Source: a virus. Taken from it: DNA of 64,000 bases. The position numbers and the translations under genes are program-made. Within the stretch, counting starts at the first letter, position 1. Each line of letters starts with the position of its first letter. The stretch covers positions 13,010-77,009 of the IMG/VR virus record IMGVR_UViG_3300043446_001144; one strand, written 5' to 3'. The notes below the pieces were generated by a model. That model was not told the origin of the DNA, made no database searches, and was given only the letters and a program-made list of their open reading frames with translations. Shown in pieces: positions 1-64,000 of this stretch.

Positions 1-149
1 GCTTTTGAAACAACAGGGTTAACCTGGGGTTGAGGAGGAGTATAAGGAGTCATCGGTTGTTGAGATGGAGGCATCGGAGTATTGGAAGGACGAGGCTGTT
101 GTGCTGGCTGTTGTCCTAATTTGTTTGCCCACCAGTTTGCGTTACTCAT
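1..149 (-). CDS. 5' part of a Pro/Gln-rich hypothetical protein (runs off the window; MSNANWWANKLGQQPAQQPRP...)
   Basis: Read manually: ATG at 149 overlaps the polA stop (ATGAGTAA), frame open to position 1; not in the ORF track. Confidence 0.7.
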   Translation of the reverse strand, partial: MSNANWWANKLGQQPAQQPRPSNTPMPPSQQPMTPYTPPQPQVNPVVSK

Positions 150-2151
150 CTTTTGCTTCTCCCCACTTGTCGACAATCTTTGCTTCAGCAATGAGCGGAA
201 CTGTAATCTCTGGAAGGCGAATTCCTTCCATTGACTCGCGGATTGCTTCTGCTACATCCTCCGCTAAATCTTCACGAGCAACGGTAACCAACTCGTCGTG
301 TACGGTCAAAATGACGTTGGCTCCTGGCTCATCGACAAAACAGGAGTGAGCCCTGACAATAGCCAATTTCATAATATCTGCTGCAGAACCTTGAATAACG
401 GTGTTAAAGGCTTGTCGCTCCGCTCTGGACTTAAGTCCTTGGTCTCGACTTTTAAGGTCAGGTATATACCGACGACGACCAAACAGGGTAGACACATAAG
501 GAGTAGGTGTCTGAGCAGCAGCCATACGAATAACTCGTGCTCGATACTTTGAGATGTCATTAAATTGTTTACTGAAACGGTCTAATAAGTCTTTAGCGTC
601 TTTTACGCTACACCCTACACTCTGAGCAATCTTCTCTGGCCCAACGCCGTAGGACATCGCTAAAACAAGAACTTTTCCGGCCTTACGGTCTACTCCCATC
701 GTGTTACCAATAGTGGTGTAGATATCTCCTCCTTCTAAATAGTTCTTCATCATAATCGGGTCACCAGAAAACGAGGCAATGATGCGGGGTTCAATTTGAG
801 AATAATCAGCAACCACTAGTTTATGACCTGGTGGTGCAATAAACAGGTTCCTAATTAACTTACCATAGTCTCCACCACTAGGAATGTTTTGTAGGTTCGG
901 GTCGCTACTGGAAAAACGCCCTGTCTCTGCTCCATGGGATTTAAAGTTTGTATGCACTTTGCCATTTATTAAAAGCGATTTCTTTTCGCTAACTTTTGTT
1001 TTGCCCATGACAGTATGAGTAACTTCGCCACCAAGATATGGCATTACATAAGTTGTCATTAACTTATTTAAATCTTGATATTCAAGAATGGCGTCTACGA
1101 GTTCATCCTTGCTGCGATAAAACTCCAAAGCATCAGATGATACAGAATAGTGCTGTATATCTAATTTCATGGGATTAGTCATAGCCATTTCTTGACCTTT
1201 GGCTGTCAAAGCAATCTTAATACGAAGGTTAGGCTTTATTCCTCGACCACCCTCTTCTTTAGGAGAGAACAACAATTTCTGCTTCTCCTGCACAGAGTTC
1301 ATGGCAAATGGCTTTCCAACTAATTTCCAAGCCTTTGCTTTAGCGTTATCTAAATCCTTTTCAAGACGCTTCTTTAACTGTGTCAATTCATCAACGTCTA
1401 TGTTTGCCCCAGTGAGTTCCATGTCGCAGAGAGACGCGACCACGTCCATCTCTAGACCCCAGACACGTTTTAGGTCTCCCTCTAATTTAGGCTCTAGAAC
1501 CTTGTATAACTGCCATGTTGCGTCAGCATCTAGTCCTGAGTATTTAGCAACATCACTAAAAGAATGTACCTCTACCTGTGCTCCAACGCCCTTTTCAACA
1601 GTCAATCCAAGTTCACGCTTGGCGCAGTCTGCCAACCCTAAAAATCCACGATTACGATTGTTGATGATAAAAGACGCCATCATTGTGTCAAAGAATGGTT
1701 TATTAGGAACGTTGCCTCTGTAATACTTTGCAATTGACTTTAAATCAAACTTTACATTGTGACCAATCTTTAATTTGTCACTAAAGAACAACGGGTGTAA
1801 CGCCTTGAACACGTCTCCAGGAAGCAACTGCTCAGGAGCGGGGCCGAATACTGGTTTCCATTTCGCCTGATTCTTTGAATAATCGGTATCTCTTACTTCT
1901 TTGCCAGCAGCAATCTTGCGCTGACCACTCAATAGTAATTCCTTGTCCCAATTTAAAAATTCACCATTTGGATGACCCATAGGTATAACATCAACGCGAC
2001 CATCTGTTGCTAAAGAAATCCAAAGCACATCATTAACCACAGGCTGGATACGGTCTTCACCAACAGACTCAATATCAAATGCAAATGCGGGTTGCTTTTT
2101 GTAATACGCAACCAAATCTTCAAGTTGTTCTTTTGTTGTAATGATATTCAT
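142..2151 (-). CDS. polA: Family A DNA polymerase with 3'-5' exonuclease and no 5'-3' exonuclease
   Basis: ExoI DIES, ExoII HNVKFD, ExoIII YSGLD, TGRFSSSDPNLQNIP, motif A DYSQIEPR, motif B RKAGKVLVLAMSYG, motif C VHDEL. Confidence 0.97.
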   Translation of the reverse strand: MNIITTKEQLEDLVAYYKKQPAFAFDIESVGEDRIQPVVNDVLWISLATDGRVDVIPMGHPNGEFLNWDKELLLSGQRKIAAGKEVRDTDYSKNQAKWKPVFGPAPEQLLPGDVFKALHPLFFSDKLKIGHNVKFDLKSIAKYYRGNVPNKPFFDTMMASFIINNRNRGFLGLADCAKRELGLTVEKGVGAQVEVHSFSDVAKYSGLDADATWQLYKVLEPKLEGDLKRVWGLEMDVVASLCDMELTGANIDVDELTQLKKRLEKDLDNAKAKAWKLVGKPFAMNSVQEKQKLLFSPKEEGGRGIKPNLRIKIALTAKGQEMAMTNPMKLDIQHYSVSSDALEFYRSKDELVDAILEYQDLNKLMTTYVMPYLGGEVTHTVMGKTKVSEKKSLLINGKVHTNFKSHGAETGRFSSSDPNLQNIPSGGDYGKLIRNLFIAPPGHKLVVADYSQIEPRIIASFSGDPIMMKNYLEGGDIYTTIGNTMGVDRKAGKVLVLAMSYGVGPEKIAQSVGCSVKDAKDLLDRFSKQFNDISKYRARVIRMAAAQTPTPYVSTLFGRRRYIPDLKSRDQGLKSRAERQAFNTVIQGSAADIMKLAIVRAHSCFVDEPGANVILTVHDELVTVAREDLAEDVAEAIRESMEGIRLPEITVPLIAEAKIVDKWGEAKDE

Positions 2152-2170
2152 AAAACCCTCTCTTTAAGTA

Positions 2171-2202
2171 AGAGAGCCTGTAATGGAGGTAACAGGCTCT
2201 CT
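2171..2202 (-). promoter_or_regulatory. Hairpin with an 11-bp stem and ACCUCC-containing loop between ssb and polA
   Basis: AGAGAGCCTGT-TACCTCCATT-ACAGGCTCTCT on the minus strand. Confidence 0.7.
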
Positions 2203-2216
2203 CACGTGGAAACGAA

Positions 2217-2864
2217 CTAAGCGATTGAACGAGCAACTTCCAGTAGTTCAGAGCGAGGGGTCTCTCGAATTACTTCGGCTGTATAAGGTTCAGCGGCTGC
2301 TACGAGTTCATTGACCGCATCAGCGTTTAGTTTCCACTCCTCGGCAAGGTCACGACCACGGACGAAGTTGAGGGTGTACTGCGTCGTTGGTCCTGTTCCA
2401 AGTCGAGAAATCTCCCAGAACTCTTTTGAAAGAGGTCCTTTGCGCTCATCGTCATGCGCTTTCTTAATCTGACGAGCCAATGATGGTGGTGCAGTAAGAA
2501 TCTGTACGCCCTGCATTTCACCACTAAGTACTAGCACATTGAATGAAAACTTGCCACGAGGCTTATCCCCAAGAATGTCACACAGTGGGCAGTTTTCTCC
2601 AATACATACAAAAGATTTTTTACCCTTTGGGCGTTCAATCCAGTGTTGTTCATAAGTTGCAAATGGAGAGTCTTCGAGGAACTTTACAAGTTGTGGTTCC
2701 TCGGAGAAACGGAAGTCAGTTGGGAACTCAGTTGAGTCTGACTTAAGAAGTGCATCAACGGCATCCCAGCCCTGTTGCACGGTAGTTCCAACCTTTGGTT
2801 GGGCTGTTTCACTATCTTCATCAAGATAGTTTTCAGCATTTACTGCTGGTTTTGTAATTGGCAT
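2217..2864 (-). CDS. Probable ssDNA-binding protein (T4 gp32-like)
   Basis: QHW...FVC...CPLC Zn-type motif, GTGPTTQY, next to polA; start moved to ATG 2864 (AAAGGA RBS). Confidence 0.7.
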   Translation of the reverse strand: MPITKPAVNAENYLDEDSETAQPKVGTTVQQGWDAVDALLKSDSTEFPTDFRFSEEPQLVKFLEDSPFATYEQHWIERPKGKKSFVCIGENCPLCDILGDKPRGKFSFNVLVLSGEMQGVQILTAPPSLARQIKKAHDDERKGPLSKEFWEISRLGTGPTTQYTLNFVRGRDLAEEWKLNADAVNELVAAAEPYTAEVIRETPRSELLEVARSIA

Positions 2865-2915
2865 GTTTTCCTTTAGGTAGTGAGGCACGGAACAACCCTG
2901 TATCTCTGTACAAAA

Positions 2916-3398
2916 TTATTGCTGCTGGCTCTCTGTGGATGTGATGTCCTTCCAGCGCTTTACTAAAGCATCTGTAAGGTCTTCGTGTTGGCTCCATTCT
3001 ACACGAGCAGAGCCAAGTAGGTTTCGTCGAGAAAACTCATCGATAGCAGCCTCTATAAGAGTGCGAGTATAAACCCGATTTCCTCCAGTTTTTTGACCTT
3101 TTAAAGTCTTAGACCGAAGTCGATACGGGGCACGTGGAATGTATCCTTTGCGCTCCCATAGACGGACTGTGACAATCGTCTTTTCCAAGGCTTGTGCTAA
3201 CGCACCAATGGTAAAGACTTCTGTTTCTTTTCCACCTAATGTTTTAATGATTGGGGTTTCATCCCAACCATTTGTCTCACCGCTTTTACGGCGAGAAACC
3301 TTTGGGTCTGGTTCTCTTCTTTTCTTTTTAGAACCAGGAATGTATTCGAGGTCTCTAAAGGCCTCGATAATCTCGTCTTCTCCTCGTAATCCTGCCAT
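2916..3398 (-). CDS. MerR-like HTH DNA-binding protein
   Basis: FTIGALAQALEKTIVTVRLWERKGYIP...GNRVYT matches the MerR HTH pattern. Confidence 0.75.
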   Translation of the reverse strand: MAGLRGEDEIIEAFRDLEYIPGSKKKRREPDPKVSRRKSGETNGWDETPIIKTLGGKETEVFTIGALAQALEKTIVTVRLWERKGYIPRAPYRLRSKTLKGQKTGGNRVYTRTLIEAAIDEFSRRNLLGSARVEWSQHEDLTDALVKRWKDITSTESQQQ

Positions 3399-3400
3399 GG

Positions 3401-3838
3401 CTATCTCTTGTTCATCACCAATGCCCAGACAACGGATTGCGGATACATTTCATCAATCTCTTCTTCAGTCAACTCATCGTTATACAGAGCAGCCATAAGA
3501 GCATCCTCATCAATAACTTCTACAATCTTTACAAGTTTGTCACGGAGTCCTTTTTCTTCAATGAGGTCAAAAGCAATATCTTCATCAATCTTTCGAGATA
3601 CTCGACGTTGTTTGGTGATAGCAACAAAGCCTTCAATTTCTTCTGGCAATTCAAGGACGATGTTTCCTTTGTCATCTTGTTCGCCACGTTCTTCAACATG
3701 TTCAAAAATTTCTTGTTTTAAATCTTTTAATTTTTTTTCAAAATATTCCACCTGCTTTTTTGCAAACGCATACTCTTTTGCTTGAGCAATTAACTCATCT
3801 TTGTTCATGCGTGGTTCTACTTCAGATACTCGTGCCAT
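3401..3838 (-). CDS. Hypothetical coiled-coil phage protein (possibly Gam/gp157-like)
   Basis: GGAGGG RBS, N-terminal coiled coil, IDEDALMAAL; in the replication block. Confidence 0.5.
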   Translation of the reverse strand: MARVSEVEPRMNKDELIAQAKEYAFAKKQVEYFEKKLKDLKQEIFEHVEERGEQDDKGNIVLELPEEIEGFVAITKQRRVSRKIDEDIAFDLIEEKGLRDKLVKIVEVIDEDALMAALYNDELTEEEIDEMYPQSVVWALVMNKR

Positions 3839-5408
3839 CGGCCCCTCCTACTTTAGTTTGTGATATGAAGTTCAAAAGACTTCCTACTGTCAAGTCTACA
3901 CCACCACGAGAATTGATTCCCGTGCCGTCCAGCACCGCATCAGCCACAGCGTTCTTCTGCTGAAGCATCTCGTGCTGACGTTCTTCAATAGAGCCCTGCA
4001 TTAGGAAATCTTGAATAGTTATGGTAGGCCAACGGCTTGAGGTTCTCTTGATTCGTCCGTTTCTTTGAACTGCTAATCCTGCGTTCCAGGGAAGGTCATA
4101 GTTAATCAAAAGGTTTGCATTAGGCAAATCTACTCCATAACCACCAGCATCAGAAGAAATGAAAATTCGACAATCTGGGTCAGTTAAAAACTTTTCCTTG
4201 CTTGCTTCCTTTTCTTTTGAGTTCATTTGTCCTGTGTACAAAGTCCCACCGAGTCTGTCGTAGATTGTAGAGACCGCATCTAGGTAAGAAGCAAAGATGA
4301 CTACCTTTGCATCGGCATCCGTTTCAAGGTGTTCATTTACATATTGAACGACAGCATCAAGTTTAGGAACTCCCATTCCTTTGATTTTAATGTGACCGTT
4401 GTTCCAAAGATAGTTTGCATAGGCACTTCCCTTTGTTCCATCATAATTTGCGCCGCTGTTTGCAAGAATATATGGATTATCACAGACCATACGAAGCGCA
4501 GTTATCTTAGACATTATAGAACCACGCATCATGTCTGCTGGACTTCCTGGTTTATATCCCTCACCATAATGAGCGGCTATAGAAAACCCAGCACCAAGCA
4601 ATTGCTGCGCTTCTACTAATTCATTCTTTAGTTCTTCAACAATAAAGTTGTACAACTTACGACCTGCCGAATCAAACCTAACAAGAATTGGGTCACGATA
4701 GATAACACTTGGAAGATACGGAGCAACATCAGGGTCTGTCTGAACTTTGCGAACCGAAGCCTGTTTCATTTTTTCATGAAAGATAGGTAAATTTCTGTAT
4801 CGCTGAACTCCACCAAAATGATTTCTAACAATAAAAGTCTGGTCAAATAAGTCAAAACGACCAAGCAGATTTGGATTAACGAATTGCATAATGCTGTACA
4901 ACTCTTCTGGTTTACCGTTCTCAATAGGAGTTCCAGTAAGAGCAAATCTAATTGATACATTGCGAGCAAGGTCTTTAACGCGTTTTGAACGCTTTGACCT
5001 AAATCCTTTGATAGCGGTTGCTTCATCACACACTACTGCGCCCCAAAAGTATCGGGAGACAAGGTCCCAGTCATTGACTATCGACTCATAATTGGTTATT
5101 ACATAGTCGGACTTCTGACCATCTTCATATTGTTGTGTGCGTTGCTGTTTATTTCCATCCACAACGGTAGAAACCACACCTGTACAGAATTTTGCTATTT
5201 CTTTCTGCCACTGATATTTGAGGCTAGATAAGGCTATTACAAGGATAGGACCCTTCTGTATCTGTCCTGTATCGTTTAATTTTTCTAGGGCCGCAATAGT
5301 CATACAGGTCTTACCAAGACCCATTTCGTAAGCAACAAGCATCTTCTTCTCGCCAACCATGCGGCTTACAGCCTCTACTTGATATGGCTTAAGAGTTCCC
5401 GTGAACAT
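3822..5408 (-). CDS. SNF2-family (SF2) helicase/ATPase
   Basis: EMGLGKT, CDEAT, LTGTP, GGYGVDL, QRNGRIKR; start moved to ATG 5408 (AAGGAGG RBS). Confidence 0.93.
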   Translation of the reverse strand: MFTGTLKPYQVEAVSRMVGEKKMLVAYEMGLGKTCMTIAALEKLNDTGQIQKGPILVIALSSLKYQWQKEIAKFCTGVVSTVVDGNKQQRTQQYEDGQKSDYVITNYESIVNDWDLVSRYFWGAVVCDEATAIKGFRSKRSKRVKDLARNVSIRFALTGTPIENGKPEELYSIMQFVNPNLLGRFDLFDQTFIVRNHFGGVQRYRNLPIFHEKMKQASVRKVQTDPDVAPYLPSVIYRDPILVRFDSAGRKLYNFIVEELKNELVEAQQLLGAGFSIAAHYGEGYKPGSPADMMRGSIMSKITALRMVCDNPYILANSGANYDGTKGSAYANYLWNNGHIKIKGMGVPKLDAVVQYVNEHLETDADAKVVIFASYLDAVSTIYDRLGGTLYTGQMNSKEKEASKEKFLTDPDCRIFISSDAGGYGVDLPNANLLINYDLPWNAGLAVQRNGRIKRTSSRWPTITIQDFLMQGSIEERQHEMLQQKNAVADAVLDGTGINSRGGVDLTVGSLLNFISQTKVGGADGTSI

Positions 5409-6333
5409 AAGCCTCCTTACCAAGTATGTAAGATTTGGAGTTTTCAATACCACGATGAATCTCATCTATCGTCATATCACCTGGGTCTTTGACATCAATC
5501 CCTTTGTAATCAAAGTAAAAGAGGTTTAATCCGTATTTACGAGCATACGGACGCATCGACTCGGCAGCCTTGAGACCTGCTTCATCACTATCAAATGCTG
5601 CAATAACCTTGTCTGCTCTGCGCATAATTTTTGCTTGGTCTTCACTGACAATAGCGCCAAATGTAGATACCGCTCCTTCAACGCCTGCGCATCGCAATCG
5701 CACAACATCAAGTGGTGATTCAACAACAACAAGAACATCGATAGCCATTACTTCTACACCAAAAACTGTCTTGGATTTTTTAACGCCCACTGGTTGATTG
5801 CGAAAAAAGCGACCACTAGCACCCTTCTCTTGCCATCCCATCAACTCGTATGTGTCGGGATGTCGGATAGGAAGAACCCATGCTGAATGACTTATATCCC
5901 AGAGTACGCCGTGGTGCTTTGCTGCTTCTGCAGTTAGGAATCGCTTTTTTAATTCAAATGCAGGAGGCTCCGAGTACACAGCCAAACGAGCCTCTGACAT
6001 ACTTATTGGCTCTGCTTCAGGCTGTACATACTGTGGCAAATCCTTGATGCGACGAAGCAACGAATCGAGGGGAAGTTCTGCTTGACCATCAATAAATTCT
6101 TTTGCTTCGTGATAATCAATACTTTTTAAATCACGAACGAGCGTGTAAAGGTTTCCCTTGTAACCGCAAGAGAAGCAGATGTGTGCTCCTGTTAATGCAT
6201 TTATCCACCACGATGGATTGTGGTCTTCTTTTCCTGTTCGCTTCTTGTGCATAGGACAAAGCCCATTGACTTCATCACCACGTTGTGCCGTAAGTGGTAA
6301 ATCAAGTGCAAGAAGAACTTTTTCTACATCCAC
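5389..6333 (-). CDS. DNA primase (CHC2 zinc finger plus TOPRIM)
   Basis: CPMH...CFSC, VVESPLD, FDSDEAG, KDPGD; likely GTG start at 6333. Confidence 0.9.
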   Translation of the reverse strand: MDVEKVLLALDLPLTAQRGDEVNGLCPMHKKRTGKEDHNPSWWINALTGAHICFSCGYKGNLYTLVRDLKSIDYHEAKEFIDGQAELPLDSLLRRIKDLPQYVQPEAEPISMSEARLAVYSEPPAFELKKRFLTAEAAKHHGVLWDISHSAWVLPIRHPDTYELMGWQEKGASGRFFRNQPVGVKKSKTVFGVEVMAIDVLVVVESPLDVVRLRCAGVEGAVSTFGAIVSEDQAKIMRRADKVIAAFDSDEAGLKAAESMRPYARKYGLNLFYFDYKGIDVKDPGDMTIDEIHRGIENSKSYILGKEAYVHGNS

Positions 6334-7580
6334 TACTTGCTCCAGTTCATGCAGTAGGTGCACTTGGTCATAAATGATTCATCGTGGAAGCAACCAGTCT
6401 CCCAACGCCAAGTAATAGCGGTTTCACTTGGTGGGCAGTTACGTGATTGAACAATTTTTAATAAACGAATCTCTTCGTCCTCTTCAACTGGCTCAAGACC
6501 AAGAATTACATCCGAATCCTGGAAGAACGAAGATGAATATCCAATTGAATCTGCAGTTACTTTTCCAGCACGCATCTTCCACAGCAATGTCTGCGTGGTG
6601 ATAACTATTGGCTTGTTAATCTTTTGAGCAAGACGTTTAAGAGCGCGAGTTATGTTGGTAATTGCTTGAGGAGTATTCATCTCGCCTGTGATTTCATCCA
6701 TCATCAAATAAACACCATCAACAAACACAATGTCAGGATTGCACTGCTCAATTTTTGCTGACAGCGCTGATACGGTTATTCCATTGACTGCATCGACAAG
6801 ATGAAACGGATGTAAATTCTCCATGTCATTTAACATGTCAATATAACGAGTCTCTTCTGCAGGCAACAACTTTCCACGACGCAAACGACCATGTGAAATG
6901 TTGGCACGCATAGCATCGTGACGCTGCTGCTGTTCGTGATTGTTCATCTCAAATGATTGGAACATCGGTACCTTGCCCAACTTGTGGACATTGATAGCCA
7001 TCTGTAGAGCAATCTGAGACTTACCTGTCTTTGGTGGAGCAATTATGGTGATTAGTTGACCGCCCTGCAATCCTGCAGTTGCTTCGTCAATCTTTTCAAA
7101 ACCAGTAGGTATTCCTAAAAAGGTCTTATTCTGTAGCGCTTTGTAATCCTCGTAACGCTGCTCAGTATTCTTTGATAAATCTACTTCGTGAGTTCCAAGA
7201 ACTCCCTGTTCATTGACTTTTGCAATAGCCTGCTCCATAGCAAGAAGAGCGGCGTCATGATTGTTGTCTTGCAGTAACTCAACAGCGTTCTCAAGTCCTT
7301 GACGAGTAAGAAGTCGACGACGGAAATCAACCATCGTGTCTAACAGATATTCAACCGAATCTTCTACATCAAGAATCTTGTAGTTTGGATAATGGTCTTT
7401 TACTGTTACGCCGGTGGGAACTTCACGATATTCGCTGTAATGTTTGCGAACGAATGTCCAAACTTTACGATTGTCTTCATCAAGAAACCAAGAATCTTGA
7501 ACTCCACGTGAGAGCGCAGGAACAATATCGCGGTCACGAATTACTTTACTGACCAGACGATGTTCGTTATCTGCTGCCAT
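6333..7580 (-). CDS. dnaB: DnaB-like replicative helicase
   Basis: GIPTGF, Walker A APPKTGKS, SFEM, VFVDGVYLM, FQDSD. Confidence 0.92.
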   Translation of the reverse strand: MAADNEHRLVSKVIRDRDIVPALSRGVQDSWFLDEDNRKVWTFVRKHYSEYREVPTGVTVKDHYPNYKILDVEDSVEYLLDTMVDFRRRLLTRQGLENAVELLQDNNHDAALLAMEQAIAKVNEQGVLGTHEVDLSKNTEQRYEDYKALQNKTFLGIPTGFEKIDEATAGLQGGQLITIIAPPKTGKSQIALQMAINVHKLGKVPMFQSFEMNNHEQQQRHDAMRANISHGRLRRGKLLPAEETRYIDMLNDMENLHPFHLVDAVNGITVSALSAKIEQCNPDIVFVDGVYLMMDEITGEMNTPQAITNITRALKRLAQKINKPIVITTQTLLWKMRAGKVTADSIGYSSSFFQDSDVILGLEPVEEDEEIRLLKIVQSRNCPPSETAITWRWETGCFHDESFMTKCTYCMNWSK

Positions 7581-7598
7581 GTCGCCCCCTCTAGGCTA

Positions 7599-8015
7599 TT
7601 AAAGATTGGCTAGTTCTACTCCTGCTGACCCATATCGTGCAACTCTGTCGGGAATGTCAATCACTCCTTTAAGGTTTGGACGATACGGAAGCATTGTGAC
7701 TAACTCATCTACACTTTCGTACAGTTGCCAATAGTTAAACGGATTAACTACACGGCGTTCTAACTTTTCAAAGGCCTTGTCAAGAAGTTCTTCTGTCCAA
7801 CCCTCTGATGCAAAACCAGCAAGTTCTAGAGAAATGCCGTAGTTATTGGCAAGTATCCACAATCTGTTGGCGCCAAGCAAATCCACATCTCCAACTTTGT
7901 AAGAGACCCGTTTTCCAAGAAGTCGTCGGCTCTCTTCTTCAAGTAATTTAATTACAACATCTGTTACAGCGATTACCTGCGGAGAGGAGACGTTTGATAT
8001 GTCTCCATTCTTCAT
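7599..8015 (-). CDS. Hypothetical protein
   Basis: ORF coupled to the upstream gene (ATGA overlap). Confidence 0.65.
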   Translation of the reverse strand: MKNGDISNVSSPQVIAVTDVVIKLLEEESRRLLGKRVSYKVGDVDLLGANRLWILANNYGISLELAGFASEGWTEELLDKAFEKLERRVVNPFNYWQLYESVDELVTMLPYRPNLKGVIDIPDRVARYGSAGVELANL

Positions 8016-8320
8016 AAGACTTCAATCTTAGCGTACTTAACAACAAACTCACGAAACTTTTCAGGGTTGTCCTGAACTTCAAGAGCGGTCTCTTCTGGAA
8101 CTTCGTCTGGAATCAGTATCGAGTAATGCCCATGGTTCATCCGCATTCGTTCATCAACAAACCTTGTATGTTTGCAATTAAAGAACTTTTTCCACTTAGG
8201 ACAACTGCAACGAAGTCTTTTTGTTTCAGTATCGACCTCAACTTCAAAAACGCCAGCGGCCTGAGCAGAGATGAACAGTTGAACTGTTCTCCAAGGTGTC
8301 TGCACGTTGTTGCCTCTCAT
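8012..8320 (-). CDS. SWIM zinc-finger protein
   Basis: CSCPKW...CKH (CxC-xn-CxH). Confidence 0.75.
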   Translation of the reverse strand: MRGNNVQTPWRTVQLFISAQAAGVFEVEVDTETKRLRCSCPKWKKFFNCKHTRFVDERMRMNHGHYSILIPDEVPEETALEVQDNPEKFREFVVKYAKIEVL

Positions 8321-9039
8321 TGCGCTCCTCGTAGGTCAGAACCAAGGATTGGCACACGAACAAAGGCTTCATTGGCAAAACTTGCCATTGCCTCTCGATA
8401 TTGCGCTTCCCAGTTCTCCAGCATCACGTTAGTCGTTACGATAGTTGGTAACGCCTTGTCATACCGTGCACGCAGTATCTCATCAAACGATGTATCGTCG
8501 TACTTTGAACCGTATTCTTTTCCGAGGTCGTCTATGACTAGAATCCGAACGTTTAAAAAGTCGAACTTTGAGCGACCATGGAGCCCGTCAATTTCGTAAA
8601 CCATCTGTTTTTTGTCTTCGGGGTCCGCATCGAATGTTGATTTTTTTCTTGACAGGAATTCAGGATAGGTCATGTAATAAATAGGGCGAGCATTGAGCCC
8701 ATAGTCGCTCGCATTCATACCCAGAATCTTACGAGAAGCCTCGTCGTCATTTGGGAGACGTCGGACCACCTCCATAGCGGCAACAACGGCGTGAGTCGTT
8801 TTGCCTATACCAGGCCCTCCGTCAAAAAGCATACCGACACCATTTGTGCCAATGTTGCCAATCTGTTTTATAACAAGACCACTAACAACGTCGTCAATCC
8901 ATTGAGAGTACTGTGGTGGCACATCTCCTGAACGCTCCTGTATATCTGATATCTCTAACCCAAGAAAACGACGTGGGATATTTGACGTTCTTAATAGCCA
9001 ATGTTTTTTTAATGAAGTTAGAGAGTTTACGTCGTACAC
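8317..9039 (-). CDS. DnaC/IstB-like AAA+ ATPase (helicase loader)
   Basis: GGPGIGKT, LVIDDLGKE, RYDKALPTIVTTN, GSDLR. Confidence 0.88.
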   Translation of the reverse strand: MYDVNSLTSLKKHWLLRTSNIPRRFLGLEISDIQERSGDVPPQYSQWIDDVVSGLVIKQIGNIGTNGVGMLFDGGPGIGKTTHAVVAAMEVVRRLPNDDEASRKILGMNASDYGLNARPIYYMTYPEFLSRKKSTFDADPEDKKQMVYEIDGLHGRSKFDFLNVRILVIDDLGKEYGSKYDDTSFDEILRARYDKALPTIVTTNVMLENWEAQYREAMASFANEAFVRVPILGSDLRGAQ

Positions 9040-9043
9040 TAAA

Positions 9044-10009
9044 TTAATCCCCCTTTATCTTCTTTTCATACCGCTCAAGTTGTGCACGACCAGACATTGA
9101 GTTCTGGAATACGCGACCGTCACTTGCTGTAAGCGTTGATATCTTAACAGTGGGCTCTTTACTTCCCGCAACTCGACCGAGTCCAAGGTTCTCTCGTGCC
9201 TGATTCATCCTCTTACCAAAAGATGCTAAATAAAGTTTGTAAAGATTTGGCGCTTCATCACCAATGTGTTTGAAATTACTTTCATCTGTCATAAACAACC
9301 GAAGCAACTCAAGTTCGATTAATGCTGTGGTTCCGTACTGCTTTCTAAACTTTGCAAGGGCTCCTGCGAGGACTTTGACATTGACGGTTCCTGGAAGGAG
9401 GGGGTACTTGCGCCCAACCCGATAAGAAAACTCTGCAGCGACATCCATTGGGGTCCACTCATGCTCTGGCCTCTTGCCACGAGTTTTGGGGTCACGTTTG
9501 CTGTAGTGCTTCTGTGGTTGGTCTCTGTCCTCAACCAATCCAAAGCCTGCCAAGTCATCGCCATCGTCATAGCCTTTCATTGAAATTCGTATCTCCTTTA
9601 GTGGCGCTTCTTGCGCCACAATATCTTTTAATTTATAACTATCTTGGCTATTAGGTACTAATGACTTATCTGTCTTTTGACTACGTGGACTATTAGTCAC
9701 GTAGTCATGTGAGGCGCGGTAATTTGAGTCCCCTATAGCGCGGTAATTTGAGTCCTTTATCTCAACTATAAGAAGGCCGTTAAATCCATTGGCTCTTCTA
9801 GTTTGAGTAAGCGTTATTAAGCCTTGCTTTTCTAAAGCCTTTAATGCCCTTCTGACGGTTTTATCAGACTTTTTGTCAGTCTCCCTACCCAACGCCTCTA
9901 CAGAGGCCTTAAAACGGCCTTGAGAGCCCGAAAAACGGCATAGAACGACCATTAGTCGGAACTGGTAATCGGTAATAGGAGCCGTAAACGCTCCTTCTGG
10001 AATGTGCAT
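9044..10009 (-). CDS. wHTH protein, probable replication initiator
   Basis: SVEALGRET...TVRRALKALEKQGLI wHTH, directly upstream of the DnaC-like loader, internal DNA direct repeat. Confidence 0.7.
   Translation of the reverse strand: MHIPEGAFTAPITDYQFRLMVVLCRFSGSQGRFKASVEALGRETDKKSDKTVRRALKALEKQGLITLTQTRRANGFNGLLIVEIKDSNYRAIGDSNYRASHDYVTNSPRSQKTDKSLVPNSQDSYKLKDIVAQEAPLKEIRISMKGYDDGDDLAGFGLVEDRDQPQKHYSKRDPKTRGKRPEHEWTPMDVAAEFSYRVGRKYPLLPGTVNVKVLAGALAKFRKQYGTTALIELELLRLFMTDESNFKHIGDEAPNLYKLYLASFGKRMNQARENLGLGRVAGSKEPTVKISTLTASDGRVFQNSMSGRAQLERYEKKIKGD
9714..9755. repeat. 18-bp direct repeat x2 (GCGCGGTAATTTGAGTCC, period 24); candidate iterons
   Basis: Exact copies at 9714-9731 and 9738-9755, encoding DSNYRA twice. 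Confidence 0.75.
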
Positions 10010-10018
10010 AGCCTAACC

Positions 10019-10597
10019 CTATCTGTCTTCAAACGGGTTAATTTCGCGCTTGCCTTCCTCCTCCTGAATACGCTCCTGCACGGCTTTAGTGATGACGTCT
10101 AACACTCCGTTCATGATGTACTCAGAGAAGGCCTCGATGAACTCACTTAACTTCTCTTGCATGTGGCTGTAGAGGGCGTCTGAATCGTCTTCATCATAAT
10201 CGACTTCTATGACATCAAGCCCCTCTTCAATGTTCCAGGTCTCAATTGCAAAGTCTTCCACGGCGTGAAGTGCCATGTGAGCCTCAATGCTATCGTCCCA
10301 TACCATTGCAAGAACATCCTCAGAGGTAATTTCCCTCATGATTTCACGAAGTGGGCTGCTGCACATAGTTATGTCGTGAGCATTAAGTATCAGTTTGTCA
10401 ATTCCCTCAGTACTATCTGTAAAAAATAGATGATATTTGGCTTTTGTTGCTTTTATGGCTTTCATAGCAGTTTCATTAAACTTTGTGAATCCTAAAATAG
10501 GTAGAATGACTACCGCATCAGGATTTAACGTAATAAGTCTCCGCAAACCATCTTCTACATCGCCATCTTTAAAAGATAACACAACAATGCGTTTCAT
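10019..10597 (-). CDS. Hypothetical protein
   Basis: 192-aa ORF with AGGAGG RBS. Confidence 0.7.
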   Translation of the reverse strand: MKRIVVLSFKDGDVEDGLRRLITLNPDAVVILPILGFTKFNETAMKAIKATKAKYHLFFTDSTEGIDKLILNAHDITMCSSPLREIMREITSEDVLAMVWDDSIEAHMALHAVEDFAIETWNIEEGLDVIEVDYDEDDSDALYSHMQEKLSEFIEAFSEYIMNGVLDVITKAVQERIQEEEGKREINPFEDR

Positions 10598-10605
10598 AGC
10601 CCCTC

Positions 10606-10878
10606 CTATAGTCTTGGTAACCGTTGCGATACAACGGTCGGTTTATTTAAGTATTTTCCTAATGCTAAAGATATAAAGGTTGTTGCTGGAACAGAGACAA
10701 GCATCTGTGTTGTTAGGCCGAAAAATAAGTACATTCCGCCAAAACTTAACGGTAAAGCAAACGCAATATTTATGTTTGATTTACCTATCCAAGCCCCAAG
10801 TATGCTTAAATCAAGCAGTTCCAAGATATAAGTTACAGCAAAGCCTGTTAAAAGAACAACGATTAGTAGGTCAGTCAT
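10606..10878 (-). CDS. Small membrane protein
   Basis: About three hydrophobic segments; TAGAGT-N6-ATG leaderless-type start. Confidence 0.65.
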   Translation of the reverse strand: MTDLLIVVLLTGFAVTYILELLDLSILGAWIGKSNINIAFALPLSFGGMYLFFGLTTQMLVSVPATTFISLALGKYLNKPTVVSQRLPRL

Positions 10879-10887
10879 GACCTCACT

Positions 10888-12810
10888 CTACACGTCCAGT
10901 ACGTCCTTCTCCAAACCACGTTCAGTCTTGATACGCCACCACACGTTTTCAGGAACCCAATCATTTAAAGTTCCAGTAAGACGTGGAATTTTTTGGTCTC
11001 GGCTAGGGTACCGGTAACTAATTGAGTTATACGCTGTTCCTCCCCATACAACTCCATATTCATCTGGTAGTGAACCGTCAAAATATTCCGATGCTTTAAA
11101 CGACTGCTCCAGTTGAACGCAATCTATATAGAAGGTTCCTGTACTACCACTAAAGTTTAGGGACAAGGTTGTTGCCGCAGAACCCGCTGGAATAAGGATA
11201 CTCAAGTCATACCTTGACCATGATGCGCCATTGACAGACTTAGAAGTGGTAGCAACGGTTGACGATGCAGAGTCTTTTGCGGTTAACGTCATAGTCATTG
11301 CTGCATTTGTTTTTGCATAAACGGATGCGGTGTAGTATTGACCAACAGTGATGTTGGCAGCATCCGCTGTGTAAGTCCAAGAACCTGTTGCAAGTATTTT
11401 TGCACTTCTAGTTCCTGCATAAGCGTCTGTTGTAACGTCAGTTTCTCTTGTAATTGTTGGAGAACCTGTTGAAGTCCAAAAAGTTGTGTTAGTTTCAAAA
11501 GAAGGATTTTTAATTAAATTTTTGTAGGTTGCATTTAACACAATGGTCAATGCTCGTGCTTCATCGTAGGACACTGAGGCGCCGCTTTGGTAGCACACCT
11601 GGTCAATATAGTAAGTTCCTGCAGCACTAAAATATACTTCTATATCTGCATAACTAGCAGACGAAGATGACGTTGCCGTAACACTTCCTGTTTTCCAAGT
11701 GTCATCTGCCGCTACTGGAGATGAAGATGCTGTTGAGCCAGTCTGTATTCCGTGTCTGTCGTAAAACGTTGTTCTAATAGTTACATTTCCAGCACTGGTT
11801 GGAGAACGGAATCTACATGAAACGGTGTACTCAGTACTTGGGTCTACCGGAATTCCCAATCTTATCGGGTCTGGATTTCCTAACCTCATATAAGAAACGC
11901 CTGTAGTAACAACTTGGCAAGAATATAGGTCATCTATGACATTAGTTCCAGTGGGTGGAGTAATTGCTGTTGAAGCAGTTAGAGTTGCGTTTGCGGTTGT
12001 CCAATTACCAGTAGAATTATAAAACGTAGAACTTTGAATATCTAGAATTTTGTTTTCAGATACGGTAATAGTTGGCGCATATCCAGTTAAAGACTCTACA
12101 TATGTTTCTAACCCGTTTAAAGTCCCTTTTCTGCTGTACATGTAGAGCGCTTCACGAACAAGTCTTTTTTGGTTTTTTATTGGTAAGGCAAACTCAGGAG
12201 TTAATCCTAGATGCCCGTACTCTAATGGCAATAATGATACTGGCGTATCAATACTCACATGCCTTGGTCGTAATAAATCCAAATAAGAAAGAAGTTCTTC
12301 TATTGAAAGAGATAGTCCTCCAATAAAGTTGTACAAATCTGAAGTATTTGAAACTTGTCCTAAAGGTGTTTGTTCTGCACTGGTAAACACTCTTGGTAAA
12401 AAAGAAAGTAATTTTTGATGCGTTTCCTTATCGAAGGGCACTATTGTGTTAGCGTCACCTGCAGGCACCCAAATACTACTTCCAGTAAATAAAAACATTC
12501 GGTAATAAACCATTCTTCCAGAAACAAGAGGCGTTACTGAAGGGTTGTCAATACCGTCGTCTATAGAAAGAATAGATGGAGTAGAGGCTGCTTCTTCCCA
12601 TACAGTAACCCCATCTTCAGCAGTTTCTGCGTATCCACCTTGGTTTCTTACTAACCTAATTTTAGAGAAGGTTCCTTGAGGTAGTTGCCAAGAAACTCTT
12701 ATTGCAGAAAACGACAATGCAAGAAGAGATATCGGTTCTACTGAATAGGTTAACTTAGCGGGTTGACCATATGTGAACGTTCCAAATATAGACGAACCAT
12801 ATTTTGCCAC
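10888..12810 (-). CDS. Baseplate wedge/tail protein (P2 gpI-like) with two CBM4_9-like carbohydrate-binding modules
   Basis: LYMYSRKGTLNGLETYVESLTG; NLIKNPSFE...YYTASVYAK...FYIDCVQLE; YFDGS. Confidence 0.75.
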   Translation of the reverse strand: MAKYGSSIFGTFTYGQPAKLTYSVEPISLLALSFSAIRVSWQLPQGTFSKIRLVRNQGGYAETAEDGVTVWEEAASTPSILSIDDGIDNPSVTPLVSGRMVYYRMFLFTGSSIWVPAGDANTIVPFDKETHQKLLSFLPRVFTSAEQTPLGQVSNTSDLYNFIGGLSLSIEELLSYLDLLRPRHVSIDTPVSLLPLEYGHLGLTPEFALPIKNQKRLVREALYMYSRKGTLNGLETYVESLTGYAPTITVSENKILDIQSSTFYNSTGNWTTANATLTASTAITPPTGTNVIDDLYSCQVVTTGVSYMRLGNPDPIRLGIPVDPSTEYTVSCRFRSPTSAGNVTIRTTFYDRHGIQTGSTASSSPVAADDTWKTGSVTATSSSSASYADIEVYFSAAGTYYIDQVCYQSGASVSYDEARALTIVLNATYKNLIKNPSFETNTTFWTSTGSPTITRETDVTTDAYAGTRSAKILATGSWTYTADAANITVGQYYTASVYAKTNAAMTMTLTAKDSASSTVATTSKSVNGASWSRYDLSILIPAGSAATTLSLNFSGSTGTFYIDCVQLEQSFKASEYFDGSLPDEYGVVWGGTAYNSISYRYPSRDQKIPRLTGTLNDWVPENVWWRIKTERGLEKDVLDV

Positions 12811-12866
12811 TGTTATACCCCTGTCTTTTGTTTAGGCTAGTTTAACGACTTTAATTTTTTGTTTTG

Positions 12867-13571
12867 TTACTTATTGACTTCTGCTTCCCAAAATTCTTTT
12901 TCAGTTTGGTATTTTTCTTCAAAGTTTGCCACATGACGATAATCACAGCAATCACAGATTGGTCTGTTATTACTGTAATCCGGCATGGACCAATACCCCA
13001 TTTTTGCTCTAAATCTAAAGTCTGATTTCCATGAATTTTCAGCGTGTCCATTTGGAGTAAACGCCCAATGGTCGGGCTCTGCAAACTGCATAAATAGAAG
13101 AGTTACAAACTTATCTTCTGTGTCTGTAGGAAATTCTGGTCTCCAATGCATTTGATAATTGCCGCAAAATACAACACATGAATTTGGCTCTTCTTCGTAA
13201 ACAGTGTCTTCTACTACCAATTCCCAATCAACGTTTTTTTCAATACATACATCTAAAGAATATTGACAGGCCGACTGGTCGTAGTGTTTCCAAAGTTGAG
13301 GGATAACACCATTCTGTTTCTGATATCGTCCAACATGAAACCCTGCTCTACGAAGAGTGTCACTTCCAAAAGTTTGTTTTGCTATCTTTAAAAGTTCTGC
13401 TTCTGTTTCAGAATCAAACCAAATTTCTTCTAACCATCTTCCAGCAACTGTGTGATAAAAATGCGGTCCTTCTGGACCAAGTTGTTTAGCCAGAACTTGT
13501 TGTTTTACTTTTTCAAATAATTCTGGTGAAAGAAAATTTTTTATTGAGGTTGCTTTTACATCAATTGTCAT
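12867..13571 (-). CDS. 2OG-Fe(II) oxygenase
   Basis: HYD...C.YSLD...HWR facial-triad pattern. Confidence 0.8.
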   Translation of the reverse strand: MTIDVKATSIKNFLSPELFEKVKQQVLAKQLGPEGPHFYHTVAGRWLEEIWFDSETEAELLKIAKQTFGSDTLRRAGFHVGRYQKQNGVIPQLWKHYDQSACQYSLDVCIEKNVDWELVVEDTVYEEEPNSCVVFCGNYQMHWRPEFPTDTEDKFVTLLFMQFAEPDHWAFTPNGHAENSWKSDFRFRAKMGYWSMPDYSNNRPICDCCDYRHVANFEEKYQTEKEFWEAEVNK

Positions 13572-14127
13572 TTAAGTTCATCCTTATTTGTTTTCTAATT
13601 TCCTCTACGTGTTGCGGACCTTCTGTAAACCACCAATGATTTGGCTCTACATAATGGAAAAACACAACTCCTATTTTCCCACTATTTGTGTAAAGTGTAT
13701 CCCGCCAGTGCTCATACTTTTCACCCATAAACATGATGGCTTCATTAGGGTTTGCAATGTAGGCTTTGTTGTCTACGTACAGAGCCCATGGGTCTACTTG
13801 GTAAAGAGTTAAGTCAAGAGTGTACGTACATGCATTTGCGTCTTTATGTTTAGATAGACTAATAGTCTCATCTGAGTATTCTGCAAACAAAGAGTACGAA
13901 GGAAGGCAAGTTTCTGTCCTAAAGTACTCTCTTACTTTTGGTAAGAGAATTTCACTATACTCTTTTAGTATAGGTTCTATATGTTCTCCTATTAGTTTTC
14001 TGCCAAATTCGTCTGTGTTCATTGAATCTAAAACAGGATTATCTTTAAAGTGCATTTTGAGTCTATCAAAATGGTAAGGTTCTAATACATTTTTTATTAT
14101 CCCTACCTCTTCGTTTATGCCATCCAT
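13561..14127 (-). CDS. 2OG-Fe(II) oxygenase
   Basis: HKD...CTYTLD...HWR...FFHYV. Confidence 0.8.
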   Translation of the reverse strand: MDGINEEVGIIKNVLEPYHFDRLKMHFKDNPVLDSMNTDEFGRKLIGEHIEPILKEYSEILLPKVREYFRTETCLPSYSLFAEYSDETISLSKHKDANACTYTLDLTLYQVDPWALYVDNKAYIANPNEAIMFMGEKYEHWRDTLYTNSGKIGVVFFHYVEPNHWWFTEGPQHVEEIRKQIRMNLNDN

Positions 14128-14690
14128 TGAACCACCACATATCTAAGACCATCTGTAACTGGATGAACTTCATGATTATATATAAAATTAGATGGAAATA
14201 TTAACAAATTGTTTTTTTCAGCCTTGAATCTGAGACCGAATCGTTTAAAAGATACGTCTCCACCTTCGTAATCTTCATTTAAGTAATAAGTTAAAGATAT
14301 TCTTCTAGTAAAAAATGGGTGGTCATCGATATGGTCATGGAATTTCTGTTCTTTTCCATATCTTAACAACTGTGGATTTTCAAAAGTTTCTATTTTTGCG
14401 TAGTAAGCATTTAAGTATTGTTCTAAGCATGGTTTCATGTTTTTATGAAATTCTTTTGTAAATTCTGTTAAAATTCCATCATCATTTGCTTCATGATGAG
14501 GGAGCATTATAAGGTCAGTGTCTCTTGCTTTGTGATTTGTTCCAGAAACATGCTCATTTTCATTAACCAGTACTTCTGCTTCTCTCCATGATATTTTGGA
14601 ATCTTGTATTCTTTTTATATATTCCATTGAATTTGTAAAAATTTTTTCAAATACAACAATTCCTGGCGCTAATTCTTTCACAGTTACCAC
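14115..14690 (-). CDS. Prolyl 4-hydroxylase-like 2OG-Fe(II) oxygenase
   Basis: QLLRY...HID...RRISLTYYLNEDYEGG...IFPS...HEVHPVTDGLRY..V.W. Confidence 0.9.
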   Translation of the reverse strand: MVTVKELAPGIVVFEKIFTNSMEYIKRIQDSKISWREAEVLVNENEHVSGTNHKARDTDLIMLPHHEANDDGILTEFTKEFHKNMKPCLEQYLNAYYAKIETFENPQLLRYGKEQKFHDHIDDHPFFTRRISLTYYLNEDYEGGDVSFKRFGLRFKAEKNNLLIFPSNFIYNHEVHPVTDGLRYVVVQWMA

Positions 14691-14890
14691 TTACCTATTG
14701 GACAAGTAGCATCTTCAAGTTTTGTTTTTAAAGGCATAAAGCACCCACATTTTTTACATTGTTTTGTCAGTTGAATCAGATGTTCGCAAGTAGAACAACT
14801 ATTCAGTCTTTCTTTAGCAAGTTCATCGCTCATTTTTGGTTTACTTGCGTTAAATAAATCCCACGGTCTAACCTTTTTTGGTGCTGTCAT
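14684..14890 (-). CDS. Small Cys-rich metal-binding protein (DUF6171-like, from recall)
   Basis: CSTCEH...CKKCGCFM..KT....ATCPIGKW. Confidence 0.75.
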   Translation of the reverse strand: MTAPKKVRPWDLFNASKPKMSDELAKERLNSCSTCEHLIQLTKQCKKCGCFMPLKTKLEDATCPIGKW

Positions 14891-15351
14891 ACGTTATGGC
14901 CTTTACTTTTTAAAAGTTCTTTTTGTTCATCTGTTAAATGAGTATGAACAACGGTACGTGGGTCAACCCAATTTTCTGGAGGAATAAAGTTATTATCATT
15001 ATCAACTGTCCATCCAGGTTCAACATATCTTTTTATACCTATGGTTTCAATAGGAGGTTTTGGTTCTCTAACAACTACAATAACTTTTGGTTCGCTTCGT
15101 AAAAGTGCGCTTATTAATTCAGAGCACTCTAAAGTCTCTACTACAGTCTCATTATTTAAAAAAGCAATTACAAATTTTCCTTCGTCAGATGGTGCTTCTA
15201 CGACCTCATAACCTGCTGTAATAAGGTCGTAGAACCACACGAAGGTGCCCATGATATGGACGATAATGTCATCTATAGCAAACGCTATTAATATCCCATC
15301 TTCTTTGTTATCTGGGTTTGTTGCTAACGAAATATCATTCATAGTAATCAT
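14887..15351 (-). CDS. Hypothetical protein (possible fibre-assembly partner)
   Basis: PGWTVDNDNNFIPP; TGa-TAGGAT-N6-ATG start. Confidence 0.6.
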   Translation of the reverse strand: MITMNDISLATNPDNKEDGILIAFAIDDIIVHIMGTFVWFYDLITAGYEVVEAPSDEGKFVIAFLNNETVVETLECSELISALLRSEPKVIVVVREPKPPIETIGIKRYVEPGWTVDNDNNFIPPENWVDPRTVVHTHLTDEQKELLKSKGHNV

Positions 15352-15363
15352 ATAGATATCCTA

Positions 15364-16089
15364 TCAGCAGAAAGCAGCGGCACAGCCGATTACGCATTGG
15401 CTACCACTGTTGCTGTAGCACCAATCGCATGAACCAACAGAACAGCCAGTCCAATACGCATCTGAAGCGGTGCACTTACACCCGTACCACGGACATTCTC
15501 CTGGAGGACATGGTCCAGAAGGAGTAACCGGTGGAGTAACTGGAGGAGTAACCGGTGGAGTAACCGGTGGAGTAACTGGAGGAGTAACCGGTGGAGTAAC
15601 TGGAGGAGTAACAGGAGGAGTAACCGGTGGAGTAACTGGAGGAGTAACCGGTGGAGTAACTGGAGGAGTAACAGGAGGAGTAACCGGCGGAGTAACTGGA
15701 GGAGTAACCGGCGGAGTAACAGAGGTATCGTTTACTGTAATTGTAGAACTTGTGGCAACAATAGTCCCACTTGTAGAGGTAATTCGTAAGTTTGCCCTAA
15801 ATGACTCTGTACCTTCTGTAGATGCGTCATTATTTAACGTGACTGAAAAAGAACCAGAATTATTAGTAATCGTTACAGAACTACCAGAACTAACAGCGTT
15901 AGCAGGGGAACTAAAGTCAGAGTTGTTTATCGTGCCTGTGATACCTTCAAGAGTCCAGTATAAAGTTCCAGTTCCAAAATTAGTTGTAGTTATTGTAAAA
16001 GTTACTGTGCTACCTTCGTTTACTGAGGTTGTATTGGGCGAAATTGAATACGTAGGCGAAGCAAATATAGGCATTACGATGCCAGTCAT
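15364..16089 (-). CDS. Fibre-tip-like protein: Calx-beta/Ig-like domain, (PPVT)16 stalk, 10-Cys C-terminal domain
   Basis: SVNEGSTVTFTITT...DASTEGTESF...TITVNDTS, then the tandem repeat and Cys-rich end. Confidence 0.8.
   Translation of the reverse strand: MTGIVMPIFASPTYSISPNTTSVNEGSTVTFTITTTNFGTGTLYWTLEGITGTINNSDFSSPANAVSSGSSVTITNNSGSFSVTLNNDASTEGTESFRANLRITSTSGTIVATSSTITVNDTSVTPPVTPPVTPPVTPPVTPPVTPPVTPPVTPPVTPPVTPPVTPPVTPPVTPPVTPPVTPPVTPPVTPSGPCPPGECPWYGCKCTASDAYWTGCSVGSCDWCYSNSGSQCVIGCAAAFC
15520..15720 (-). repeat. 12-bp coding tandem repeat (GTT ACT CCN CCN) x16+
   Basis: ggagtaac recurs every 12 nt, 17 times (15521-15713); variation only at Pro third positions. Confidence 0.95.
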
Positions 16090-17048
16090 TATGTAAGGCC
16101 ATTTCCGCTAGCAATCCATGTTGTGGAAGCAACTTTTAAAAGAGTGCACATACCATTAGAAGCCAGGGTTCTTGAACCCGTAGAACTGGTGTTTGCTAAT
16201 CTTAAGGTGTCTGAGGTTATTGCTATCGTTGTACTAACGGTATCAGCATTTACAACTACTATCGTTGTACCTACTGGAAATGCCACAGAACCATTAGACG
16301 GAATAGTAATTGTTTGTCCAGTAGTTGTAACGTAGATGTGTTTACCAGCATCTGATGCAGCAAGTGTTATCCCTGTTCCAGTGCTGTTTTGAGGCATGCC
16401 CATGTAACCAGCACCAGAGGTTGCTGTCGTAGTGGTTCCTGCTGCAGGAGTAATGGTTGGTCCAGTTCCAAATACAAGTGAGCCGGAACCAGTCTCATCT
16501 GTCACTGCAGAAGCAAGATTAGACGAGGAGGGTGTTCCAAGCCAGGTTGCAATTCCTGTGCCAAAAGACGTAATTCCAGTTCCACCATTTGCTACCGGTA
16601 ATGTTCCAGAAATTCCTGTAGTTAAAGGTAGTCCAGTGCAACTTGATAAAGTTCCGCTTGATGGAGTCCCAAGTGCTCCACCATTGGTTACAAAAGCACC
16701 TGATGAGCCAACGCTTACTCCTAGTGCAGTAGCAACACCTGTTCCAAAAGAAGCAATACCAGTTCCGCCGTTAACAACTGGTAGGACATTAGTTCCGCCA
16801 ATCTTGTCATACACATTTTTTAAACCATATTCAAGGTTATTAACACGGGCTTTTACGGTAGCCCATGACGTTGTTGTCGAATCAAATGAGCCAATCCAGC
16901 CAGAACTAACTGTGGGTGATGTTCCTAAAGCGGTCTGTACCGCAACAGTTTCTTCTTGAAGAGAGTTTACGTGGTCAGCAATGACCGTATCAACAAAGTC
17001 TACTTTAGTTACAAAGGACTTTACATTGGAGGGGTAAGACGCTGCCAT
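16089..17048 (-). CDS. Tail fibre/adaptor protein
   Basis: ADHVNSLQEE anchor, LPVxNGGTG repeats, C-terminal FPVGTTI...WIASGNGLT domain. Confidence 0.75.
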   Translation of the reverse strand: MAASYPSNVKSFVTKVDFVDTVIADHVNSLQEETVAVQTALGTSPTVSSGWIGSFDSTTTSWATVKARVNNLEYGLKNVYDKIGGTNVLPVVNGGTGIASFGTGVATALGVSVGSSGAFVTNGGALGTPSSGTLSSCTGLPLTTGISGTLPVANGGTGITSFGTGIATWLGTPSSSNLASAVTDETGSGSLVFGTGPTITPAAGTTTTATSGAGYMGMPQNSTGTGITLAASDAGKHIYVTTTGQTITIPSNGSVAFPVGTTIVVVNADTVSTTIAITSDTLRLANTSSTGSRTLASNGMCTLLKVASTTWIASGNGLT

Positions 17049-17112
17049 AACCTCTTCTTTCTAATAATTCCCCCCTATTTTCGTCGGTTTGCCTTAAATT
17101 TATTGGCTGAAC

Positions 17113-17808
17113 TCACGCTATCTGGTTAACCGTCACTATCACAGACGGGACCGCAGGGTAGGGAGACGCGGCAGGCCTATTCTCAAGTCTTATGTTGGCG
17201 TTATCATTAGACCAAAAGACCTGGAAATAATCGTCTGCCTTCATATACTCAAACAAATTAACAGTCATTACCTGGTATTCATTACTGCCTACTACTATCG
17301 AAGTGGCTGAGTTGTCTATGGCTGTACCATTTTTAGCAAACCAAAGATAAGCCGATTGTCCTGCTCCTCCGCCTCCTGTGTTATGGATTTGAGCAGAAAA
17401 CTGAATGTTGTAAGTAGCAGGTTCTTCAATAACGAGTTTGGAAGAGTCTTTTAAAAACACTCCCTCTTCAAAAAAGGCTGTAGTCAAAGGTACCGCTGTA
17501 CCAACTCCTGGAGTAGCCGTTAAATCTCCAGTATTACACCAAGACCCGTATGCCATCAATCCTTGAGGGTCTTCTCCAAACTCTCCAATCCATACTGGAT
17601 ATTCCGGATTTCCTCCTATGTACATCACCCATGTACCAGTACCTACTGCTGGAGGACGTTTTGTCGAGAGTACAGGCCAAATCCAATCAGTTACTTGGTC
17701 TCCTGTAATTTGGGGAACCACTACTCGTATGCGTCGTAAATGTTTGGGGTCCTTGTTGTACTTTACGACTGCTCGATAGACTCCCTCGTAACGTGGTACT
17801 AAATCCAT
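17113..17808 (-). CDS. Baseplate spike (gp5/gpV OB-fold) with C-terminal jelly-roll-like domain
   Basis: YRAVV..NKDP...RIRVVVPQ...P.VG..WV.Y.GG.PEYPVWIG; YNIQFSAQ. Confidence 0.85.
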   Translation of the reverse strand: MDLVPRYEGVYRAVVKYNKDPKHLRRIRVVVPQITGDQVTDWIWPVLSTKRPPAVGTGTWVMYIGGNPEYPVWIGEFGEDPQGLMAYGSWCNTGDLTATPGVGTAVPLTTAFFEEGVFLKDSSKLVIEEPATYNIQFSAQIHNTGGGGAGQSAYLWFAKNGTAIDNSATSIVVGSNEYQVMTVNLFEYMKADDYFQVFWSNDNANIRLENRPAASPYPAVPSVIVTVNQIA

Positions 17809-17809
17809 A

Positions 17810-19354
17810 TTAGATTTCTGTCAAAGTTAAATTTGCCTCAGAAAATCTGAAAATTTCATCAGCCTGTCCTACAAGAGTTGTTAAATCAGACAAGTCTCCG
17901 TCTCTGTAGAGTGCTGTTACCTTTACTGTTTTAACTCCAGGAGTTTGAATTAATACAAACTCAATATCTTGTGGGTATATCGTATCCTGAAACGACAGAT
18001 TTACATAATTGAACCCTGATAGTAACGCACTCTTTAATCCTGCTTCTACTTCAACAGCAGTATACTGCGGTAATCTAACATACTCAAGATTCAGTATTGC
18101 GTCGATATAATCCGGTGGTTGAACAGTTACTGTTGTTCCAATTAAAAGTTTGTCTTCAAGAAATGTCTCCACATCTCCTTTAAGGCGAGTGTATTCCTCT
18201 GTTGGAGTTCCAGTGCCGTCAAGTCCTGGGGCATCATCGGTGTCCACCGCACTTCTACTTGGAGCAATGTACAACGATATTGACGTCCATACTGAAGCAT
18301 AAGCATTTGCTTTGCCCACACCACTTACACTTAATGCTAAATCAGAAAAATCTTTTAATGTAACTGCACGGTTTCCAGAACGAAGAGATGCAGGAGCAGA
18401 GACACGAATTTGGTCATTAGTTTCTGGGTCTGCACCACCAATTGCAGCCTCAAGATTATCTACGGAAATAACGCTTTGAATAGCAGTTGTTTGTGACTCT
18501 GATAATCCCGGTATATACTCAATAGTTGTTAGAGTTGATGCTGGAACATTTCCTAATGAACCAGAGCCAACTGTATACTCAACACGAATTTCTGATAGTA
18601 GAGTAGGTATTGCTCCAGAAATACCGTCACCAAAGTTAACAGTTACTACGTTATTTTCATCTGTTGAAACTGTAAACACTAGGTCTGTTGGGTCATAGTC
18701 CATAATATGTTGAACTTGTGTCCATTTAGAATAAGATGACCCATCTTGTACGTAAACTTGAACACTACCATCTACGACAGAGGTTTGGCTTAATTCAAAT
18801 ATTTGTTCAGGAAGTCCTGATGAAGTTCCCAAAAGTTCTCCAAATGAATTAGTGTTGGTTGATACGCGTTGAATAGAGCGTCCTTCTACTGCTCCGACTA
18901 CCTCTTGTCCTGATGCTGAAACTATTACATCTGCTTGAGTAGAAAAGTAGATAGTTTGAACAGTGTCTCCAAGAGTTATATCAGCAGATATGACTGTTCC
19001 TTCTGAAAGAGTCACCGTGGTTGACGAAGTATTGGTAAAAGTTAGGTCTACATATGCTTGACGATATCCAGCAGGTATATACCCGTATGATTGTGCAATA
19101 TCAATAAGGCTCTCTCTTTGAATAGCCGTTTCTAAAAACGATTCGTTAGCAGTTCTGTCTATATAGTAGGAGATAATGTCTCCCATATACGAGAAGGCTT
19201 CGACTAATGCAACTCCAAAATCTGCTGGGTCAGAGGCTGTCCAATCAGGAATACGGTTCTGTATACGAGCAATTAATGCTTCACGCAAAGAATAGTAGTC
19301 TCTATTGGTGTAATCAACTGAAACCGGTACGTTAGATGCTGGTGTTATACTCAT
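17810..19354 (-). CDS. Baseplate J-like (gp6/gp47) wedge protein
   Basis: DYTNRDY, DFGVALVE, FGDG, GGADPET, RAVT..DF. Confidence 0.92.
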   Translation of the reverse strand: MSITPASNVPVSVDYTNRDYYSLREALIARIQNRIPDWTASDPADFGVALVEAFSYMGDIISYYIDRTANESFLETAIQRESLIDIAQSYGYIPAGYRQAYVDLTFTNTSSTTVTLSEGTVISADITLGDTVQTIYFSTQADVIVSASGQEVVGAVEGRSIQRVSTNTNSFGELLGTSSGLPEQIFELSQTSVVDGSVQVYVQDGSSYSKWTQVQHIMDYDPTDLVFTVSTDENNVVTVNFGDGISGAIPTLLSEIRVEYTVGSGSLGNVPASTLTTIEYIPGLSESQTTAIQSVISVDNLEAAIGGADPETNDQIRVSAPASLRSGNRAVTLKDFSDLALSVSGVGKANAYASVWTSISLYIAPSRSAVDTDDAPGLDGTGTPTEEYTRLKGDVETFLEDKLLIGTTVTVQPPDYIDAILNLEYVRLPQYTAVEVEAGLKSALLSGFNYVNLSFQDTIYPQDIEFVLIQTPGVKTVKVTALYRDGDLSDLTTLVGQADEIFRFSEANLTLTEI

Positions 19355-19752
19355 AATATCTCCTCATATACTGGTGATTTTCCTCTTAATACAACTATGC
19401 CAACGTCTGTTGTAATAATTTGGTCATTTGGAAGCGCGTATACTACCGATGTCTTTATGACATTGTTTACATCGTCAAACTCCGCAGTCACTTCTTGAAG
19501 AGACAGCGTTGGCAAGAACTTTAAAAATGCACTTTTTACTTCGGACTCAATCTCTGTAGAGGCCGCTTCGCTAGTCTCAAAAAGCGCAAACGGGATTACA
19601 GTACCAAAATTTGGCCTCATTACCCGCTCTCTAAGAGAGGTTCCAATTACTGATTTAACTCTATCCGCCCAAATTTTAGGTTGTTCTATAGTTGAACCTA
19701 TTTTTCCGTATAAGTCTACAGTGAACGGCAGAGTAATAGCCACTTCAGGCAT
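19351..19752 (-). CDS. gp25/gpW-like baseplate protein
   Basis: T..RERVMRPNFG; start moved to ATG 19752 (GGGAGG RBS). Confidence 0.88.
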   Translation of the reverse strand: MPEVAITLPFTVDLYGKIGSTIEQPKIWADRVKSVIGTSLRERVMRPNFGTVIPFALFETSEAASTEIESEVKSAFLKFLPTLSLQEVTAEFDDVNNVIKTSVVYALPNDQIITTDVGIVVLRGKSPVYEEIL

Positions 19753-21005
19753 TAACGAGCCTCCCATCGTCTAGGACTTATTTTAAATCCTGTGTTTGCT
19801 TCACTGATTATTGTACTTGAAGCACTCAGTGTAGAATAGGTGGGCTTTCCTTGTGTTGCGGAAGTAAGTTCGTAGGACACATTTCGATATGGAATAGTCC
19901 CGGTATCTAGACCTCTTTTACCTGACTCTTGTCTGTCTACACCATCAGTTAGACAGGTAAACTCAACTATATATCGATAATTAGCAAACATAGTGTGATG
20001 CGCTGTTTCGATAACCCAAAGACCATTAGCCGCATTCTCTGTTCCAGATATTAAAACAGTTCTCCACGGAGCAATTCTTGGGTCTCCTTGACCGCCGCCT
20101 TTTGCCATTATAGATAACCTTGATTTTTCTGCCTTCGCTTTTGCCATTTCTTGTGTCATAGAATTGCTAGCAGTAACTGTTCTTGTTTCAATTTGAGAAA
20201 ACAATGGTTCTTTAACATTTTTCCTTAACTTTTCACCCGTCTTACTAGGGGACACACTGCTTCCATACACTTTTGCAGTATAGGGGTCTACGCTTTTTAC
20301 AATTTTTTCAGTTCTTCTATGGCGTTTATTTTCTAAAAAATCACCTATTTTTGGTTCAAAATACTCTAATGTTCTTGCCTCATGAACTGTGTCCGGACCA
20401 GCGCCGTAATCAAGAATAGTCAGTGAAGGAACTGTCGTTAAAAATTTATCAATCATGATATCAACGGGGTGACAATGAAGTTCAGTTCCTTGCATTTGTA
20501 ACCCGTACCCAATTATGTCTGCTAATTCATTGGCCTTTTCCCAATAGGAGTGCCCAGCCATAGATTGTTGTCCAAAACGTGTTGGATGTGGAGTTACCAC
20601 GGGTTTCAATTTAAACTTCAATGCAATTTCTTCAATTACTTCTGTGGCAGTTTTATTTACCCAAATATTATAGCCACTTTCTTTTAATACAAAAGATGCT
20701 CCAAGAAAAGTTAAAGTTGTTCGTCTTTTACGTTCTACTGACGATGTGTAAGTACTGTCGTATTTATAACCTTTAAAATTACCTGAAACTTTGTCATTTT
20801 TCCATGACACCTCTACTAATGCTCCTGTTGTAAGAGCATCCAACATATACGTGATTGTGTCAGGATAATGAATTTTTAAAATATCATGTTTTCCCATTGC
20901 TTGTATCAATTCAATTTTATGAGGTTGCAAATCAAAACTTGGAAAATCAGGAAAAGTTACTGTGAAAAAGTTCCCCTGAACAAGTTGTCTTCTTGGGTCA
21001 CGCAT
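19752..21005 (-). CDS. Baseplate hub (gp27/gpD-like)
   Basis: Position between tail-X and gp25; Q.GHSYWE, GDPRI.P, GLWVI...H. Confidence 0.75.
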   Translation of the reverse strand: MRDPRRQLVQGNFFTVTFPDFPSFDLQPHKIELIQAMGKHDILKIHYPDTITYMLDALTTGALVEVSWKNDKVSGNFKGYKYDSTYTSSVERKRRTTLTFLGASFVLKESGYNIWVNKTATEVIEEIALKFKLKPVVTPHPTRFGQQSMAGHSYWEKANELADIIGYGLQMQGTELHCHPVDIMIDKFLTTVPSLTILDYGAGPDTVHEARTLEYFEPKIGDFLENKRHRRTEKIVKSVDPYTAKVYGSSVSPSKTGEKLRKNVKEPLFSQIETRTVTASNSMTQEMAKAKAEKSRLSIMAKGGGQGDPRIAPWRTVLISGTENAANGLWVIETAHHTMFANYRYIVEFTCLTDGVDRQESGKRGLDTGTIPYRNVSYELTSATQGKPTYSTLSASSTIISEANTGFKISPRRWEAR

Positions 21006-21273
21006 TTGGAATCCTTAGTTGAGTTCCAGGGGCAATAGATGTGGCGTCTAAAATTTCCGGATTAATGTCAAGTATTTTCCACCACAATGAGGGATTTCCT
21101 AAAAGTTTCCACGCCAGAGTGTCTAATCGGTCAGTTTCTACCCACTCATAGACAGAATATCGAGTGGAGTATGTAGGCCATTCCCTAAATACTGCTACTG
21201 TGTAATTACTTGTTCTAGCATCCCACGCACGTTCTAAGGGACCGTCCGCATACCTACTGTCTAAATAAATCAT
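20998..21273 (-). CDS. LysM/tail-X-like baseplate protein
   Basis: DRLD.LA...LG.P.LWW.I.D.NP......G..LRIP. Confidence 0.85.
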   Translation of the reverse strand: MIYLDSRYADGPLERAWDARTSNYTVAVFREWPTYSTRYSVYEWVETDRLDTLAWKLLGNPSLWWKILDINPEILDATSIAPGTQLRIPNA

Positions 21274-22568
21274 AACATTCCCTGAACTCTTCCTCCACCA
21301 GAATTTGTGGCATCTCTGTAGTCCTCTGTTGCAGGAAGGTCTGGCAAACGTTTACAAATGAAGTCTACTGTTGAAAATATAGGAACCATTCTTTCATTAA
21401 AGATTTTATGGTCAACGTTTATTTGGGTTACACGCACTAAATACCTAAGACCACTTCCTAAGTGCAATTCTACAGGAAAAGAATTCAACCATCCCAAGTC
21501 TGCTGTATTACCATTCAAATTTGAATTGTATTCAACATTTTTTCCATTTACGGCTTTAAACAGATACTCAAGGTCAAGCATAGTTCCGCGAGTGTATATG
21601 CCATCCGCATCTATTGATTCAACAGGAAATGGGTACGGGTTTCCTATAATTCCTCCACCTTTGGTAACATGATTCATATCCAACATTCTGTTTAAAATAA
21701 CAGAAAAAGTTATACTGCTATTCATAGCAGCGTCTGTTATAGGAGAGGCTCTAAAACTTCCGGCAGTAAACTTAGCAATGTCAACCTCACTGCCTACTCC
21801 CCATGACATAGAAACTGTTGTTGGATTGTACAAAAATCTAAACCCATGAACAACACTGTCTTCTGTTACTGGTTTTGCCTTACTGTTTACTAATTGGTTG
21901 TAGTACGGATAACTTCTACTCATTTGAATTACGCCTTTGGAGCCTCGACTAACTCTCCAAGCGTCCATAGCATCGTCCCAAGTTCCTGGGTTACCTACAG
22001 GCATTAATCCATCTTGTTGTTGCAGTCCTACAGGATTTAGATAGGCTGCTTTTACCATTGGAGGGTTATATTTCCACTGCAATAAAGGACCAGCAGTTAT
22101 AGCCTCCGGAGCAGCAGTAGCATCGGTGTTACTTGTGTCTGGATTTGTAATTTTGTTTTTTAAGTTACTGCCGGTGCTTAGTTGATAATTTCCAACAGGC
22201 TTTATTCCATATAACAGAATTGTTAATTGAGTTTTAGCAGCATTTAAATCAGCAGATACTGTTTTTAATTTTGCTTTTTTTGTTGTTCTGTTTTTTGTGT
22301 ACTGCTCAATTTGAGCAAAAGCGTTGTTTATGGCGGTAGAATTTGTAGATGTTTTTGTGATGTTTGTGTAATAAGCAATCTGTTCATCAATAGTCTTAAG
22401 TTCAGACTGCAAAACTTTTTGTTGAGTTTCTAAATCTTTTATTGCTTTATTAGTATCAGCAATACTTTTTGCGTTTCTTTCACGAGCGCTTGTAGTTGAC
22501 GGGGTAGTGTAGGACTGCCCAGAAGCAGAGGGTCTTTTGTATGACTTAGGGTCTAATCTTCCAGCCAT
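21270..22568 (-). CDS. Tail tube initiator-like protein with N-terminal coiled coil
   Basis: GFRFLYNPTT...FNERMVP; located after the tape measure. Confidence 0.65.
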   Translation of the reverse strand: MAGRLDPKSYKRPSASGQSYTTPSTTSARERNAKSIADTNKAIKDLETQQKVLQSELKTIDEQIAYYTNITKTSTNSTAINNAFAQIEQYTKNRTTKKAKLKTVSADLNAAKTQLTILLYGIKPVGNYQLSTGSNLKNKITNPDTSNTDATAAPEAITAGPLLQWKYNPPMVKAAYLNPVGLQQQDGLMPVGNPGTWDDAMDAWRVSRGSKGVIQMSRSYPYYNQLVNSKAKPVTEDSVVHGFRFLYNPTTVSMSWGVGSEVDIAKFTAGSFRASPITDAAMNSSITFSVILNRMLDMNHVTKGGGIIGNPYPFPVESIDADGIYTRGTMLDLEYLFKAVNGKNVEYNSNLNGNTADLGWLNSFPVELHLGSGLRYLVRVTQINVDHKIFNERMVPIFSTVDFICKRLPDLPATEDYRDATNSGGGRVQGML

Positions 22569-25207
22569 TATTTACTCCCCATTACACTGTAAGTATCGTC
22601 TGTTTCTAAATATTCTTTTACTCTTTTTGCAAATTTAATTGCTTCATCTTCAGATGCTTGTTGGATATTAAGTGTAACATTTACAGTGCGGTTTCCAATG
22701 ACTTGACCAGAAGAGACTCCAGATACGGAGGCACCAAAACCTGTTCTTCCTCCACCTTTTGGACCTCTATTGTAGTTAAATTGATACGGACTTTTTCTTT
22801 CTTCTCCACCAACCCAAGCAGAAGCGCGTATAGCATCAAACGATTGTTGAAAACTAGACCCGGAACGTAAAGAATTTAATATTGCAGTGTATCCTCTTTG
22901 GTCCGCACGATTACCGGTCAAAGTTGCAAGAGTTGCTTCCAATCCTTCTGAAGAAGTTCCATACATTTTTACGCCAGCACTGTTCATGGATTGAGCACCT
23001 GGACGACTTAAGGTTGTGTTTAGCGGATTGTTCCAACGACCCCATTTATCTCCGCTTTCAAAGCGAATCCATTCCGACATTGCATAAATATTGTCTTTTG
23101 TATGCGGAGCGTTAATGGACGTAAGGAAAGACTTAATCCACTCTTGTTTACCACCAGACGGATTTACTCCCGTTGCTGAATAGTTTGTAGACTTTGGAGT
23201 TGCGCCTGTAGTTGCTGAAGAAGGGGAATATGAAAGAAGTGAGTTTGCGTTACCAAATGGGGAACTCAGTAACTCTTGTGGATTTACTGGATTATTAGAG
23301 CCTTTACGAACTTCAAAGTGAAGGTGCGGTCCAGTAACGTTTCCTGTGTCTCCCGATTTGCCAATTACTTGACCTTTTCTAACTCTATCTCCAGGTTTTA
23401 CAAGTGCTTGACTTAAGTGACCATAAAGAGTTTGGAACCCGTTCTCGTGGTCAATTTGAACTGTAATTCCGTATTCATATCCTGGAGCATCGTCCATAAC
23501 AATACCGTCAAGGGCTGCTTGAACATCACTACCAATTGGCATTGGGTAATCTTGACCTGTATGTGAGTTGTTTGAACCGCTCCAAATACCACTTGTGTCT
23601 TTAGCACCAAAGCCAGTTGTAGGAGCAACTCCGGGAGCAGGAGACTGTGCTCCACCGCCCTTTGCACCAAAAGATGCCCCAAAGCCTGTGGTTCCTCCAC
23701 CTTTTCCTCCACCTAGTTTGTAACCAGCCATATGTGTTGCCCCACCTACAAGGGCACCAACCACAGCGCCTGGTACGGCGCCCACTCCTGCTACAGGTGC
23801 ACCTGCCATTGCTCCCGTCACCGCTCCGGCTCCTATTGACGTTAGTAAACCTGTCTTGTCTAATTCACCATCTTTTGCGTCAAAGTAACCGCTTGCACCT
23901 GAGATTACTAACCCTAATCCAGGGATAAATCTTGCTGCGCCCTTTGCACCTGCTTTAGCACCTGTTGCTCCAGCAGTTTTTAGGAGAGCACGAGCACCTA
24001 CTGCGCTAGTTAATCCTCCAACTGCCATTCCTAATCCGCCAAGTAATGCGCCAGCACCTGCACCGACATTTGAATTAGAAAGTGTTTGAAGAGTTGCTTT
24101 AAATTCAAACATGGCATCTGGAAGTTTTTCCATTGCTTTATTGACATCTTCAATTACATCAGCCGCTCTTTCAAAGCCCTTTATCATTGGCTCTGTTGCT
24201 CTTTCCATCAAAGCAGTCTGAGATGTGGCTATCTGCATTTGAGCGGCTATTGGGTTATTTGCACCCTGCATTGTGGCAAGGTTAAACCCTTTTCCTTCAG
24301 CAAAGTTTCCTGCTGCATTTATAAATAACTCTTGTTGAGTTTCGCTAAATCCAAGTTTTCTTAAATCTGCGCCTAAAAATCCTGAACGAACATCGGTCAT
24401 TACCTGCTCACGTGTAATGCCTTTTTGTCCACCATACGCACGGTTATAAATTTGCCGTGCAATTTGTTCAAACGATAGGTCTTTTCCTGTACGTGGGTCT
24501 GATGTAAAAATCCCATATTGAGAGAGATTTCCTGACATAGGACCCGTGCCCAACCCACCGAGTGCCTCTGCAGCAACTGGGTTAGCGATATTCAAGTAAC
24601 GAGCAGCACCACCAATTTCTCTGACACGCATATTGAACGCGGCTGAGTTAGGTGCGTAACGGTAACCTTGAACAAGCATCGCAGCCGCGGCAGCGTCATC
24701 TCCTGCGCCTGTAATGCCGCCTGCTAAACCACTGAACGTGGCTTGACGGAGCCTTTGTTGATTGACTCCACCCATAACAGCAGCACCATAAAAGCCTGCT
24801 GCACGACCAAGAACTGCGCCTGTGTCTGGCGTCGCGGAGTATCCAGCAGCACCAACTGCAAGACCTGCTTGGGCTCCAAACTTTAGCCCTATCATGGTCT
24901 TGCTATAGAGCCACGGCATTTTTGTAGTTCCTGCTTGTTCTTTTTGAACAGCAGAAGATGCTTGAGCGCCCTTTACACCACTGGCACCTTTTTGCACATC
25001 ATCAGAGAATGATGCAGAGTCATCAAATAGTTTGTTACTACTGCCAAGGTTTCCCGACATACTCTTAATAGAGGCTGCCAGACCTTTTACACCCTTAGAG
25101 TGCCCCACTATGTTTTTAAGAAGACGAGAAGTGCTGCCCAGTTCTTTGTTTAGGGCAGTAACAGCAGCAGACAAGTTCTTTACACTTGTCACCATGTTTA
25201 GGTTCAA
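22568..25207 (-). CDS. Tape measure protein with M23 peptidase and lysozyme-like domains
   Basis: Ala/Gly-rich helical body; HTGQD, YGHLS, GPHLHFE; ESG...NNPLNT; likely TTG start at 25207 (AAGGAG RBS). Confidence 0.85.
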   Translation of the reverse strand: MNLNMVTSVKNLSAAVTALNKELGSTSRLLKNIVGHSKGVKGLAASIKSMSGNLGSSNKLFDDSASFSDDVQKGASGVKGAQASSAVQKEQAGTTKMPWLYSKTMIGLKFGAQAGLAVGAAGYSATPDTGAVLGRAAGFYGAAVMGGVNQQRLRQATFSGLAGGITGAGDDAAAAAMLVQGYRYAPNSAAFNMRVREIGGAARYLNIANPVAAEALGGLGTGPMSGNLSQYGIFTSDPRTGKDLSFEQIARQIYNRAYGGQKGITREQVMTDVRSGFLGADLRKLGFSETQQELFINAAGNFAEGKGFNLATMQGANNPIAAQMQIATSQTALMERATEPMIKGFERAADVIEDVNKAMEKLPDAMFEFKATLQTLSNSNVGAGAGALLGGLGMAVGGLTSAVGARALLKTAGATGAKAGAKGAARFIPGLGLVISGASGYFDAKDGELDKTGLLTSIGAGAVTGAMAGAPVAGVGAVPGAVVGALVGGATHMAGYKLGGGKGGGTTGFGASFGAKGGGAQSPAPGVAPTTGFGAKDTSGIWSGSNNSHTGQDYPMPIGSDVQAALDGIVMDDAPGYEYGITVQIDHENGFQTLYGHLSQALVKPGDRVRKGQVIGKSGDTGNVTGPHLHFEVRKGSNNPVNPQELLSSPFGNANSLLSYSPSSATTGATPKSTNYSATGVNPSGGKQEWIKSFLTSINAPHTKDNIYAMSEWIRFESGDKWGRWNNPLNTTLSRPGAQSMNSAGVKMYGTSSEGLEATLATLTGNRADQRGYTAILNSLRSGSSFQQSFDAIRASAWVGGEERKSPYQFNYNRGPKGGGRTGFGASVSGVSSGQVIGNRTVNVTLNIQQASEDEAIKFAKRVKEYLETDDTYSVMGSK

Positions 25208-25359
25208 CCCGAACTCCTTATACTTCTCGCTTTGGCTAGTTCTAGCCAATTCTTCCGTTCTCTAGAAGACATTTCCTTAACTTCCGTTAAGGTCCAACTA
25301 GGATAAATTTCAGAGATTGCTGCCCATTCTGCAAATAGTCTTATATATGGAACGAGACT
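25204..25359 (-). CDS. Startless tail-assembly chaperone extension (gpGT/E'/gp51-like)
   Basis: +1 frame relative to 25358..26167: SLVPYIRLFAEWAAISEIYPSWTLTEVKEMSSRERKNWLELAKARSIRSSG*; not in the ORF track. Confidence 0.7.
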   Translation of the reverse strand, partial: SLVPYIRLFAEWAAISEIYPSWTLTEVKEMSSRERKNWLELAKARSIRSSG

Positions 25360-26167
25360 AGAAGCGAAACAACGTGCCCAAATTAACGGGAACGGTTACC
25401 TCACTTTCACAGTCAGGACAAGCAATAGTCAAGTCCTCAAATTGAGGTCCTGCTGCTCTTTTGTTCATCTCTTCGGTAATTTTTCTGCGGTCAGCAACAC
25501 CAAGATTTTGTACTTGACTCTTGCTTATTACATCTTTATCACCAATTCTTAATACAGTCTTTTCAAGAACAATTGTGTTCAACTCAGCACTGGTTTTATC
25601 AGAATTATTAATGAGTTCCTTCTGTACTTTGCCATTAGGAAGTTGAACGAGGATATCTCCACGCTTTCCTTCTACTGTAAAGATACGGTCATCAATAGGA
25701 TTTGCAAGAGTCTTTGTCTTGATATCGGTGTCGAGGTTCACTGATACCGTTTTTACTTCTTGACAACCGCTACAGTACGAAGGAATCTCCGTTTCTTTTC
25801 CAAAAGTTGCCTTAATAATGCCAAGAAGAAGAGCGTCACGGTCTCCTGCTAGAAGTTCATCAAGAACCTTTTCATCAGCCTTGATATCGCCAATTTTTAC
25901 AGTGCCACGCTGTAGTACTGCAAGAAGTGCTTTACCCATACTGTTAGTTTTAGAGATAAACTCTTCATCTTTTCCAGTTAGTTCACGCACTTCGGCAGTA
26001 CGGATGACCTCCCCAGCAGTGGTGATGTAACCGCCAGGGAGTTCAACTGTAGTATCCGAAGGTGCATTAATTTGAGGTTCATATGTTGCTGGCTCTTCTT
26101 GCAGAGCCTTCTGAATGATGTTATTTGCCAAAGCGGGATTAGCCGCTGCATTAATTGTGCTCGTCAT
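25358..26167 (-). CDS. Tail assembly chaperone (T4 gp26-like, two CxxC)
   Basis: VRELTGKDEE, GDRD.LL, CSGC, CPDC; between tube and tape measure. Confidence 0.8.
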   Translation of the reverse strand: MTSTINAAANPALANNIIQKALQEEPATYEPQINAPSDTTVELPGGYITTAGEVIRTAEVRELTGKDEEFISKTNSMGKALLAVLQRGTVKIGDIKADEKVLDELLAGDRDALLLGIIKATFGKETEIPSYCSGCQEVKTVSVNLDTDIKTKTLANPIDDRIFTVEGKRGDILVQLPNGKVQKELINNSDKTSAELNTIVLEKTVLRIGDKDVISKSQVQNLGVADRRKITEEMNKRAAGPQFEDLTIACPDCESEVTVPVNLGTLFRF

Positions 26168-26179
26168 ATGAGTCCTTTA

Positions 26180-26803
26180 TTAGAAGTTTGGTGCTTGAGT
26201 TTCTAGGCCTGGTGCCCACTTTATGTCAAAACCCTCGTGTACAAGAGTCATTTGCTCAACAAAGAGTGCGTTGTCGCCTGCGTTGAGGTCAGAGTATGCC
26301 ACAGAGGTAGGCCATGCGTTGTAAACCTTAAACCGCACAGCAGTATGGTCAGAAGAAGCCGCATTTGTGTCGTCTTCTCCTGCCTTTGGAATTGGATGAG
26401 ATAAAACCTGAATCTCTAGGTCGCAACGGAAGTTGTCTGTAATAGCACGAGTTGTTCCGTTACCTTGAACTGTTGCGAAGAGATTGCGCATCCATTCCCA
26501 ATTCTGGTCAGTGTTCAAAATAACGCCACGCTGCAATGTAATTGGAGCGAAGGTTGTTTGACCAGGAATTTGGTGAACGGTGGTGTTATAGCCACCTTCA
26601 CGGTATGGGATAGAGTCTGTTGTAACAGCCATGCCTGATACAGAGGTAAACCCAAAAGTTGTTGCACGCTGACCTGAAAGTTTAGCGAGCGTTGGATTTG
26701 CTGCTCCAGCAGCATTTGGCTGTGGGAAGAACGTGACTAGAAACCGAAAGTTTCTAATCGGGTCGCTGATTAAATTCGACCTAGGGTTAATTACTGTTGC
26801 CAT
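26180..26803 (-). CDS. Tail tube protein (gp19-like)
   Basis: DPIRNFRF, YREGG, ITLQRG, NAWP, E..TLVHEG. Confidence 0.93.
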   Translation of the reverse strand: MATVINPRSNLISDPIRNFRFLVTFFPQPNAAGAANPTLAKLSGQRATTFGFTSVSGMAVTTDSIPYREGGYNTTVHQIPGQTTFAPITLQRGVILNTDQNWEWMRNLFATVQGNGTTRAITDNFRCDLEIQVLSHPIPKAGEDDTNAASSDHTAVRFKVYNAWPTSVAYSDLNAGDNALFVEQMTLVHEGFDIKWAPGLETQAPNF

Positions 26804-26824
26804 TTATTTTGTTTCTCCTTCGGA

Positions 26825-28336
26825 TTAGTTCACAGTCTTTTGACTGAGGTCGATGACAATGAACTCTGCTGGGTACTGCAAAGCCACACCCACTTGGATG
26901 TGTACTTCACCATTTGCAATTTGAGCGGCTGTGTTGTTTTCAGCGTCGCACTTGATAAAGTACGCTTGGTCGCTGGTTGCACCACGTAAACCACCCTGTC
27001 CTCGATATTGCTCAAGGAACGTTCCAATACGGCTTCTAATCTGAGCCCAAAGACGTTCGTCATTGTTCTCAAAAATAGCGAATTGAGTAAGATTCTTCAG
27101 ATTCTTTGTAATGAAGATAAGCGAACGACGCATGTTTACGTACTTGTTTGCTGTGCCATCTTGTAGGAGTGTACGAGCACCCATTACAGAAAGGCCTCCA
27201 CCAGGAATTTGACGAATTGGGTTAACTGGAGTTGTAGATGCGTTCATGCTATCTAGTTCAGATGAGGTAAATGAACGCTCCATTGCAACAGCGCCTTGAA
27301 CAGAGGTCCTAATACCTGCTGGAGCCTTAAAGACTCCTTGATTAGCATCGGTGTTTAAGAACAAGCCTGCAACTGATGCAGATGGTCCAATTTTACGAAG
27401 AGAACCGGCTCCACGTCCTAGAGGGTCAGCAATGTAGATGTGTGGGTAGTACACCGCAGCATAACTTGTGTCTGCAAATGCAGCCGATGCGCTAATCGCT
27501 TGTGAAACAGTTAAGTTTTCTGCCGTTTCAATCACTACAAATGAATTGTTTGCTGCTGCCCAAGAAGTTGCGGCGTCATAAACAGCGGTTTCTCCAGAAG
27601 CGAGACTCTTCCATAGGTCAGGAAGAAACACTACAAGTGGACGGTCAAGAGAAGAGAACTCGTTGAACACTGAAGCACCTGTTGATTGATACGAGGTGTA
27701 GTCAGTTGAGGCTACTGTTGAACCGTTACTTCCACCAGATAGTGGGTAAACGTTTGCTACAGGAGTTCCTGCAGCGCTGTTACTGATTAAAATGTATGAA
27801 GAGACAAGGTTTACAACAGTTTCTGCGAAGTCTGTTGAAGTAGAGTCGTCAAAAACAACGTTCTCATAACGTTCAAGAAGAACGTCATCTGTAACCACGC
27901 TAGCAGTTCCAGTCAGTCCTTCTTTGTAAACGGTAATCGTGTAAGTATTTGCGACTGTTCCTGTTTCACTTGTAATGCGAAGGTTGTTTCCGTCGCTTCC
28001 TTTGTTTTTTGCAGTAATAGTTGCGACAACTGCTGCTCCTGATGTTACTAGGTCAACAGATGCAGCAACTGCATTTGATGCCAAAATGCGCTTAACGTAA
28101 AGTTCACGTCCGCCATTTTGAAAGAAGGTACTGACGCCAAATGTCGCTGGGTAGATTACGTTGTAACCCCCAAAGTATTTGACGAACTCGTACCAAGAGG
28201 TAACAAGTGTCACTGCTTCTGGACCTTGTGCAAAAGGTGCCACAATTGCGCCAGCAGCGTTTGCAGACACTCCTGTTGGAAGTGGTGCTGGTAGAAGACG
28301 TTCACTAATGTAAACGCCAGGACGGCTATAAGCCAT
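26825..28336 (-). CDS. Tail sheath protein
   Basis: RPGVYI.E, FFQNGG, KAPAG, GARTL, YVNMRR, FENND..LW, PAEFI. Confidence 0.96.
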   Translation of the reverse strand: MAYSRPGVYISERLLPAPLPTGVSANAAGAIVAPFAQGPEAVTLVTSWYEFVKYFGGYNVIYPATFGVSTFFQNGGRELYVKRILASNAVAASVDLVTSGAAVVATITAKNKGSDGNNLRITSETGTVANTYTITVYKEGLTGTASVVTDDVLLERYENVVFDDSTSTDFAETVVNLVSSYILISNSAAGTPVANVYPLSGGSNGSTVASTDYTSYQSTGASVFNEFSSLDRPLVVFLPDLWKSLASGETAVYDAATSWAAANNSFVVIETAENLTVSQAISASAAFADTSYAAVYYPHIYIADPLGRGAGSLRKIGPSASVAGLFLNTDANQGVFKAPAGIRTSVQGAVAMERSFTSSELDSMNASTTPVNPIRQIPGGGLSVMGARTLLQDGTANKYVNMRRSLIFITKNLKNLTQFAIFENNDERLWAQIRSRIGTFLEQYRGQGGLRGATSDQAYFIKCDAENNTAAQIANGEVHIQVGVALQYPAEFIVIDLSQKTVN

Positions 28337-28369
28337 GATTTCTCCTAACTAGGTTGAATGGGGACCAGA

Positions 28370-29011
28370 TTATTCCGTAATAGTGAACGAATCGATGGGG
28401 GTGAGCGAGTTGACGTTCGCGCCAATAGCGTGAACTTCTTTTACCTTATAGAATGAGTCGAGTAATGCCGGTGCAATCTCGCTAGAAATACGCACCGTGA
28501 AAGCGTTTACGAATAAACGTTTTCCTGCTTCTGATATATCTCTTTTGGAGATATCCAGAACATCTAAACGACGGACTGTGTCATCGTCCGTTTGAAGACT
28601 TCCAAATCTGAGTGGAAGACGTGTTCTTACTAATTGCGCAAGAATTTCTCTGTCATGACGTGGTTGACGAGAGTAAACCGTGACTTGATAGTCAATGTTT
28701 ACAGGGATAGGGAAGTTGATAAGCCAGTTATGGTCATCGTCAATCCATGGATTACCATCAACTGTTTCTGGGTTATCTAAGTAAGCAGGTTTGACTAAAC
28801 CACGCATGGCACGTGTGACATCCTCTGAAATATCAATCATATCGATGGTGATGTAAGGATATTTTTGGTCACGTAATTCTTGGTCAGGTTGTCCAAACCA
28901 TACCTCTACCTTGCGGTGAGACACGTTGGAATCATCTGACTTTTGGTCGGTCACTGTGATGCCCTTGAGAAGGTCACGTAGAGCGTTATCTTCAGATAAA
29001 AGGAAGGTCAT
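28370..29011 (-). CDS. Tail terminator/sheath stabiliser-like protein
   Basis: Directly upstream of sheath; YPYITI, PVNIDYQV. Confidence 0.65.
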   Translation of the reverse strand: MTFLLSEDNALRDLLKGITVTDQKSDDSNVSHRKVEVWFGQPDQELRDQKYPYITIDMIDISEDVTRAMRGLVKPAYLDNPETVDGNPWIDDDHNWLINFPIPVNIDYQVTVYSRQPRHDREILAQLVRTRLPLRFGSLQTDDDTVRRLDVLDISKRDISEAGKRLFVNAFTVRISSEIAPALLDSFYKVKEVHAIGANVNSLTPIDSFTITE

Positions 29012-29319
29012 TCAATACCACCTGTTAGATGAGCCATACGACGTACAAAGAAAGCCTCCACCTGACCAGTGCGGTTTGCCATGCGGCGAAGAGCAGCAGT
29101 TGGTTGAGTATCAGGAGTTCCGTATTCGAGGTTCATAGCCTCAGCACGATGGGCTTTATGAACATTTACATTAAAAGAATCATCAACACTAATAGAGCGA
29201 ACGATATGTTCAGGCCATCCGCTTGCTCGCGCCTCCGTGCGCATGAGAGCAGACATATATTTGGAAGACTCTCTACTGGCCTGCTTTATGGCGTTGCTGT
29301 AAGGATTGTTATGAGTCAC
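29008..29319 (-). CDS. HK97 gp10-like neck/tail completion protein
   Basis: LEYGT....P...LR motif and position. Confidence 0.55.
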   Translation of the reverse strand: MTHNNPYSNAIKQASRESSKYMSALMRTEARASGWPEHIVRSISVDDSFNVNVHKAHRAEAMNLEYGTPDTQPTAALRRMANRTGQVEAFFVRRMAHLTGGIE

Positions 29320-29489
29320 TTCTTTTTACCCTTCGCAGCGACTTTGCCACCGACATAGCCTGCGATAAGGGCAGTAACAATAGGTTGTCTTTCTTTTGGA
29401 CGAAAGCCAAATACGCCGCGAATGAATTCTTCGCGTTCATGCGTAGAGTGAATCTCTGCGGCTTTCCTATACCAAGGCACATGTGCCAT
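29316..29489 (-). CDS. 57-aa hypothetical (MAHVPWYRKAAEIHST...GKKK)
   Basis: Read manually; AAGGGG RBS, GTGA coupling to the next gene. Confidence 0.7.
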   Translation of the reverse strand: MAHVPWYRKAAEIHSTHEREEFIRGVFGFRPKERQPIVTALIAGYVGGKVAAKGKKK

Positions 29490-29564
29490 TTCTATCCCCT
29501 TTATCGCAAGTAGTGGGTGCTACACGGAGTCCGCACGGATTTCCGATAAGGCTAGGATAGAGAA

Positions 29565-29586
29565 AAGGCCCCGGTTAAGGGGCCTT
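29565..29586 (-). terminator. Intrinsic terminator ending the basic-peptide operon
   Basis: AAGGCCCC-TTAACC-GGGGCCTT followed by TTCTCT. Confidence 0.75.
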
Positions 29587-29591
29587 AACTT

Positions 29592-29876
29592 TTACTTCTT
29601 TTCTTTCTTCTCACGCTTTTCTTCGGCTTTTTCGCCCTTCTTGCCTTCCTTTTTTTCGTGAGTCTTTTCTTTCTTTTTAATGCCCTTAATAATTTTTTTA
29701 TCAATCTTTACATCTTCTTGAAGAGTCTTTGGCTTCTTCTTTTTGCCGTGGGCTTTGTCTTTCTTTTCGAACTCTTCTTTCTCTTCCTTGTCGAGTCCAG
29801 CCTTTTTGGTCAAATAAGAGTCCATCTTTTCGTCAGACTTCTTGGTGTACTTGCCCTTCATAGGTGGTTTTTTCAT
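29592..29876 (-). CDS. Lys/Glu-rich small protein
   Basis: 94 aa, extremely Lys-rich, TAATG coupling. Confidence 0.75.
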   Translation of the reverse strand: MKKPPMKGKYTKKSDEKMDSYLTKKAGLDKEEKEEFEKKDKAHGKKKKPKTLQEDVKIDKKIIKGIKKKEKTHEKKEGKKGEKAEEKREKKEKK

Positions 29877-30076
29877 TACATACCACGCTTTCTTGGCATC
29901 GCCTGTTTCTTAGCCTTAGCCTGTGAAACAGCCTTCTTAATTTGAGGCCTGTTTTTATCAGCAGCGGCCTTGCCTTGCTTACCAGCACGCAAAGTTGCTA
30001 AGTCAGCAGCATCAATCTTGTTCTTGTTGCCAGCAAGTGCAGCAATCTTCTTCTGCTTAGGAGATAGTTCTTTCAC
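29876..30076 (-). CDS. Small basic protein
   Basis: LSPKQKKIA....KIDAADL..LR; GTGA coupling. Confidence 0.75.
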   Translation of the reverse strand: MKELSPKQKKIAALAGNKNKIDAADLATLRAGKQGKAAADKNRPQIKKAVSQAKAKKQAMPRKRGM

Positions 30077-30195
30077 TTTTTGCCTTTCTTCTTTGCAGCC
30101 TTCTTTTTTGTCTTAGCGTACTTTTTATTAGCAGCGGCTAAAGTTTTTTCACCATGCTTGTCCTTCGGGCGCATGCAGCCACATGTTGAACACAT
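30073..30195 (-). CDS. 40-aa basic peptide with N-terminal CxxCGC (MCSTCGCMRPKDKHGEK...)
   Basis: Read manually; fills the operon gap, GTGA overlap downstream. Confidence 0.75.
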   Translation of the reverse strand: MCSTCGCMRPKDKHGEKTLAAANKKYAKTKKKAAKKKGKK

Positions 30196-30197
30196 GG

Positions 30198-30269
30198 TTA
30201 CTTACAGCACTTGCACTTGCAGGATTTAGTCTTGCATTTACCTTTTTTACATCCACATGTAGCACACAT
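30198..30269 (-). CDS. 23-aa metallothionein-like peptide MCATCGCKKGKCKTKSCKCKCCK
   Basis: Read manually; TAATG coupling upstream; 8 Cys and 8 Lys. Confidence 0.7.
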   Translation of the reverse strand: MCATCGCKKGKCKTKSCKCKCCK

Positions 30270-30418
30270 TACTTCTTACCTGCTTTCTGTTTTGTTGGTT
30301 TTGCAATCTTGTTCCTGCCTGAACGGTCGGGAACACAATTAGGTACTTTACGACCATTCTTCATCTTCATGCCAACCTGGACATAGCCATCCCAGCATGG
30401 GTCAGACTTTTTAGCCAT
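30269..30418 (-). CDS. Small basic protein with CWxGY...KVPNCVP motif
   Basis: Start moved to ATG 30418; motif recalled from other phage small proteins. Confidence 0.75.
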   Translation of the reverse strand: MAKKSDPCWDGYVQVGMKMKNGRKVPNCVPDRSGRNKIAKPTKQKAGKK

Positions 30419-30641
30419 TCTTATTTTCCTTCTTGTGAGGGTTACCTTTGTGCCAGTCCTTAACGGCTTTGACACCCTGCTTAATTGTCTTAGACCCACC
30501 CTTTTTAGTCAGGTTAATTTTATCCCACTTGCCAGCCTTAGCCTTGGCTTCGTGGTCAACGACCACATCTCCCTTGCTGTTCTTTTTAACAGTGTGCTTA
30601 ATCCCTTGAACTTTAATGGTCTTTGATTTTTCTTTTTTCAC
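30411..30641 (-). CDS. Small basic protein
   Basis: Lys-rich, coupled on both sides. Confidence 0.7.
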   Translation of the reverse strand: MKKEKSKTIKVQGIKHTVKKNSKGDVVVDHEAKAKAGKWDKINLTKKGGSKTIKQGVKAVKDWHKGNPHKKENKNG

Positions 30642-30820
30642 GGAACCACTTTCTTACGATGAGTGTAACGAATGGGAGGTTTTGGCTTACGAACATAGCC
30701 GCCACGCTTTTTGCGCAACTTGGCTCCACCTGATTCGTACTTGCCCTCTGTAAGAGTGGTACGAACCTGTTTTTGAGGTGCTTTCCCTGCACGAGCACCA
30801 GGTGATTTTTTACGACGCAT
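30638..30820 (-). CDS. Arg/Lys-rich small protein
   Basis: 60 aa, TAATG coupling. Confidence 0.7.
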   Translation of the reverse strand: MRRKKSPGARAGKAPQKQVRTTLTEGKYESGGAKLRKKRGGYVRKPKPPIRYTHRKKVVP

Positions 30821-30999
30821 TACTTCTTCTTTTTAGACATTCCCGCTTCGCTCATGGCGATAGCAACAGCCTGCTTGCGTGACTTAACTACAGGTCCCTT
30901 ACCTGGACCTTTCTTACCCGATTTTAGTTTGCCGGATTTGTACTCACGCATAACTTTTTCAACTTTTCCTTTTTGCTTTGACGTTGCTTTTTTTGCCAT
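30820..30999 (-). CDS. 59-aa basic protein (DUF6496-like, from recall)
   Basis: Read manually: KVEKVMREYKSGKL...VKSRKQAVAIAMSEAG. Confidence 0.8.
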   Translation of the reverse strand: MAKKATSKQKGKVEKVMREYKSGKLKSGKKGPGKGPVVKSRKQAVAIAMSEAGMSKKKK

Positions 31000-31136
31000 T
31001 ACTCTTCCTCTTCTACTAGTTCTTCTTCATCCCAAACATGGTCATCATATTCTTCTTCCTCTAAAGATTCATAGTCAAAATCTTCTTCAAACAGAGTAGG
31101 GTCAATTTCTGGCTCAAAACTTTCCATATTAGACAT
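30999..31136 (-). CDS. 45-aa hyper-acidic peptide
   Basis: Read manually: MSNMESFEPEIDPTLFEEDFDYESLEEEEYDDHVWDEEELVEEEE; TAATG coupling. Confidence 0.65.
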   Translation of the reverse strand: MSNMESFEPEIDPTLFEEDFDYESLEEEEYDDHVWDEEELVEEEE

Positions 31137-31137
31137 G

Positions 31138-32634
31138 CTATGCCACCCGTGTGATAGAGGCCACGTAGAACGTGTAAGTGTTTGTTGTCCCAGAGTTCAT
31201 TGTTAGTTTTAGGTAGTTTAAGGCAGTTGTGTCTACTGCTACGGCAGTGGTGGTGTTGGTTGTGACTGTGCTGCCGTTGTAATGACTGGTTGTGCTTCCA
31301 AGAATAGTTCCGGCAATTCCAGTACTTCGCACTGTAATAAGGGCATTTATTTCTATTGCCCCTGCAGTTGCTGTTGCTCCAATGGTTCCTGTTGTTGCGA
31401 CGGTACCAGTCGTTGCGGATGTAGTTGTTCCTACTCTAACATTGTAGGTAGCAGTAACATTGTTAGTTCCAGTGCGAACTCCGTATGCCCTTACAATGTA
31501 ACTAGAACCAACTACTAAAGCATCTGCGGCTACAGCAAGGTTGATAACGTTGGTCTCTGTCGCTGCAGTTGTGGTTACGCTGGTTGTTAATGAACTACCA
31601 CTTAAACCCAGAGTGCCTTGAATTCCTTGTGTACCTATTGTTCCTTGGTTTCCTGTTAAACCTGTAGTTCCCTGGAATCCTTGAATTCCCGTAAGACCTT
31701 GAGTTCCTTGTCGGCCTTGAATTCCTTGAGTACCTTGAGCACCTGTGGCACCTTGAATACCGTTAGTTCCCTGTGTACCAACCGTACCTTGAGAGCCTAG
31801 TGTTCCTTGAATACCCTGTCTTCCTTGAATTCCTTGTGTTCCTTGCGTACCAAGGACACCTTGTGTTCCTTGTCGGCCTTGAATTCCTTGAGTACCAATG
31901 ACTCCTTGAATACCTGTTAAACCTTGCGCACCAACACCAACCGAACCTTGCGCACCAATTACTCCCTGTATTCCTTGAGTTCCCTGTGTGCCGAGCGTTC
32001 CTTGAGAGCCGGTTGTTCCTTGACGTCCCTGTACACCTTGTACTCCTTGAAGACCTGTAAGACCTTGGTTTCCAGCAATACCTTGTGCACCAGCAGTTCC
32101 CTGTGCACCCTGTTGACCAACACCTGTAATTCCCTGTAAACCAATGTAGCCCTGCAATCCTTGCGCACCTGCAGTTCCTTGCGCACCATTACTGCCACTA
32201 GTTCCAGAAGAGCCTTGCGTTCCTGTTCTACCTTGAACACCTTGTGTTCCATTTGTGCCCTGAATACCCGCAGAACCGTTAGAACCTGCAGTTCCTTGTG
32301 TTCCTGTTCCCGCAACACCTTGAGTTCCATTTAAACCTTGAGTACCAGTCGTACCCTGACGACCTTGAGTTCCTTGAGCACCTGTTCCATTTGCTCCTTG
32401 AATACCAAGCGCACCCTGTGTTCCAGTAAATCCTTGAATACCTATTGTTCCAGTTGTTCCTTGGAGTCCTAACGGACCACGAGTTCCTTGTACGCCTTGA
32501 CGACCTTGAGTTCCTTGTCGGCCTTGAATAGCCTGTGTACTTAAAGATTGGATTCCAGCATCTAAATAATCAAGCGCTGCATTAAGTGTGACATCCCAAT
32601 CGGATTGTCCTGCAACGGGCTTTTGAAGTGGCAC
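31138..32634 (-). CDS. Collagen-like fibre protein (G-X-Q/G-T-T) with C-terminal beta domain
   Basis: About 310 aa of Gly-X-Y with a few interruptions; N-terminal W...LNAAL anchor. Confidence 0.88.
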   Translation of the reverse strand: MPLQKPVAGQSDWDVTLNAALDYLDAGIQSLSTQAIQGRQGTQGRQGVQGTRGPLGLQGTTGTIGIQGFTGTQGALGIQGANGTGAQGTQGRQGTTGTQGLNGTQGVAGTGTQGTAGSNGSAGIQGTNGTQGVQGRTGTQGSSGTSGSNGAQGTAGAQGLQGYIGLQGITGVGQQGAQGTAGAQGIAGNQGLTGLQGVQGVQGRQGTTGSQGTLGTQGTQGIQGVIGAQGSVGVGAQGLTGIQGVIGTQGIQGRQGTQGVLGTQGTQGIQGRQGIQGTLGSQGTVGTQGTNGIQGATGAQGTQGIQGRQGTQGLTGIQGFQGTTGLTGNQGTIGTQGIQGTLGLSGSSLTTSVTTTAATETNVINLAVAADALVVGSSYIVRAYGVRTGTNNVTATYNVRVGTTTSATTGTVATTGTIGATATAGAIEINALITVRSTGIAGTILGSTTSHYNGSTVTTNTTTAVAVDTTALNYLKLTMNSGTTNTYTFYVASITRVA

Positions 32635-32649
32635 TATGTATTACCTTTC

Positions 32650-33240
32650 CTAGTAACCGTAACTACTGTCGCCATAGCCATTTGCACCGTAGCCAAAGTA
32701 TTCGGTAGATGTTGCATACTGTTGGAACTGCGGGTCATTGACCATTTCTTCGGAATTGACCATGTTACAGTCAATAGTGACTACTGAGTATCTATCCTTA
32801 TATCTTCCTCGTGGGTTAACTCGCGTGGGAACAAAGACAAATCCTTGAAATATAATACGGTCTTTTATATGTTTGCTTGGGTCTGTAATCATTGCTGGAA
32901 GAAGTCTGTTTATATCTGCGACACTTACTACTAAGCGTAGAGTATCTGTGGTGTAGAAGCCTCGCTCATTCATAATATTGCTGCCACGCATCTGTTGGGC
33001 AAGAATTACAGGTAATTTAAAGGAGGTATTCCAACGCCTTCCCTTGTTATCTACTTGATTTGAGACGTCGTAGATGGGGTCTACCCAGTTCGTATAGTTT
33101 TGGCGTAAAGCATCAGCATCCCAAACCCACCAATCAACCTCAGTTCCTACGGGGTCGCGTAACTCATCAACGATACCCTCATCCATGGACTGGGTTTCGT
33201 AGTCGATTTTAAAGCGTCCTTGGACTTTAGTCCCACGCAT
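32650..33240 (-). CDS. Head-tail adaptor/neck protein
   Basis: DPIYD, RGFY..DTL; start moved to ATG 33240 (GGGAGG RBS); YG-repeat tail. Confidence 0.6.
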   Translation of the reverse strand: MRGTKVQGRFKIDYETQSMDEGIVDELRDPVGTEVDWWVWDADALRQNYTNWVDPIYDVSNQVDNKGRRWNTSFKLPVILAQQMRGSNIMNERGFYTTDTLRLVVSVADINRLLPAMITDPSKHIKDRIIFQGFVFVPTRVNPRGRYKDRYSVVTIDCNMVNSEEMVNDPQFQQYATSTEYFGYGANGYGDSSYGY

Positions 33241-33258
33241 AGAACCTCCCAACGGCAT

Positions 33259-33326
33259 TGATACGATACCAATTTTTTGAGGAAAAAATGTGCTGGATTA
33301 TCGGGACATAGTGTTAGGATGCCCCC
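33259..33326. promoter_or_regulatory. Divergent promoter region
   Basis: + strand TGt-TAGGAT-N6-ATG; - strand TGg-TATCGT. Confidence 0.6.
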
Positions 33327-34328
33327 ATGAATTTGGTACAACGAGCAGTCTCATCTGGCGGAAAACTTGCCCCTCTAGTCATCTCCCACGGTCTAACCGC
33401 TGGAACAGGGCTAATGAACCCCTCAATTTTTATAGACGATGAAGGCGATATTCTTGTCAATTTACGGCATGTTAACTACACCCTCTATCATGCAGAAAAT
33501 CATCAGAAGTTCCCAAGTAGATGGGGACCTCTCTCTTATTTGCATCCAGAAAAAGACCAACGTCTAGTTACCGTCAATTATGTTTGTCGTCTAGACGAAA
33601 ATCTCTTAATGACTGATTTTGCAAAAGTTGATACTTCTAAGTTTGATGTTGAGCCTAAATGGGAATTTGTTGGTGAAGAAGACTGCCGTCTTGTTCAATG
33701 GGATGGCGACTACTATTTAGTAGGCGTTCGTAGAGATACTACTACTAATGGTGAAGGACGTATGGAGTACAGTAAAGTGACAATAGATAAACGCAAATGG
33801 TCTGTTAAAGAGGTTTCTCGTGTTCGCATTCCTGCTCCTATGCCCAACATCTCTTACTGTGAAAAGAATTGGGTACCTATTATTGATAAACCTTATCACT
33901 TTGTAAAATGGGTATCCCCAGTAGAAATTGTAAAAGCGTCCCCCAACAAATCGGAATGTGACCAAGTTAAATTAAAACAGTGTCTTGTTACTCCCATGGA
34001 CCAACGAGGAAGTTCTCAAGTTATTAGATGGAAAGGACAGTACATCTCTATAACACACGATGTTGATTTATTTAAAAATTATTTGAATCAAAAAGACGGA
34101 ATCTATCGTCATCGTGTACTAGTTTGGAATGATGACATGAACCTTATTGGAATTTCTAATCAATTTTCTTTTTTAGATGCTCGAATAGAGTTCTGTGTTG
34201 GGGCTGCAGTTCATAACGAAGATTTATTGATATCTTTTGGATTTCAAGATAACGCTGCTTTTGTGCTGAGAACTCCTGCACATATTGTGGACGCTCTTGT
34301 AGAGGAGGCTTTGCAATATGGCAATTGA
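33327..34328 (+). CDS. Five-bladed propeller carbohydrate-active enzyme (GH130/GT91-like)
   Basis: NPSI, EDCRL, EKNWVP, RGSS, IEFCVG, ISFG.QD motifs. Confidence 0.7.
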   Translation: MNLVQRAVSSGGKLAPLVISHGLTAGTGLMNPSIFIDDEGDILVNLRHVNYTLYHAENHQKFPSRWGPLSYLHPEKDQRLVTVNYVCRLDENLLMTDFAKVDTSKFDVEPKWEFVGEEDCRLVQWDGDYYLVGVRRDTTTNGEGRMEYSKVTIDKRKWSVKEVSRVRIPAPMPNISYCEKNWVPIIDKPYHFVKWVSPVEIVKASPNKSECDQVKLKQCLVTPMDQRGSSQVIRWKGQYISITHDVDLFKNYLNQKDGIYRHRVLVWNDDMNLIGISNQFSFLDARIEFCVGAAVHNEDLLISFGFQDNAAFVLRTPAHIVDALVEEALQYGN

Positions 34329-34878
34329 AGATTTGATAGTTGACTTATCAAGTGACCCGTTCAATCACGAAAAGAACTTCACCGTTGCAAGTGAATATCA
34401 AAAGTTAAATCAAACCGCTTCTGCTGTTTCCTTTTACCTAAGAACTGCAGAGTATGGTCCAGAAAAAGGAAGCCCACATGTATACGCATCTCTATTAAAG
34501 ATGGCGAGATGCTTTAATGACCAGCATGACAGAAAGCACACTGTAACAAACTGTCTACTTCAAGCAATTGCTTATTGGCCTGAACGACCAGAAGCGTACT
34601 TTTATCTATCGCAATTTCATGAAAGAGAAAGTAATTGGCAAGAATGCTACACCTTTGCAGAAATTGGTCTTAATCTTGCTGATTTTGACAAACTTCCAGG
34701 AGAACTTGACTATTACGGAAAGTATTGCTTGGAATTTGAAAAGGCAGTAAGCGCCTACTGGGTGGGACGTCGAGATGAGAGCATCAGTATGTTTATACAG
34801 TTAAAGACCAAAAATCTAGAGTCTGATTATGTTGAATCTGTAGAAACTAATCTAAGGAGTTTAGGTGTTACTTTTTGA
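34318..34878 (+). CDS. TPR protein
   Basis: Helical repeats, AIAYWPERPEAYFYL. Confidence 0.75.
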   Translation: MAIEDLIVDLSSDPFNHEKNFTVASEYQKLNQTASAVSFYLRTAEYGPEKGSPHVYASLLKMARCFNDQHDRKHTVTNCLLQAIAYWPERPEAYFYLSQFHERESNWQECYTFAEIGLNLADFDKLPGELDYYGKYCLEFEKAVSAYWVGRRDESISMFIQLKTKNLESDYVESVETNLRSLGVTF

Positions 34879-35536
34879 TATTGGTGCAAACCGTGGTGAC
34901 GCAGTAGTTGCTGGGTTAAACAAAGGGTACAAAGTAGTTGCTGTTGAGGCTGCTCCTAAAATATTCAGAGCATTAGAGACTAACTTTAAAAATAACCCTA
35001 ATGTTCGTACCATAAAGTTTGCTGTTTCTGAAAAAGATTTTGAAACTGTAAATTTCTACGAATGTATTGAAGATGGGCTTTCAACCCTAAATTTAGACTG
35101 GCTTACAGCAGACACCATGCCATACAATGGGAAACGGTTTTGGACAGTAGAAGTTACGACAATAACTATCGACACTCTAGTTAATTTGTACGGAAAACCT
35201 GACCTTATAAAAATAGACGTAGAAGGTGCAGAATGGTCTGTTTTCAAAGGAATGACGCAAAATTATGGAAAACTTACCTTTGAATGGACTTTTGAAACCA
35301 TAAAAGAACACGAAAAACAATTAGACTATCTCTACACGTTAGGGTATACACATGTTGCTCCACAGTACATCGTCCATCACTTAGACGAGCCTACTGAATG
35401 GTATGAACTGCAGCAAAATAACCTCAATCAACTGTACATTTGGCATCAAGAGACCTCCGATGCATGGATAGAGGGTGGGTGGAAAACCGCAAACCTTAGA
35501 CCAACTGCCGATGTTGGAATGTGTTGGGTAAAGTGA
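34865..35536 (+). CDS. FkbM-family methyltransferase
   Basis: FDIGANRG, VVAVEA, TIDTL...PDLIKIDVEGAE. Confidence 0.92.
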   Translation: MLLFDIGANRGDAVVAGLNKGYKVVAVEAAPKIFRALETNFKNNPNVRTIKFAVSEKDFETVNFYECIEDGLSTLNLDWLTADTMPYNGKRFWTVEVTTITIDTLVNLYGKPDLIKIDVEGAEWSVFKGMTQNYGKLTFEWTFETIKEHEKQLDYLYTLGYTHVAPQYIVHHLDEPTEWYELQQNNLNQLYIWHQETSDAWIEGGWKTANLRPTADVGMCWVK

Positions 35537-35548
35537 TAGGGTTTAGCA

Positions 35549-36226
35549 ATGACTAACGCTCTTCCGCATTTCAATATAATCTTTGCAACTCCAGGGCACT
35601 CTATGCTTCCCGGATATGTTCGAAGTATACTAAAAAGCACTTACTATTTGACTCACAAAGGTCTAACATGGAATTACCTTACTGATTATTCCTCTTTGGT
35701 TGCGCACGCAAGAGAAAAGACTATTGGTGGAACAGGTTATCAAGACCGCAGTAATAAAAAACCAGGTCATGGAACCTTTACCTACGATGTTATAGTTTGG
35801 ATTGACTCAGACATAGCGTGGGAGCCAGAAGATTTGTTTAGACTCATAGAGCATAAAGAGGAGATTGTTTCTGGGTGCTACATGATGGAGAATGGAGAAG
35901 TGACTGTTTATCCAGAAGCATTAAAAAACGGTATGAGAGTAGAGGAAATTCTTCGCATGAAGAAGCCGTTTGAAGTTAGAGGAGTAGGTTTTGGGTTTTT
36001 AGCAATTAAGTATGGGGTATTTGAGCGCATGGAGCGTCCTTGGTTCTCTCAGGTCGAGGTCGAGGTAATGAATGATAAAACAGGAGAACCAGAATACAAA
36101 TTTCCTCTTATGGGAGAAGACTTGTCTTGGTGTGAGAAGGCGCATCGTATGGGGTTGAAAATTTGGGTGGACCCACTTATCAGGGTGACGCATCACAAAC
36201 AAATAAAGTTGGAATGGCCTCGTTAA
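35549..36226 (+). CDS. GT-A (GT2-like) glycosyltransferase
   Basis: WIDSDI, VSGCY, GFGF, PWF, GEDLSWC. Confidence 0.85.
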   Translation: MTNALPHFNIIFATPGHSMLPGYVRSILKSTYYLTHKGLTWNYLTDYSSLVAHAREKTIGGTGYQDRSNKKPGHGTFTYDVIVWIDSDIAWEPEDLFRLIEHKEEIVSGCYMMENGEVTVYPEALKNGMRVEEILRMKKPFEVRGVGFGFLAIKYGVFERMERPWFSQVEVEVMNDKTGEPEYKFPLMGEDLSWCEKAHRMGLKIWVDPLIRVTHHKQIKLEWPR

Positions 36227-36751
36227 ATGCCTGTATCTAACCCAGAAACCAAACCTTGGATTGCTAAACAATTACTTGCTTTAAAACCTAGAACTGTTCT
36301 AGATGTTGGAGCAGGAAAAGGTTTATATTTAAACTTAGTATACGATGTACTTGGAAAACACAATGTTCACGTAACTGGCGTTGAAGTATGGGAAGAGTAT
36401 GTAAACTTTTTTATGCTTGAAATGCGGTATGACAAGTTAGTAAAGGCTGACGTAAGAGACATGCAGGAGTTTAATTACGATTTAGTTATTCTTGGAGATG
36501 TCCTTGAACACATGTCCAAAGATGATGCGTTAGCATTGTGGACTAAGATAAGTAAACAGGCAAAATACGCTGTAATTGCTATACCTGTTGTTCATCACCC
36601 ACAAGATGCAGTAAACGGTAATCCCTTTGAAGTACATGTAAAGGAAGATTGGACCACTACCGAAGTGCTAGAGAGTTTCCCTGGTATTATTGACCATGCC
36701 GAGTTTTCAGTATGCGGTGCCTTTTTAGCCAAATTTAAAGGAGATTTATGA
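36227..36751 (+). CDS. Class I SAM-dependent methyltransferase
   Basis: LDVGAGKG, GVEVW, YDLVILGDVLEH. Confidence 0.9.
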   Translation: MPVSNPETKPWIAKQLLALKPRTVLDVGAGKGLYLNLVYDVLGKHNVHVTGVEVWEEYVNFFMLEMRYDKLVKADVRDMQEFNYDLVILGDVLEHMSKDDALALWTKISKQAKYAVIAIPVVHHPQDAVNGNPFEVHVKEDWTTTEVLESFPGIIDHAEFSVCGAFLAKFKGDL

Positions 36752-36888
36752 GTGTTTATAAACGCCCTGGTTGGACACACCCGTCACCTTTTGCAAATGC
36801 AGAAACTGCACCTACTGAACCGTTAGATGTCGTTTCAGAAGAAGAGCCTTTAGTAGATGAACCTTTGTTGCCTGTAGTAGAGGAATAG
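36748..36888 (+). CDS. 46-aa acidic peptide (MSVYKRPGWTHPSPF...VVEE)
   Basis: Read manually; ATGA overlap upstream, abuts the next ATG. Confidence 0.6.
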   Translation: MSVYKRPGWTHPSPFANAETAPTEPLDVVSEEEPLVDEPLLPVVEE

Positions 36889-37788
36889 ATGACTGAGAAG
36901 GTTATGCCTATGGGAGGCTCTGACATTATGTTGGAGGGCCTCAAAAAATACGTAAATTTAGATGGGATAAACGTTATACAGTCAGTATGTGATGAAAGGT
37001 TGATTGACTTAGATAAAAAGAATATTCTTTGGCAGCATTTGCCCGCAAATCAACCATTAGTTCAAGGAATTAGTGACAAGTATTTTCAACGGCAGTTAGA
37101 TGCCACCGTTATGGTTTCTCACTGGCAACATGAAAAGTACAGATTTATGCATCAAATTCCGTTATCTAATGTTGTTGTTATAAAGAATGCTATAGAACCT
37201 ATAGAGTTTATTCCTCGTTCTACAGGTCGTAAAATAAAGGTAATATATGCGTCTCCGCCATATCGCGGTTTAGACGTAATGTTAGCGTCTTTTGAGTTAT
37301 TAAACAGAGATGATGTTGAGTTAGATATTTACTCCTCTACGATTATCTATGGCTCAGATTATGTAAAACATGAGGGTGACCGATACGAACCTCTATTTAA
37401 TAAAGCAAGGGAATTGCCTAATGTAAACTACATTGGTTATGTTCCTCATAAAGAGATGATAAGTGCCTTCCAAAATGCCGACATTCTTGCATATCCTTGC
37501 ACTTTTGAAGAAACTTCGTGTCTTACAGTAATTGAGGCCGCCGCTGCTGGGTGCAAAATTGTTACTACTAACATTGGCGGTCTTCCTGAAACAGGCTCTG
37601 AATTTGCAACTCTAGTACCAATACAAGCAACACATCTCGAATTAGTGTCTAGTTTTTCTTACTTTTTAAATAAAGTAATTGATGAAATTGATTCTTTTGA
37701 TGGAGCGTACCAGTCATCTTTTTACAACAAAATGTATGATTGGGAAAGACGTGCTATTGAATGGAAGTCTTTAATTAGTATGCTCTAA
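36889..37788 (+). CDS. GT-B (GT4-like) glycosyltransferase
   Basis: PMGGS, VSHWQ, YASPPYRGL, YP..FEETSC...IEAAAAG. Confidence 0.9.
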   Translation: MTEKVMPMGGSDIMLEGLKKYVNLDGINVIQSVCDERLIDLDKKNILWQHLPANQPLVQGISDKYFQRQLDATVMVSHWQHEKYRFMHQIPLSNVVVIKNAIEPIEFIPRSTGRKIKVIYASPPYRGLDVMLASFELLNRDDVELDIYSSTIIYGSDYVKHEGDRYEPLFNKARELPNVNYIGYVPHKEMISAFQNADILAYPCTFEETSCLTVIEAAAAGCKIVTTNIGGLPETGSEFATLVPIQATHLELVSSFSYFLNKVIDEIDSFDGAYQSSFYNKMYDWERRAIEWKSLISML

Positions 37789-40700
37789 TATAAGGTGTAT
37801 AACCATCGATAGTTTCAGAGAGTGCGTTAAAACTAAACGCATTTAAAACTGCAGAGGCTATACGAGGCGTACCATCCCTTGCAGCAATAAACAAACCTCC
37901 ACCGCTAGCAATACCTCGTATTGTACTTGTTCCAAATGTAGCAACATTAGTTACCCAAGTAATACCGTCTGTAGAAGTCTTTAATGCTCCAGCAGAACCA
38001 CCTGCAACCCATAAGTTATTACCATAAGACAGTGCAGGTAAGGAATTAACACTAGCACTAAAAGAAGTTTGAACAGACCAATCAAGAGACTTAGAACTTA
38101 CGTTTATACTTCCACCAGTACCTCCTGCTACGTAGATTCCGTTACCATACACACCCGCACCCAACCCACCAGAAAGGCCATTGGTAGTACGCGTAGTCCA
38201 AGTAACTGCATCAGTGGAGGTTTTTAAAAGACCAGTATTTGGTCCAGCAATTATCCAGAGGTTATTTGCGTAATCTAGTAAGTTAACGGTACTCATACCG
38301 GCGCTCTGCGTAACCCAGGTAATACCATCAGTAGATGTTCGTACAGCATTAGCACCACCTGCAACCCATAGGTTATTCCCATAGGCTACGTTGGTTATTG
38401 CTGTAGTACCAAAATTTGAGGTTCTTGTAGTCCAGGTAACTCCGTCAGTAGATGTCCGGAGAGTCCCTCCAACACCGCCAGCCACCCATAGATTGTTTCC
38501 ATAGGCTACTGCGTTTATGTCAGAAGTACCGAAGTTTGACGTTTGTGTGGCCCAGGTAATGCCGTCAGTAGAAGTTCTGAGAGTCCCTCCAACACCGCCA
38601 GCCACCCATAGGTTATTTCCGTAAGCGACTTCGTTTATTATTGAAGTACCAAAATTTGACGTTTGTGTAGTCCAGGTTACTGTATCAGTAGAGGTTCTGA
38701 TGCCTCCAGCAGAACCGCCTGCAACCCATAAGTTATTGCCATAGGCTATAGAGTTTATTGATGTAAGACCAAAATTTGAGGTCTGAGTAGTCCAGGTAAG
38801 TCCATCAGTAGATGTTTTGAGAATTCCATTAGAAACACCTACTCCTACAAAAGTCCCATTACCGTAAGCAAGTGAGGCTATACTTGTGGTGCCCCAATTA
38901 CTATAGACATAGTTCCATGTAGTGCCAAAATCTGAAAGAATTGCACTACTAGATTTGTATACTCTTGGAGTTGTATTAATCATGAAAGTTTGATTACCAT
39001 ACTTAACTACCTCATTAGCAACATTTGTTAGAGGAGTTCCTTGGAAATACCAGTTTAAACTTTTAGCGGTTGTTCTAATAACACCAGATTCACCTACTGA
39101 AACAAAAAACTTATCTACATAAGTAAGATAATTAATAGTATTAGTAATTGACAATAGGTTTGCTGACTGCGTAGTCCAGGTAACTCCGTCAGTGGAGGTT
39201 CTTACTGTTCCAAATTGTCCAGCGGCTACCCATAGATTATCTCCATAGGCTACTGAGTTTATGGTAGTAGCACCGAAATTTGAAGTTTGTGTAGTCCAAG
39301 TAATGCCATCAGTGGAAGTTCTTAAAGTTCCTCCAACACCGGCTGCAACCCATAGGTTATTTCCATAGGCTATTGCGTTTATGGTAGTAGAACCAAAATT
39401 TGAGGTCTGTGTAGTCCAAGTAATTGCATCAGTAGATGTCCGGAGAGTTCCGCTATTACCGCCTGCAATCCATAGGTTATTGCCATAGGCTATAGAACGA
39501 ACGTTTGTAGCACCAAAGTTTGACGTTTGTGTAGTCCAAGTAATGCCGTCAGTAGAGGTTCTGATAGTTCCGGCAGAACCTCCTGCAACCCATAGGTTAT
39601 TTGCGTAGGTTACTGTGTTTATTATTGAAGTACCAAAGGTTGATGTTTGTGTAGCCCAGGTAACTGCATCAGTGGAAGTTCTTAAAGTTCCAGAATTACC
39701 AACCGCAACCCATAGATTATTTCCATAGGCTACTGCGTTTAGGGTAGCAGTAGTATTTGACGTTTGTGTAGCCCATGTTGTAACAGTAGTGGTAGTTCTG
39801 AGAGTTCCATTATCACCAACTGCAACTAGAGTTCCATTGCCATAGGCCACTGCATTTAGATTAGTAGTAGTAGTATTTGAAGTCTGCGTGGCCCAGATAA
39901 CTCCAGGGTCGCTATATGTGTTGTCACTTATACTTATTGCTCCGCTGTTGCCAACTGCTACCCAAATATTATTGCCAAAAGAAATATCGTTGATAGTAGT
40001 AGACAATATAGGCGCTTGTGGAATCCATGTGGTTACACTATTTAAGTCGGACATAGATGCAGCAGTTGTCGAAGGTCCTGCTACAAACACTCTTCCAGCA
40101 CCATCAGATTCCATTGCTGTTAAAGATGTTCCATAACCTGTTCTAGTTATCCATTTAGGAGAAGTAGAATTTGAAACTCTTATTATTCCACCAGTACCAA
40201 CTGTTACAAAAAGACCATTACCGTAGGCTATGGATGATACGGTTGAAGAAAAATTTGAGGTTTGTGTAGTCCAGGTAATTCCGTCAGTGGAAGTTCTCAC
40301 TGTTCCGCTTACACCAACCGCAACCCATATATTACTTCCATAGGCTACTGCGCTTATGTTAGAGGTACCAAAATTTGAGGTTTGAGTAGCCCAGGTAATG
40401 CCGTCAGTGGAAGTTCTGAGAGTTCCAGCATTGCCGCCAGCCACCCACAGGTTATTTCCATAGGCTACTGTGCTTATTGCTGTAGTACCAAAATTTGACG
40501 TTCTTGTAGTCCAAGTAACTCCATCAGTGGAAGTTCTTAGAGTTCCAGAAGAACCAACCGCTACCCATAAGTTATTTGCGTAGGCTACTGCATATAGACT
40601 CTGTGAACCAAAGTTTGACGTTTGTGTAGCCCAAGTAACCCCGTCAGTAGAAGTCCTTAAAGTTCCAGCAGAACCGCCTGCAACCCATAAGTTATTGCCA

Positions 40701-41434
40701 TAGGCTATAGAACGAATGGTTGTAGCACCAAAGTTTGACGTTTGTGTGGCCCAGGTCACTGTATCAGTAGAGGTTCTTAGAGTTCCATTAAGACCAACTG
40801 CTACCCATAGATTATTTGCGTAGGCTACCGCGTGTATGTCAGAAGTACCGAAGTTTGACGTTTGTGTAGCCCAAGTAATGCCGTCAGTAGAAGTTCTTAA
40901 AGTTCCGGTTAAACCAACCGCCACCCATAAGTTATTTCCATAGGCTACGCTTGAATTTGCTACTCCTGCAACTCCAAAGTTATTTGTAGTGTTAGATTCA
41001 CGTGGTAACCATGCAGTTCCTATATCTGCTGCTGCTGTACCATCCCATGTGTTAAATGAACCTGTTATCCAAGAGTTATTTGCATAAAGTATTTTAGAAC
41101 TAGTAGATTTCAACGAACTTAAAGACCATACACCTGTTGAAGTATTGTAGAAATCTACAGTCGAGAATGTAGAAGAAATTAACCCAAATAAACCATTACC
41201 ATAGGCTACTGCGTTAGTTGCAGTTACTCCATTACTGGGTTGAGTAGCCCATACAAGAGCGTTAGATTTTCCTAATTTTTTACCTAATGCGCTTTTAGAG
41301 TTCACGAGTACATTTGAATTAGCGGCAATCCATTCAGGTCCTGGACTATCTAATGTAGATTTTACATATACAACATCTCCTATGTTGTATACATTAGATG
41401 AATTTGGTTCGTTCTTAAACAGCCCTTTGTTCAT
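37775..41434 (-). CDS. Large beta-propeller adhesin/fibre tip (28 BNR-like blades) within a collar-like domain
   Basis: 40-aa units WxTQTSNFG...AYGNNLWVAxG..GTLRTSTDGxT. Confidence 0.85.
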   Translation of the reverse strand: MNKGLFKNEPNSSNVYNIGDVVYVKSTLDSPGPEWIAANSNVLVNSKSALGKKLGKSNALVWATQPSNGVTATNAVAYGNGLFGLISSTFSTVDFYNTSTGVWSLSSLKSTSSKILYANNSWITGSFNTWDGTAAADIGTAWLPRESNTTNNFGVAGVANSSVAYGNNLWVAVGLTGTLRTSTDGITWATQTSNFGTSDIHAVAYANNLWVAVGLNGTLRTSTDTVTWATQTSNFGATTIRSIAYGNNLWVAGGSAGTLRTSTDGVTWATQTSNFGSQSLYAVAYANNLWVAVGSSGTLRTSTDGVTWTTRTSNFGTTAISTVAYGNNLWVAGGNAGTLRTSTDGITWATQTSNFGTSNISAVAYGSNIWVAVGVSGTVRTSTDGITWTTQTSNFSSTVSSIAYGNGLFVTVGTGGIIRVSNSTSPKWITRTGYGTSLTAMESDGAGRVFVAGPSTTAASMSDLNSVTTWIPQAPILSTTINDISFGNNIWVAVGNSGAISISDNTYSDPGVIWATQTSNTTTTNLNAVAYGNGTLVAVGDNGTLRTTTTVTTWATQTSNTTATLNAVAYGNNLWVAVGNSGTLRTSTDAVTWATQTSTFGTSIINTVTYANNLWVAGGSAGTIRTSTDGITWTTQTSNFGATNVRSIAYGNNLWIAGGNSGTLRTSTDAITWTTQTSNFGSTTINAIAYGNNLWVAAGVGGTLRTSTDGITWTTQTSNFGATTINSVAYGDNLWVAAGQFGTVRTSTDGVTWTTQSANLLSITNTINYLTYVDKFFVSVGESGVIRTTAKSLNWYFQGTPLTNVANEVVKYGNQTFMINTTPRVYKSSSAILSDFGTTWNYVYSNWGTTSIASLAYGNGTFVGVGVSNGILKTSTDGLTWTTQTSNFGLTSINSIAYGNNLWVAGGSAGGIRTSTDTVTWTTQTSNFGTSIINEVAYGNNLWVAGGVGGTLRTSTDGITWATQTSNFGTSDINAVAYGNNLWVAGGVGGTLRTSTDGVTWTTRTSNFGTTAITNVAYGNNLWVAGGANAVRTSTDGITWVTQSAGMSTVNLLDYANNLWIIAGPNTGLLKTSTDAVTWTTRTTNGLSGGLGAGVYGNGIYVAGGTGGSINVSSKSLDWSVQTSFSASVNSLPALSYGNNLWVAGGSAGALKTSTDGITWVTNVATFGTSTIRGIASGGGLFIAARDGTPRIASAVLNAFSFNALSETIDGYTPYIRAY

Positions 41435-43400
41435 TGTTTAATCCATCCCCATATGTTATTTCCTAAGTCTAAATTAGGAAGAGAATTAGGAGATACCTTT
41501 ATTAGTCCAATATTAGTAACAACAACCCATAGGTTATTTCCATACGCTATTCCATTATAACTATCAGTTGGTAAAGTGCCTAGATTAAGGGCATACCATG
41601 TCGTGTAATCGGGTGAAACCTTGCCGCCTGCAACGTCAACGCACAACGCCATTGCTTTATTTCCATATAATATTCCTTCAGTTATAGAATTAATGCCATA
41701 ACCAGTACCAAGATTTGACGTTTGTGTAGCCCAAGTAACTCCATCAGTAGAGGTTCTGAGAGTTCCTGCGGTACCGCCTGCAAACCATAGATTATTTCCA
41801 TAGGCTATTGCGGTTATGTTTGTAGAACCAAAGTTTGACGTTCTTGTAGTCCAAGTAATTGCATCAGTAGATGTCCGGAGAGTTCCAGCAGAACCGCCTG
41901 CTACCCACAGATTATTTCCATAGGCTACTGAGAGTATTGCTGTAGTACCAAAGTTTGACGTTTGAGTAGTCCAGGTAATTGCATCAGTAGATGTCCGGAG
42001 AGTTCCGCTATTACCGCCTGCAACCCATAGGTTATTGCCATAGGCTATTGCGTTTATGGAATTAGAGGTATTCGGATTTCTTGTGGTCCAGGTAATACTA
42101 TCAGTGGAGGTTCTTAAAGTTCCGTTATTACCAACCGCAACCCACAAGTTATTTCCATAGGCTACTTCATTCAGGACATTATTAGTATTTGGTGTTTGTG
42201 TAGCCCAAATAAGGCCATCAGTAGAAGTTCTGATAGTTGCGCTATTACCAACTGCTACAAAGAGACCGTCTCCATAGGCCACTGAGTTTAGGCTAACAGT
42301 AGTATTAGAAGTTGCAGTAGTCCATATATAAGGATATCCCGCATAGTAGAGAGTATTACCGGGATAAACTGCAGTTCCATTAGCCTTTACCCAATTGTCA
42401 CCAGGTTTATCGATTCCAAATTTAATTTCCCCACGATTAAACTGGGTATTGTGTAATGAACGAAGGCCTTTATTCATGAAAACCTACCATAAATTTTTGG
42501 AAGTTCATCATATGATGCTTTTAACTGTACAGGGTATACGCTTTGTTGAGCGTTTGCAGAGGTTGTAGATGTAGTCTTCATTGCTCCCGAAGTGCCAACC
42601 ATTACCCATAGATTATTACCATAGAAAATACTAGTAGGATTAATTAAATTAATTGATATGTTAGATGGTTGTGTAGTCCAGTTTACGCCATCAGTAGACG
42701 TTCGTATATTTTCGGCGTTTCCTATCGCTATCCATAGGTTATTTCCATAGGCTATTGCGTTTATGGTAAAAGAACCAAAATTTGACGTTTGTGTAGTCCA
42801 AGTAATTGCATCAGTAGAAGTCCGGAGAGTCCCTCCAACACCGCCAGCCACCCATAGGTTATTTCCATAGGCTATAGAGGATATGTTTGTAGAACCAAAA
42901 TTTGACGTTCTTGAAGTCCAGGTAACTCCGTCAGTGGAGGTTCTTACGACTCCGACAGAACCTCCTGCAACCCATAGATTACTTCCATAGGCTACTGCGT
43001 TTATGCTAGCAGTAGTACTAACTGATTGTGTAGCCCAAGTAACTCCGTCAGTAGAGGTTCTTAAAGTTCCGTTACTACCTCCTGCAACCCACAGATTATT
43101 CCCGTAGGCTACTGCGGTTATATTTGTAGTACCAAAGGTTGATGTTTGTGTAGCCCATGTAATCCCGTCAGTAGAGGTTCTTAAAGTTCCTGCGACACCG
43201 CCAGCCACCCATAGGTTATTGCCATAGGCTATTGCGTTTATTGCTGTAGTACCAAAATTTGAGGTCTGTGTAGTCCAGGTAATGCCATCAGTAGAAGTCC
43301 GGAGAGTTCCTGCGGCACCGCCAGCCACCCATAGGTTATTTCCATAGGCTATAGAGTTTATATTTGTAGTACCAAAATTTGACGTTTGTGTAGTCCAGGT
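37900..43400 (-). repeat. About 120-bp coding repeat family across three genes
   Basis: ccataggct recurs at 117-120 nt spacing. Confidence 0.92.
41431..42477 (-). CDS. 7-bladed beta-propeller fibre-tip paralog
   Basis: Seven units counted; MNKGL N-terminus. Confidence 0.85.
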   Translation of the reverse strand: MNKGLRSLHNTQFNRGEIKFGIDKPGDNWVKANGTAVYPGNTLYYAGYPYIWTTATSNTTVSLNSVAYGDGLFVAVGNSATIRTSTDGLIWATQTPNTNNVLNEVAYGNNLWVAVGNNGTLRTSTDSITWTTRNPNTSNSINAIAYGNNLWVAGGNSGTLRTSTDAITWTTQTSNFGTTAILSVAYGNNLWVAGGSAGTLRTSTDAITWTTRTSNFGSTNITAIAYGNNLWFAGGTAGTLRTSTDGVTWATQTSNLGTGYGINSITEGILYGNKAMALCVDVAGGKVSPDYTTWYALNLGTLPTDSYNGIAYGNNLWVVVTNIGLIKVSPNSLPNLDLGNNIWGWIKQ

Positions 43401-43607
43401 AAGAATACGTTCTGCAGTGTAGATGCTTGGTAACGAATTTACAACAAAAGGATTTGATAAAGTATTTTTTAGTGAATTACTAGGAGAATTTATACCGTAA
43501 GCAAATAGCCTTAAAACACCGCCCTTAGTTGAGTCCAAAAATAATGAATTAGACTGGTCCTCATTAGTGTTGGGCTTTCGTGAACTTCCAAATGTGCCCC
43601 TGTTCAA
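42474..43607 (-). CDS. 7-bladed beta-propeller fibre-tip paralog
   Basis: Seven units counted; MNRGT N-terminus (TTG start). Confidence 0.85.
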   Translation of the reverse strand: MNRGTFGSSRKPNTNEDQSNSLFLDSTKGGVLRLFAYGINSPSNSLKNTLSNPFVVNSLPSIYTAERILTWTTQTSNFGTTNINSIAYGNNLWVAGGAAGTLRTSTDGITWTTQTSNFGTTAINAIAYGNNLWVAGGVAGTLRTSTDGITWATQTSTFGTTNITAVAYGNNLWVAGGSNGTLRTSTDGVTWATQSVSTTASINAVAYGSNLWVAGGSVGVVRTSTDGVTWTSRTSNFGSTNISSIAYGNNLWVAGGVGGTLRTSTDAITWTTQTSNFGSFTINAIAYGNNLWIAIGNAENIRTSTDGVNWTTQPSNISINLINPTSIFYGNNLWVMVGTSGAMKTTSTTSANAQQSVYPVQLKASYDELPKIYGRFS

Positions 43608-43609
43608 AG

Positions 43610-43990
43610 TTAGAAGTCTCCACCAAAAGCAATTACATGATAGGTTTCAGCGTTATTTGTAGTAACGCGAAGAGATGAGCCTGAAGGTAACACGAGTGAG
43701 TTAAAAGTAATTGCGGTAGAAAAAGAACTAATTGATGCGCTTGGAGTAGTTGCAGTAATGGCTACCTCTTGAAGAAGAAAGTAAGTTGAACCATCATAGA
43801 TAAAAAGTCGCACTACATTAGCAGTCGATGTTCCTGCTGCAGTGATGTCAACCTCATCAATTCGGCTACCACTTGCACCTGCGGTGAATAGTGTTCCTAC
43901 GCTTGTAGGAGCAGTTCTAGACGTGTCAGCAGATGATATAGATACAGCCGAGCAACGTGGGGTTGCTGCAAAATTTGGTGTCGTTGCCAT
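43610..43990 (-). CDS. Small beta-sandwich fibre adaptor
   Basis: GASGSRID, VVRLF, LVLPSGSSL...GGDF; between collagen and propellers. Confidence 0.65.
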   Translation of the reverse strand: MATTPNFAATPRCSAVSISSADTSRTAPTSVGTLFTAGASGSRIDEVDITAAGTSTANVVRLFIYDGSTYFLLQEVAITATTPSASISSFSTAITFNSLVLPSGSSLRVTTNNAETYHVIAFGGDF

Positions 43991-44002
43991 ATATTTCCTT
44001 TG

Positions 44003-46267
44003 TTATCTGAATATAAATGATTGTACCAGCGTATCTGCTGGTACATTGGGGATTAGTCCTTGAGTTCCTTGAAGTCCTTGAGTACCAGTTGTACCTTGAT
44101 TTCCCAAAGTACCCTGAACGCCTTGAGTTCCAACTGTTCCTTGAGAACCGATAAAGCCTTGATTTCCAGTAGTGCCCTGAACACCTGTGGTTCCTTGAGT
44201 ACCCTGTGCTCCTGTATCTCCAGTTATTCCTATAGTACCTTGGGAACCAGTAACTCCTTGAGTTCCTTGAAGTCCTTGAGTACCAGTTGTACCTTGATTT
44301 CCGTCTAATCCTTGAATTCCTTGTGTTCCTTGCGTACCAGTCGTTCCCTGCGTACCAACTGTTCCTTGGGCTCCTGTAGTTCCTTGATGACCAGTCGTGC
44401 CTTGAGTTCCTTGTGCACCCTCAGTCCCTTGAGCGCCTGTTAATCCTTGAGTACCGGTAGTGCCTTGTGTTCCCGTAGTTCCTTGTATACCAGTCTCTCC
44501 TTGTAATCCAAGTGTTCCTTGAGTACCTTGCGTACCAGTGGAACCGGTTGCACCAGTTGCTCCTTGGGCTCCTGTCTGTCCTTGAGCACCCTCAGTTCCT
44601 TGCGCACCTGTTAATCCGTCTGTTCCTTGTATGCCGGTTGTTCCTTGAGAGCCTGTTGTTCCTTGAGAGCCTGTTGTTCCTTGAATTCCAGTAGTTCCTT
44701 GTGCACCCTCAGTCCCTTGAGCGCCTGTTAATCCTTGAGTACCAGTTGTACCTTGTGTTCCCGTAGTTCCTTGTATACCGGTTGTACCCTGAGAACCAGT
44801 TGTTCCTTGGGCTCCAATTGTTCCCTGTGCACCCGTTGTACCTTGAATACCAGATGCAAAAGTTATAAGTTCAATGTTTAAATCATTTGCAAATCCAGAT
44901 GTCCCTGTTCCTCCAGACGCTGACAAAGACACTGGTATTTTTACATAACTATTTGAAATTACTATTGCAGAACTAGTGACATCAAATGTTTGATAGTTAT
45001 CAGAGTCAGTTTTATCTTGAATAATAATTTGGTCATACTGTTTAATAATTGCCAAAAAGACGTCTATGTCAATCCCTAATTGTGTTAGATGGTTTACATA
45101 GATAAAAGAGGCACTAGTTTGAGAAGAATTATTCCAACGAAGATAGCCCGATGATGGCTGAGAGTCTGTTTGCGAATTAGCATCTGCTTTATAGTTGTAA
45201 TAACTAGAGGAGGTACCGCTGGCTCCAGTTACACCTTGAATGCCTTGAGTTCCAAAAGTTCCCTGAATACCTATTGTTCCTTGAGTTCCTTGAAGTCCCT
45301 GCAATCCTTGCACACCCTGCAAACCATCAGTTCCCTGAGTGCCCTGAGTACCTTGAGACCCAGTAATTCCTTGCGTACCTTGCGCTCCTGTATTTCCAAT
45401 AGCGCCTTGAGTACCCGTCTCTCCTTGAACTCCTTGAGTCCCTTGAACACCTTGAGAACCAGTAGTTCCCTGTATACCTTGATTACCAGTAGTTCCTTGT
45501 ACGCCTACTGTTCCTTGAGGCCCCTGTGTTCCCTGTAATCCTTGAAGACCTTCAGAACCAGTTATGCCTTGATGACCTTCGGTTCCTTGAACACCTTGAG
45601 TTCCTTGAGAACCAGTAGTTCCCTGAATTCCTTGAGTACCTTGTATACCAGTTAACCCTTGAACACCTTGAGTACCAGTCTCTCCTTGTACTCCATTTAA
45701 GCCTTGAGTACCAGTTGTACCCTGACGACCTTGGATTCCTTGAGTACCAGTTGTACCCTGACGACCTTGAGTTCCTTGAGCACCTGTTGTACCTGTAGTT
45801 CCTTGAGAACCAGTAGTTCCCTGACTACCCTGTGTACCATTGGCGCCTTGTGTTCCAAAAATACCTTGAGTTCCTTGGGCTCCTGTAGTTCCAAAAGTTC
45901 CTTGAGAACCAGTAGTTCCCTGAATTCCTTGAGTACCTTGAACTCCAACAGTTCCTTGTATGCCTTGAGTTCCTTGAGTTCCTTGTGCTCCTTGGATTCC
46001 TTGCGCACCCAGCGCACCCTGAGTTCCAATTGCTCCTTGAACTCCAACAGTTCCTTGTATGCCTTGAGTTCCCTGCAAACCTTGAGGGCCAAGATTTCCT
46101 TGCGTACCTTGTCGTCCCTGTATTCCTTGAGAGCCAATAGAGCCACCCTGTCCAGCACCGACTGCAACAGACAAGGGGTTAGGAATTTGAACACTTACAC
46201 TTATTTGTAAAGGTTCTCGTCCTTGTACGCCTTGTGGTCCTTGAGTACCTTGAATACCTTGTGTCAC
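44003..46267 (-). CDS. Collagen-like fibre protein interrupted by an ~125-aa globular domain
   Basis: Two long G-X-Q/G-T-T tracts flanking SSYYNYKAD...LITFAS. Confidence 0.9.
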   Translation of the reverse strand: MTQGIQGTQGPQGVQGREPLQISVSVQIPNPLSVAVGAGQGGSIGSQGIQGRQGTQGNLGPQGLQGTQGIQGTVGVQGAIGTQGALGAQGIQGAQGTQGTQGIQGTVGVQGTQGIQGTTGSQGTFGTTGAQGTQGIFGTQGANGTQGSQGTTGSQGTTGTTGAQGTQGRQGTTGTQGIQGRQGTTGTQGLNGVQGETGTQGVQGLTGIQGTQGIQGTTGSQGTQGVQGTEGHQGITGSEGLQGLQGTQGPQGTVGVQGTTGNQGIQGTTGSQGVQGTQGVQGETGTQGAIGNTGAQGTQGITGSQGTQGTQGTDGLQGVQGLQGLQGTQGTIGIQGTFGTQGIQGVTGASGTSSSYYNYKADANSQTDSQPSSGYLRWNNSSQTSASFIYVNHLTQLGIDIDVFLAIIKQYDQIIIQDKTDSDNYQTFDVTSSAIVISNSYVKIPVSLSASGGTGTSGFANDLNIELITFASGIQGTTGAQGTIGAQGTTGSQGTTGIQGTTGTQGTTGTQGLTGAQGTEGAQGTTGIQGTTGSQGTTGSQGTTGIQGTDGLTGAQGTEGAQGQTGAQGATGATGSTGTQGTQGTLGLQGETGIQGTTGTQGTTGTQGLTGAQGTEGAQGTQGTTGHQGTTGAQGTVGTQGTTGTQGTQGIQGLDGNQGTTGTQGLQGTQGVTGSQGTIGITGDTGAQGTQGTTGVQGTTGNQGFIGSQGTVGTQGVQGTLGNQGTTGTQGLQGTQGLIPNVPADTLVQSFIFR

Positions 46268-47313
46268 TGAGTTATCCCCCTAGTAACGAACACAGTGCCA
46301 CGCAAAAATGTTTGTTGGTAGTTAACATCGGATGCGGTTGTTGCTTGAATGTCCCAATAACATTTATCGGGTAGACGAGAAGTCTGCGCACTAGTTAAAG
46401 ATATGGTTAATTTGTCATTTTGACCAGCAACGTTAGTGATAGTAAACGTCGCAAGGACTGGCAAACCACCAGGTAATTGACGAATTTCTGATTTAAAGGT
46501 ATATCCAGTAACATCAAATGGGAAGTCAAGAACTGCAGAGAAAGAGTCTCCTTCATACATTGTTAAATCGTAATTAGGAACATTAGACGGAGCAAGAGTT
46601 CCTCCATAAGTTGGCATAGGAAGAGATGCACGTGTAGGAGTTGACTTGTCGTCTACTTCCATTGGTAAGAAGACAGGTACATAACGATTTGTTGTTTTTG
46701 AAACTCGACGCAAAGTAAACACGTCAACTTTAAACAGACCAATACCAAGTTGAGAGCATAGTTCTTTATATTGTTCTTTTCGTGCTTGAACCATTTGCAT
46801 CAATTGTTGAAAACGCTCAGAACGAGGTATAGTGACACCATCTGGTGCAAATACGTTGATATCAAAAGAAGCATCTGTAGCCAAGGTGTACAGCGCTAAC
46901 GATGAAGCATAAATAACTACAGGGTACTCTTCAATAGTAGGAAGATTAAGTAGAGAGGTAGAACGCCCAAAAGGGTCAGTTCTATTTGCGGAGTGTTCAG
47001 CAAAAGCGGTGGTAATAAAGTTGTTTATTTCTGAGTCAGTAAAATACCGATAATAAGTTCCAGAAACAACAATTTCATCTCCAAGAGTAGGTACCGCGTC
47101 CAAAGTGATGTATCCAGTTAATTCTTCTACGTCTGTGGTAGCAGAAACATCGACACCTTCTACAGCGACTTCTAGAGTTACCCCATCTACGGGCGCATAT
47201 GGAAGGAGAAAACGATTGGTAGAGCCATCGGCTGTAATAGAGTGGACAAAGGACTTGCCCATATCAGCAATTTCAAACCTGAGACGACTCGCTAAGTCAG
47301 ATAGAACAGCCAC
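46264..47313 (-). CDS. Neck/head-tail connector protein with C-terminal BppU-like domain
   Basis: Follows the capsid block; YFTDSEI, PDGVTIPR, YEGDSF...YWDIQ...G.V.V. Confidence 0.65.
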   Translation of the reverse strand: MAVLSDLASRLRFEIADMGKSFVHSITADGSTNRFLLPYAPVDGVTLEVAVEGVDVSATTDVEELTGYITLDAVPTLGDEIVVSGTYYRYFTDSEINNFITTAFAEHSANRTDPFGRSTSLLNLPTIEEYPVVIYASSLALYTLATDASFDINVFAPDGVTIPRSERFQQLMQMVQARKEQYKELCSQLGIGLFKVDVFTLRRVSKTTNRYVPVFLPMEVDDKSTPTRASLPMPTYGGTLAPSNVPNYDLTMYEGDSFSAVLDFPFDVTGYTFKSEIRQLPGGLPVLATFTITNVAGQNDKLTISLTSAQTSRLPDKCYWDIQATTASDVNYQQTFLRGTVFVTRGITQ

Positions 47314-47383
47314 AAGACCTCCGTTAACGTATCAAAGCCTATAATCTCGCGTAATAGCAATTTAGTAAGCACAAACATAAAAG

Positions 47384-47427
47384 GTCCGCCCCAACTGGGA
47401 GGAGGGCGGGAACCAGTTGAGGCGGAC
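47384..47427 (-). terminator. Terminator-like 15-bp hairpin with 14-nt CCUCC-containing loop
   Basis: GTCCGCCTCAACTGG-TTCCCGCCCTCCTC-CCAGTTGGGGCGGAC then CTTTTATGTTT. Confidence 0.7.
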
Positions 47428-47441
47428 TATTTTTAGACGGC

Positions 47442-47825
47442 TTAGTTAGGCCGCCAAATGTATCCAAGTTGTTCTAAATAATTAGCAAGATGAGAAGGAA
47501 CACGATACTTAACACCAGACTTAAATGTATAACTTTGAGGTGTCCCATTTACAACACCAAAAGTCATATCATCAATATCGGTGATTGTTCGAATGATTAC
47601 GTAGTCATTCGACACTGACACGCCTACATTCTCAATTTCATCTAGAACAAGAGGAGCATCTGGTTTCTTTGGGTCAAAGACATCCCGCTCCATACTTTCT
47701 GCCTCGATTTGATTAGCAATCGAAATTTCTTCTTGACGCTTTTTTAACTCAGCAGCATTCTTTTTTGCTGCTTTTTCGGCTGCAACGCCAGTTGCATCCA
47801 ATGGACTTGTTGCTTTATTTGCCAC
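47442..47825 (-). CDS. Hypothetical protein directly after the capsid gene
   Basis: Start moved to GTG 47825 (AGGAG RBS); F..G.KYRVP..LA.YLE.LGY. Confidence 0.75.
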   Translation of the reverse strand: MANKATSPLDATGVAAEKAAKKNAAELKKRQEEISIANQIEAESMERDVFDPKKPDAPLVLDEIENVGVSVSNDYVIIRTITDIDDMTFGVVNGTPQSYTFKSGVKYRVPSHLANYLEQLGYIWRPN

Positions 47826-47856
47826 GGTGTTTATTCTCCTAAGTTGTGTGGTTGAT

Positions 47857-47897
47857 GATGCCTGGGAGCCAAAGAAGGAGTATGGCTCCCAGACATC
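47857..47897 (-). promoter_or_regulatory. 15-bp hairpin with CUCCUU loop in the capsid 3' UTR
   Basis: GATGTCTGGGAGCCA-TACTCCTTCTT-TGGCTCCCAGGCATC. Confidence 0.7.
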
Positions 47898-47905
47898 GGG
47901 TGAAA

Positions 47906-49033
47906 CTAGTTGGTGTAGACCTTGACGATAGCCTGGTCTGTGATGACACCAAGACCCCAAATTGCGTACCAAGCAAGAGCGTGCTCACGACCGAAGTCAA
48001 GAACACCACCATCGCGAAGTTCGACTGGGAGAGAGATTGCGTGACCAAATGCGTTGTCACCAATCATGATGGATTCATAAACTTCTGCACCGTTACCAGT
48101 TGCAGAAGTCAAATAGCCTGCTTCAGCAGTGTAATCAGCAGACACTGGGTTACCACCTTGACCAGGAGCGGTGTTAGCCTTAACTGGTACTGAGATTGCT
48201 GAAGACGGAGCAGCAGCATCTGTAGAAGTGGTGTAAGAAGCGTTGATAGCCAACTTCTTAACCTGTGTGGTTTCGATGAATACTACGTCGTAGAGACGTC
48301 CAATTTCACCGAGCATGAAGTTACCTGGAGCAGCGTACTTTGTTACTTCGATGAACTCTGGGTTCGAACGAATATCACGTGACTGCTTTGGATGTACGAA
48401 CTGTACATATGTTTCGCCAAGACGTGGGATGTTCTTACCAGCAAGGGTAAGAGCAGCATCCTTGACAGCACCGGTAGTTAACTTGTAGTTACCATCGAGT
48501 GCAGCGAAGTTTGCAGCGACTGTACCTTCGTTGTACCAGTCGTTTACACCCTGAAGACCTGTGCGGTCATAACCAAACACTGCAGAAGTTGCAGCAGATA
48601 GGGTATTACGTGCCTGTACGTCGAGATACTGCGCCATGTGACGACCAAGAAGACGTGAAGCAGAAGCCATCACGTCATCGAAGGATGCATTGAGAAGAAG
48701 TTCAGAAACTGCTACTGCGTAGCCGTGTTCTGCAACTGTAATAGCAATCTGCTCTGCAGTAAGAGCGTTCGTTGTCATACGAACACCTTCTGTTAGAGGA
48801 GATGGGTCTACTGCGAAGTTCTTGTAACGAAGGAAGTTCACACGAAGACCAGGAGCAACTCCTAGTTCAGTCTTCTTAACAGCGAACTGTTCGAAACGAA
48901 GGATTGGCATTGCCTGGAACAAGATTTCCTTGGACCAGATTGTCTGAATTGCTTGATTGAGGCTTGAATTGGAGCCTGAATAAGCGGTAGGGGCGCTGGC
49001 GAGTTGACCAGTACCTGTAATTGCACTTGCCAT
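47906..49033 (-). CDS. Major capsid protein (N4 gp56-like)
   Basis: LRFEQFA, LTEG, EHGYA, VHP.Q..D, GEIGR...V.FIET, DFGR...AWY. Confidence 0.93.
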   Translation of the reverse strand: MASAITGTGQLASAPTAYSGSNSSLNQAIQTIWSKEILFQAMPILRFEQFAVKKTELGVAPGLRVNFLRYKNFAVDPSPLTEGVRMTTNALTAEQIAITVAEHGYAVAVSELLLNASFDDVMASASRLLGRHMAQYLDVQARNTLSAATSAVFGYDRTGLQGVNDWYNEGTVAANFAALDGNYKLTTGAVKDAALTLAGKNIPRLGETYVQFVHPKQSRDIRSNPEFIEVTKYAAPGNFMLGEIGRLYDVVFIETTQVKKLAINASYTTSTDAAAPSSAISVPVKANTAPGQGGNPVSADYTAEAGYLTSATGNGAEVYESIMIGDNAFGHAISLPVELRDGGVLDFGREHALAWYAIWGLGVITDQAIVKVYTN

Positions 49034-49066
49034 TTAGGTCAAGTCCTTTCTAGATAGTTGTTTGGG

Positions 49067-49831
49067 TTAACCGAACAGTCCCTGACCACGATTGCTGGCT
49101 GCATTGCCAAGTAGTTTGGCTCTTTGTTTCGCATAGTCTGCCAATGACATATCCCTGATTGAATCAGGCGTGTACGATTGTTGTGACGAATCATTATCGA
49201 GGGGTCCTGCGGCAGGCGCTGTTACGCGTGGTCCTGCCATTTGTGCTCTAGCAGACTGCATAGCCTGTTGAGCGGATTCTAAAATACGAGCAGATTTATC
49301 TTTAAGAGTTGCGATGCTTTGCTCAATTTCATCTGACGAAGTTCCTTCAATCAAGTCGATAAGTTCAGGAATAATGTTTTCACGTTCCTGTTCTAAACGA
49401 GATTGACGGTAATTCATCAACTCTTGGAACTTGCGTTCCTGTTCAAGGAGTGCGATAGCACGTTCTCTTTCAAGACGTTCGTTCTCTAGTTGAGATTGAA
49501 ATTCTTGCTCCTTCTTCTTGAGAAGGTCTTTGAAGGACAGTTCGTTTTCTTCCTGCTCCTTCTTCAACTGTGCTGCACGGGCTTCTTCATCAGCAATGCG
49601 TGATTGACGCTCTGCTTCACGAGCCGCCGCTTCTTCTCGTTCTCTTTTCAAAGACGAGAGTTCTTCTTTCATCTTTTCCAATTGCGGATACAACTTGGCT
49701 TTTTCCTGCTCACGCGCCTTTGCGATGTCATCAGCAGAATAGGTAGGCATATCTCCACTCATTTGGATTTCTACTGGGGTTTGAACCTCAGCAAGTACTG
49801 TTTCGTCTACTGCGTTTTCCATAGTAGTCAC
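49067..49831 (-). CDS. Scaffolding protein
   Basis: Coiled coil, QEKAKLY, MSLADYAKQR; between portal and capsid. Confidence 0.85.
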   Translation of the reverse strand: MTTMENAVDETVLAEVQTPVEIQMSGDMPTYSADDIAKAREQEKAKLYPQLEKMKEELSSLKREREEAAAREAERQSRIADEEARAAQLKKEQEENELSFKDLLKKKEQEFQSQLENERLERERAIALLEQERKFQELMNYRQSRLEQERENIIPELIDLIEGTSSDEIEQSIATLKDKSARILESAQQAMQSARAQMAGPRVTAPAAGPLDNDSSQQSYTPDSIRDMSLADYAKQRAKLLGNAASNRGQGLFG

Positions 49832-49951
49832 TTATCTTTCTTATGTCGTTGTCCGTATGCCTTTCGGCGTATCCCTTTGTTATTATGAGATAATTGCATT
49901 ACATTTAAATGCGCTTGTCTCGGTATATTCCAAATATTTTTATTTGGAAAT

Positions 49952-51688
49952 CTATTCTCTATCCACTGCCCTTCTTTGAGGAATTTTAGTTCCATAGGCT
50001 TGGGTCAATAAAGTTTGTCTAATAGAGGCTTCTGCCTGTGCATTCATGGCTTCTGATTCCTGATTTACTGGGTCTTCGACATTTTCAGGAGTTGGGGCTC
50101 CTTCTACGCCATCGCCCATGACATCGCCATCACCTAACTGAGTAGGCTGTAGCGGAACGGCGCTTGTACCATCAGGTCCAGGCATCATTCCAGTCATATC
50201 TTGAATCTGTTTTTGAATTTGAACTCGAACGAGAGTCAGGGCACCGTCCGCCTTAGCATCTTCAACAAGTTCACGACGAATCTCTTGCAACTTCTCTTCT
50301 GGGAATTCTTCACCAAGAGTGCGAAGTGCGCCTTCCTTAGACTCAAGACCCATACCAAGTTTGGTCTGGATTTCATTAAGAACAATGAGTTTGTCGAGAG
50401 GTAGTGGAGGTGGGAACTGTACATAGTTCATGTATGACAGTGGGTCGTTAGGGTCTAGGCGGTCTAGTTGACCTTCCTTGATTGGACCATCTTCATTTGG
50501 GTTATAAAGGAATGTTTGTGGTTCCTTAATGGCAAGGGTGCGAAGTGCAAGTTCATTGATTCGCTCAAGACCCTTACCATATTGCGCTACTTTTTGAGAA
50601 TAGCGATTCATCAATGGCTGATACTGAATAGAAAGAGCAACACCTGATGTGTTTGAAATTGGCTGGACTTGTCCAAGCGCAGTTTCAGGAATGTTCATAA
50701 GTTCGTGCATTGAGCGTTTTAGCAACTCAAGATATTTAAGTGCGCCGTCGATTCCTTGCGCACCACCTTCAAGGTTGAAGACTTGGGCGTCTTTGGGAAG
50801 ACCGCCCCAAACCTTCTTTGCACCTTTCTCAAGGTTAGAGGCTTTAGCACCTACAATAACTGTCACAGGAGAAGCGTGATAGTTAATGATGTCTGCGACA
50901 TCGGTGCTAATTTCGTTATATGCACGGTTGATAGTGATGATGTCGTGTGCGTCCGAGAGACCCCACGGTGAACCTGAAACAGGAACGTTAGGAATATGTA
51001 CCACTGGGATAAGTCCTAGTGGATTTGGGCGTGAATCAATGAGTTCATCGTTGATGTACTCTTCAATTACGTCATCAGTCAAAATTTCAGTATAGGTAAA
51101 CACTTGGCGTGTACCCTCAAGTGATGTGCCCCAAAAACGATACTTTTGTTTGAATCTCAGTAACCGTGTTCTATCGTGTGGATGGAACTCAGGGAAGCAG
51201 AAAGAAGAGTTCATAGGAAGAATACGGACACGACCAGGATGGAACATGCCAGCAGAGTCTGTCCAGGGCTCTTCATAAGCCACTTTGACGAATACATCGC
51301 CTGTGATACCACCTTGTTGTCCCATCTCAAGTAGGACACGCATTTTGTCGTTGTCAATCTCCCAAATACGTTCTAATCTGTCTGGAACAATTGCTTCAGT
51401 CGACTTTGGAGAACGGAAGTGAACGCCACGTCCAAAAACAAATCTTGCAAGGTAATCGTTGAAAGCGCGGTAGTAATTAACCGCAATCTGCATTTCGCCT
51501 TGCTCACGGCGGTAACCCCAGTGATGACCAAGATACATCGCCCAATTAAGTGAGTAACGGTTTAAACGAGGACCATGAACCTCAAATTCTTCGTCAGCAA
51601 GTTCTACAAGTCCAAGAGGTGAAATAGAAATAGTAAGGTCAGATGACGCCGCTCTATACGACGGTGGCGTGAAATCTAGAAATGACAT
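49952..51688 (-). CDS. Portal protein (SPP1 gp6-like)
   Basis: NYYRAF, NPLG.IPVVHIPN, SGVAL, PLP.D. Confidence 0.9.
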   Translation of the reverse strand: MSFLDFTPPSYRAASSDLTISISPLGLVELADEEFEVHGPRLNRYSLNWAMYLGHHWGYRREQGEMQIAVNYYRAFNDYLARFVFGRGVHFRSPKSTEAIVPDRLERIWEIDNDKMRVLLEMGQQGGITGDVFVKVAYEEPWTDSAGMFHPGRVRILPMNSSFCFPEFHPHDRTRLLRFKQKYRFWGTSLEGTRQVFTYTEILTDDVIEEYINDELIDSRPNPLGLIPVVHIPNVPVSGSPWGLSDAHDIITINRAYNEISTDVADIINYHASPVTVIVGAKASNLEKGAKKVWGGLPKDAQVFNLEGGAQGIDGALKYLELLKRSMHELMNIPETALGQVQPISNTSGVALSIQYQPLMNRYSQKVAQYGKGLERINELALRTLAIKEPQTFLYNPNEDGPIKEGQLDRLDPNDPLSYMNYVQFPPPLPLDKLIVLNEIQTKLGMGLESKEGALRTLGEEFPEEKLQEIRRELVEDAKADGALTLVRVQIQKQIQDMTGMMPGPDGTSAVPLQPTQLGDGDVMGDGVEGAPTPENVEDPVNQESEAMNAQAEASIRQTLLTQAYGTKIPQRRAVDRE

Positions 51689-51948
51689 TACTTCTTGCCT
51701 TTATCCTTTTCGGATTTGCTATCTTCTTTTTTCTTTACGCCTTTTTTATTTTCTAATTCTTTTTGTTGTTTCTTTTGCGCCATCTTTTTACGACGGTCTG
51801 CTTCAGTTGTTTCTACATACTGACCGCCTGCTTGTTGATACTTTTTAGCAACCCACGCACTTGCGCCAGGATTAGGCCATTTTGAATACTTAGCCTTTGC
51901 CTGTGCAACAAACATTGCATACAACTTTGGATTAGCGGGTTTTCTCAC
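51688..51948 (-). CDS. Small basic protein
   Basis: Start moved to GTG 51948 (GGAGGAG); KPANPKLY...AKAKY..WP....AWV...Y...GG.Y. Confidence 0.75.
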   Translation of the reverse strand: MRKPANPKLYAMFVAQAKAKYSKWPNPGASAWVAKKYQQAGGQYVETTEADRRKKMAQKKQQKELENKKGVKKKEDSKSEKDKGKK

Positions 51949-52017
51949 TGAACTCCTCCAGATAGCCTGTTCCCGCCCATACACTACCGTATGAGCGGGG
52001 TCAGGTTGCTAAATTAG

Positions 52018-52413
52018 TTAGTCGTTTACGACTGTTGGTGCTGGGCGTTGTTGACGTCCACCTGAACGTACAACTGTTTCGATGGTCTGCTCTGCACGGT
52101 CTGTGTAGGTACCGTGAGCAAACTCACCGAGGAATGTTGGGGCTTCAACCCATGCTGCAGAGCCTACGTGTGCACGCTCTGAGAGAGTTTCAGCAGCAGG
52201 CTTCTGCCACACAGGTGCGTTACGATTTGGACGACCTGCGGCTACAGCAGAACCTTGTGCCATTCCCTTTTGAAAATCGCTTGGAACATCGGTGTCGGTG
52301 GCGACGCCTTCTTCAAAGCGTAGTGGTCCACGTCGTACTGGGTTGTCCCCCAACTTACGTTCGTAGACATTTGGTGCACGCTCTGGAAAGCGAGGTGCTG
52401 GTGAAATAGTCAT
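52018..52413 (-). CDS. Hypothetical protein
   Basis: AAGGAG RBS; RGPLRFEEG..TDTDVP, ERAHVGSA. Confidence 0.75.
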   Translation of the reverse strand: MTISPAPRFPERAPNVYERKLGDNPVRRGPLRFEEGVATDTDVPSDFQKGMAQGSAVAAGRPNRNAPVWQKPAAETLSERAHVGSAAWVEAPTFLGEFAHGTYTDRAEQTIETVVRSGGRQQRPAPTVVND

Positions 52414-52481
52414 TGGAGACTCCTTATTTCTAGGTAGGTATACCTGGTTATAGTTTCCACCCTTTTGTGAACTTTGTGTGG

Positions 52482-54059
52482 CTAACCAAAGAAAGGATTG
52501 CTTGATGCCACAACTTCAGGCATTACAAGGTCTTGGGTTAAAGAGCATGCTATGGCTAAAGAGTCTACGAAGTCGTCATGTGCATACGACTCGTCAGGAG
52601 CAGCCACAAGAAAGTTTGGGCCTTTATACTGAACCTCTGCGTCCACCATTTGTTGATAGAACCTTTTCCAAGTTCTTAGGCGCCGAGTCTTTGCATGAGA
52701 AGGCCATGAAATCATTTTGCGTTGAATTAAGGCCTGCAGATGTTTCCATCTTTTTGATTGTTCGGAAGGACTAGAAGTTAAAGACATAACTTCTGCCCTT
52801 GGCAAAAGCAGTTTAAGTCGTTGTGCAACCGCGTCTCCCACACCATTAGCATCAACACCTACAGCAAGCACATCGTAGTTTTCTAAAAAGTTAACAATTT
52901 GATAGTACTGCTCTTCCCAGTCATCCCCTTGCATTTCAAGCCAATTTAAAACACGATGGTCAAAATAACCAAACTCATCAGGACGGTCCCAATCAACCCA
53001 AACAATAGTAACAACTGTTGAGTCGGTTTTTCTTGCAGGGTCAATTCCCACAACGACGGGTGTCTTGTGCCAACTTTTGACAAGTTCTTGCGACGTATCA
53101 CCGAGTTCGTCCATGATTGATGATGTAACGAACATCCCTCTCTCCAACAACCATTTGCAGTTGTACGACATTTGGAATTCATCTGAGTCTTCTCCAATCC
53201 TTAACATTTCTTTACGAATAAATTTCTCATAATTTTGATTGAATTTTGATACGTCTTTCCAATCCCATTGAAAATGATTTTGACGTGCAGCACGACCTGT
53301 TTGTCGTCTACGGTTTAACTGAATGGAACGATAGAAATTGTTTTTGCTAGTGGTTGGTGTTCCAGTTTTAACCATAGTTCCTGCATAATATGCCAACATA
53401 GGAGATATAGACTTAGATACAACAAAGTCGTCAGCCTCTTGACACTCATCAATAATTACCAAATGAAAAGATTTTGATTCAATTTTTGCTCTTGGGTTTG
53501 CTGTCATCATGGTGATAGTTGAACCAGATTTTTTTAAACGAATTTGTCGTGTAACACCTCCTACACGTGCGGCTGTATCGTCAATTTCTGGGTCATCCAT
53601 AATTTCAACAGCACGTTCTGAACTAAGTCTTGTGACAGTGCGTCCAAACAAAGTCTCTGCTTGTGATTCAGTTGGAGCAAAAAGCCCAACCCAAATACCG
53701 TCTTTAAATTTTCCCAATAAATCTGGATACAACTTAGCAAGTCTTGGTAGCAAAATCATCATCGTTGCTACAGTATCTGCAACGGTTTCTGATTTACCAG
53801 ACTGACGAGAAGCAAGAGCCGTTATTTCTTCGCCATCATTAATGATGACGGATTCCATGATTCTACGTGCAAGAGGTTTTTGATATGGGTGTAAATCGTG
53901 TCCTACGAGGACTTTTAGGAACTCCAACATTTTGTCTATCAACTTGTTTACAAACTGTTGCGATAACTCGTCTAAAGGCTCTTCAACGTGTTCATCAACA
54001 GGTTGTTCGTCCTGTAAATAGAACTCAGGATTTATCTCTTCATATTTATCTTCTTCCAT
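52482..54059 (-). CDS. terL: Terminase large subunit
   Basis: SRQSGKS, IIDECQ, TGT, VGIDPA, HDDFVDS. Confidence 0.95.
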   Translation of the reverse strand: MEEDKYEEINPEFYLQDEQPVDEHVEEPLDELSQQFVNKLIDKMLEFLKVLVGHDLHPYQKPLARRIMESVIINDGEEITALASRQSGKSETVADTVATMMILLPRLAKLYPDLLGKFKDGIWVGLFAPTESQAETLFGRTVTRLSSERAVEIMDDPEIDDTAARVGGVTRQIRLKKSGSTITMMTANPRAKIESKSFHLVIIDECQEADDFVVSKSISPMLAYYAGTMVKTGTPTTSKNNFYRSIQLNRRRQTGRAARQNHFQWDWKDVSKFNQNYEKFIRKEMLRIGEDSDEFQMSYNCKWLLERGMFVTSSIMDELGDTSQELVKSWHKTPVVVGIDPARKTDSTVVTIVWVDWDRPDEFGYFDHRVLNWLEMQGDDWEEQYYQIVNFLENYDVLAVGVDANGVGDAVAQRLKLLLPRAEVMSLTSSPSEQSKRWKHLQALIQRKMISWPSHAKTRRLRTWKRFYQQMVDAEVQYKGPNFLVAAPDESYAHDDFVDSLAIACSLTQDLVMPEVVASSNPFFG

Positions 54060-54134
54060 ATACCACCATTAAACAGCGTGACCCACCTTTTGGGTGGGTC
54101 AACGCTAGACCTGTAGAGAGGCGAAGCATAGAAA

Positions 54135-54377
54135 TCATATCACAGGGTTAGAACGTCTTTTTAATTCTTTGGCAATGGCGTGAAAGGCTTCAGCGCCCAT
54201 AAGAACTTCGTCTAAGTCAGATTCGTTCTGCTGTCTCTGCCATGCTGTTATGTGCTTCCCCACTATGAACATTGACTGTTCCATCCAAGTTATTAAATCT
54301 GGAGTAGAGATTGTCGCTACCCTCTTCTCTATCCGAGTCTGGGGCTGGTGTCCATCCCGCTTCTTCCGTAAAATCAT
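54135..54377 (-). CDS. Hypothetical helical protein
   Basis: Directly upstream of terL; overlaps the upstream ORF. Confidence 0.55.
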   Translation of the reverse strand: MILRKKRDGHQPQTRIEKRVATISTPDLITWMEQSMFIVGKHITAWQRQQNESDLDEVLMGAEAFHAIAKELKRRSNPVI

Positions 54378-54618
54378 CGTAAGTTACATCCCGCCTTTCA
54401 AGTGCCGAATTCAATGCTTCTATTTCATCCTTTTTCCCAGTCCATTTTCCTAAAACTAGGGCTTTGTAATTAGGTAAGCGTACTATAAAGGGTTCAGAAG
54501 TCCTAAAAGGCTCTTCAATTTCTTGAGTCCAACCTCTAACGACTACCTTTGAACCCCAATGATAAGGAAATTTTGTGATTTGTATAAACAGGGGTCCGAT
54601 GTTGTGAGCCTTTGGCAT
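54217..54618 (-). CDS. Hypothetical protein
   Basis: QEIEEPFR; follows the KTSC gene. Confidence 0.6.
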   Translation of the reverse strand: MPKAHNIGPLFIQITKFPYHWGSKVVVRGWTQEIEEPFRTSEPFIVRLPNYKALVLGKWTGKKDEIEALNSALERRDVTYDDFTEEAGWTPAPDSDREEGSDNLYSRFNNLDGTVNVHSGEAHNSMAETAERI

Positions 54619-54620
54619 AG

Positions 54621-55433
54621 TTACCGTTTCTTTGGTTTTAGTGCTCTTTGTTTTTTGGCATTTCTATCATATTGTTTTGCGTCGCGCTTTAACTGCATAG
54701 TTCTAGTAAGTCTATAGAAGGCGGCACGAGCATATGAGGGTAATGCTGAAATATTGGCTGGACCACGAGGTTTGTAATCTAATACTTGGTAAATATACCG
54801 ACCTTTGGAGACTCGACGTTTAAAATCTTGCCATTCCGCTACTGTAACTTCATAGTAGTTATAATAGGTTCCATCACGGAACACCACTGTTAATACGCTT
54901 CGGTCTCGGTCATACCCAGCAGCAACTGTTCTTGGACGTTCAGGATTGATTGAAGAGGTTGGAACTAAAGATAATGGAGCAGGAGCATCCGACTCACCAA
55001 ATTGCGGTCCTTTTTCACCTGGGATAACAGTCTCACCGGTGTCTAAGTCTTCATCGTAGTATGTACGACCAGAAGAGCGGTCTACAAAGTTTCCTTGAGA
55101 GTCAATATAATAAACGTCTTCACCATAGAAGACAGCCTCTCCTGCTTGATTTCTTTTATTTGCTTCTGCTTGTGTTTGCGGATTATAGTACCGCATAGTT
55201 TCTGTGGCATTTAACAAAGAAATAGTTTCAAAAAACTCACCTGATGAGGCTGCTGTAGGCATACCAGCAAACGGACTTTGAAAAGCCCCTTCCTGTGACA
55301 TGATGTTCATCATGCCCCTTGTTTGTTTTGGACCTAAACCAAAAGGTTGCCCAAGTGCTGCAAAATACTCGTTAGCAGACGGTATTGCTTGACGCCTGTT
55401 GCGGGGTGCGCCACCGCCTGCTATACGAGCCAT
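54621..55433 (-). CDS. KTSC-domain protein
   Basis: AGYD....LTVVFRDG.YY.Y..V....W..F....SKGRYI. Confidence 0.8.
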   Translation of the reverse strand: MARIAGGGAPRNRRQAIPSANEYFAALGQPFGLGPKQTRGMMNIMSQEGAFQSPFAGMPTAASSGEFFETISLLNATETMRYYNPQTQAEANKRNQAGEAVFYGEDVYYIDSQGNFVDRSSGRTYYDEDLDTGETVIPGEKGPQFGESDAPAPLSLVPTSSINPERPRTVAAGYDRDRSVLTVVFRDGTYYNYYEVTVAEWQDFKRRVSKGRYIYQVLDYKPRGPANISALPSYARAAFYRLTRTMQLKRDAKQYDRNAKKQRALKPKKR

Positions 55434-55447
55434 AAATTACTTTAGGC

Positions 55448-56110
55448 TTATGCCCAAGGAGTAATAGTAACTGCTGCACCAGGAGCAACGTTGTTCTGTC
55501 CTGCTGATAGCGACTGTGTTTTGATTGTTCCAGTTGTACCAGTGAGAACTGTGCCAGGTGTAATAGAGCCTGTATCGGCGACTGTCCATCCTGAACCTGC
55601 AATAACAAGTGTGCTTCCTGAACCACCAGTTACAGTCCAAGTACCAACAACTGCTGTTGGGATACCTGTACCTGAAGCGATAGTGACCTTAGTGCCTACA
55701 GGCCATGTTGAAGTTCCACCAGTTACGTAAACAGTTGCTGCAGTAGTTGCAGTGACGTTAACGCGGGTAGGTTGTGTAGCAGTGTTTGTTGCTGCTGATG
55801 CAGTAGTGGACACAAGACTTGCATCCTTCATTGCATCGGTTGCGAGTGCTGTTGTAAGGCCAAGTACGCTTGGTACAAGAACGTAATCAGTTGAACCTAC
55901 TACGTCTTCACCAGCGCTGTTTGCGGTAAATAGCGGATATCCACCCCATCCTGATAAAGCAATGATGTGGTTGTCTAATGCAGGGTCGAGACGACCTGCA
56001 AGTGTGTCTGGGCGTGCATCGTTTGGCTGGATTGGCATATTGCCCCAGACGAAATCGATTGCAACTTCTCCTGCGGAATCAAGTAGATTCCCATTGTTAT
56101 TTGTTGCCAT
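55448..56110 (-). CDS. PASTA-domain protein (PASTA split by an insert)
   Basis: VPSVLGLT...A...M..ASL ... IKTQS..AG...APGAAVTIT. Confidence 0.65.
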   Translation of the reverse strand: MATNNNGNLLDSAGEVAIDFVWGNMPIQPNDARPDTLAGRLDPALDNHIIALSGWGGYPLFTANSAGEDVVGSTDYVLVPSVLGLTTALATDAMKDASLVSTTASAATNTATQPTRVNVTATTAATVYVTGGTSTWPVGTKVTIASGTGIPTAVVGTWTVTGGSGSTLVIAGSGWTVADTGSITPGTVLTGTTGTIKTQSLSAGQNNVAPGAAVTITPWA

Positions 56111-56346
56111 TAGTTTTCTTCCTCACATGTGTGGTTGTCTAGTTCAGTCTCAAAAAGAACTTCTTCGCAGTCGCGACATTTGAAGAAGCGTACTTCGTCT
56201 AGTGCTGGATGTAAGGAATCCGAATGTTCGTCGCCGTAAGCCCTCTGAGGTCCTGCTAGAACTTCAGGTGGAAACGGTCCTCTTGGACTGTGTGAGGATG
56301 ATGGTACAGCATGTCCTTGGACTGCGAACTTACGAATTACTTTCAT
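56110..56346 (-). CDS. Small zinc-finger protein
   Basis: CRDC.........H.C. Confidence 0.65.
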   Translation of the reverse strand: MKVIRKFAVQGHAVPSSSHSPRGPFPPEVLAGPQRAYGDEHSDSLHPALDEVRFFKCRDCEEVLFETELDNHTCEEEN

Positions 56347-56632
56347 TTATTTCTTCGGTAGTAGACGGCTCTGCTTCAGGCTCTTCTACGACTGACTCTT
56401 CTACTTCTGTTTTGGCAGCCTTAGACTTCTTTTTTGATTTAGCGGGAGCAGTTTCTAGAGTTGCTAACGCATCATCTACTGTGTCGGTCATATGGGTAGT
56501 GGTTGGCAGATTTCCTGCCTTACGCATGCCATCTAGAAATTTTGGAAGGTGTTTGCCGCAATAAAAGAGGGACTTATCTTGTACGAGCCTGTATTCGTAC
56601 AAAGAGATGTCGTCGCAATTAACGCATTTCAT
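56330..56632 (-). CDS. Small Zn-binding protein
   Basis: CVNC...YCGKHLP. Confidence 0.65.
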   Translation of the reverse strand: MKCVNCDDISLYEYRLVQDKSLFYCGKHLPKFLDGMRKAGNLPTTTHMTDTVDDALATLETAPAKSKKKSKAAKTEVEESVVEEPEAEPSTTEEINESNS

Positions 56633-56817
56633 TATTTAACCTTCTTTGCTACCTTTTTAGCAGGAGCCTTCTTTACAGACTTCTTTTTGGCAGGAACAAC
56701 TTTGACGTGTGCGGGTTGTTCAAAAGGAGTCCCATCAAATACTTTGCCATCTTTATCGCCATCTTTTGGTTGTTCAATAATCCATAGAAATTGAAGTAAT
56801 TTTTTAATGAGGTTCAT
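56632..56817 (-). CDS. Small protein with DxDxDG motif and histone H1-like KKAPAKK tail
   Basis: DGDKDGKVFDGT; KKAPAKKVAKK. Confidence 0.65.
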   Translation of the reverse strand: MNLIKKLLQFLWIIEQPKDGDKDGKVFDGTPFEQPAHVKVVPAKKKSVKKAPAKKVAKKVK

Positions 56818-57096
56818 TTAGCAGTCCCATGCTCGTAGTGATTTATTAATCCGACTATTAGGGTCTCTAGCAGTCTTTGAAGAAGTATTTTTCTTCTTCA
56901 TGCCTTCCATCCTAGCGCAGAATGATTTACGGCGTGCTGCTGACTTCTTGGATTTTTTAGCCTGCTCACGTTTTACCGGTGGCTTTAGGTCAGAGCCTGG
57001 ATTTGCACGTTCGTATGACTTACGTCCCTTTTCATTGAGGCCGCCTTTAGCGTTCTTTCCTTCTTTACGTTGCCATGCTTCTGACTTTTTTGCCAT
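56818..57096 (-). CDS. Small basic protein (DUF6321-like, from recall)
   Basis: AWQRKEGKN..GGLN..GR.SY...RRKSFCARM...SRINKSLRAWDC. Confidence 0.8.
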   Translation of the reverse strand: MAKKSEAWQRKEGKNAKGGLNEKGRKSYERANPGSDLKPPVKREQAKKSKKSAARRKSFCARMEGMKKKNTSSKTARDPNSRINKSLRAWDC

Positions 57097-57431
57097 TACC
57101 AGTTCACTCCATGTGAGAATTGTTTGCTGCCCATGATAGGCGTTCCACCAGTCATCGGTCCTGGTGTAGACATAAGGTTAGACAATCTGCTACGACTCTG
57201 TTTGCCAAGTTGTGGATGGTCTTTTAAAGTCTCTAGTTTTTTGTAATAATCAATTGAGTTTAACCCAAAACGTTTATTTATAGCCGCATCACGTTCTACA
57301 AGAGAAGGGAATGAACGAGCGGAAAACCTAACCATCTTTTTGTCATTAGTAGACAAGGGAGCATACCTATCTTTGAATCCTGAATTGAAATGATTATAGG
57401 AGTCATCGTCTCCGTTTAATGCTACTGGCAT
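57096..57431 (-). CDS. Hypothetical protein
   Basis: TAATG coupling on both sides. Confidence 0.6.
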   Translation of the reverse strand: MPVALNGDDDSYNHFNSGFKDRYAPLSTNDKKMVRFSARSFPSLVERDAAINKRFGLNSIDYYKKLETLKDHPQLGKQSRSRLSNLMSTPGPMTGGTPIMGSKQFSHGVNW

Positions 57432-57805
57432 TAGTCGGGTGCTCTCATCGCTCTTCCAGTCTTTGGGTCACGAACTGGTAACGGACGATGTGTCTTTTTT
57501 GATTCTAATTCTTCTTTAATTTTTGATGTTTTTTTCACATGTGTGCTAGTAAACGACCCTGCTCCTATTGTTACAGGAGTTCCAGGCTCTGCTTGTTTAT
57601 TCACATCTTTCATGTAATTACTTGCTGCCGAATAATGTGCGTTTAATAAATTAACAGCATGTTCGTGAGTTTGTTGAGTGGCAGCCATGTGATGCATGAG
57701 TGCTTCTGATTGAACCTGCTCTGGTTTTTTACGTCCCATTCTTCCAATGATTTTACTCAACTCAAGGAAGGGGTTTGGACCACCTGAATATTGTTGAAGG
57801 CTCAT
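57431..57805 (-). CDS. Hypothetical protein
   Basis: GATTAT-N6-ATG start; RDPKTGR motif. Confidence 0.6.
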   Translation of the reverse strand: MSLQQYSGGPNPFLELSKIIGRMGRKKPEQVQSEALMHHMAATQQTHEHAVNLLNAHYSAASNYMKDVNKQAEPGTPVTIGAGSFTSTHVKKTSKIKEELESKKTHRPLPVRDPKTGRAMRAPD

Positions 57806-57819
57806 GAGTCAATAATCCC

Positions 57820-58197
57820 TTAGTCTTGAGTTTTTGGGGTATTCAACGAGTCCTCAATCTTGATAAGGCGTTCACCCATCTCAACAAAAGCCTCAAGCAT
57901 GACGTCGACTTTTTCTTCAATTTTTTCTTGTTTGTACAGCATCTTATTAACGACGTCCTTAGTTGACTTTCCACCATTCTGGCTAAGTTCGCCATCTAAC
58001 TTGTTGAGGCGCTCCATAACACCAGGAACTCGGTCTCTACCTGGAGCCTCTTCTTCGCCCATCCAATCACGTCTAAAGTGTTCAAACCACCCTAGAAATT
58101 CTTTTATGCGTTTATATCCTGGGCGAAAGATGACGCCCAAGGCTGTTAATACTGATGCAACAAGGATGACTACACCAGCAGTTGCCTCAAGCGCCAT
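57820..58197 (-). CDS. Single-TM coiled-coil membrane protein
   Basis: N-terminal TM, DW.G...PG...PGVMERL...NGG.S.KD. Confidence 0.75.
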   Translation of the reverse strand: MALEATAGVVILVASVLTALGVIFRPGYKRIKEFLGWFEHFRRDWMGEEEAPGRDRVPGVMERLNKLDGELSQNGGKSTKDVVNKMLYKQEKIEEKVDVMLEAFVEMGERLIKIEDSLNTPKTQD

Positions 58198-58209
58198 CTC
58201 TCTCCTTAG

Positions 58210-58407
58210 TTACTTCTTCTTAGCGCCAAACCCGTAGGCTGGGTCTTTTGGATTTAATGCCTTTGCCAATGGTCCAAGAAGACCTGCAATAAATGCATTA
58301 AGCAAAGTCTTTGGGTCTGTGACGCCGCTCATGTATAGAGCAGCAACTGCTGCGGCAGCGGCACGGAGGTATGTACCTGTTGCTGCTTCTAGTGCTTTCT
58401 TATCCAT
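58210..58407 (-). CDS. Probable holin
   Basis: Two hydrophobic segments, YLRA, LNPKDPAYG. Confidence 0.65.
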   Translation of the reverse strand: MDKKALEAATGTYLRAAAAAVAALYMSGVTDPKTLLNAFIAGLLGPLAKALNPKDPAYGFGAKKK

Positions 58408-58449
58408 ATATCTCCTAAACGAGATGCCCTTCTCAAGGAAAATAATCTC

Positions 58450-58617
58450 TTAATCTTCGCGGTTGCGCAAGGGATACGTGAGCACCCAAGCACAGAGAGT
58501 TCCGATTGTTGCCCAACCAACTACATCTTTTGCGCTTCCATCAAGCACAATCCAGGCAATAAACATGCCAAGTAGAGTCCAGAGTTGGTCTGCCATATCT
58601 TTAAGGAACTTCATCAT
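58450..58617 (-). CDS. 55-aa two-TM membrane protein ([30 protein letters not shown]...)
   Basis: Read manually; ATGA coupling to the upstream gene. Confidence 0.75.
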
Positions 58618-61067
58618 TTGCGTCTTCTCCTAACGGCTTTCATGTCTCCAGTTGGCGCACCGCCACCTGAACTGCCACCCCTATTGCTATTTGACCCTCC
58701 AGTCGTTGTAGACGCTGCAGCAACAGCAGCAGCGTTCATAGCAGCACCAGCAGCGACAACTGTTGCTACAACCATCTTTGTTGCTTCTTCACGTTCTTCA
58801 GGTGACATGTCAGCACCAATATTTCCCAGTGCAAGAAGAGCCTGACCTGGGTCACTAAATATGGCGCCAATTAATTCCGAAGGATTTTCCAATAATGTAA
58901 GCGCATCTGCAATTTCTGCAGTAATTATAACTGGATTACCGTTCTCATCGGTTCTGACATCAACAGGAGTTTCAGCAGGAAGGTCTGCATAAGTAATTCC
59001 AGCCTCTTTTAAAGTTTCACTAGATACAGCCTCGCCAGGTTTAAGGTCAGCCACAATAGCCGTTACTACAGCAGCCTTTTCTTCGGCTGTTAGTTTGCCA
59101 TCAGCAAGAGCATTCGAGATGACGGCTTCTGGTGTAGGCTCTGGCTTACTTGGTTCAACGATAGGAGTATTCTGTGTTTCTTCCGACTGATTATTTTGCT
59201 CTTGGTTGTCTGTTTCTGGCTCTTCTGATTCTTCAGGTTGGGGTTCAGGAGAAGACTCGTCAGTTTCGCCGTTTTCTTCAGGGGTTGTGGGCTGTTGCTC
59301 TTCTTCTGTCGGGGATGGTTCTTGCTCTGAGTCTGTAGGCTCTGATGAGTCTTCAGGTTGATTATCGGAAGATTCAGGAGTGTCTTGAGGATTCTCTGAA
59401 TCGTTTGGAGTGTCTTCAGGAGTGTCATCTTTTGGAGCGTCCGATGGAGGCTCTTCCGGATTTTGTATTTCCTCTTCAGAAGGTTCTGAAGGATTCTCTG
59501 GAGCAGGTTCAGTTGGCGTTGGTTCAACGGGAGTTACCGTCACAGGAGGCTCAGGAGTTGGTTCGGGCTGCGGCACAACGGGCACTGGTTGAGGTTGAGG
59601 CTCTGGTTGAGGTGTTGGAACCGGGACAGGTTCTGGAGAAGGAGTAGGTTGCGGTGAAGGTTCGGGTTGTGGTGCTGGCTGTGGTGTCGGCTCTGGCTGC
59701 GGCTGTGGTGTTGGTTGTGGTTGCGGTACGGGAGTTGGCTCAGGTGTTGGAGTCGGCTGAGGTTGAGGCTGAGGAGTAGGTTCAGGTGTCGGAGTTGGTG
59801 TTGGGGTTGGTTCTGGGGTTGGTGTTGGCGTTGGCTCTGGTGTTGGGGTTGGTATGGGCTGTGGTTCGGGAGTGGGAGTTGGAGTGGGTTGAGGCTCAGG
59901 AGCGGGCGCAGGCGTGGGAGCAGGAGCAGGAGTAGGTTCTGGTGTTGGTGTTGGTGTAGGAGTTGGTGTTGGCTCTGGTGCAGGTGGCACTGGTGTTGGT
60001 GCTAACTCAACTGGTGTTGTAGTTTGTGTAACACCTGCTTGTTCAACAGGAACTACAGAACCATTCTGTAATCTGGCTCCAGTTCTTTCTCCGCCATAAA
60101 GAGGACCATCAACTGTGTAAGTGTAATTAACTGTGCCATCAGTTTGAATTTGTCCAGTAATAACAATCTGTGTTGTGTCGCCTGTCATTGTTCCAAAACG
60201 ACGATAAGAACCATCTACTTGGAATCCACCATCACTAGTTCTAATGATGAAGTGTGTATCTGGCATTTGATTTGGTAATGCCCACCAGTCACGGGATTCT
60301 ATAGAAACAGAAGGAGTATTTGGATAAGTCCAGTAAGTTCCATCAGGCTGACCAAAGGTAATGACAGAGTTTGTTGTAGCATACACGTCCGTATATGTGA
60401 CGCCGTTGAATACGACTGTCGTTGTTAACGGAATTCTGTAAGAAACATCATCACCACCAGCAGTTACTGTTTCAGTTACAACAGGTGGCGGAGTAGGTTG
60501 GGAGGTAACAGCAGGTGGATTTTCTGGGGACGTGGCAGGGCTCGGTGTGGACACTGTATTGCTTGGGGACGGGGATTGTTCTGGGGTGGGTGTGGGCGTC
60601 GGAACCGTTGAAGCGGAAGGTGAGGGTTCTACGGTCGGTGTTGCAGACGGACTCGGCTCAGAAGATGGAGCGGGTTCTGAGGTTGGAGTCGTACTTGCGC
60701 TTGGAGAAGAAGAAGGTTCAGGAGTTGGAGTCGGAGTTGCAGTGGAAACAGGCGAGGATTCTGGCGTTGGAGTCGGACTTGGAGCGGGTTCAGTCGAAGT
60801 TGACGTCTGGGGGGATGGAGTTACCGCAGCATCGGGGGACGTACTGGAAATCGGAGTGGGAGAAGTCGCAGGAACGGGTTCTGAAGTTGGAGTTGGAGTT
60901 GGAGTCGCTTCGTTCGAAGACGTTGTGGAAGGACTAGGTGAAGGAGCAGGTTCGTCTGCTCGAACAGGAGTTACTAACAAGAGAGCGTAAATAAACGCTG
61001 CTCCTAATAAAAAGTATATTCGATTAAAGAAACCGTATTGTGCTGCGGATGAACGCAGTAGTTTCAA
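58614..61067 (-). CDS. Exported Pro/Thr/Glu-rich surface protein with a NIDO-like domain
   Basis: Signal peptide (VRA|DE), P/S/T tract, [12 protein letters not shown] domain, (PT/PE/PQ)n, acidic tract, hydrophobic C-terminus ending RRRK. Confidence 0.75.
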
Positions 61068-61104
61068 GAAACCCCTCGGAAACTTGTACCCCTCAGAAAT
61101 TAAA

Positions 61105-61335
61105 TTATACTGGTTTCCAATTTCTTCGCACTATTAACTTAGATGCGGGATTCTGAGAATTTACTGATTCACCTTGTACACCACGACCACGGTTACTCCA
61201 TGACACAACACTTGGTTCTGCTTTTGATTTGTAACCTAAGTTAGTGTTGTAACCAAAATGTTGTTTAATTCCACGACGTTGATTGACACGTAACGTTTGT
61301 CTTTGCATTTTAGGAGAACCAAATACTTCGTCCAT
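61105..61335 (-). CDS. Small basic hypothetical protein
   Basis: TAATG coupling. Confidence 0.6.
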
Positions 61336-61721
61336 TAACTAACTCCTGCTGGTCCATTAAAAGTAGTGCCACCAACTGAATCCGTAACTGCTGCTGTCTG
61401 GTCTGTTCTTCCATCAACAGGAACTTGTTCAGGATTCATTACGCCAGTTCCTGAACCCATACCTGCAACCATATTAGGATAAAGACCAAACCAAAATCCT
61501 GCGCCTGTATAACCTGATTCTCTTTTTCTCTTGAAACGACGACGCTTGCTTTCTTCTACAGTATCCATGTAATCATGGAACTGTGCTGAAAGAGTATTGA
61601 CACGTGGTCCTACACTGTAGCGTCCATAACTTCCTTTAATGCCGCCCATCATTCCCTGACCTAGGACGTATCTATCCTTGTTTTCCAAAGTTGAACATCC
61701 CTTCTGGGTCATAGACTTCAA
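61335..61721 (-). CDS. Hypothetical protein (true start probably downstream)
   Basis: ORF track; overlaps the upstream gene. Confidence 0.5.
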   Translation of the reverse strand: MKSMTQKGCSTLENKDRYVLGQGMMGGIKGSYGRYSVGPRVNTLSAQFHDYMDTVEESKRRRFKRKRESGYTGAGFWFGLYPNMVAGMGSGTGVMNPEQVPVDGRTDQTAAVTDSVGGTTFNGPAGVS

Positions 61722-61878
61722 CAGACTTTAATACTAGAGAATTGCCTGCCTGTCTTGCATGGTGTCCGCAAAAATATAACTGTCCTGTAATAAGGGTCGC
61801 ACGCACGCGTGCCTGAGCCCCACACTTGTCGCACCTATCAGAGACCTTTAATGGCTCTTTCGTGTCGACAGCGGTCAT
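61672..61878 (-). CDS. Small Zn-binding protein of a type common in actinobacteria (DUF7455-like, from recall)
   Basis: DRCDKCGAQA.V......G.L.FCGHH. Confidence 0.75.
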   Translation of the reverse strand: MTAVDTKEPLKVSDRCDKCGAQARVRATLITGQLYFCGHHARQAGNSLVLKSVEVYDPEGMFNFGKQG

Positions 61879-62456
61879 TAAAGGGGTCTCTTACATTCGC
61901 TACAGACTTTGGCTGCTGCAGAGTTATCTGTGTGTTTATCTGCGCTTGCTGCCGCTCCCTTAAACTTTGGACGACCAAACCCTACAATAGAAATCATTAC
62001 ATTCTTTTTGTTCTTTTTATAGGCACGAAGTTGTTTGCAAACTTCTCCACCATTTCTTTGACTGCCCTTTTTGTTGCTTGAAGTATTACCTTCAATACAC
62101 CAGACAGTTCCATCGCCGTTATCTTCAATAACAATACCTACGTGAGAGATACGGTCTACGCCATCTGATGGAAAATCAAAATAAGCAATATCTCCTGGCT
62201 CTGGGTCTGCGACGTCTCCATCAATCCATGAACCAGCCTTTTTAAAGGCTGCTGCTCCACCTGGTGTGTACACTGTGTTGGGAACTTTTACTCCAGCCTC
62301 ATTAGCGCACCACATAACGAATGAGCCGCACCATGGTTGAAAGTTAGACTTTGTAAAAGCGCCATACTTTGTCTCATTATCTTTTGGACCTTCAATAGTC
62401 CCAACTTCTGCTTTCGCAATTTCAATAAGACGTGCGGCTGTTCCTTGTTCTGCCAT
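61878..62456 (-). CDS. CHAP-domain endolysin
   Basis: QPWCGSFV.W, PGDI.YF, HVGIV, IEGNT, GFGRP. Confidence 0.92.
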   Translation of the reverse strand: MAEQGTAARLIEIAKAEVGTIEGPKDNETKYGAFTKSNFQPWCGSFVMWCANEAGVKVPNTVYTPGGAAAFKKAGSWIDGDVADPEPGDIAYFDFPSDGVDRISHVGIVIEDNGDGTVWCIEGNTSSNKKGSQRNGGEVCKQLRAYKKNKKNVMISIVGFGRPKFKGAAASADKHTDNSAAAKVCSECKRPL

Positions 62457-62899
62457 TAGTCTTTATCCCAATCTGTGTCAACTGGTTGCTCTGCTGGCAT
62501 TGCGCCATCAGGCTTCTTAGCAAGACGTGCTCTTACTTCATCAAGTTCTGCATCAAGTTTATCTTCTGCCATTCTAATTTCAGATTCTAATTTCTTGTCT
62601 GCTTGTGTGTTTTTAGCGTCAACTTCTTTATTTGCCATTTGTGCTGCCATCACATCTTTAGCACCAGATTGACCAATAAGAAGACCAGCAAGAGTTCCGG
62701 TAATAAATGTTGCTACGCTTCCAAGAACATTGAAGAACATCTTGTCGTTCTCGGACTGAGCGCCAATCGGCTGAGTAACAAACAACAAGCCATAGAGAAT
62801 ACCTACAGCAGTAAGAAAAAGAATGGAACCCAATGTGATTCCAAGAATAAACTTCAATCGAGCATCGAGGTCTTGTGGTGTTAACCGTTCTTTAGCCAT
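62456..62899 (-). CDS. Two-TM membrane protein with C-terminal coiled coil
   Basis: Two hydrophobic helices; between lipoprotein and lysin. Confidence 0.75.
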   Translation of the reverse strand: MAKERLTPQDLDARLKFILGITLGSILFLTAVGILYGLLFVTQPIGAQSENDKMFFNVLGSVATFITGTLAGLLIGQSGAKDVMAAQMANKEVDAKNTQADKKLESEIRMAEDKLDAELDEVRARLAKKPDGAMPAEQPVDTDWDKD

Positions 62900-63095
62900 T
62901 TGTTGTTCCTTTTGCTTTCTTAAGGTTTGAGTTCAAATCCTCTGGGCATGTTTTGTTAACGGTACATAGTGGTGGTTTGCACTCTGCTAATTCCCAGTTG
63001 GCTGGGTCTTGGCAAGGATACCGGTAACTACCATCATAGCCACAGCCAGTAAGAAGGGCTATGGAAGTTGCCAATGAGATGAGCAGTCTTTTCAC
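62892..63095 (-). CDS. Small Cys-rich lipoprotein
   Basis: MKR + hydrophobic core + LTGC lipobox; four further Cys. Confidence 0.75.
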   Translation of the reverse strand: MKRLLISLATSIALLTGCGYDGSYRYPCQDPANWELAECKPPLCTVNKTCPEDLNSNLKKAKGTTNG

Positions 63096-63106
63096 AGGCT
63101 CAATTA

Positions 63107-63370
63107 TCAGTCCTGTTGGATTCCTAGTCTTTCTAAGTATCGTTCTTTTTCACTCATAAGGAACTCCTCAATTCGTTTGTACTGCTCTTTAGCCCTTTCT
63201 CTTGTCTCTTCAATCTGTTCATCGGTTAACTCTCCAACAAATTCTCTGAAAGTAGTAAGAGCCAGGTCTAAGTCAGTTTTAGCAAGAGCGGCTTTTAGTT
63301 GTGCTTGTTGCCACATAAACTCTGCATGCTCTATCTTCCTTTGCCTTCTCTTGTCCTGTGTTTTAGACAT
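63107..63370 (-). CDS. Hypothetical helical protein
   Basis: Start moved to ATG 63370 (GAGGTG RBS). Confidence 0.6.
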   Translation of the reverse strand: MSKTQDKRRQRKIEHAEFMWQQAQLKAALAKTDLDLALTTFREFVGELTDEQIEETRERAKEQYKRIEEFLMSEKERYLERLGIQQD

Positions 63371-63869
63371 GTACCACCTCTGGTATCGAGTCGTTGAATT
63401 GGTCCAAGGGTATACGCCATGAACCTTCTGGTGCGTACTTCCATTCATCTCGCTGTACATCCTCCATAGGAAGCCAGCCATATACCTCAACCTGCGAGTA
63501 GTAGTCGCGGTCAAGTACGCGTGCTCCCACGAGAAGGCGACCAGGCTTTACATCTTTTGGAAATACTGGAATGTCATCTCGTGTACGAATACTCTTTACT
63601 TCAATTAATGAACCAACATCAGGGATGTGTTGTCTAAATGGATGTTCTTCATTTGGGTAGAACGGGAAGTTAAGTGGCATCTTATAAAGTTTTGCCACAG
63701 CATATTCAGCAACAATGCTTCGTACATTTGCTGAAATCTCTGGTTCTAGTTTTGCTTTGTTATCGCCAGCATAATTAGGGCGGTCAATACTTCCCCACTT
63801 CATCATCCAACGATTGAGTGCAATGTCTGCGCATGCACGAACTTCTTCTTTGCTTAGGTTAACAATCAT
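63363..63869 (-). CDS. PD-(D/E)xK-like hypothetical protein
   Basis: AEYAVAK...PDVG..IEVKS...VYGW. Confidence 0.6.
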   Translation of the reverse strand: MIVNLSKEEVRACADIALNRWMMKWGSIDRPNYAGDNKAKLEPEISANVRSIVAEYAVAKLYKMPLNFPFYPNEEHPFRQHIPDVGSLIEVKSIRTRDDIPVFPKDVKPGRLLVGARVLDRDYYSQVEVYGWLPMEDVQRDEWKYAPEGSWRIPLDQFNDSIPEVVHV

Positions 63870-63892
63870 GTCAAGAGCCTAGCAGATTTAAA

Positions 63893-63924
63893 TGGGCAGT
63901 TTTTGCGTGCTCATACCCAGGAGC
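63893..63924 (-). promoter_or_regulatory. Compact H-type pseudoknot candidate
   Basis: GCUC-C-UGGGUA-U-GAGC-ACGCAAAAAC-UGCCCA. Confidence 0.5.
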
Positions 63925-63949
63925 CTCGTATTAAATTGTGTGACGTAGG

Positions 63950-64000
63950 TTACTTGATATTTATAGTCCGTGGTTTCTTATGTTCAGGAATTTCTCTTTC
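63950..64000 (-). CDS. C-terminal end of a small heat-shock protein (Hsp20/IbpA-like), partial
   Basis: EREIPEHKKPRTINIK* with the terminal IxI motif. Confidence 0.75.
   Translation of the reverse strand, partial: EREIPEHKKPRTINIK

Follow-up and report, generated by a model that had tools for sequence, protein, structure and literature searches.

A phage cassette joining a (PPVT)16 stalk-and-tip protein to three 2OG/Fe(II) oxygenases that are candidates for its modification

In phages of marine and fresh waters, genes annotated as 2OG-Fe(II) oxygenase, "ferrochelatase" or prolyl 4-hydroxylase (P4H) rank among the commonest of those termed auxiliary metabolic. The role of phage 2OG oxygenases and P4Hs has been termed cryptic (PMC9301287); 2OG balance, DNA repair, and metabolites have been proposed (PMC3037559, PMC2938197, PMC11561400), and for cyanophages specifically DNA repair, control of 2OG levels, and secondary metabolism (PMC3037559, PMC2938197). 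In a locus from an uncultured freshwater phage, contained in the 64,000-nt stretch of DNA that we analyzed (the window), and in over 100 related ones, an adjacent protein emerges as a concrete candidate substrate. The literature that we searched contains no report of hydroxyproline in any bacteriophage protein and no description of a cassette combining a Pro-repeat stalk with oxygenases.

The initial annotation had delimited a seven-gene module inside a baseplate/fibre block, and we found all seven ORFs, on the minus strand between positions 12867 and 17048 and flanked by baseplate genes (table 1). They encode a fibre adaptor-like protein, a protein composed of a beta-sandwich, (PPVT)16, and ten Cys, a small acidic protein, a DUF6171 protein, and three 2OG/Fe(II) oxygenases that we call oxyA, oxyB, and oxyC. 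The ORFs are tightly packed within the late structural operon, most overlapping by 1–13 nt and the gaps not exceeding 65 nt, and the block lies between the gpW/gpJ/gpV baseplate genes and a gpI-like CBM protein. Profile searches with the adaptor-like protein returned no Pfam and no PHROG family; a shorter homolog follows gpV at the same position in all close relatives, and the N-terminal part is 39–60% identical in L002–L005. These four and L020, the five nearest relatives, have the order TMP...gpW-gpJ-gpV-adaptor-gpI with no genes between adaptor and gpI. Because the region 12867–16089 is missing from all five, it is an insertion. The module's description as AT-rich holds for the enzyme part (12–15 kb), where GC is 0.32–0.37 compared with about 0.40–0.47 elsewhere, but not for the stalk and adaptor genes, which have ordinary GC. 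We lean, with slightly better than even confidence, to the reading that 12867–16089 is a mobile stalk-and-tip unit whose three oxygenases modify the neighbouring Pro-repeat rod; it would be a self-contained, horizontally transferred cassette placed between the baseplate/fibre adaptor and the gpI-like gene.

Table 1. Features of the cassette and its flanks (positions in the window)
Feature	Position	Strand	Basis and remarks
gpV-like baseplate spike	17113..17808	-	PF04717 and synteny; upstream boundary of conserved baseplate block
Fibre adaptor-like protein, 319 aa	16089..17048	-	Shorter homologs in relatives; homologs before stalk gene in many loci
Stalk-and-tip protein, 241 aa, candidate substrate	15364..16089	-	Beta-sandwich (likely), repeat, and Cys tip
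Ig-like beta-sandwich domain (likely), residues 12-125	15715..16056	-	Weak Ig_3 and Calx-beta matches
(PPVT)16 repeat, residues 126-189	15523..15714	-	Tandem repeat finding; presumed polyproline-II stalk
10-Cys C-terminal tip, residues 191-241	15367..15519	-	Cys count; sequence varies among relatives
Small acidic protein, 154 aa	14887..15351	-	phmmer relatives; profile-profile match to s70 family
DUF6171 protein, 68 aa, six Cys	14684..14890	-	PF19668, phrog_13558; heads enzyme block
oxyA, putative 2OG/Fe(II) oxygenase of prolyl 4-hydroxylase type	14115..14690	-	PF13640, E 2.5e-15
oxyB, predicted 2OG/Fe(II) oxygenase	13561..14127	-	phrog_2954, E 1e-13; AF2 model
oxyC, oxyB paralog with C-terminal helical extension	12867..13571	-	phrog_2954, E 5e-9; AF2 model
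gpI-like tail protein with CBM_4_9 domain	10888..12810	-	Downstream boundary; directly after adaptor in relatives

The stalk-and-tip protein contains exactly 16 PPVT units, as first annotated, encoded in a tandem repeat at 15520–15720 with a period of 12/24/36/60, and its ten Cys all fall within the last 48 residues. At a rise of 3.1 Å per residue, the repeat is presumed to form a polyproline-II stalk about 20 nm long. The likeness of Pro-Pro-Val-Thr to extensin-type repeats is no more than a resemblance. The Ig/Calx-beta domain proposed for the N-terminus is a conserved domain that matches both families weakly, neither match reaching its Pfam cut-off (Ig_3: E 3.9e-6, 27.7 bits, cut-off 30; Calx-beta: E 0.05, 14 bits, cut-off 27), and it is likely a beta-sandwich. 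It is 67–77% identical in four other phage contigs, L082–L084 among them, and the Ig-like domain occurs in 42 viral loci, mostly in large fibre-like proteins. Many related stalk proteins are short; SPLFRNPSGIG recurs among them as an N-terminal peptide, and their Cys-rich ends vary. In the window's protein the N-terminal domain is predicted to be folded, and its gene is surrounded by fibre genes. The sequence of the tip diverges widely among relatives. The two collagen-like proteins of the phage are, as noted in the initial annotation, almost Pro-free, with a single Pro among 303 Gly-X-Y residues in one and two among 582 in the other.

Of the three enzymes, only oxyA has P4Hs as its closest characterized relatives. 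It matches its Pfam family above the cut-off, residues H120, D122, and H173 are invariant across 28 sequences, and its best solved relatives are the P4H of B. anthracis (3itq/5hv0, 2e-13) and then that of PBCV-1 (5c5t, 6e-10), followed by PiuC, PHD2, and the Chlamydomonas P4H. For oxyB and oxyC there are no Pfam matches and no sequence matches to any solved chain. Their AF2 models (pLDDT 94 and 85, respectively) match hundreds of 2OG oxygenase chains with E below 1e-5; Foldseek matched oxyB, whose model has the oxygenase fold, to aKG oxygenases, PHD2, and vCPH, and its best matches for oxyC were 3dkq, PHD2, and the P. putida P4H, the likeness of both to prolyl hydroxylases being one of general fold only (TM about 0.5–0.6). 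In oxyB, R142 is invariant and the conservation of H94, D96, and H140 reaches 90% or more, and in oxyC H96, D98, H142, and R144 are all invariant. We therefore assign the three enzymes to the 2OG/Fe(II)-dependent oxygenase superfamily by fold, as read from the sequence of oxyA and from the predicted structures of oxyB and oxyC, and by the HxD...H iron triad with a basic 2OG-binding residue, in agreement with the one clear P4H-like enzyme and two more oxygenases originally noted. A halogenase identity was ruled out for all three because each keeps the Asp of HxD. The enzyme families of the cassette are phrog_61, phrog_2954, and phrog_3531, and that of oxyB is confined to viruses and named "ferrochelatase" in PHROGs. 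Distant tblastn matches were found in 358 phage records, mostly of cyanophages, and oxyC had no match among 50,697 GenBank phage records.

Co-occurrence of Pro-repeat genes and oxygenases across phages, which the initial annotation put forward as a check, recurs from independent anchors: in loci fetched via oxyB, oxyC, or DUF6171, a Pro-repeat protein, often Cys-tipped, is encoded just upstream. All oxyB-anchored loci have a (PPVV/PPVT)n protein one or two genes upstream of DUF6171-oxyA-oxyB-oxyC, Cys-tailed in most and lacking the Ig domain in all. Clustered at 90% identity, the oxyC-anchored set falls into 15 groups. It includes 29 informative loci, in each of which the upstream sequence extends for 3.4 kb or more; a PPV[TV]-type repeat protein is encoded in 28 of these, in nearly every case with a Cys-rich tail. 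When DUF6171 is the anchor and genes with 10 or more Pro in 30 aa are classed as Pro-rich, 23/28 loci with such a gene upstream have an oxygenase versus 10/33 without one (Fisher p = 8e-5), the loci in these counts being related to one another. An oxygenase is thus found in about a third of the DUF6171 loci without a Pro-rich gene and is absent from 5/28 with one; lowering the threshold to 8 Pro in 30 aa gives 26/31 and 7/30. A phylogeny-aware paired test on a poorly resolved DUF6171 tree was not significant (6 comparisons in the expected direction, 2 opposite, 4 ties; p = 0.29). Control baseplate loci anchored on gpV (80 loci, 859 kb) contain no oxygenase, no DUF6171, no gene reaching 10 Pro in 30 aa, and no Cys tail of 6 or more Cys.

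Because the pairing recurs in many phage contigs, the abundant but unexplained 2OG oxygenase genes of phages gain in the stalk a candidate substrate that can be tested. That the oxygenases act on the neighbouring stalk protein is well supported by comparative genomics, from which we infer the substrate itself; the earlier proposal of the PPVT protein gains from the recurrent pairing, its absence from all 80 controls, enzymes matched to the repeat, and P4Hs nearest to oxyA; the non-significant phylogeny-aware test counts against it. The same loci bear on whether the oxygenases are auxiliary genes for host proteins, nucleic acids, or metabolites that merely happen to have inserted at a hot spot for fibre genes, next to a Pro-rich linker unrelated to them. 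Cyanophage oxygenases have been explained in this way (PMC3037559, PMC2938197), the cultured T4-like cyanophages S-IOM18 and S-T4 encode DUF6171 and arrays of 2OG oxygenases without a Pro-repeat neighbour, and the GC of the enzyme part lies below its surroundings. A chance landing fits poorly, however, with control baseplate loci devoid of oxygenases, with a pairing found from three independent anchors in which the enzyme type shifts with the repeat type, and with genes translationally coupled inside a structural operon, and we judge it quite unlikely.

The Cys-rich tip is a second possible target. Defined by at least 6 Cys within the last 60 aa, Cys-rich-tail genes lie upstream of DUF6171 in 22/68 loci versus 0/1480 control windows, and a radical SAM/SPASM enzyme, of a type that often acts on Cys-rich peptides, is also encoded in some cassettes. 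The enzymes, DUF6171, and the small protein could thus mature the tip, in a RiPP-like manner or by Asp/Asn hydroxylation as in EGF domains, with the Pro repeat a mere spacer. Yet the presence of an oxygenase in DUF6171 loci tracks the Pro repeat rather than the Cys tail: it was found in 13/15 loci with both and 10/13 with the Pro repeat only, compared with 1/4 with the Cys tail only and 9/29 with neither. L083, L206, L141, and L167 have Pro repeats and oxygenases without a Cys tail, whereas L082, L153, and L179 have Cys tails without an oxygenase, L082 combining poly-Thr linkers and a Cys tail with GT60 and a radical SAM enzyme. Profile searches of the window's cassette also found no RiPP-type protease, exporter, or recognition domain, and maturation of the tip by the oxygenases seems to us distinctly improbable.

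The set of enzymes varies with the repeat motif. PPV[TV] repeats pair with oxyA, oxyB, and oxyC; (PT)n repeats with oxyA, oxyB, or both, frequently joined by GT60 but in no case by oxyC; (VTPA/PVTP)n repeats with oxyA alone; and aromatic PFFP/PPYF repeats with another oxygenase type and DUF6065. oxyC occurs almost only alongside PPV[TV] repeats, and oxyB and oxyC are found as a pair only beside Pro-Pro-Val-type repeats. In the reading that we prefer, the three oxygenases would modify the rod post-translationally, hydroxyproline being the most likely product of oxyA as a P4H relative, and oxyB and oxyC would most likely place further hydroxyls on the second Pro or on Val. The restriction of oxyB and oxyC to a Pro-Pro-Val core makes Val a possible target, and the 2OG oxygenase superfamily carries out many types of reaction. 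With oxyB and oxyC resembling P4Hs no further than the fold, the enzymes might modify the stalk in ways other than prolyl hydroxylation, by hydroxylating Val/Thr side chains, by desaturation, or by cross-linking the repeats. We think this unlikely: oxyA is nearest to true P4Hs, Pro is the sole residue common to all oxyA-type repeats (PT, VTPA, PPVT, and PPVV), and none of the three enzymes is a halogenase.

Several known systems resemble the proposed cassette, in which a Pro-repeat rod would be modified by its neighbours. The B. anthracis P4H, a small single-domain bacterial enzyme, is the best solved relative of oxyA, but their identity is low, and its known peptide substrates are collagen-like Gly-Pro-Pro repeats whereas the collagen-like proteins of this phage nearly lack Pro. 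The Mimivirus collagen lysyl hydroxylase/glycosyltransferase (PDB 6ax6), to which the oxyA profile has a weak match (E 0.007), is likewise a case of a virus hydroxylating its own structural repeat proteins; it acts, however, on collagen Lys, and hydroxylase and glycosyltransferase are there a single fused protein. PBCV-1 itself encodes both a P4H and ORFs with Pro-rich repeats (Eriksson et al. 1999, cited in PMC9301287). The PBCV-1 enzyme (vCPH, PDB 5c5t/5c5u) and the phage cassette share a viral PF13640-type oxygenase and viral Pro-rich repeat proteins. The host there is an alga and here a bacterium, and the phage system differs in that the enzyme adjoins its candidate substrate in one operon, the repeat is PPVT with a Cys-rich tip, and two Pfam-less oxygenase families, DUF6171, and a small accessory protein are added. 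Tandem dioxygenase arrays of cyanophages such as Syn9 (Iyer et al. 2010, PMC2938197) and the auxiliary "2OG-Fe(II) oxygenase/ferrochelatase" genes of marine phages (PMC3037559, PMC11561400) belong to the same three PHROG families, but earlier work places them in metabolite synthesis, DNA repair, or 2OG control and names no substrate, whereas here a specific protein is the candidate.

Glycosylation of the stalk, a further step suggested at first, is unsupported in this genome. In the Skp1 pathway of Dictyostelium and Toxoplasma, the P4H PhyA is followed by Gnt1 (CAZy GT60). The related cassettes L086, L140, L163, and L182 combine, beside Pro/Thr repeats, an oxyA-type enzyme with a PF11397/GT60-like transferase, a likeness to that pathway and to plant and algal hydroxyproline-rich glycoproteins, although a single Pro and no repeat is modified in Skp1. 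The 77-kb record (about 79% complete) has no match to PF11397, so that no dedicated peptide glycosyltransferase (GT60/PF11397 or GT95) accompanies the hydroxylase here. The glycosyltransferases at 35549–37788 are of generic GT2 and GT4 types and lie about 20 kb from the cassette, and no plant-type arabinosyl- or galactosyl-transferase was identified.

The product of the cassette would be a fibre-like appendage in which a (PPVT)16 polyproline-type rod links a beta-sandwich head to a 10-Cys knot, supplied from the same cassette with its maturation proteins; the chemistry, the residues modified, and presence in the virion we infer. If the oxygenases do modify the stalk in the way suggested, many phage 2OG oxygenase genes would serve structural maturation rather than metabolism, and phage fibres would become a further case of hydroxylated Pro-repeat rods beside collagen, extensins, and chlorovirus proteins. 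A broader idea, to our minds rather unlikely, is that phages possess a modular, virus-restricted system of their own for chemically tailored appendages in which each repeat motif is matched to dedicated hydroxylases. In this phage, the three oxygenases would then place three different hydroxyls on the Pro-Pro-Val core, and the rod would end in a hypervariable disulfide or metal knot folded by DUF6171 and the small protein in the host cytoplasm. A large share of the unexplained 2OG oxygenase, ferrochelatase, and P4H genes of aquatic phages would on that idea decorate virions instead of altering host metabolism.

The two small proteins travel with the stalk gene whatever the enzymes downstream, and they probably have a role in folding or assembly, perhaps of the Cys-rich tip. 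The family of the small acidic protein, a possible chaperone, is always located between the stalk gene and DUF6171, and in a profile–profile comparison it matched the "s70" family (64–79 aa) at 94.9% with E 5e-8. The protein first noted for its CxxC and CxxCGC motifs is identified as DUF6171, scoring 33.1 bits against a cut-off of 27; its six Cys, in the pattern CxxC ... CxxCGC ... C, are invariant in an alignment of 10 sequences, and at least 556 relatives are present in viral contigs.

The locus comes from a 77-kb virus record of IMG/VR that derives from a freshwater metagenome. Between 10.9 and 21 kb, every gene is encoded on the minus strand in the order listed in the table, and from the adaptor gene to oxyC neighboring genes overlap or are separated by 12 nt. 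A scan for promoters and terminators returned sites that were no more numerous than in shuffled sequence. The GC content of the enzyme genes is 0.32–0.37, which is below that of the remainder, and a nucleotide search of positions 12000–18000 against GenBank phages gave no match. The module reported in the initial annotation was recovered as described, i.e., seven minus-strand genes at 12867–17048 including those for a stalk protein with (PPVT)16 and 10 Cys residues and for three 2OG/Fe(II) oxygenases (oxyA, oxyB, and oxyC). The five closest relatives, in which gpV is 45–65% and gpJ approximately 60% identical, keep the full gene order from the tape measure to gpI and have a short adaptor that is directly followed by gpI, indicating that 12867–16089 is an added cassette.

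Genes of the stalk cassette and its flanks, in gene order
Feature	Position	Strand
gpW-like and gpJ-like genes	first in order, before the gpV-like spike	-
gpV-like spike	17113-17808	-
Fibre adaptor-like protein, 319 aa	16089-17048	-
Stalk protein, 241 aa	15364-16089	-
Acidic protein, 154 aa	14887-15351	-
DUF6171 protein, 68 aa	14684-14890	-
oxyA	14115-14690	-
oxyB	13561-14127	-
oxyC	12867-13571	-
gpI-like protein with carbohydrate-binding module	10888-12810	-

The C-terminal domain of the gpV-like spike (approximately residues 85–230) is common to at least 587 viral contigs, among which a match to the N-terminal OB domain is often absent; it seems to be a widespread and exchangeable spike-tip domain.

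Residues 12–125 of the stalk protein form one domain with weak matches to Ig_3 and Calx-beta, and this N-terminal domain is 67–77% identical in other phage contigs. Residues 126–189 consist of exactly 16 PPVT units, and all 10 Cys are located within the final 51 residues. An ORF with GGVT repeats on the plus strand (15470–16096) is the antisense shadow of the stalk gene and was rejected as a gene. Two collagen-repeat proteins are also encoded in the window (31138–32634 and 44003–46267, minus strand; PF01391, E 1e-44 and 3e-90, respectively). Their Gly-X-Y regions are rich in Thr and Gln, with Pro at 1 of 303 and 2 of 582 residues, and they are unlikely substrates of a prolyl 4-hydroxylase (P4H).

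Among the oxygenases, oxyA matches PF13640 (E 2.5e-15), and its residues H120, D122, and H173 are invariant across 28 homologs. Comparison of the oxyA profile with solved structures placed the Bacillus anthracis P4H at the top (2e-13) followed by the viral P4H of PBCV-1 (6e-10), with PiuC-type hydroxylases, PHD2, and algal P4H ranking lower. The corresponding searches with the oxyB and oxyC profiles gave nothing significant, and no solved chain was matched by sequence; their sole family matches are PHROG families carrying the misleading name "ferrochelatase." AlphaFold models of oxyB (pLDDT 94) and oxyC (pLDDT 85) both have the 2OG oxygenase fold, and Foldseek matches are generic for oxyB and lean to prolyl hydroxylases for oxyC. 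The HxD...H-x-R pattern is kept in both proteins, and the retained Asp of HxD argues against reading them as halogenases. The closest protein-atlas clusters are virus-only and unnamed. The oxyC protein had no match in 50,697 GenBank phage records, and the oxyB profile, searched against one genome for each of 185,579 prokaryote species, hit only four short MAG contigs; therefore, no host can be inferred.

The pairing of stalk and oxygenase genes was tested from three independent anchors: the stalk domain, oxyB and oxyC, and the six-Cys protein DUF6171 (PF19668). The four closest viral contigs with the stalk domain are a natural series. L084/L088 encode (PPVT)n with a Cys tail, then DUF6171, oxyA, oxyB, and oxyC at 73–79% identity. 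In L086, the repeat is (PT)n combined with Cys modules, and the downstream genes encode the small protein, DUF6171, an oxyA-type enzyme, and a GT60-like transferase. L083, which lacks DUF6171, has Cys-free Pro repeats and, downstream of them, a PF13640 oxygenase and DUF6065. L082 (identical to L085; 8010–11950), a sister cassette that lacks an oxygenase, encodes poly-Thr linkers in place of Pro repeats, with a Cys tail, and then the small protein, a radical SAM/SPASM enzyme, a PF11397 (GT60) GlcNAc-transferase, and an epimerase. Approximately 30 more distant carriers of the stalk domain lack Pro repeats as well as oxygenases, and the Ig domain is absent from all loci anchored on oxyB and oxyC. 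In all nine oxyB loci, DUF6171-oxyA-oxyB-oxyC is preceded, at a distance of one or two genes, by the gene for a (PPVV/PPVT)n protein, mostly with a Cys-rich end. Such a protein, nearly always Cys-tailed, is also present in 28 of the 29 oxyC loci whose upstream sequence is long enough, the oxyC set representing 15 clusters at 90% identity. The N-termini and tips of the stalks differ inside one oxyC cluster, and therefore the repeat and the enzymes stay together and the rest is exchanged.

For the DUF6171 anchor, we used the best 80 of at least 556 viral contigs, among which 61 loci had enough flank. An oxygenase is encoded in 23 of the 28 loci with an upstream gene that has at least 10 Pro in 30 residues versus 10 of the 33 loci without one (p = 8e-5), in a comparison drawn from related loci that share ancestry; Pro-rich loci without an oxygenase and oxygenase loci without a Pro-rich gene both occur. 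In 80 control baseplate loci (859 kb), we found no oxygenase, DUF6171, gene with at least 10 Pro in 30 residues, or Cys-tailed gene. An independent-pairs test on the DUF6171 tree, which is based on 66 residues and has almost no supported branches and only one well-supported pair, gave six pairs in the expected direction, two in the opposite direction, and four ties (p = 0.29).

The initial annotation had proposed that the oxygenases hydroxylate the neighboring PPVT protein. Recurrence of the pairing from all three anchors and its absence from the controls speak for this proposal, and the independent-pairs result, the phylogeny-aware one, was not significant. On the conserved gene context, the neighboring stalk protein is probably the substrate, and we lean slightly toward the more specific model in which the three cassette oxygenases would hydroxylate its repeat. 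The locus would then belong to a known kind of system, in which a virus encodes the hydroxylation of Pro-repeat proteins of its own. The closest precedent is the chlorovirus PBCV-1 with its P4H and its own Pro-rich ORFs; another example, in which structural repeats of a virus are hydroxylated by an enzyme of that virus, is provided by the collagen lysyl hydroxylase of Mimivirus. Nothing relevant turned up in literature searches for hydroxyproline in phages, viral GT60, or DUF6171.

Oxygenase presence tracks the Pro repeat and not the Cys tail: with Cys tails counted on a non-overlapping gene set, oxygenases are present in 10 of 13 loci with the repeat only, 13 of 15 with both, 1 of 4 with the tail only, and 9 of 29 with neither. 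The kind of enzyme also matches the kind of repeat. PPV[TV] repeats occur with oxyA, oxyB, and oxyC; (PT)n with oxyA and/or oxyB, often with GT60, and never with oxyC; (VTPA/PVTP)n with oxyA alone; and aromatic PFFP/PPYF repeats with another PF13640 type, DUF6065, and several oxyA-like genes. The oxyC family thus appears to be strictly linked to Pro-Pro-Val repeats. The loci with aromatic PFFP, FPPFFP, and PPYF repeats (L139, L157, L200, L164, and L083) encode up to five additional oxyA-like genes besides the different PF13640 type and DUF6065 (PF19541), which may be another modifying enzyme.

Phage oxygenases of these families have been described as cryptic auxiliary genes (PMC9301287) and tied to metabolites, DNA repair, and 2OG levels (PMC3037559, PMC2938197, PMC11561400). 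DUF6171 co-occurs with an oxygenase in S-IOM18 and is found alone in S-T4 and Stenotrophomonas phage Moby, and no Pro-repeat neighbor was found in these three cultured phages. Cultured T4-like cyanophages encode DUF6171 and oxygenase arrays without a Pro-repeat neighbor, and stalk modification would not account for every phage 2OG oxygenase. In Synechococcus phage S-T4, the DUF6171 gene is an unannotated 84-aa ORF (L253:3322–3576, minus strand); in S-IOM18 (L135:4980–5856), it is followed by a 2OG oxygenase annotated as "DNA endonuclease V." The PHROG/RefSeq names "ferrochelatase" and "DNA endonuclease (V)" look like misnomers for these oxygenase families.

Subsequent glycosylation of the stalk, which had also been suggested, found no support in this genome: PF11397 has no match in the record, which is approximately 79% complete, and the glycosyltransferases at 35.5–37.8 kb are generic and distant from the cassette. 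The sole plus-strand block of the window (33327–37788) encodes an FkbM methyltransferase, a weak GT2, a SAM methyltransferase, and a GT4-type glycosyltransferase, and nothing was found that connects this block to the stalk cassette. The gene content of the L082 cassette points to O-glycosylation of the mucin type, perhaps together with a thioether or another Cys modification at the tip. Poly-Thr and GT60 were not significantly associated in our sample (p = 0.07–0.10).

The stalk gene, the small acidic protein, and DUF6171 travel together across loci. Over its C-terminal half, the 154-aa protein shares homology with the 64–79-aa proteins encoded at this position in other loci (hhalign 94.9%, E 5e-8). 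A Cys-tailed gene precedes DUF6171 in 22 of 68 loci, versus 0 of 1,480 control windows. We infer a putative folding or assembly role for the small protein and DUF6171; complex prediction for DUF6171 and the 10-Cys tip returned no verdict, at a score of 0.02. Many stalk genes in L217–L239 (e.g., L219:3150 and L224:3518) are short, have a GTG start, and encode SPLFRNPSGIG before the repeat, which could be a docking peptide or recognition leader; their Cys-rich ends are highly variable and fall into a few recurring types. Some Pro-repeat or stalk proteins (L128:5811–7220, L202:2732–3757, and L087:7631–9028) have an end domain that, judged by eye, resembles Hint/intein-type autoprocessing domains, beginning at a Cys and terminating in ...THN or a similar motif, a hint of C-terminal cleavage or ligation.

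No RNA datasets are listed among the sequencing runs with the locus, and none of the short, shallow contigs from four runs spans the repeat. Near-identical fragments of all module genes are present in assemblies of four other studies. At the CKKCGC core of the DUF6171 gene (14735–14767), assemblies of four other studies pile up with unlike flanks, in agreement with widespread occurrence of this motif among other freshwater phages.
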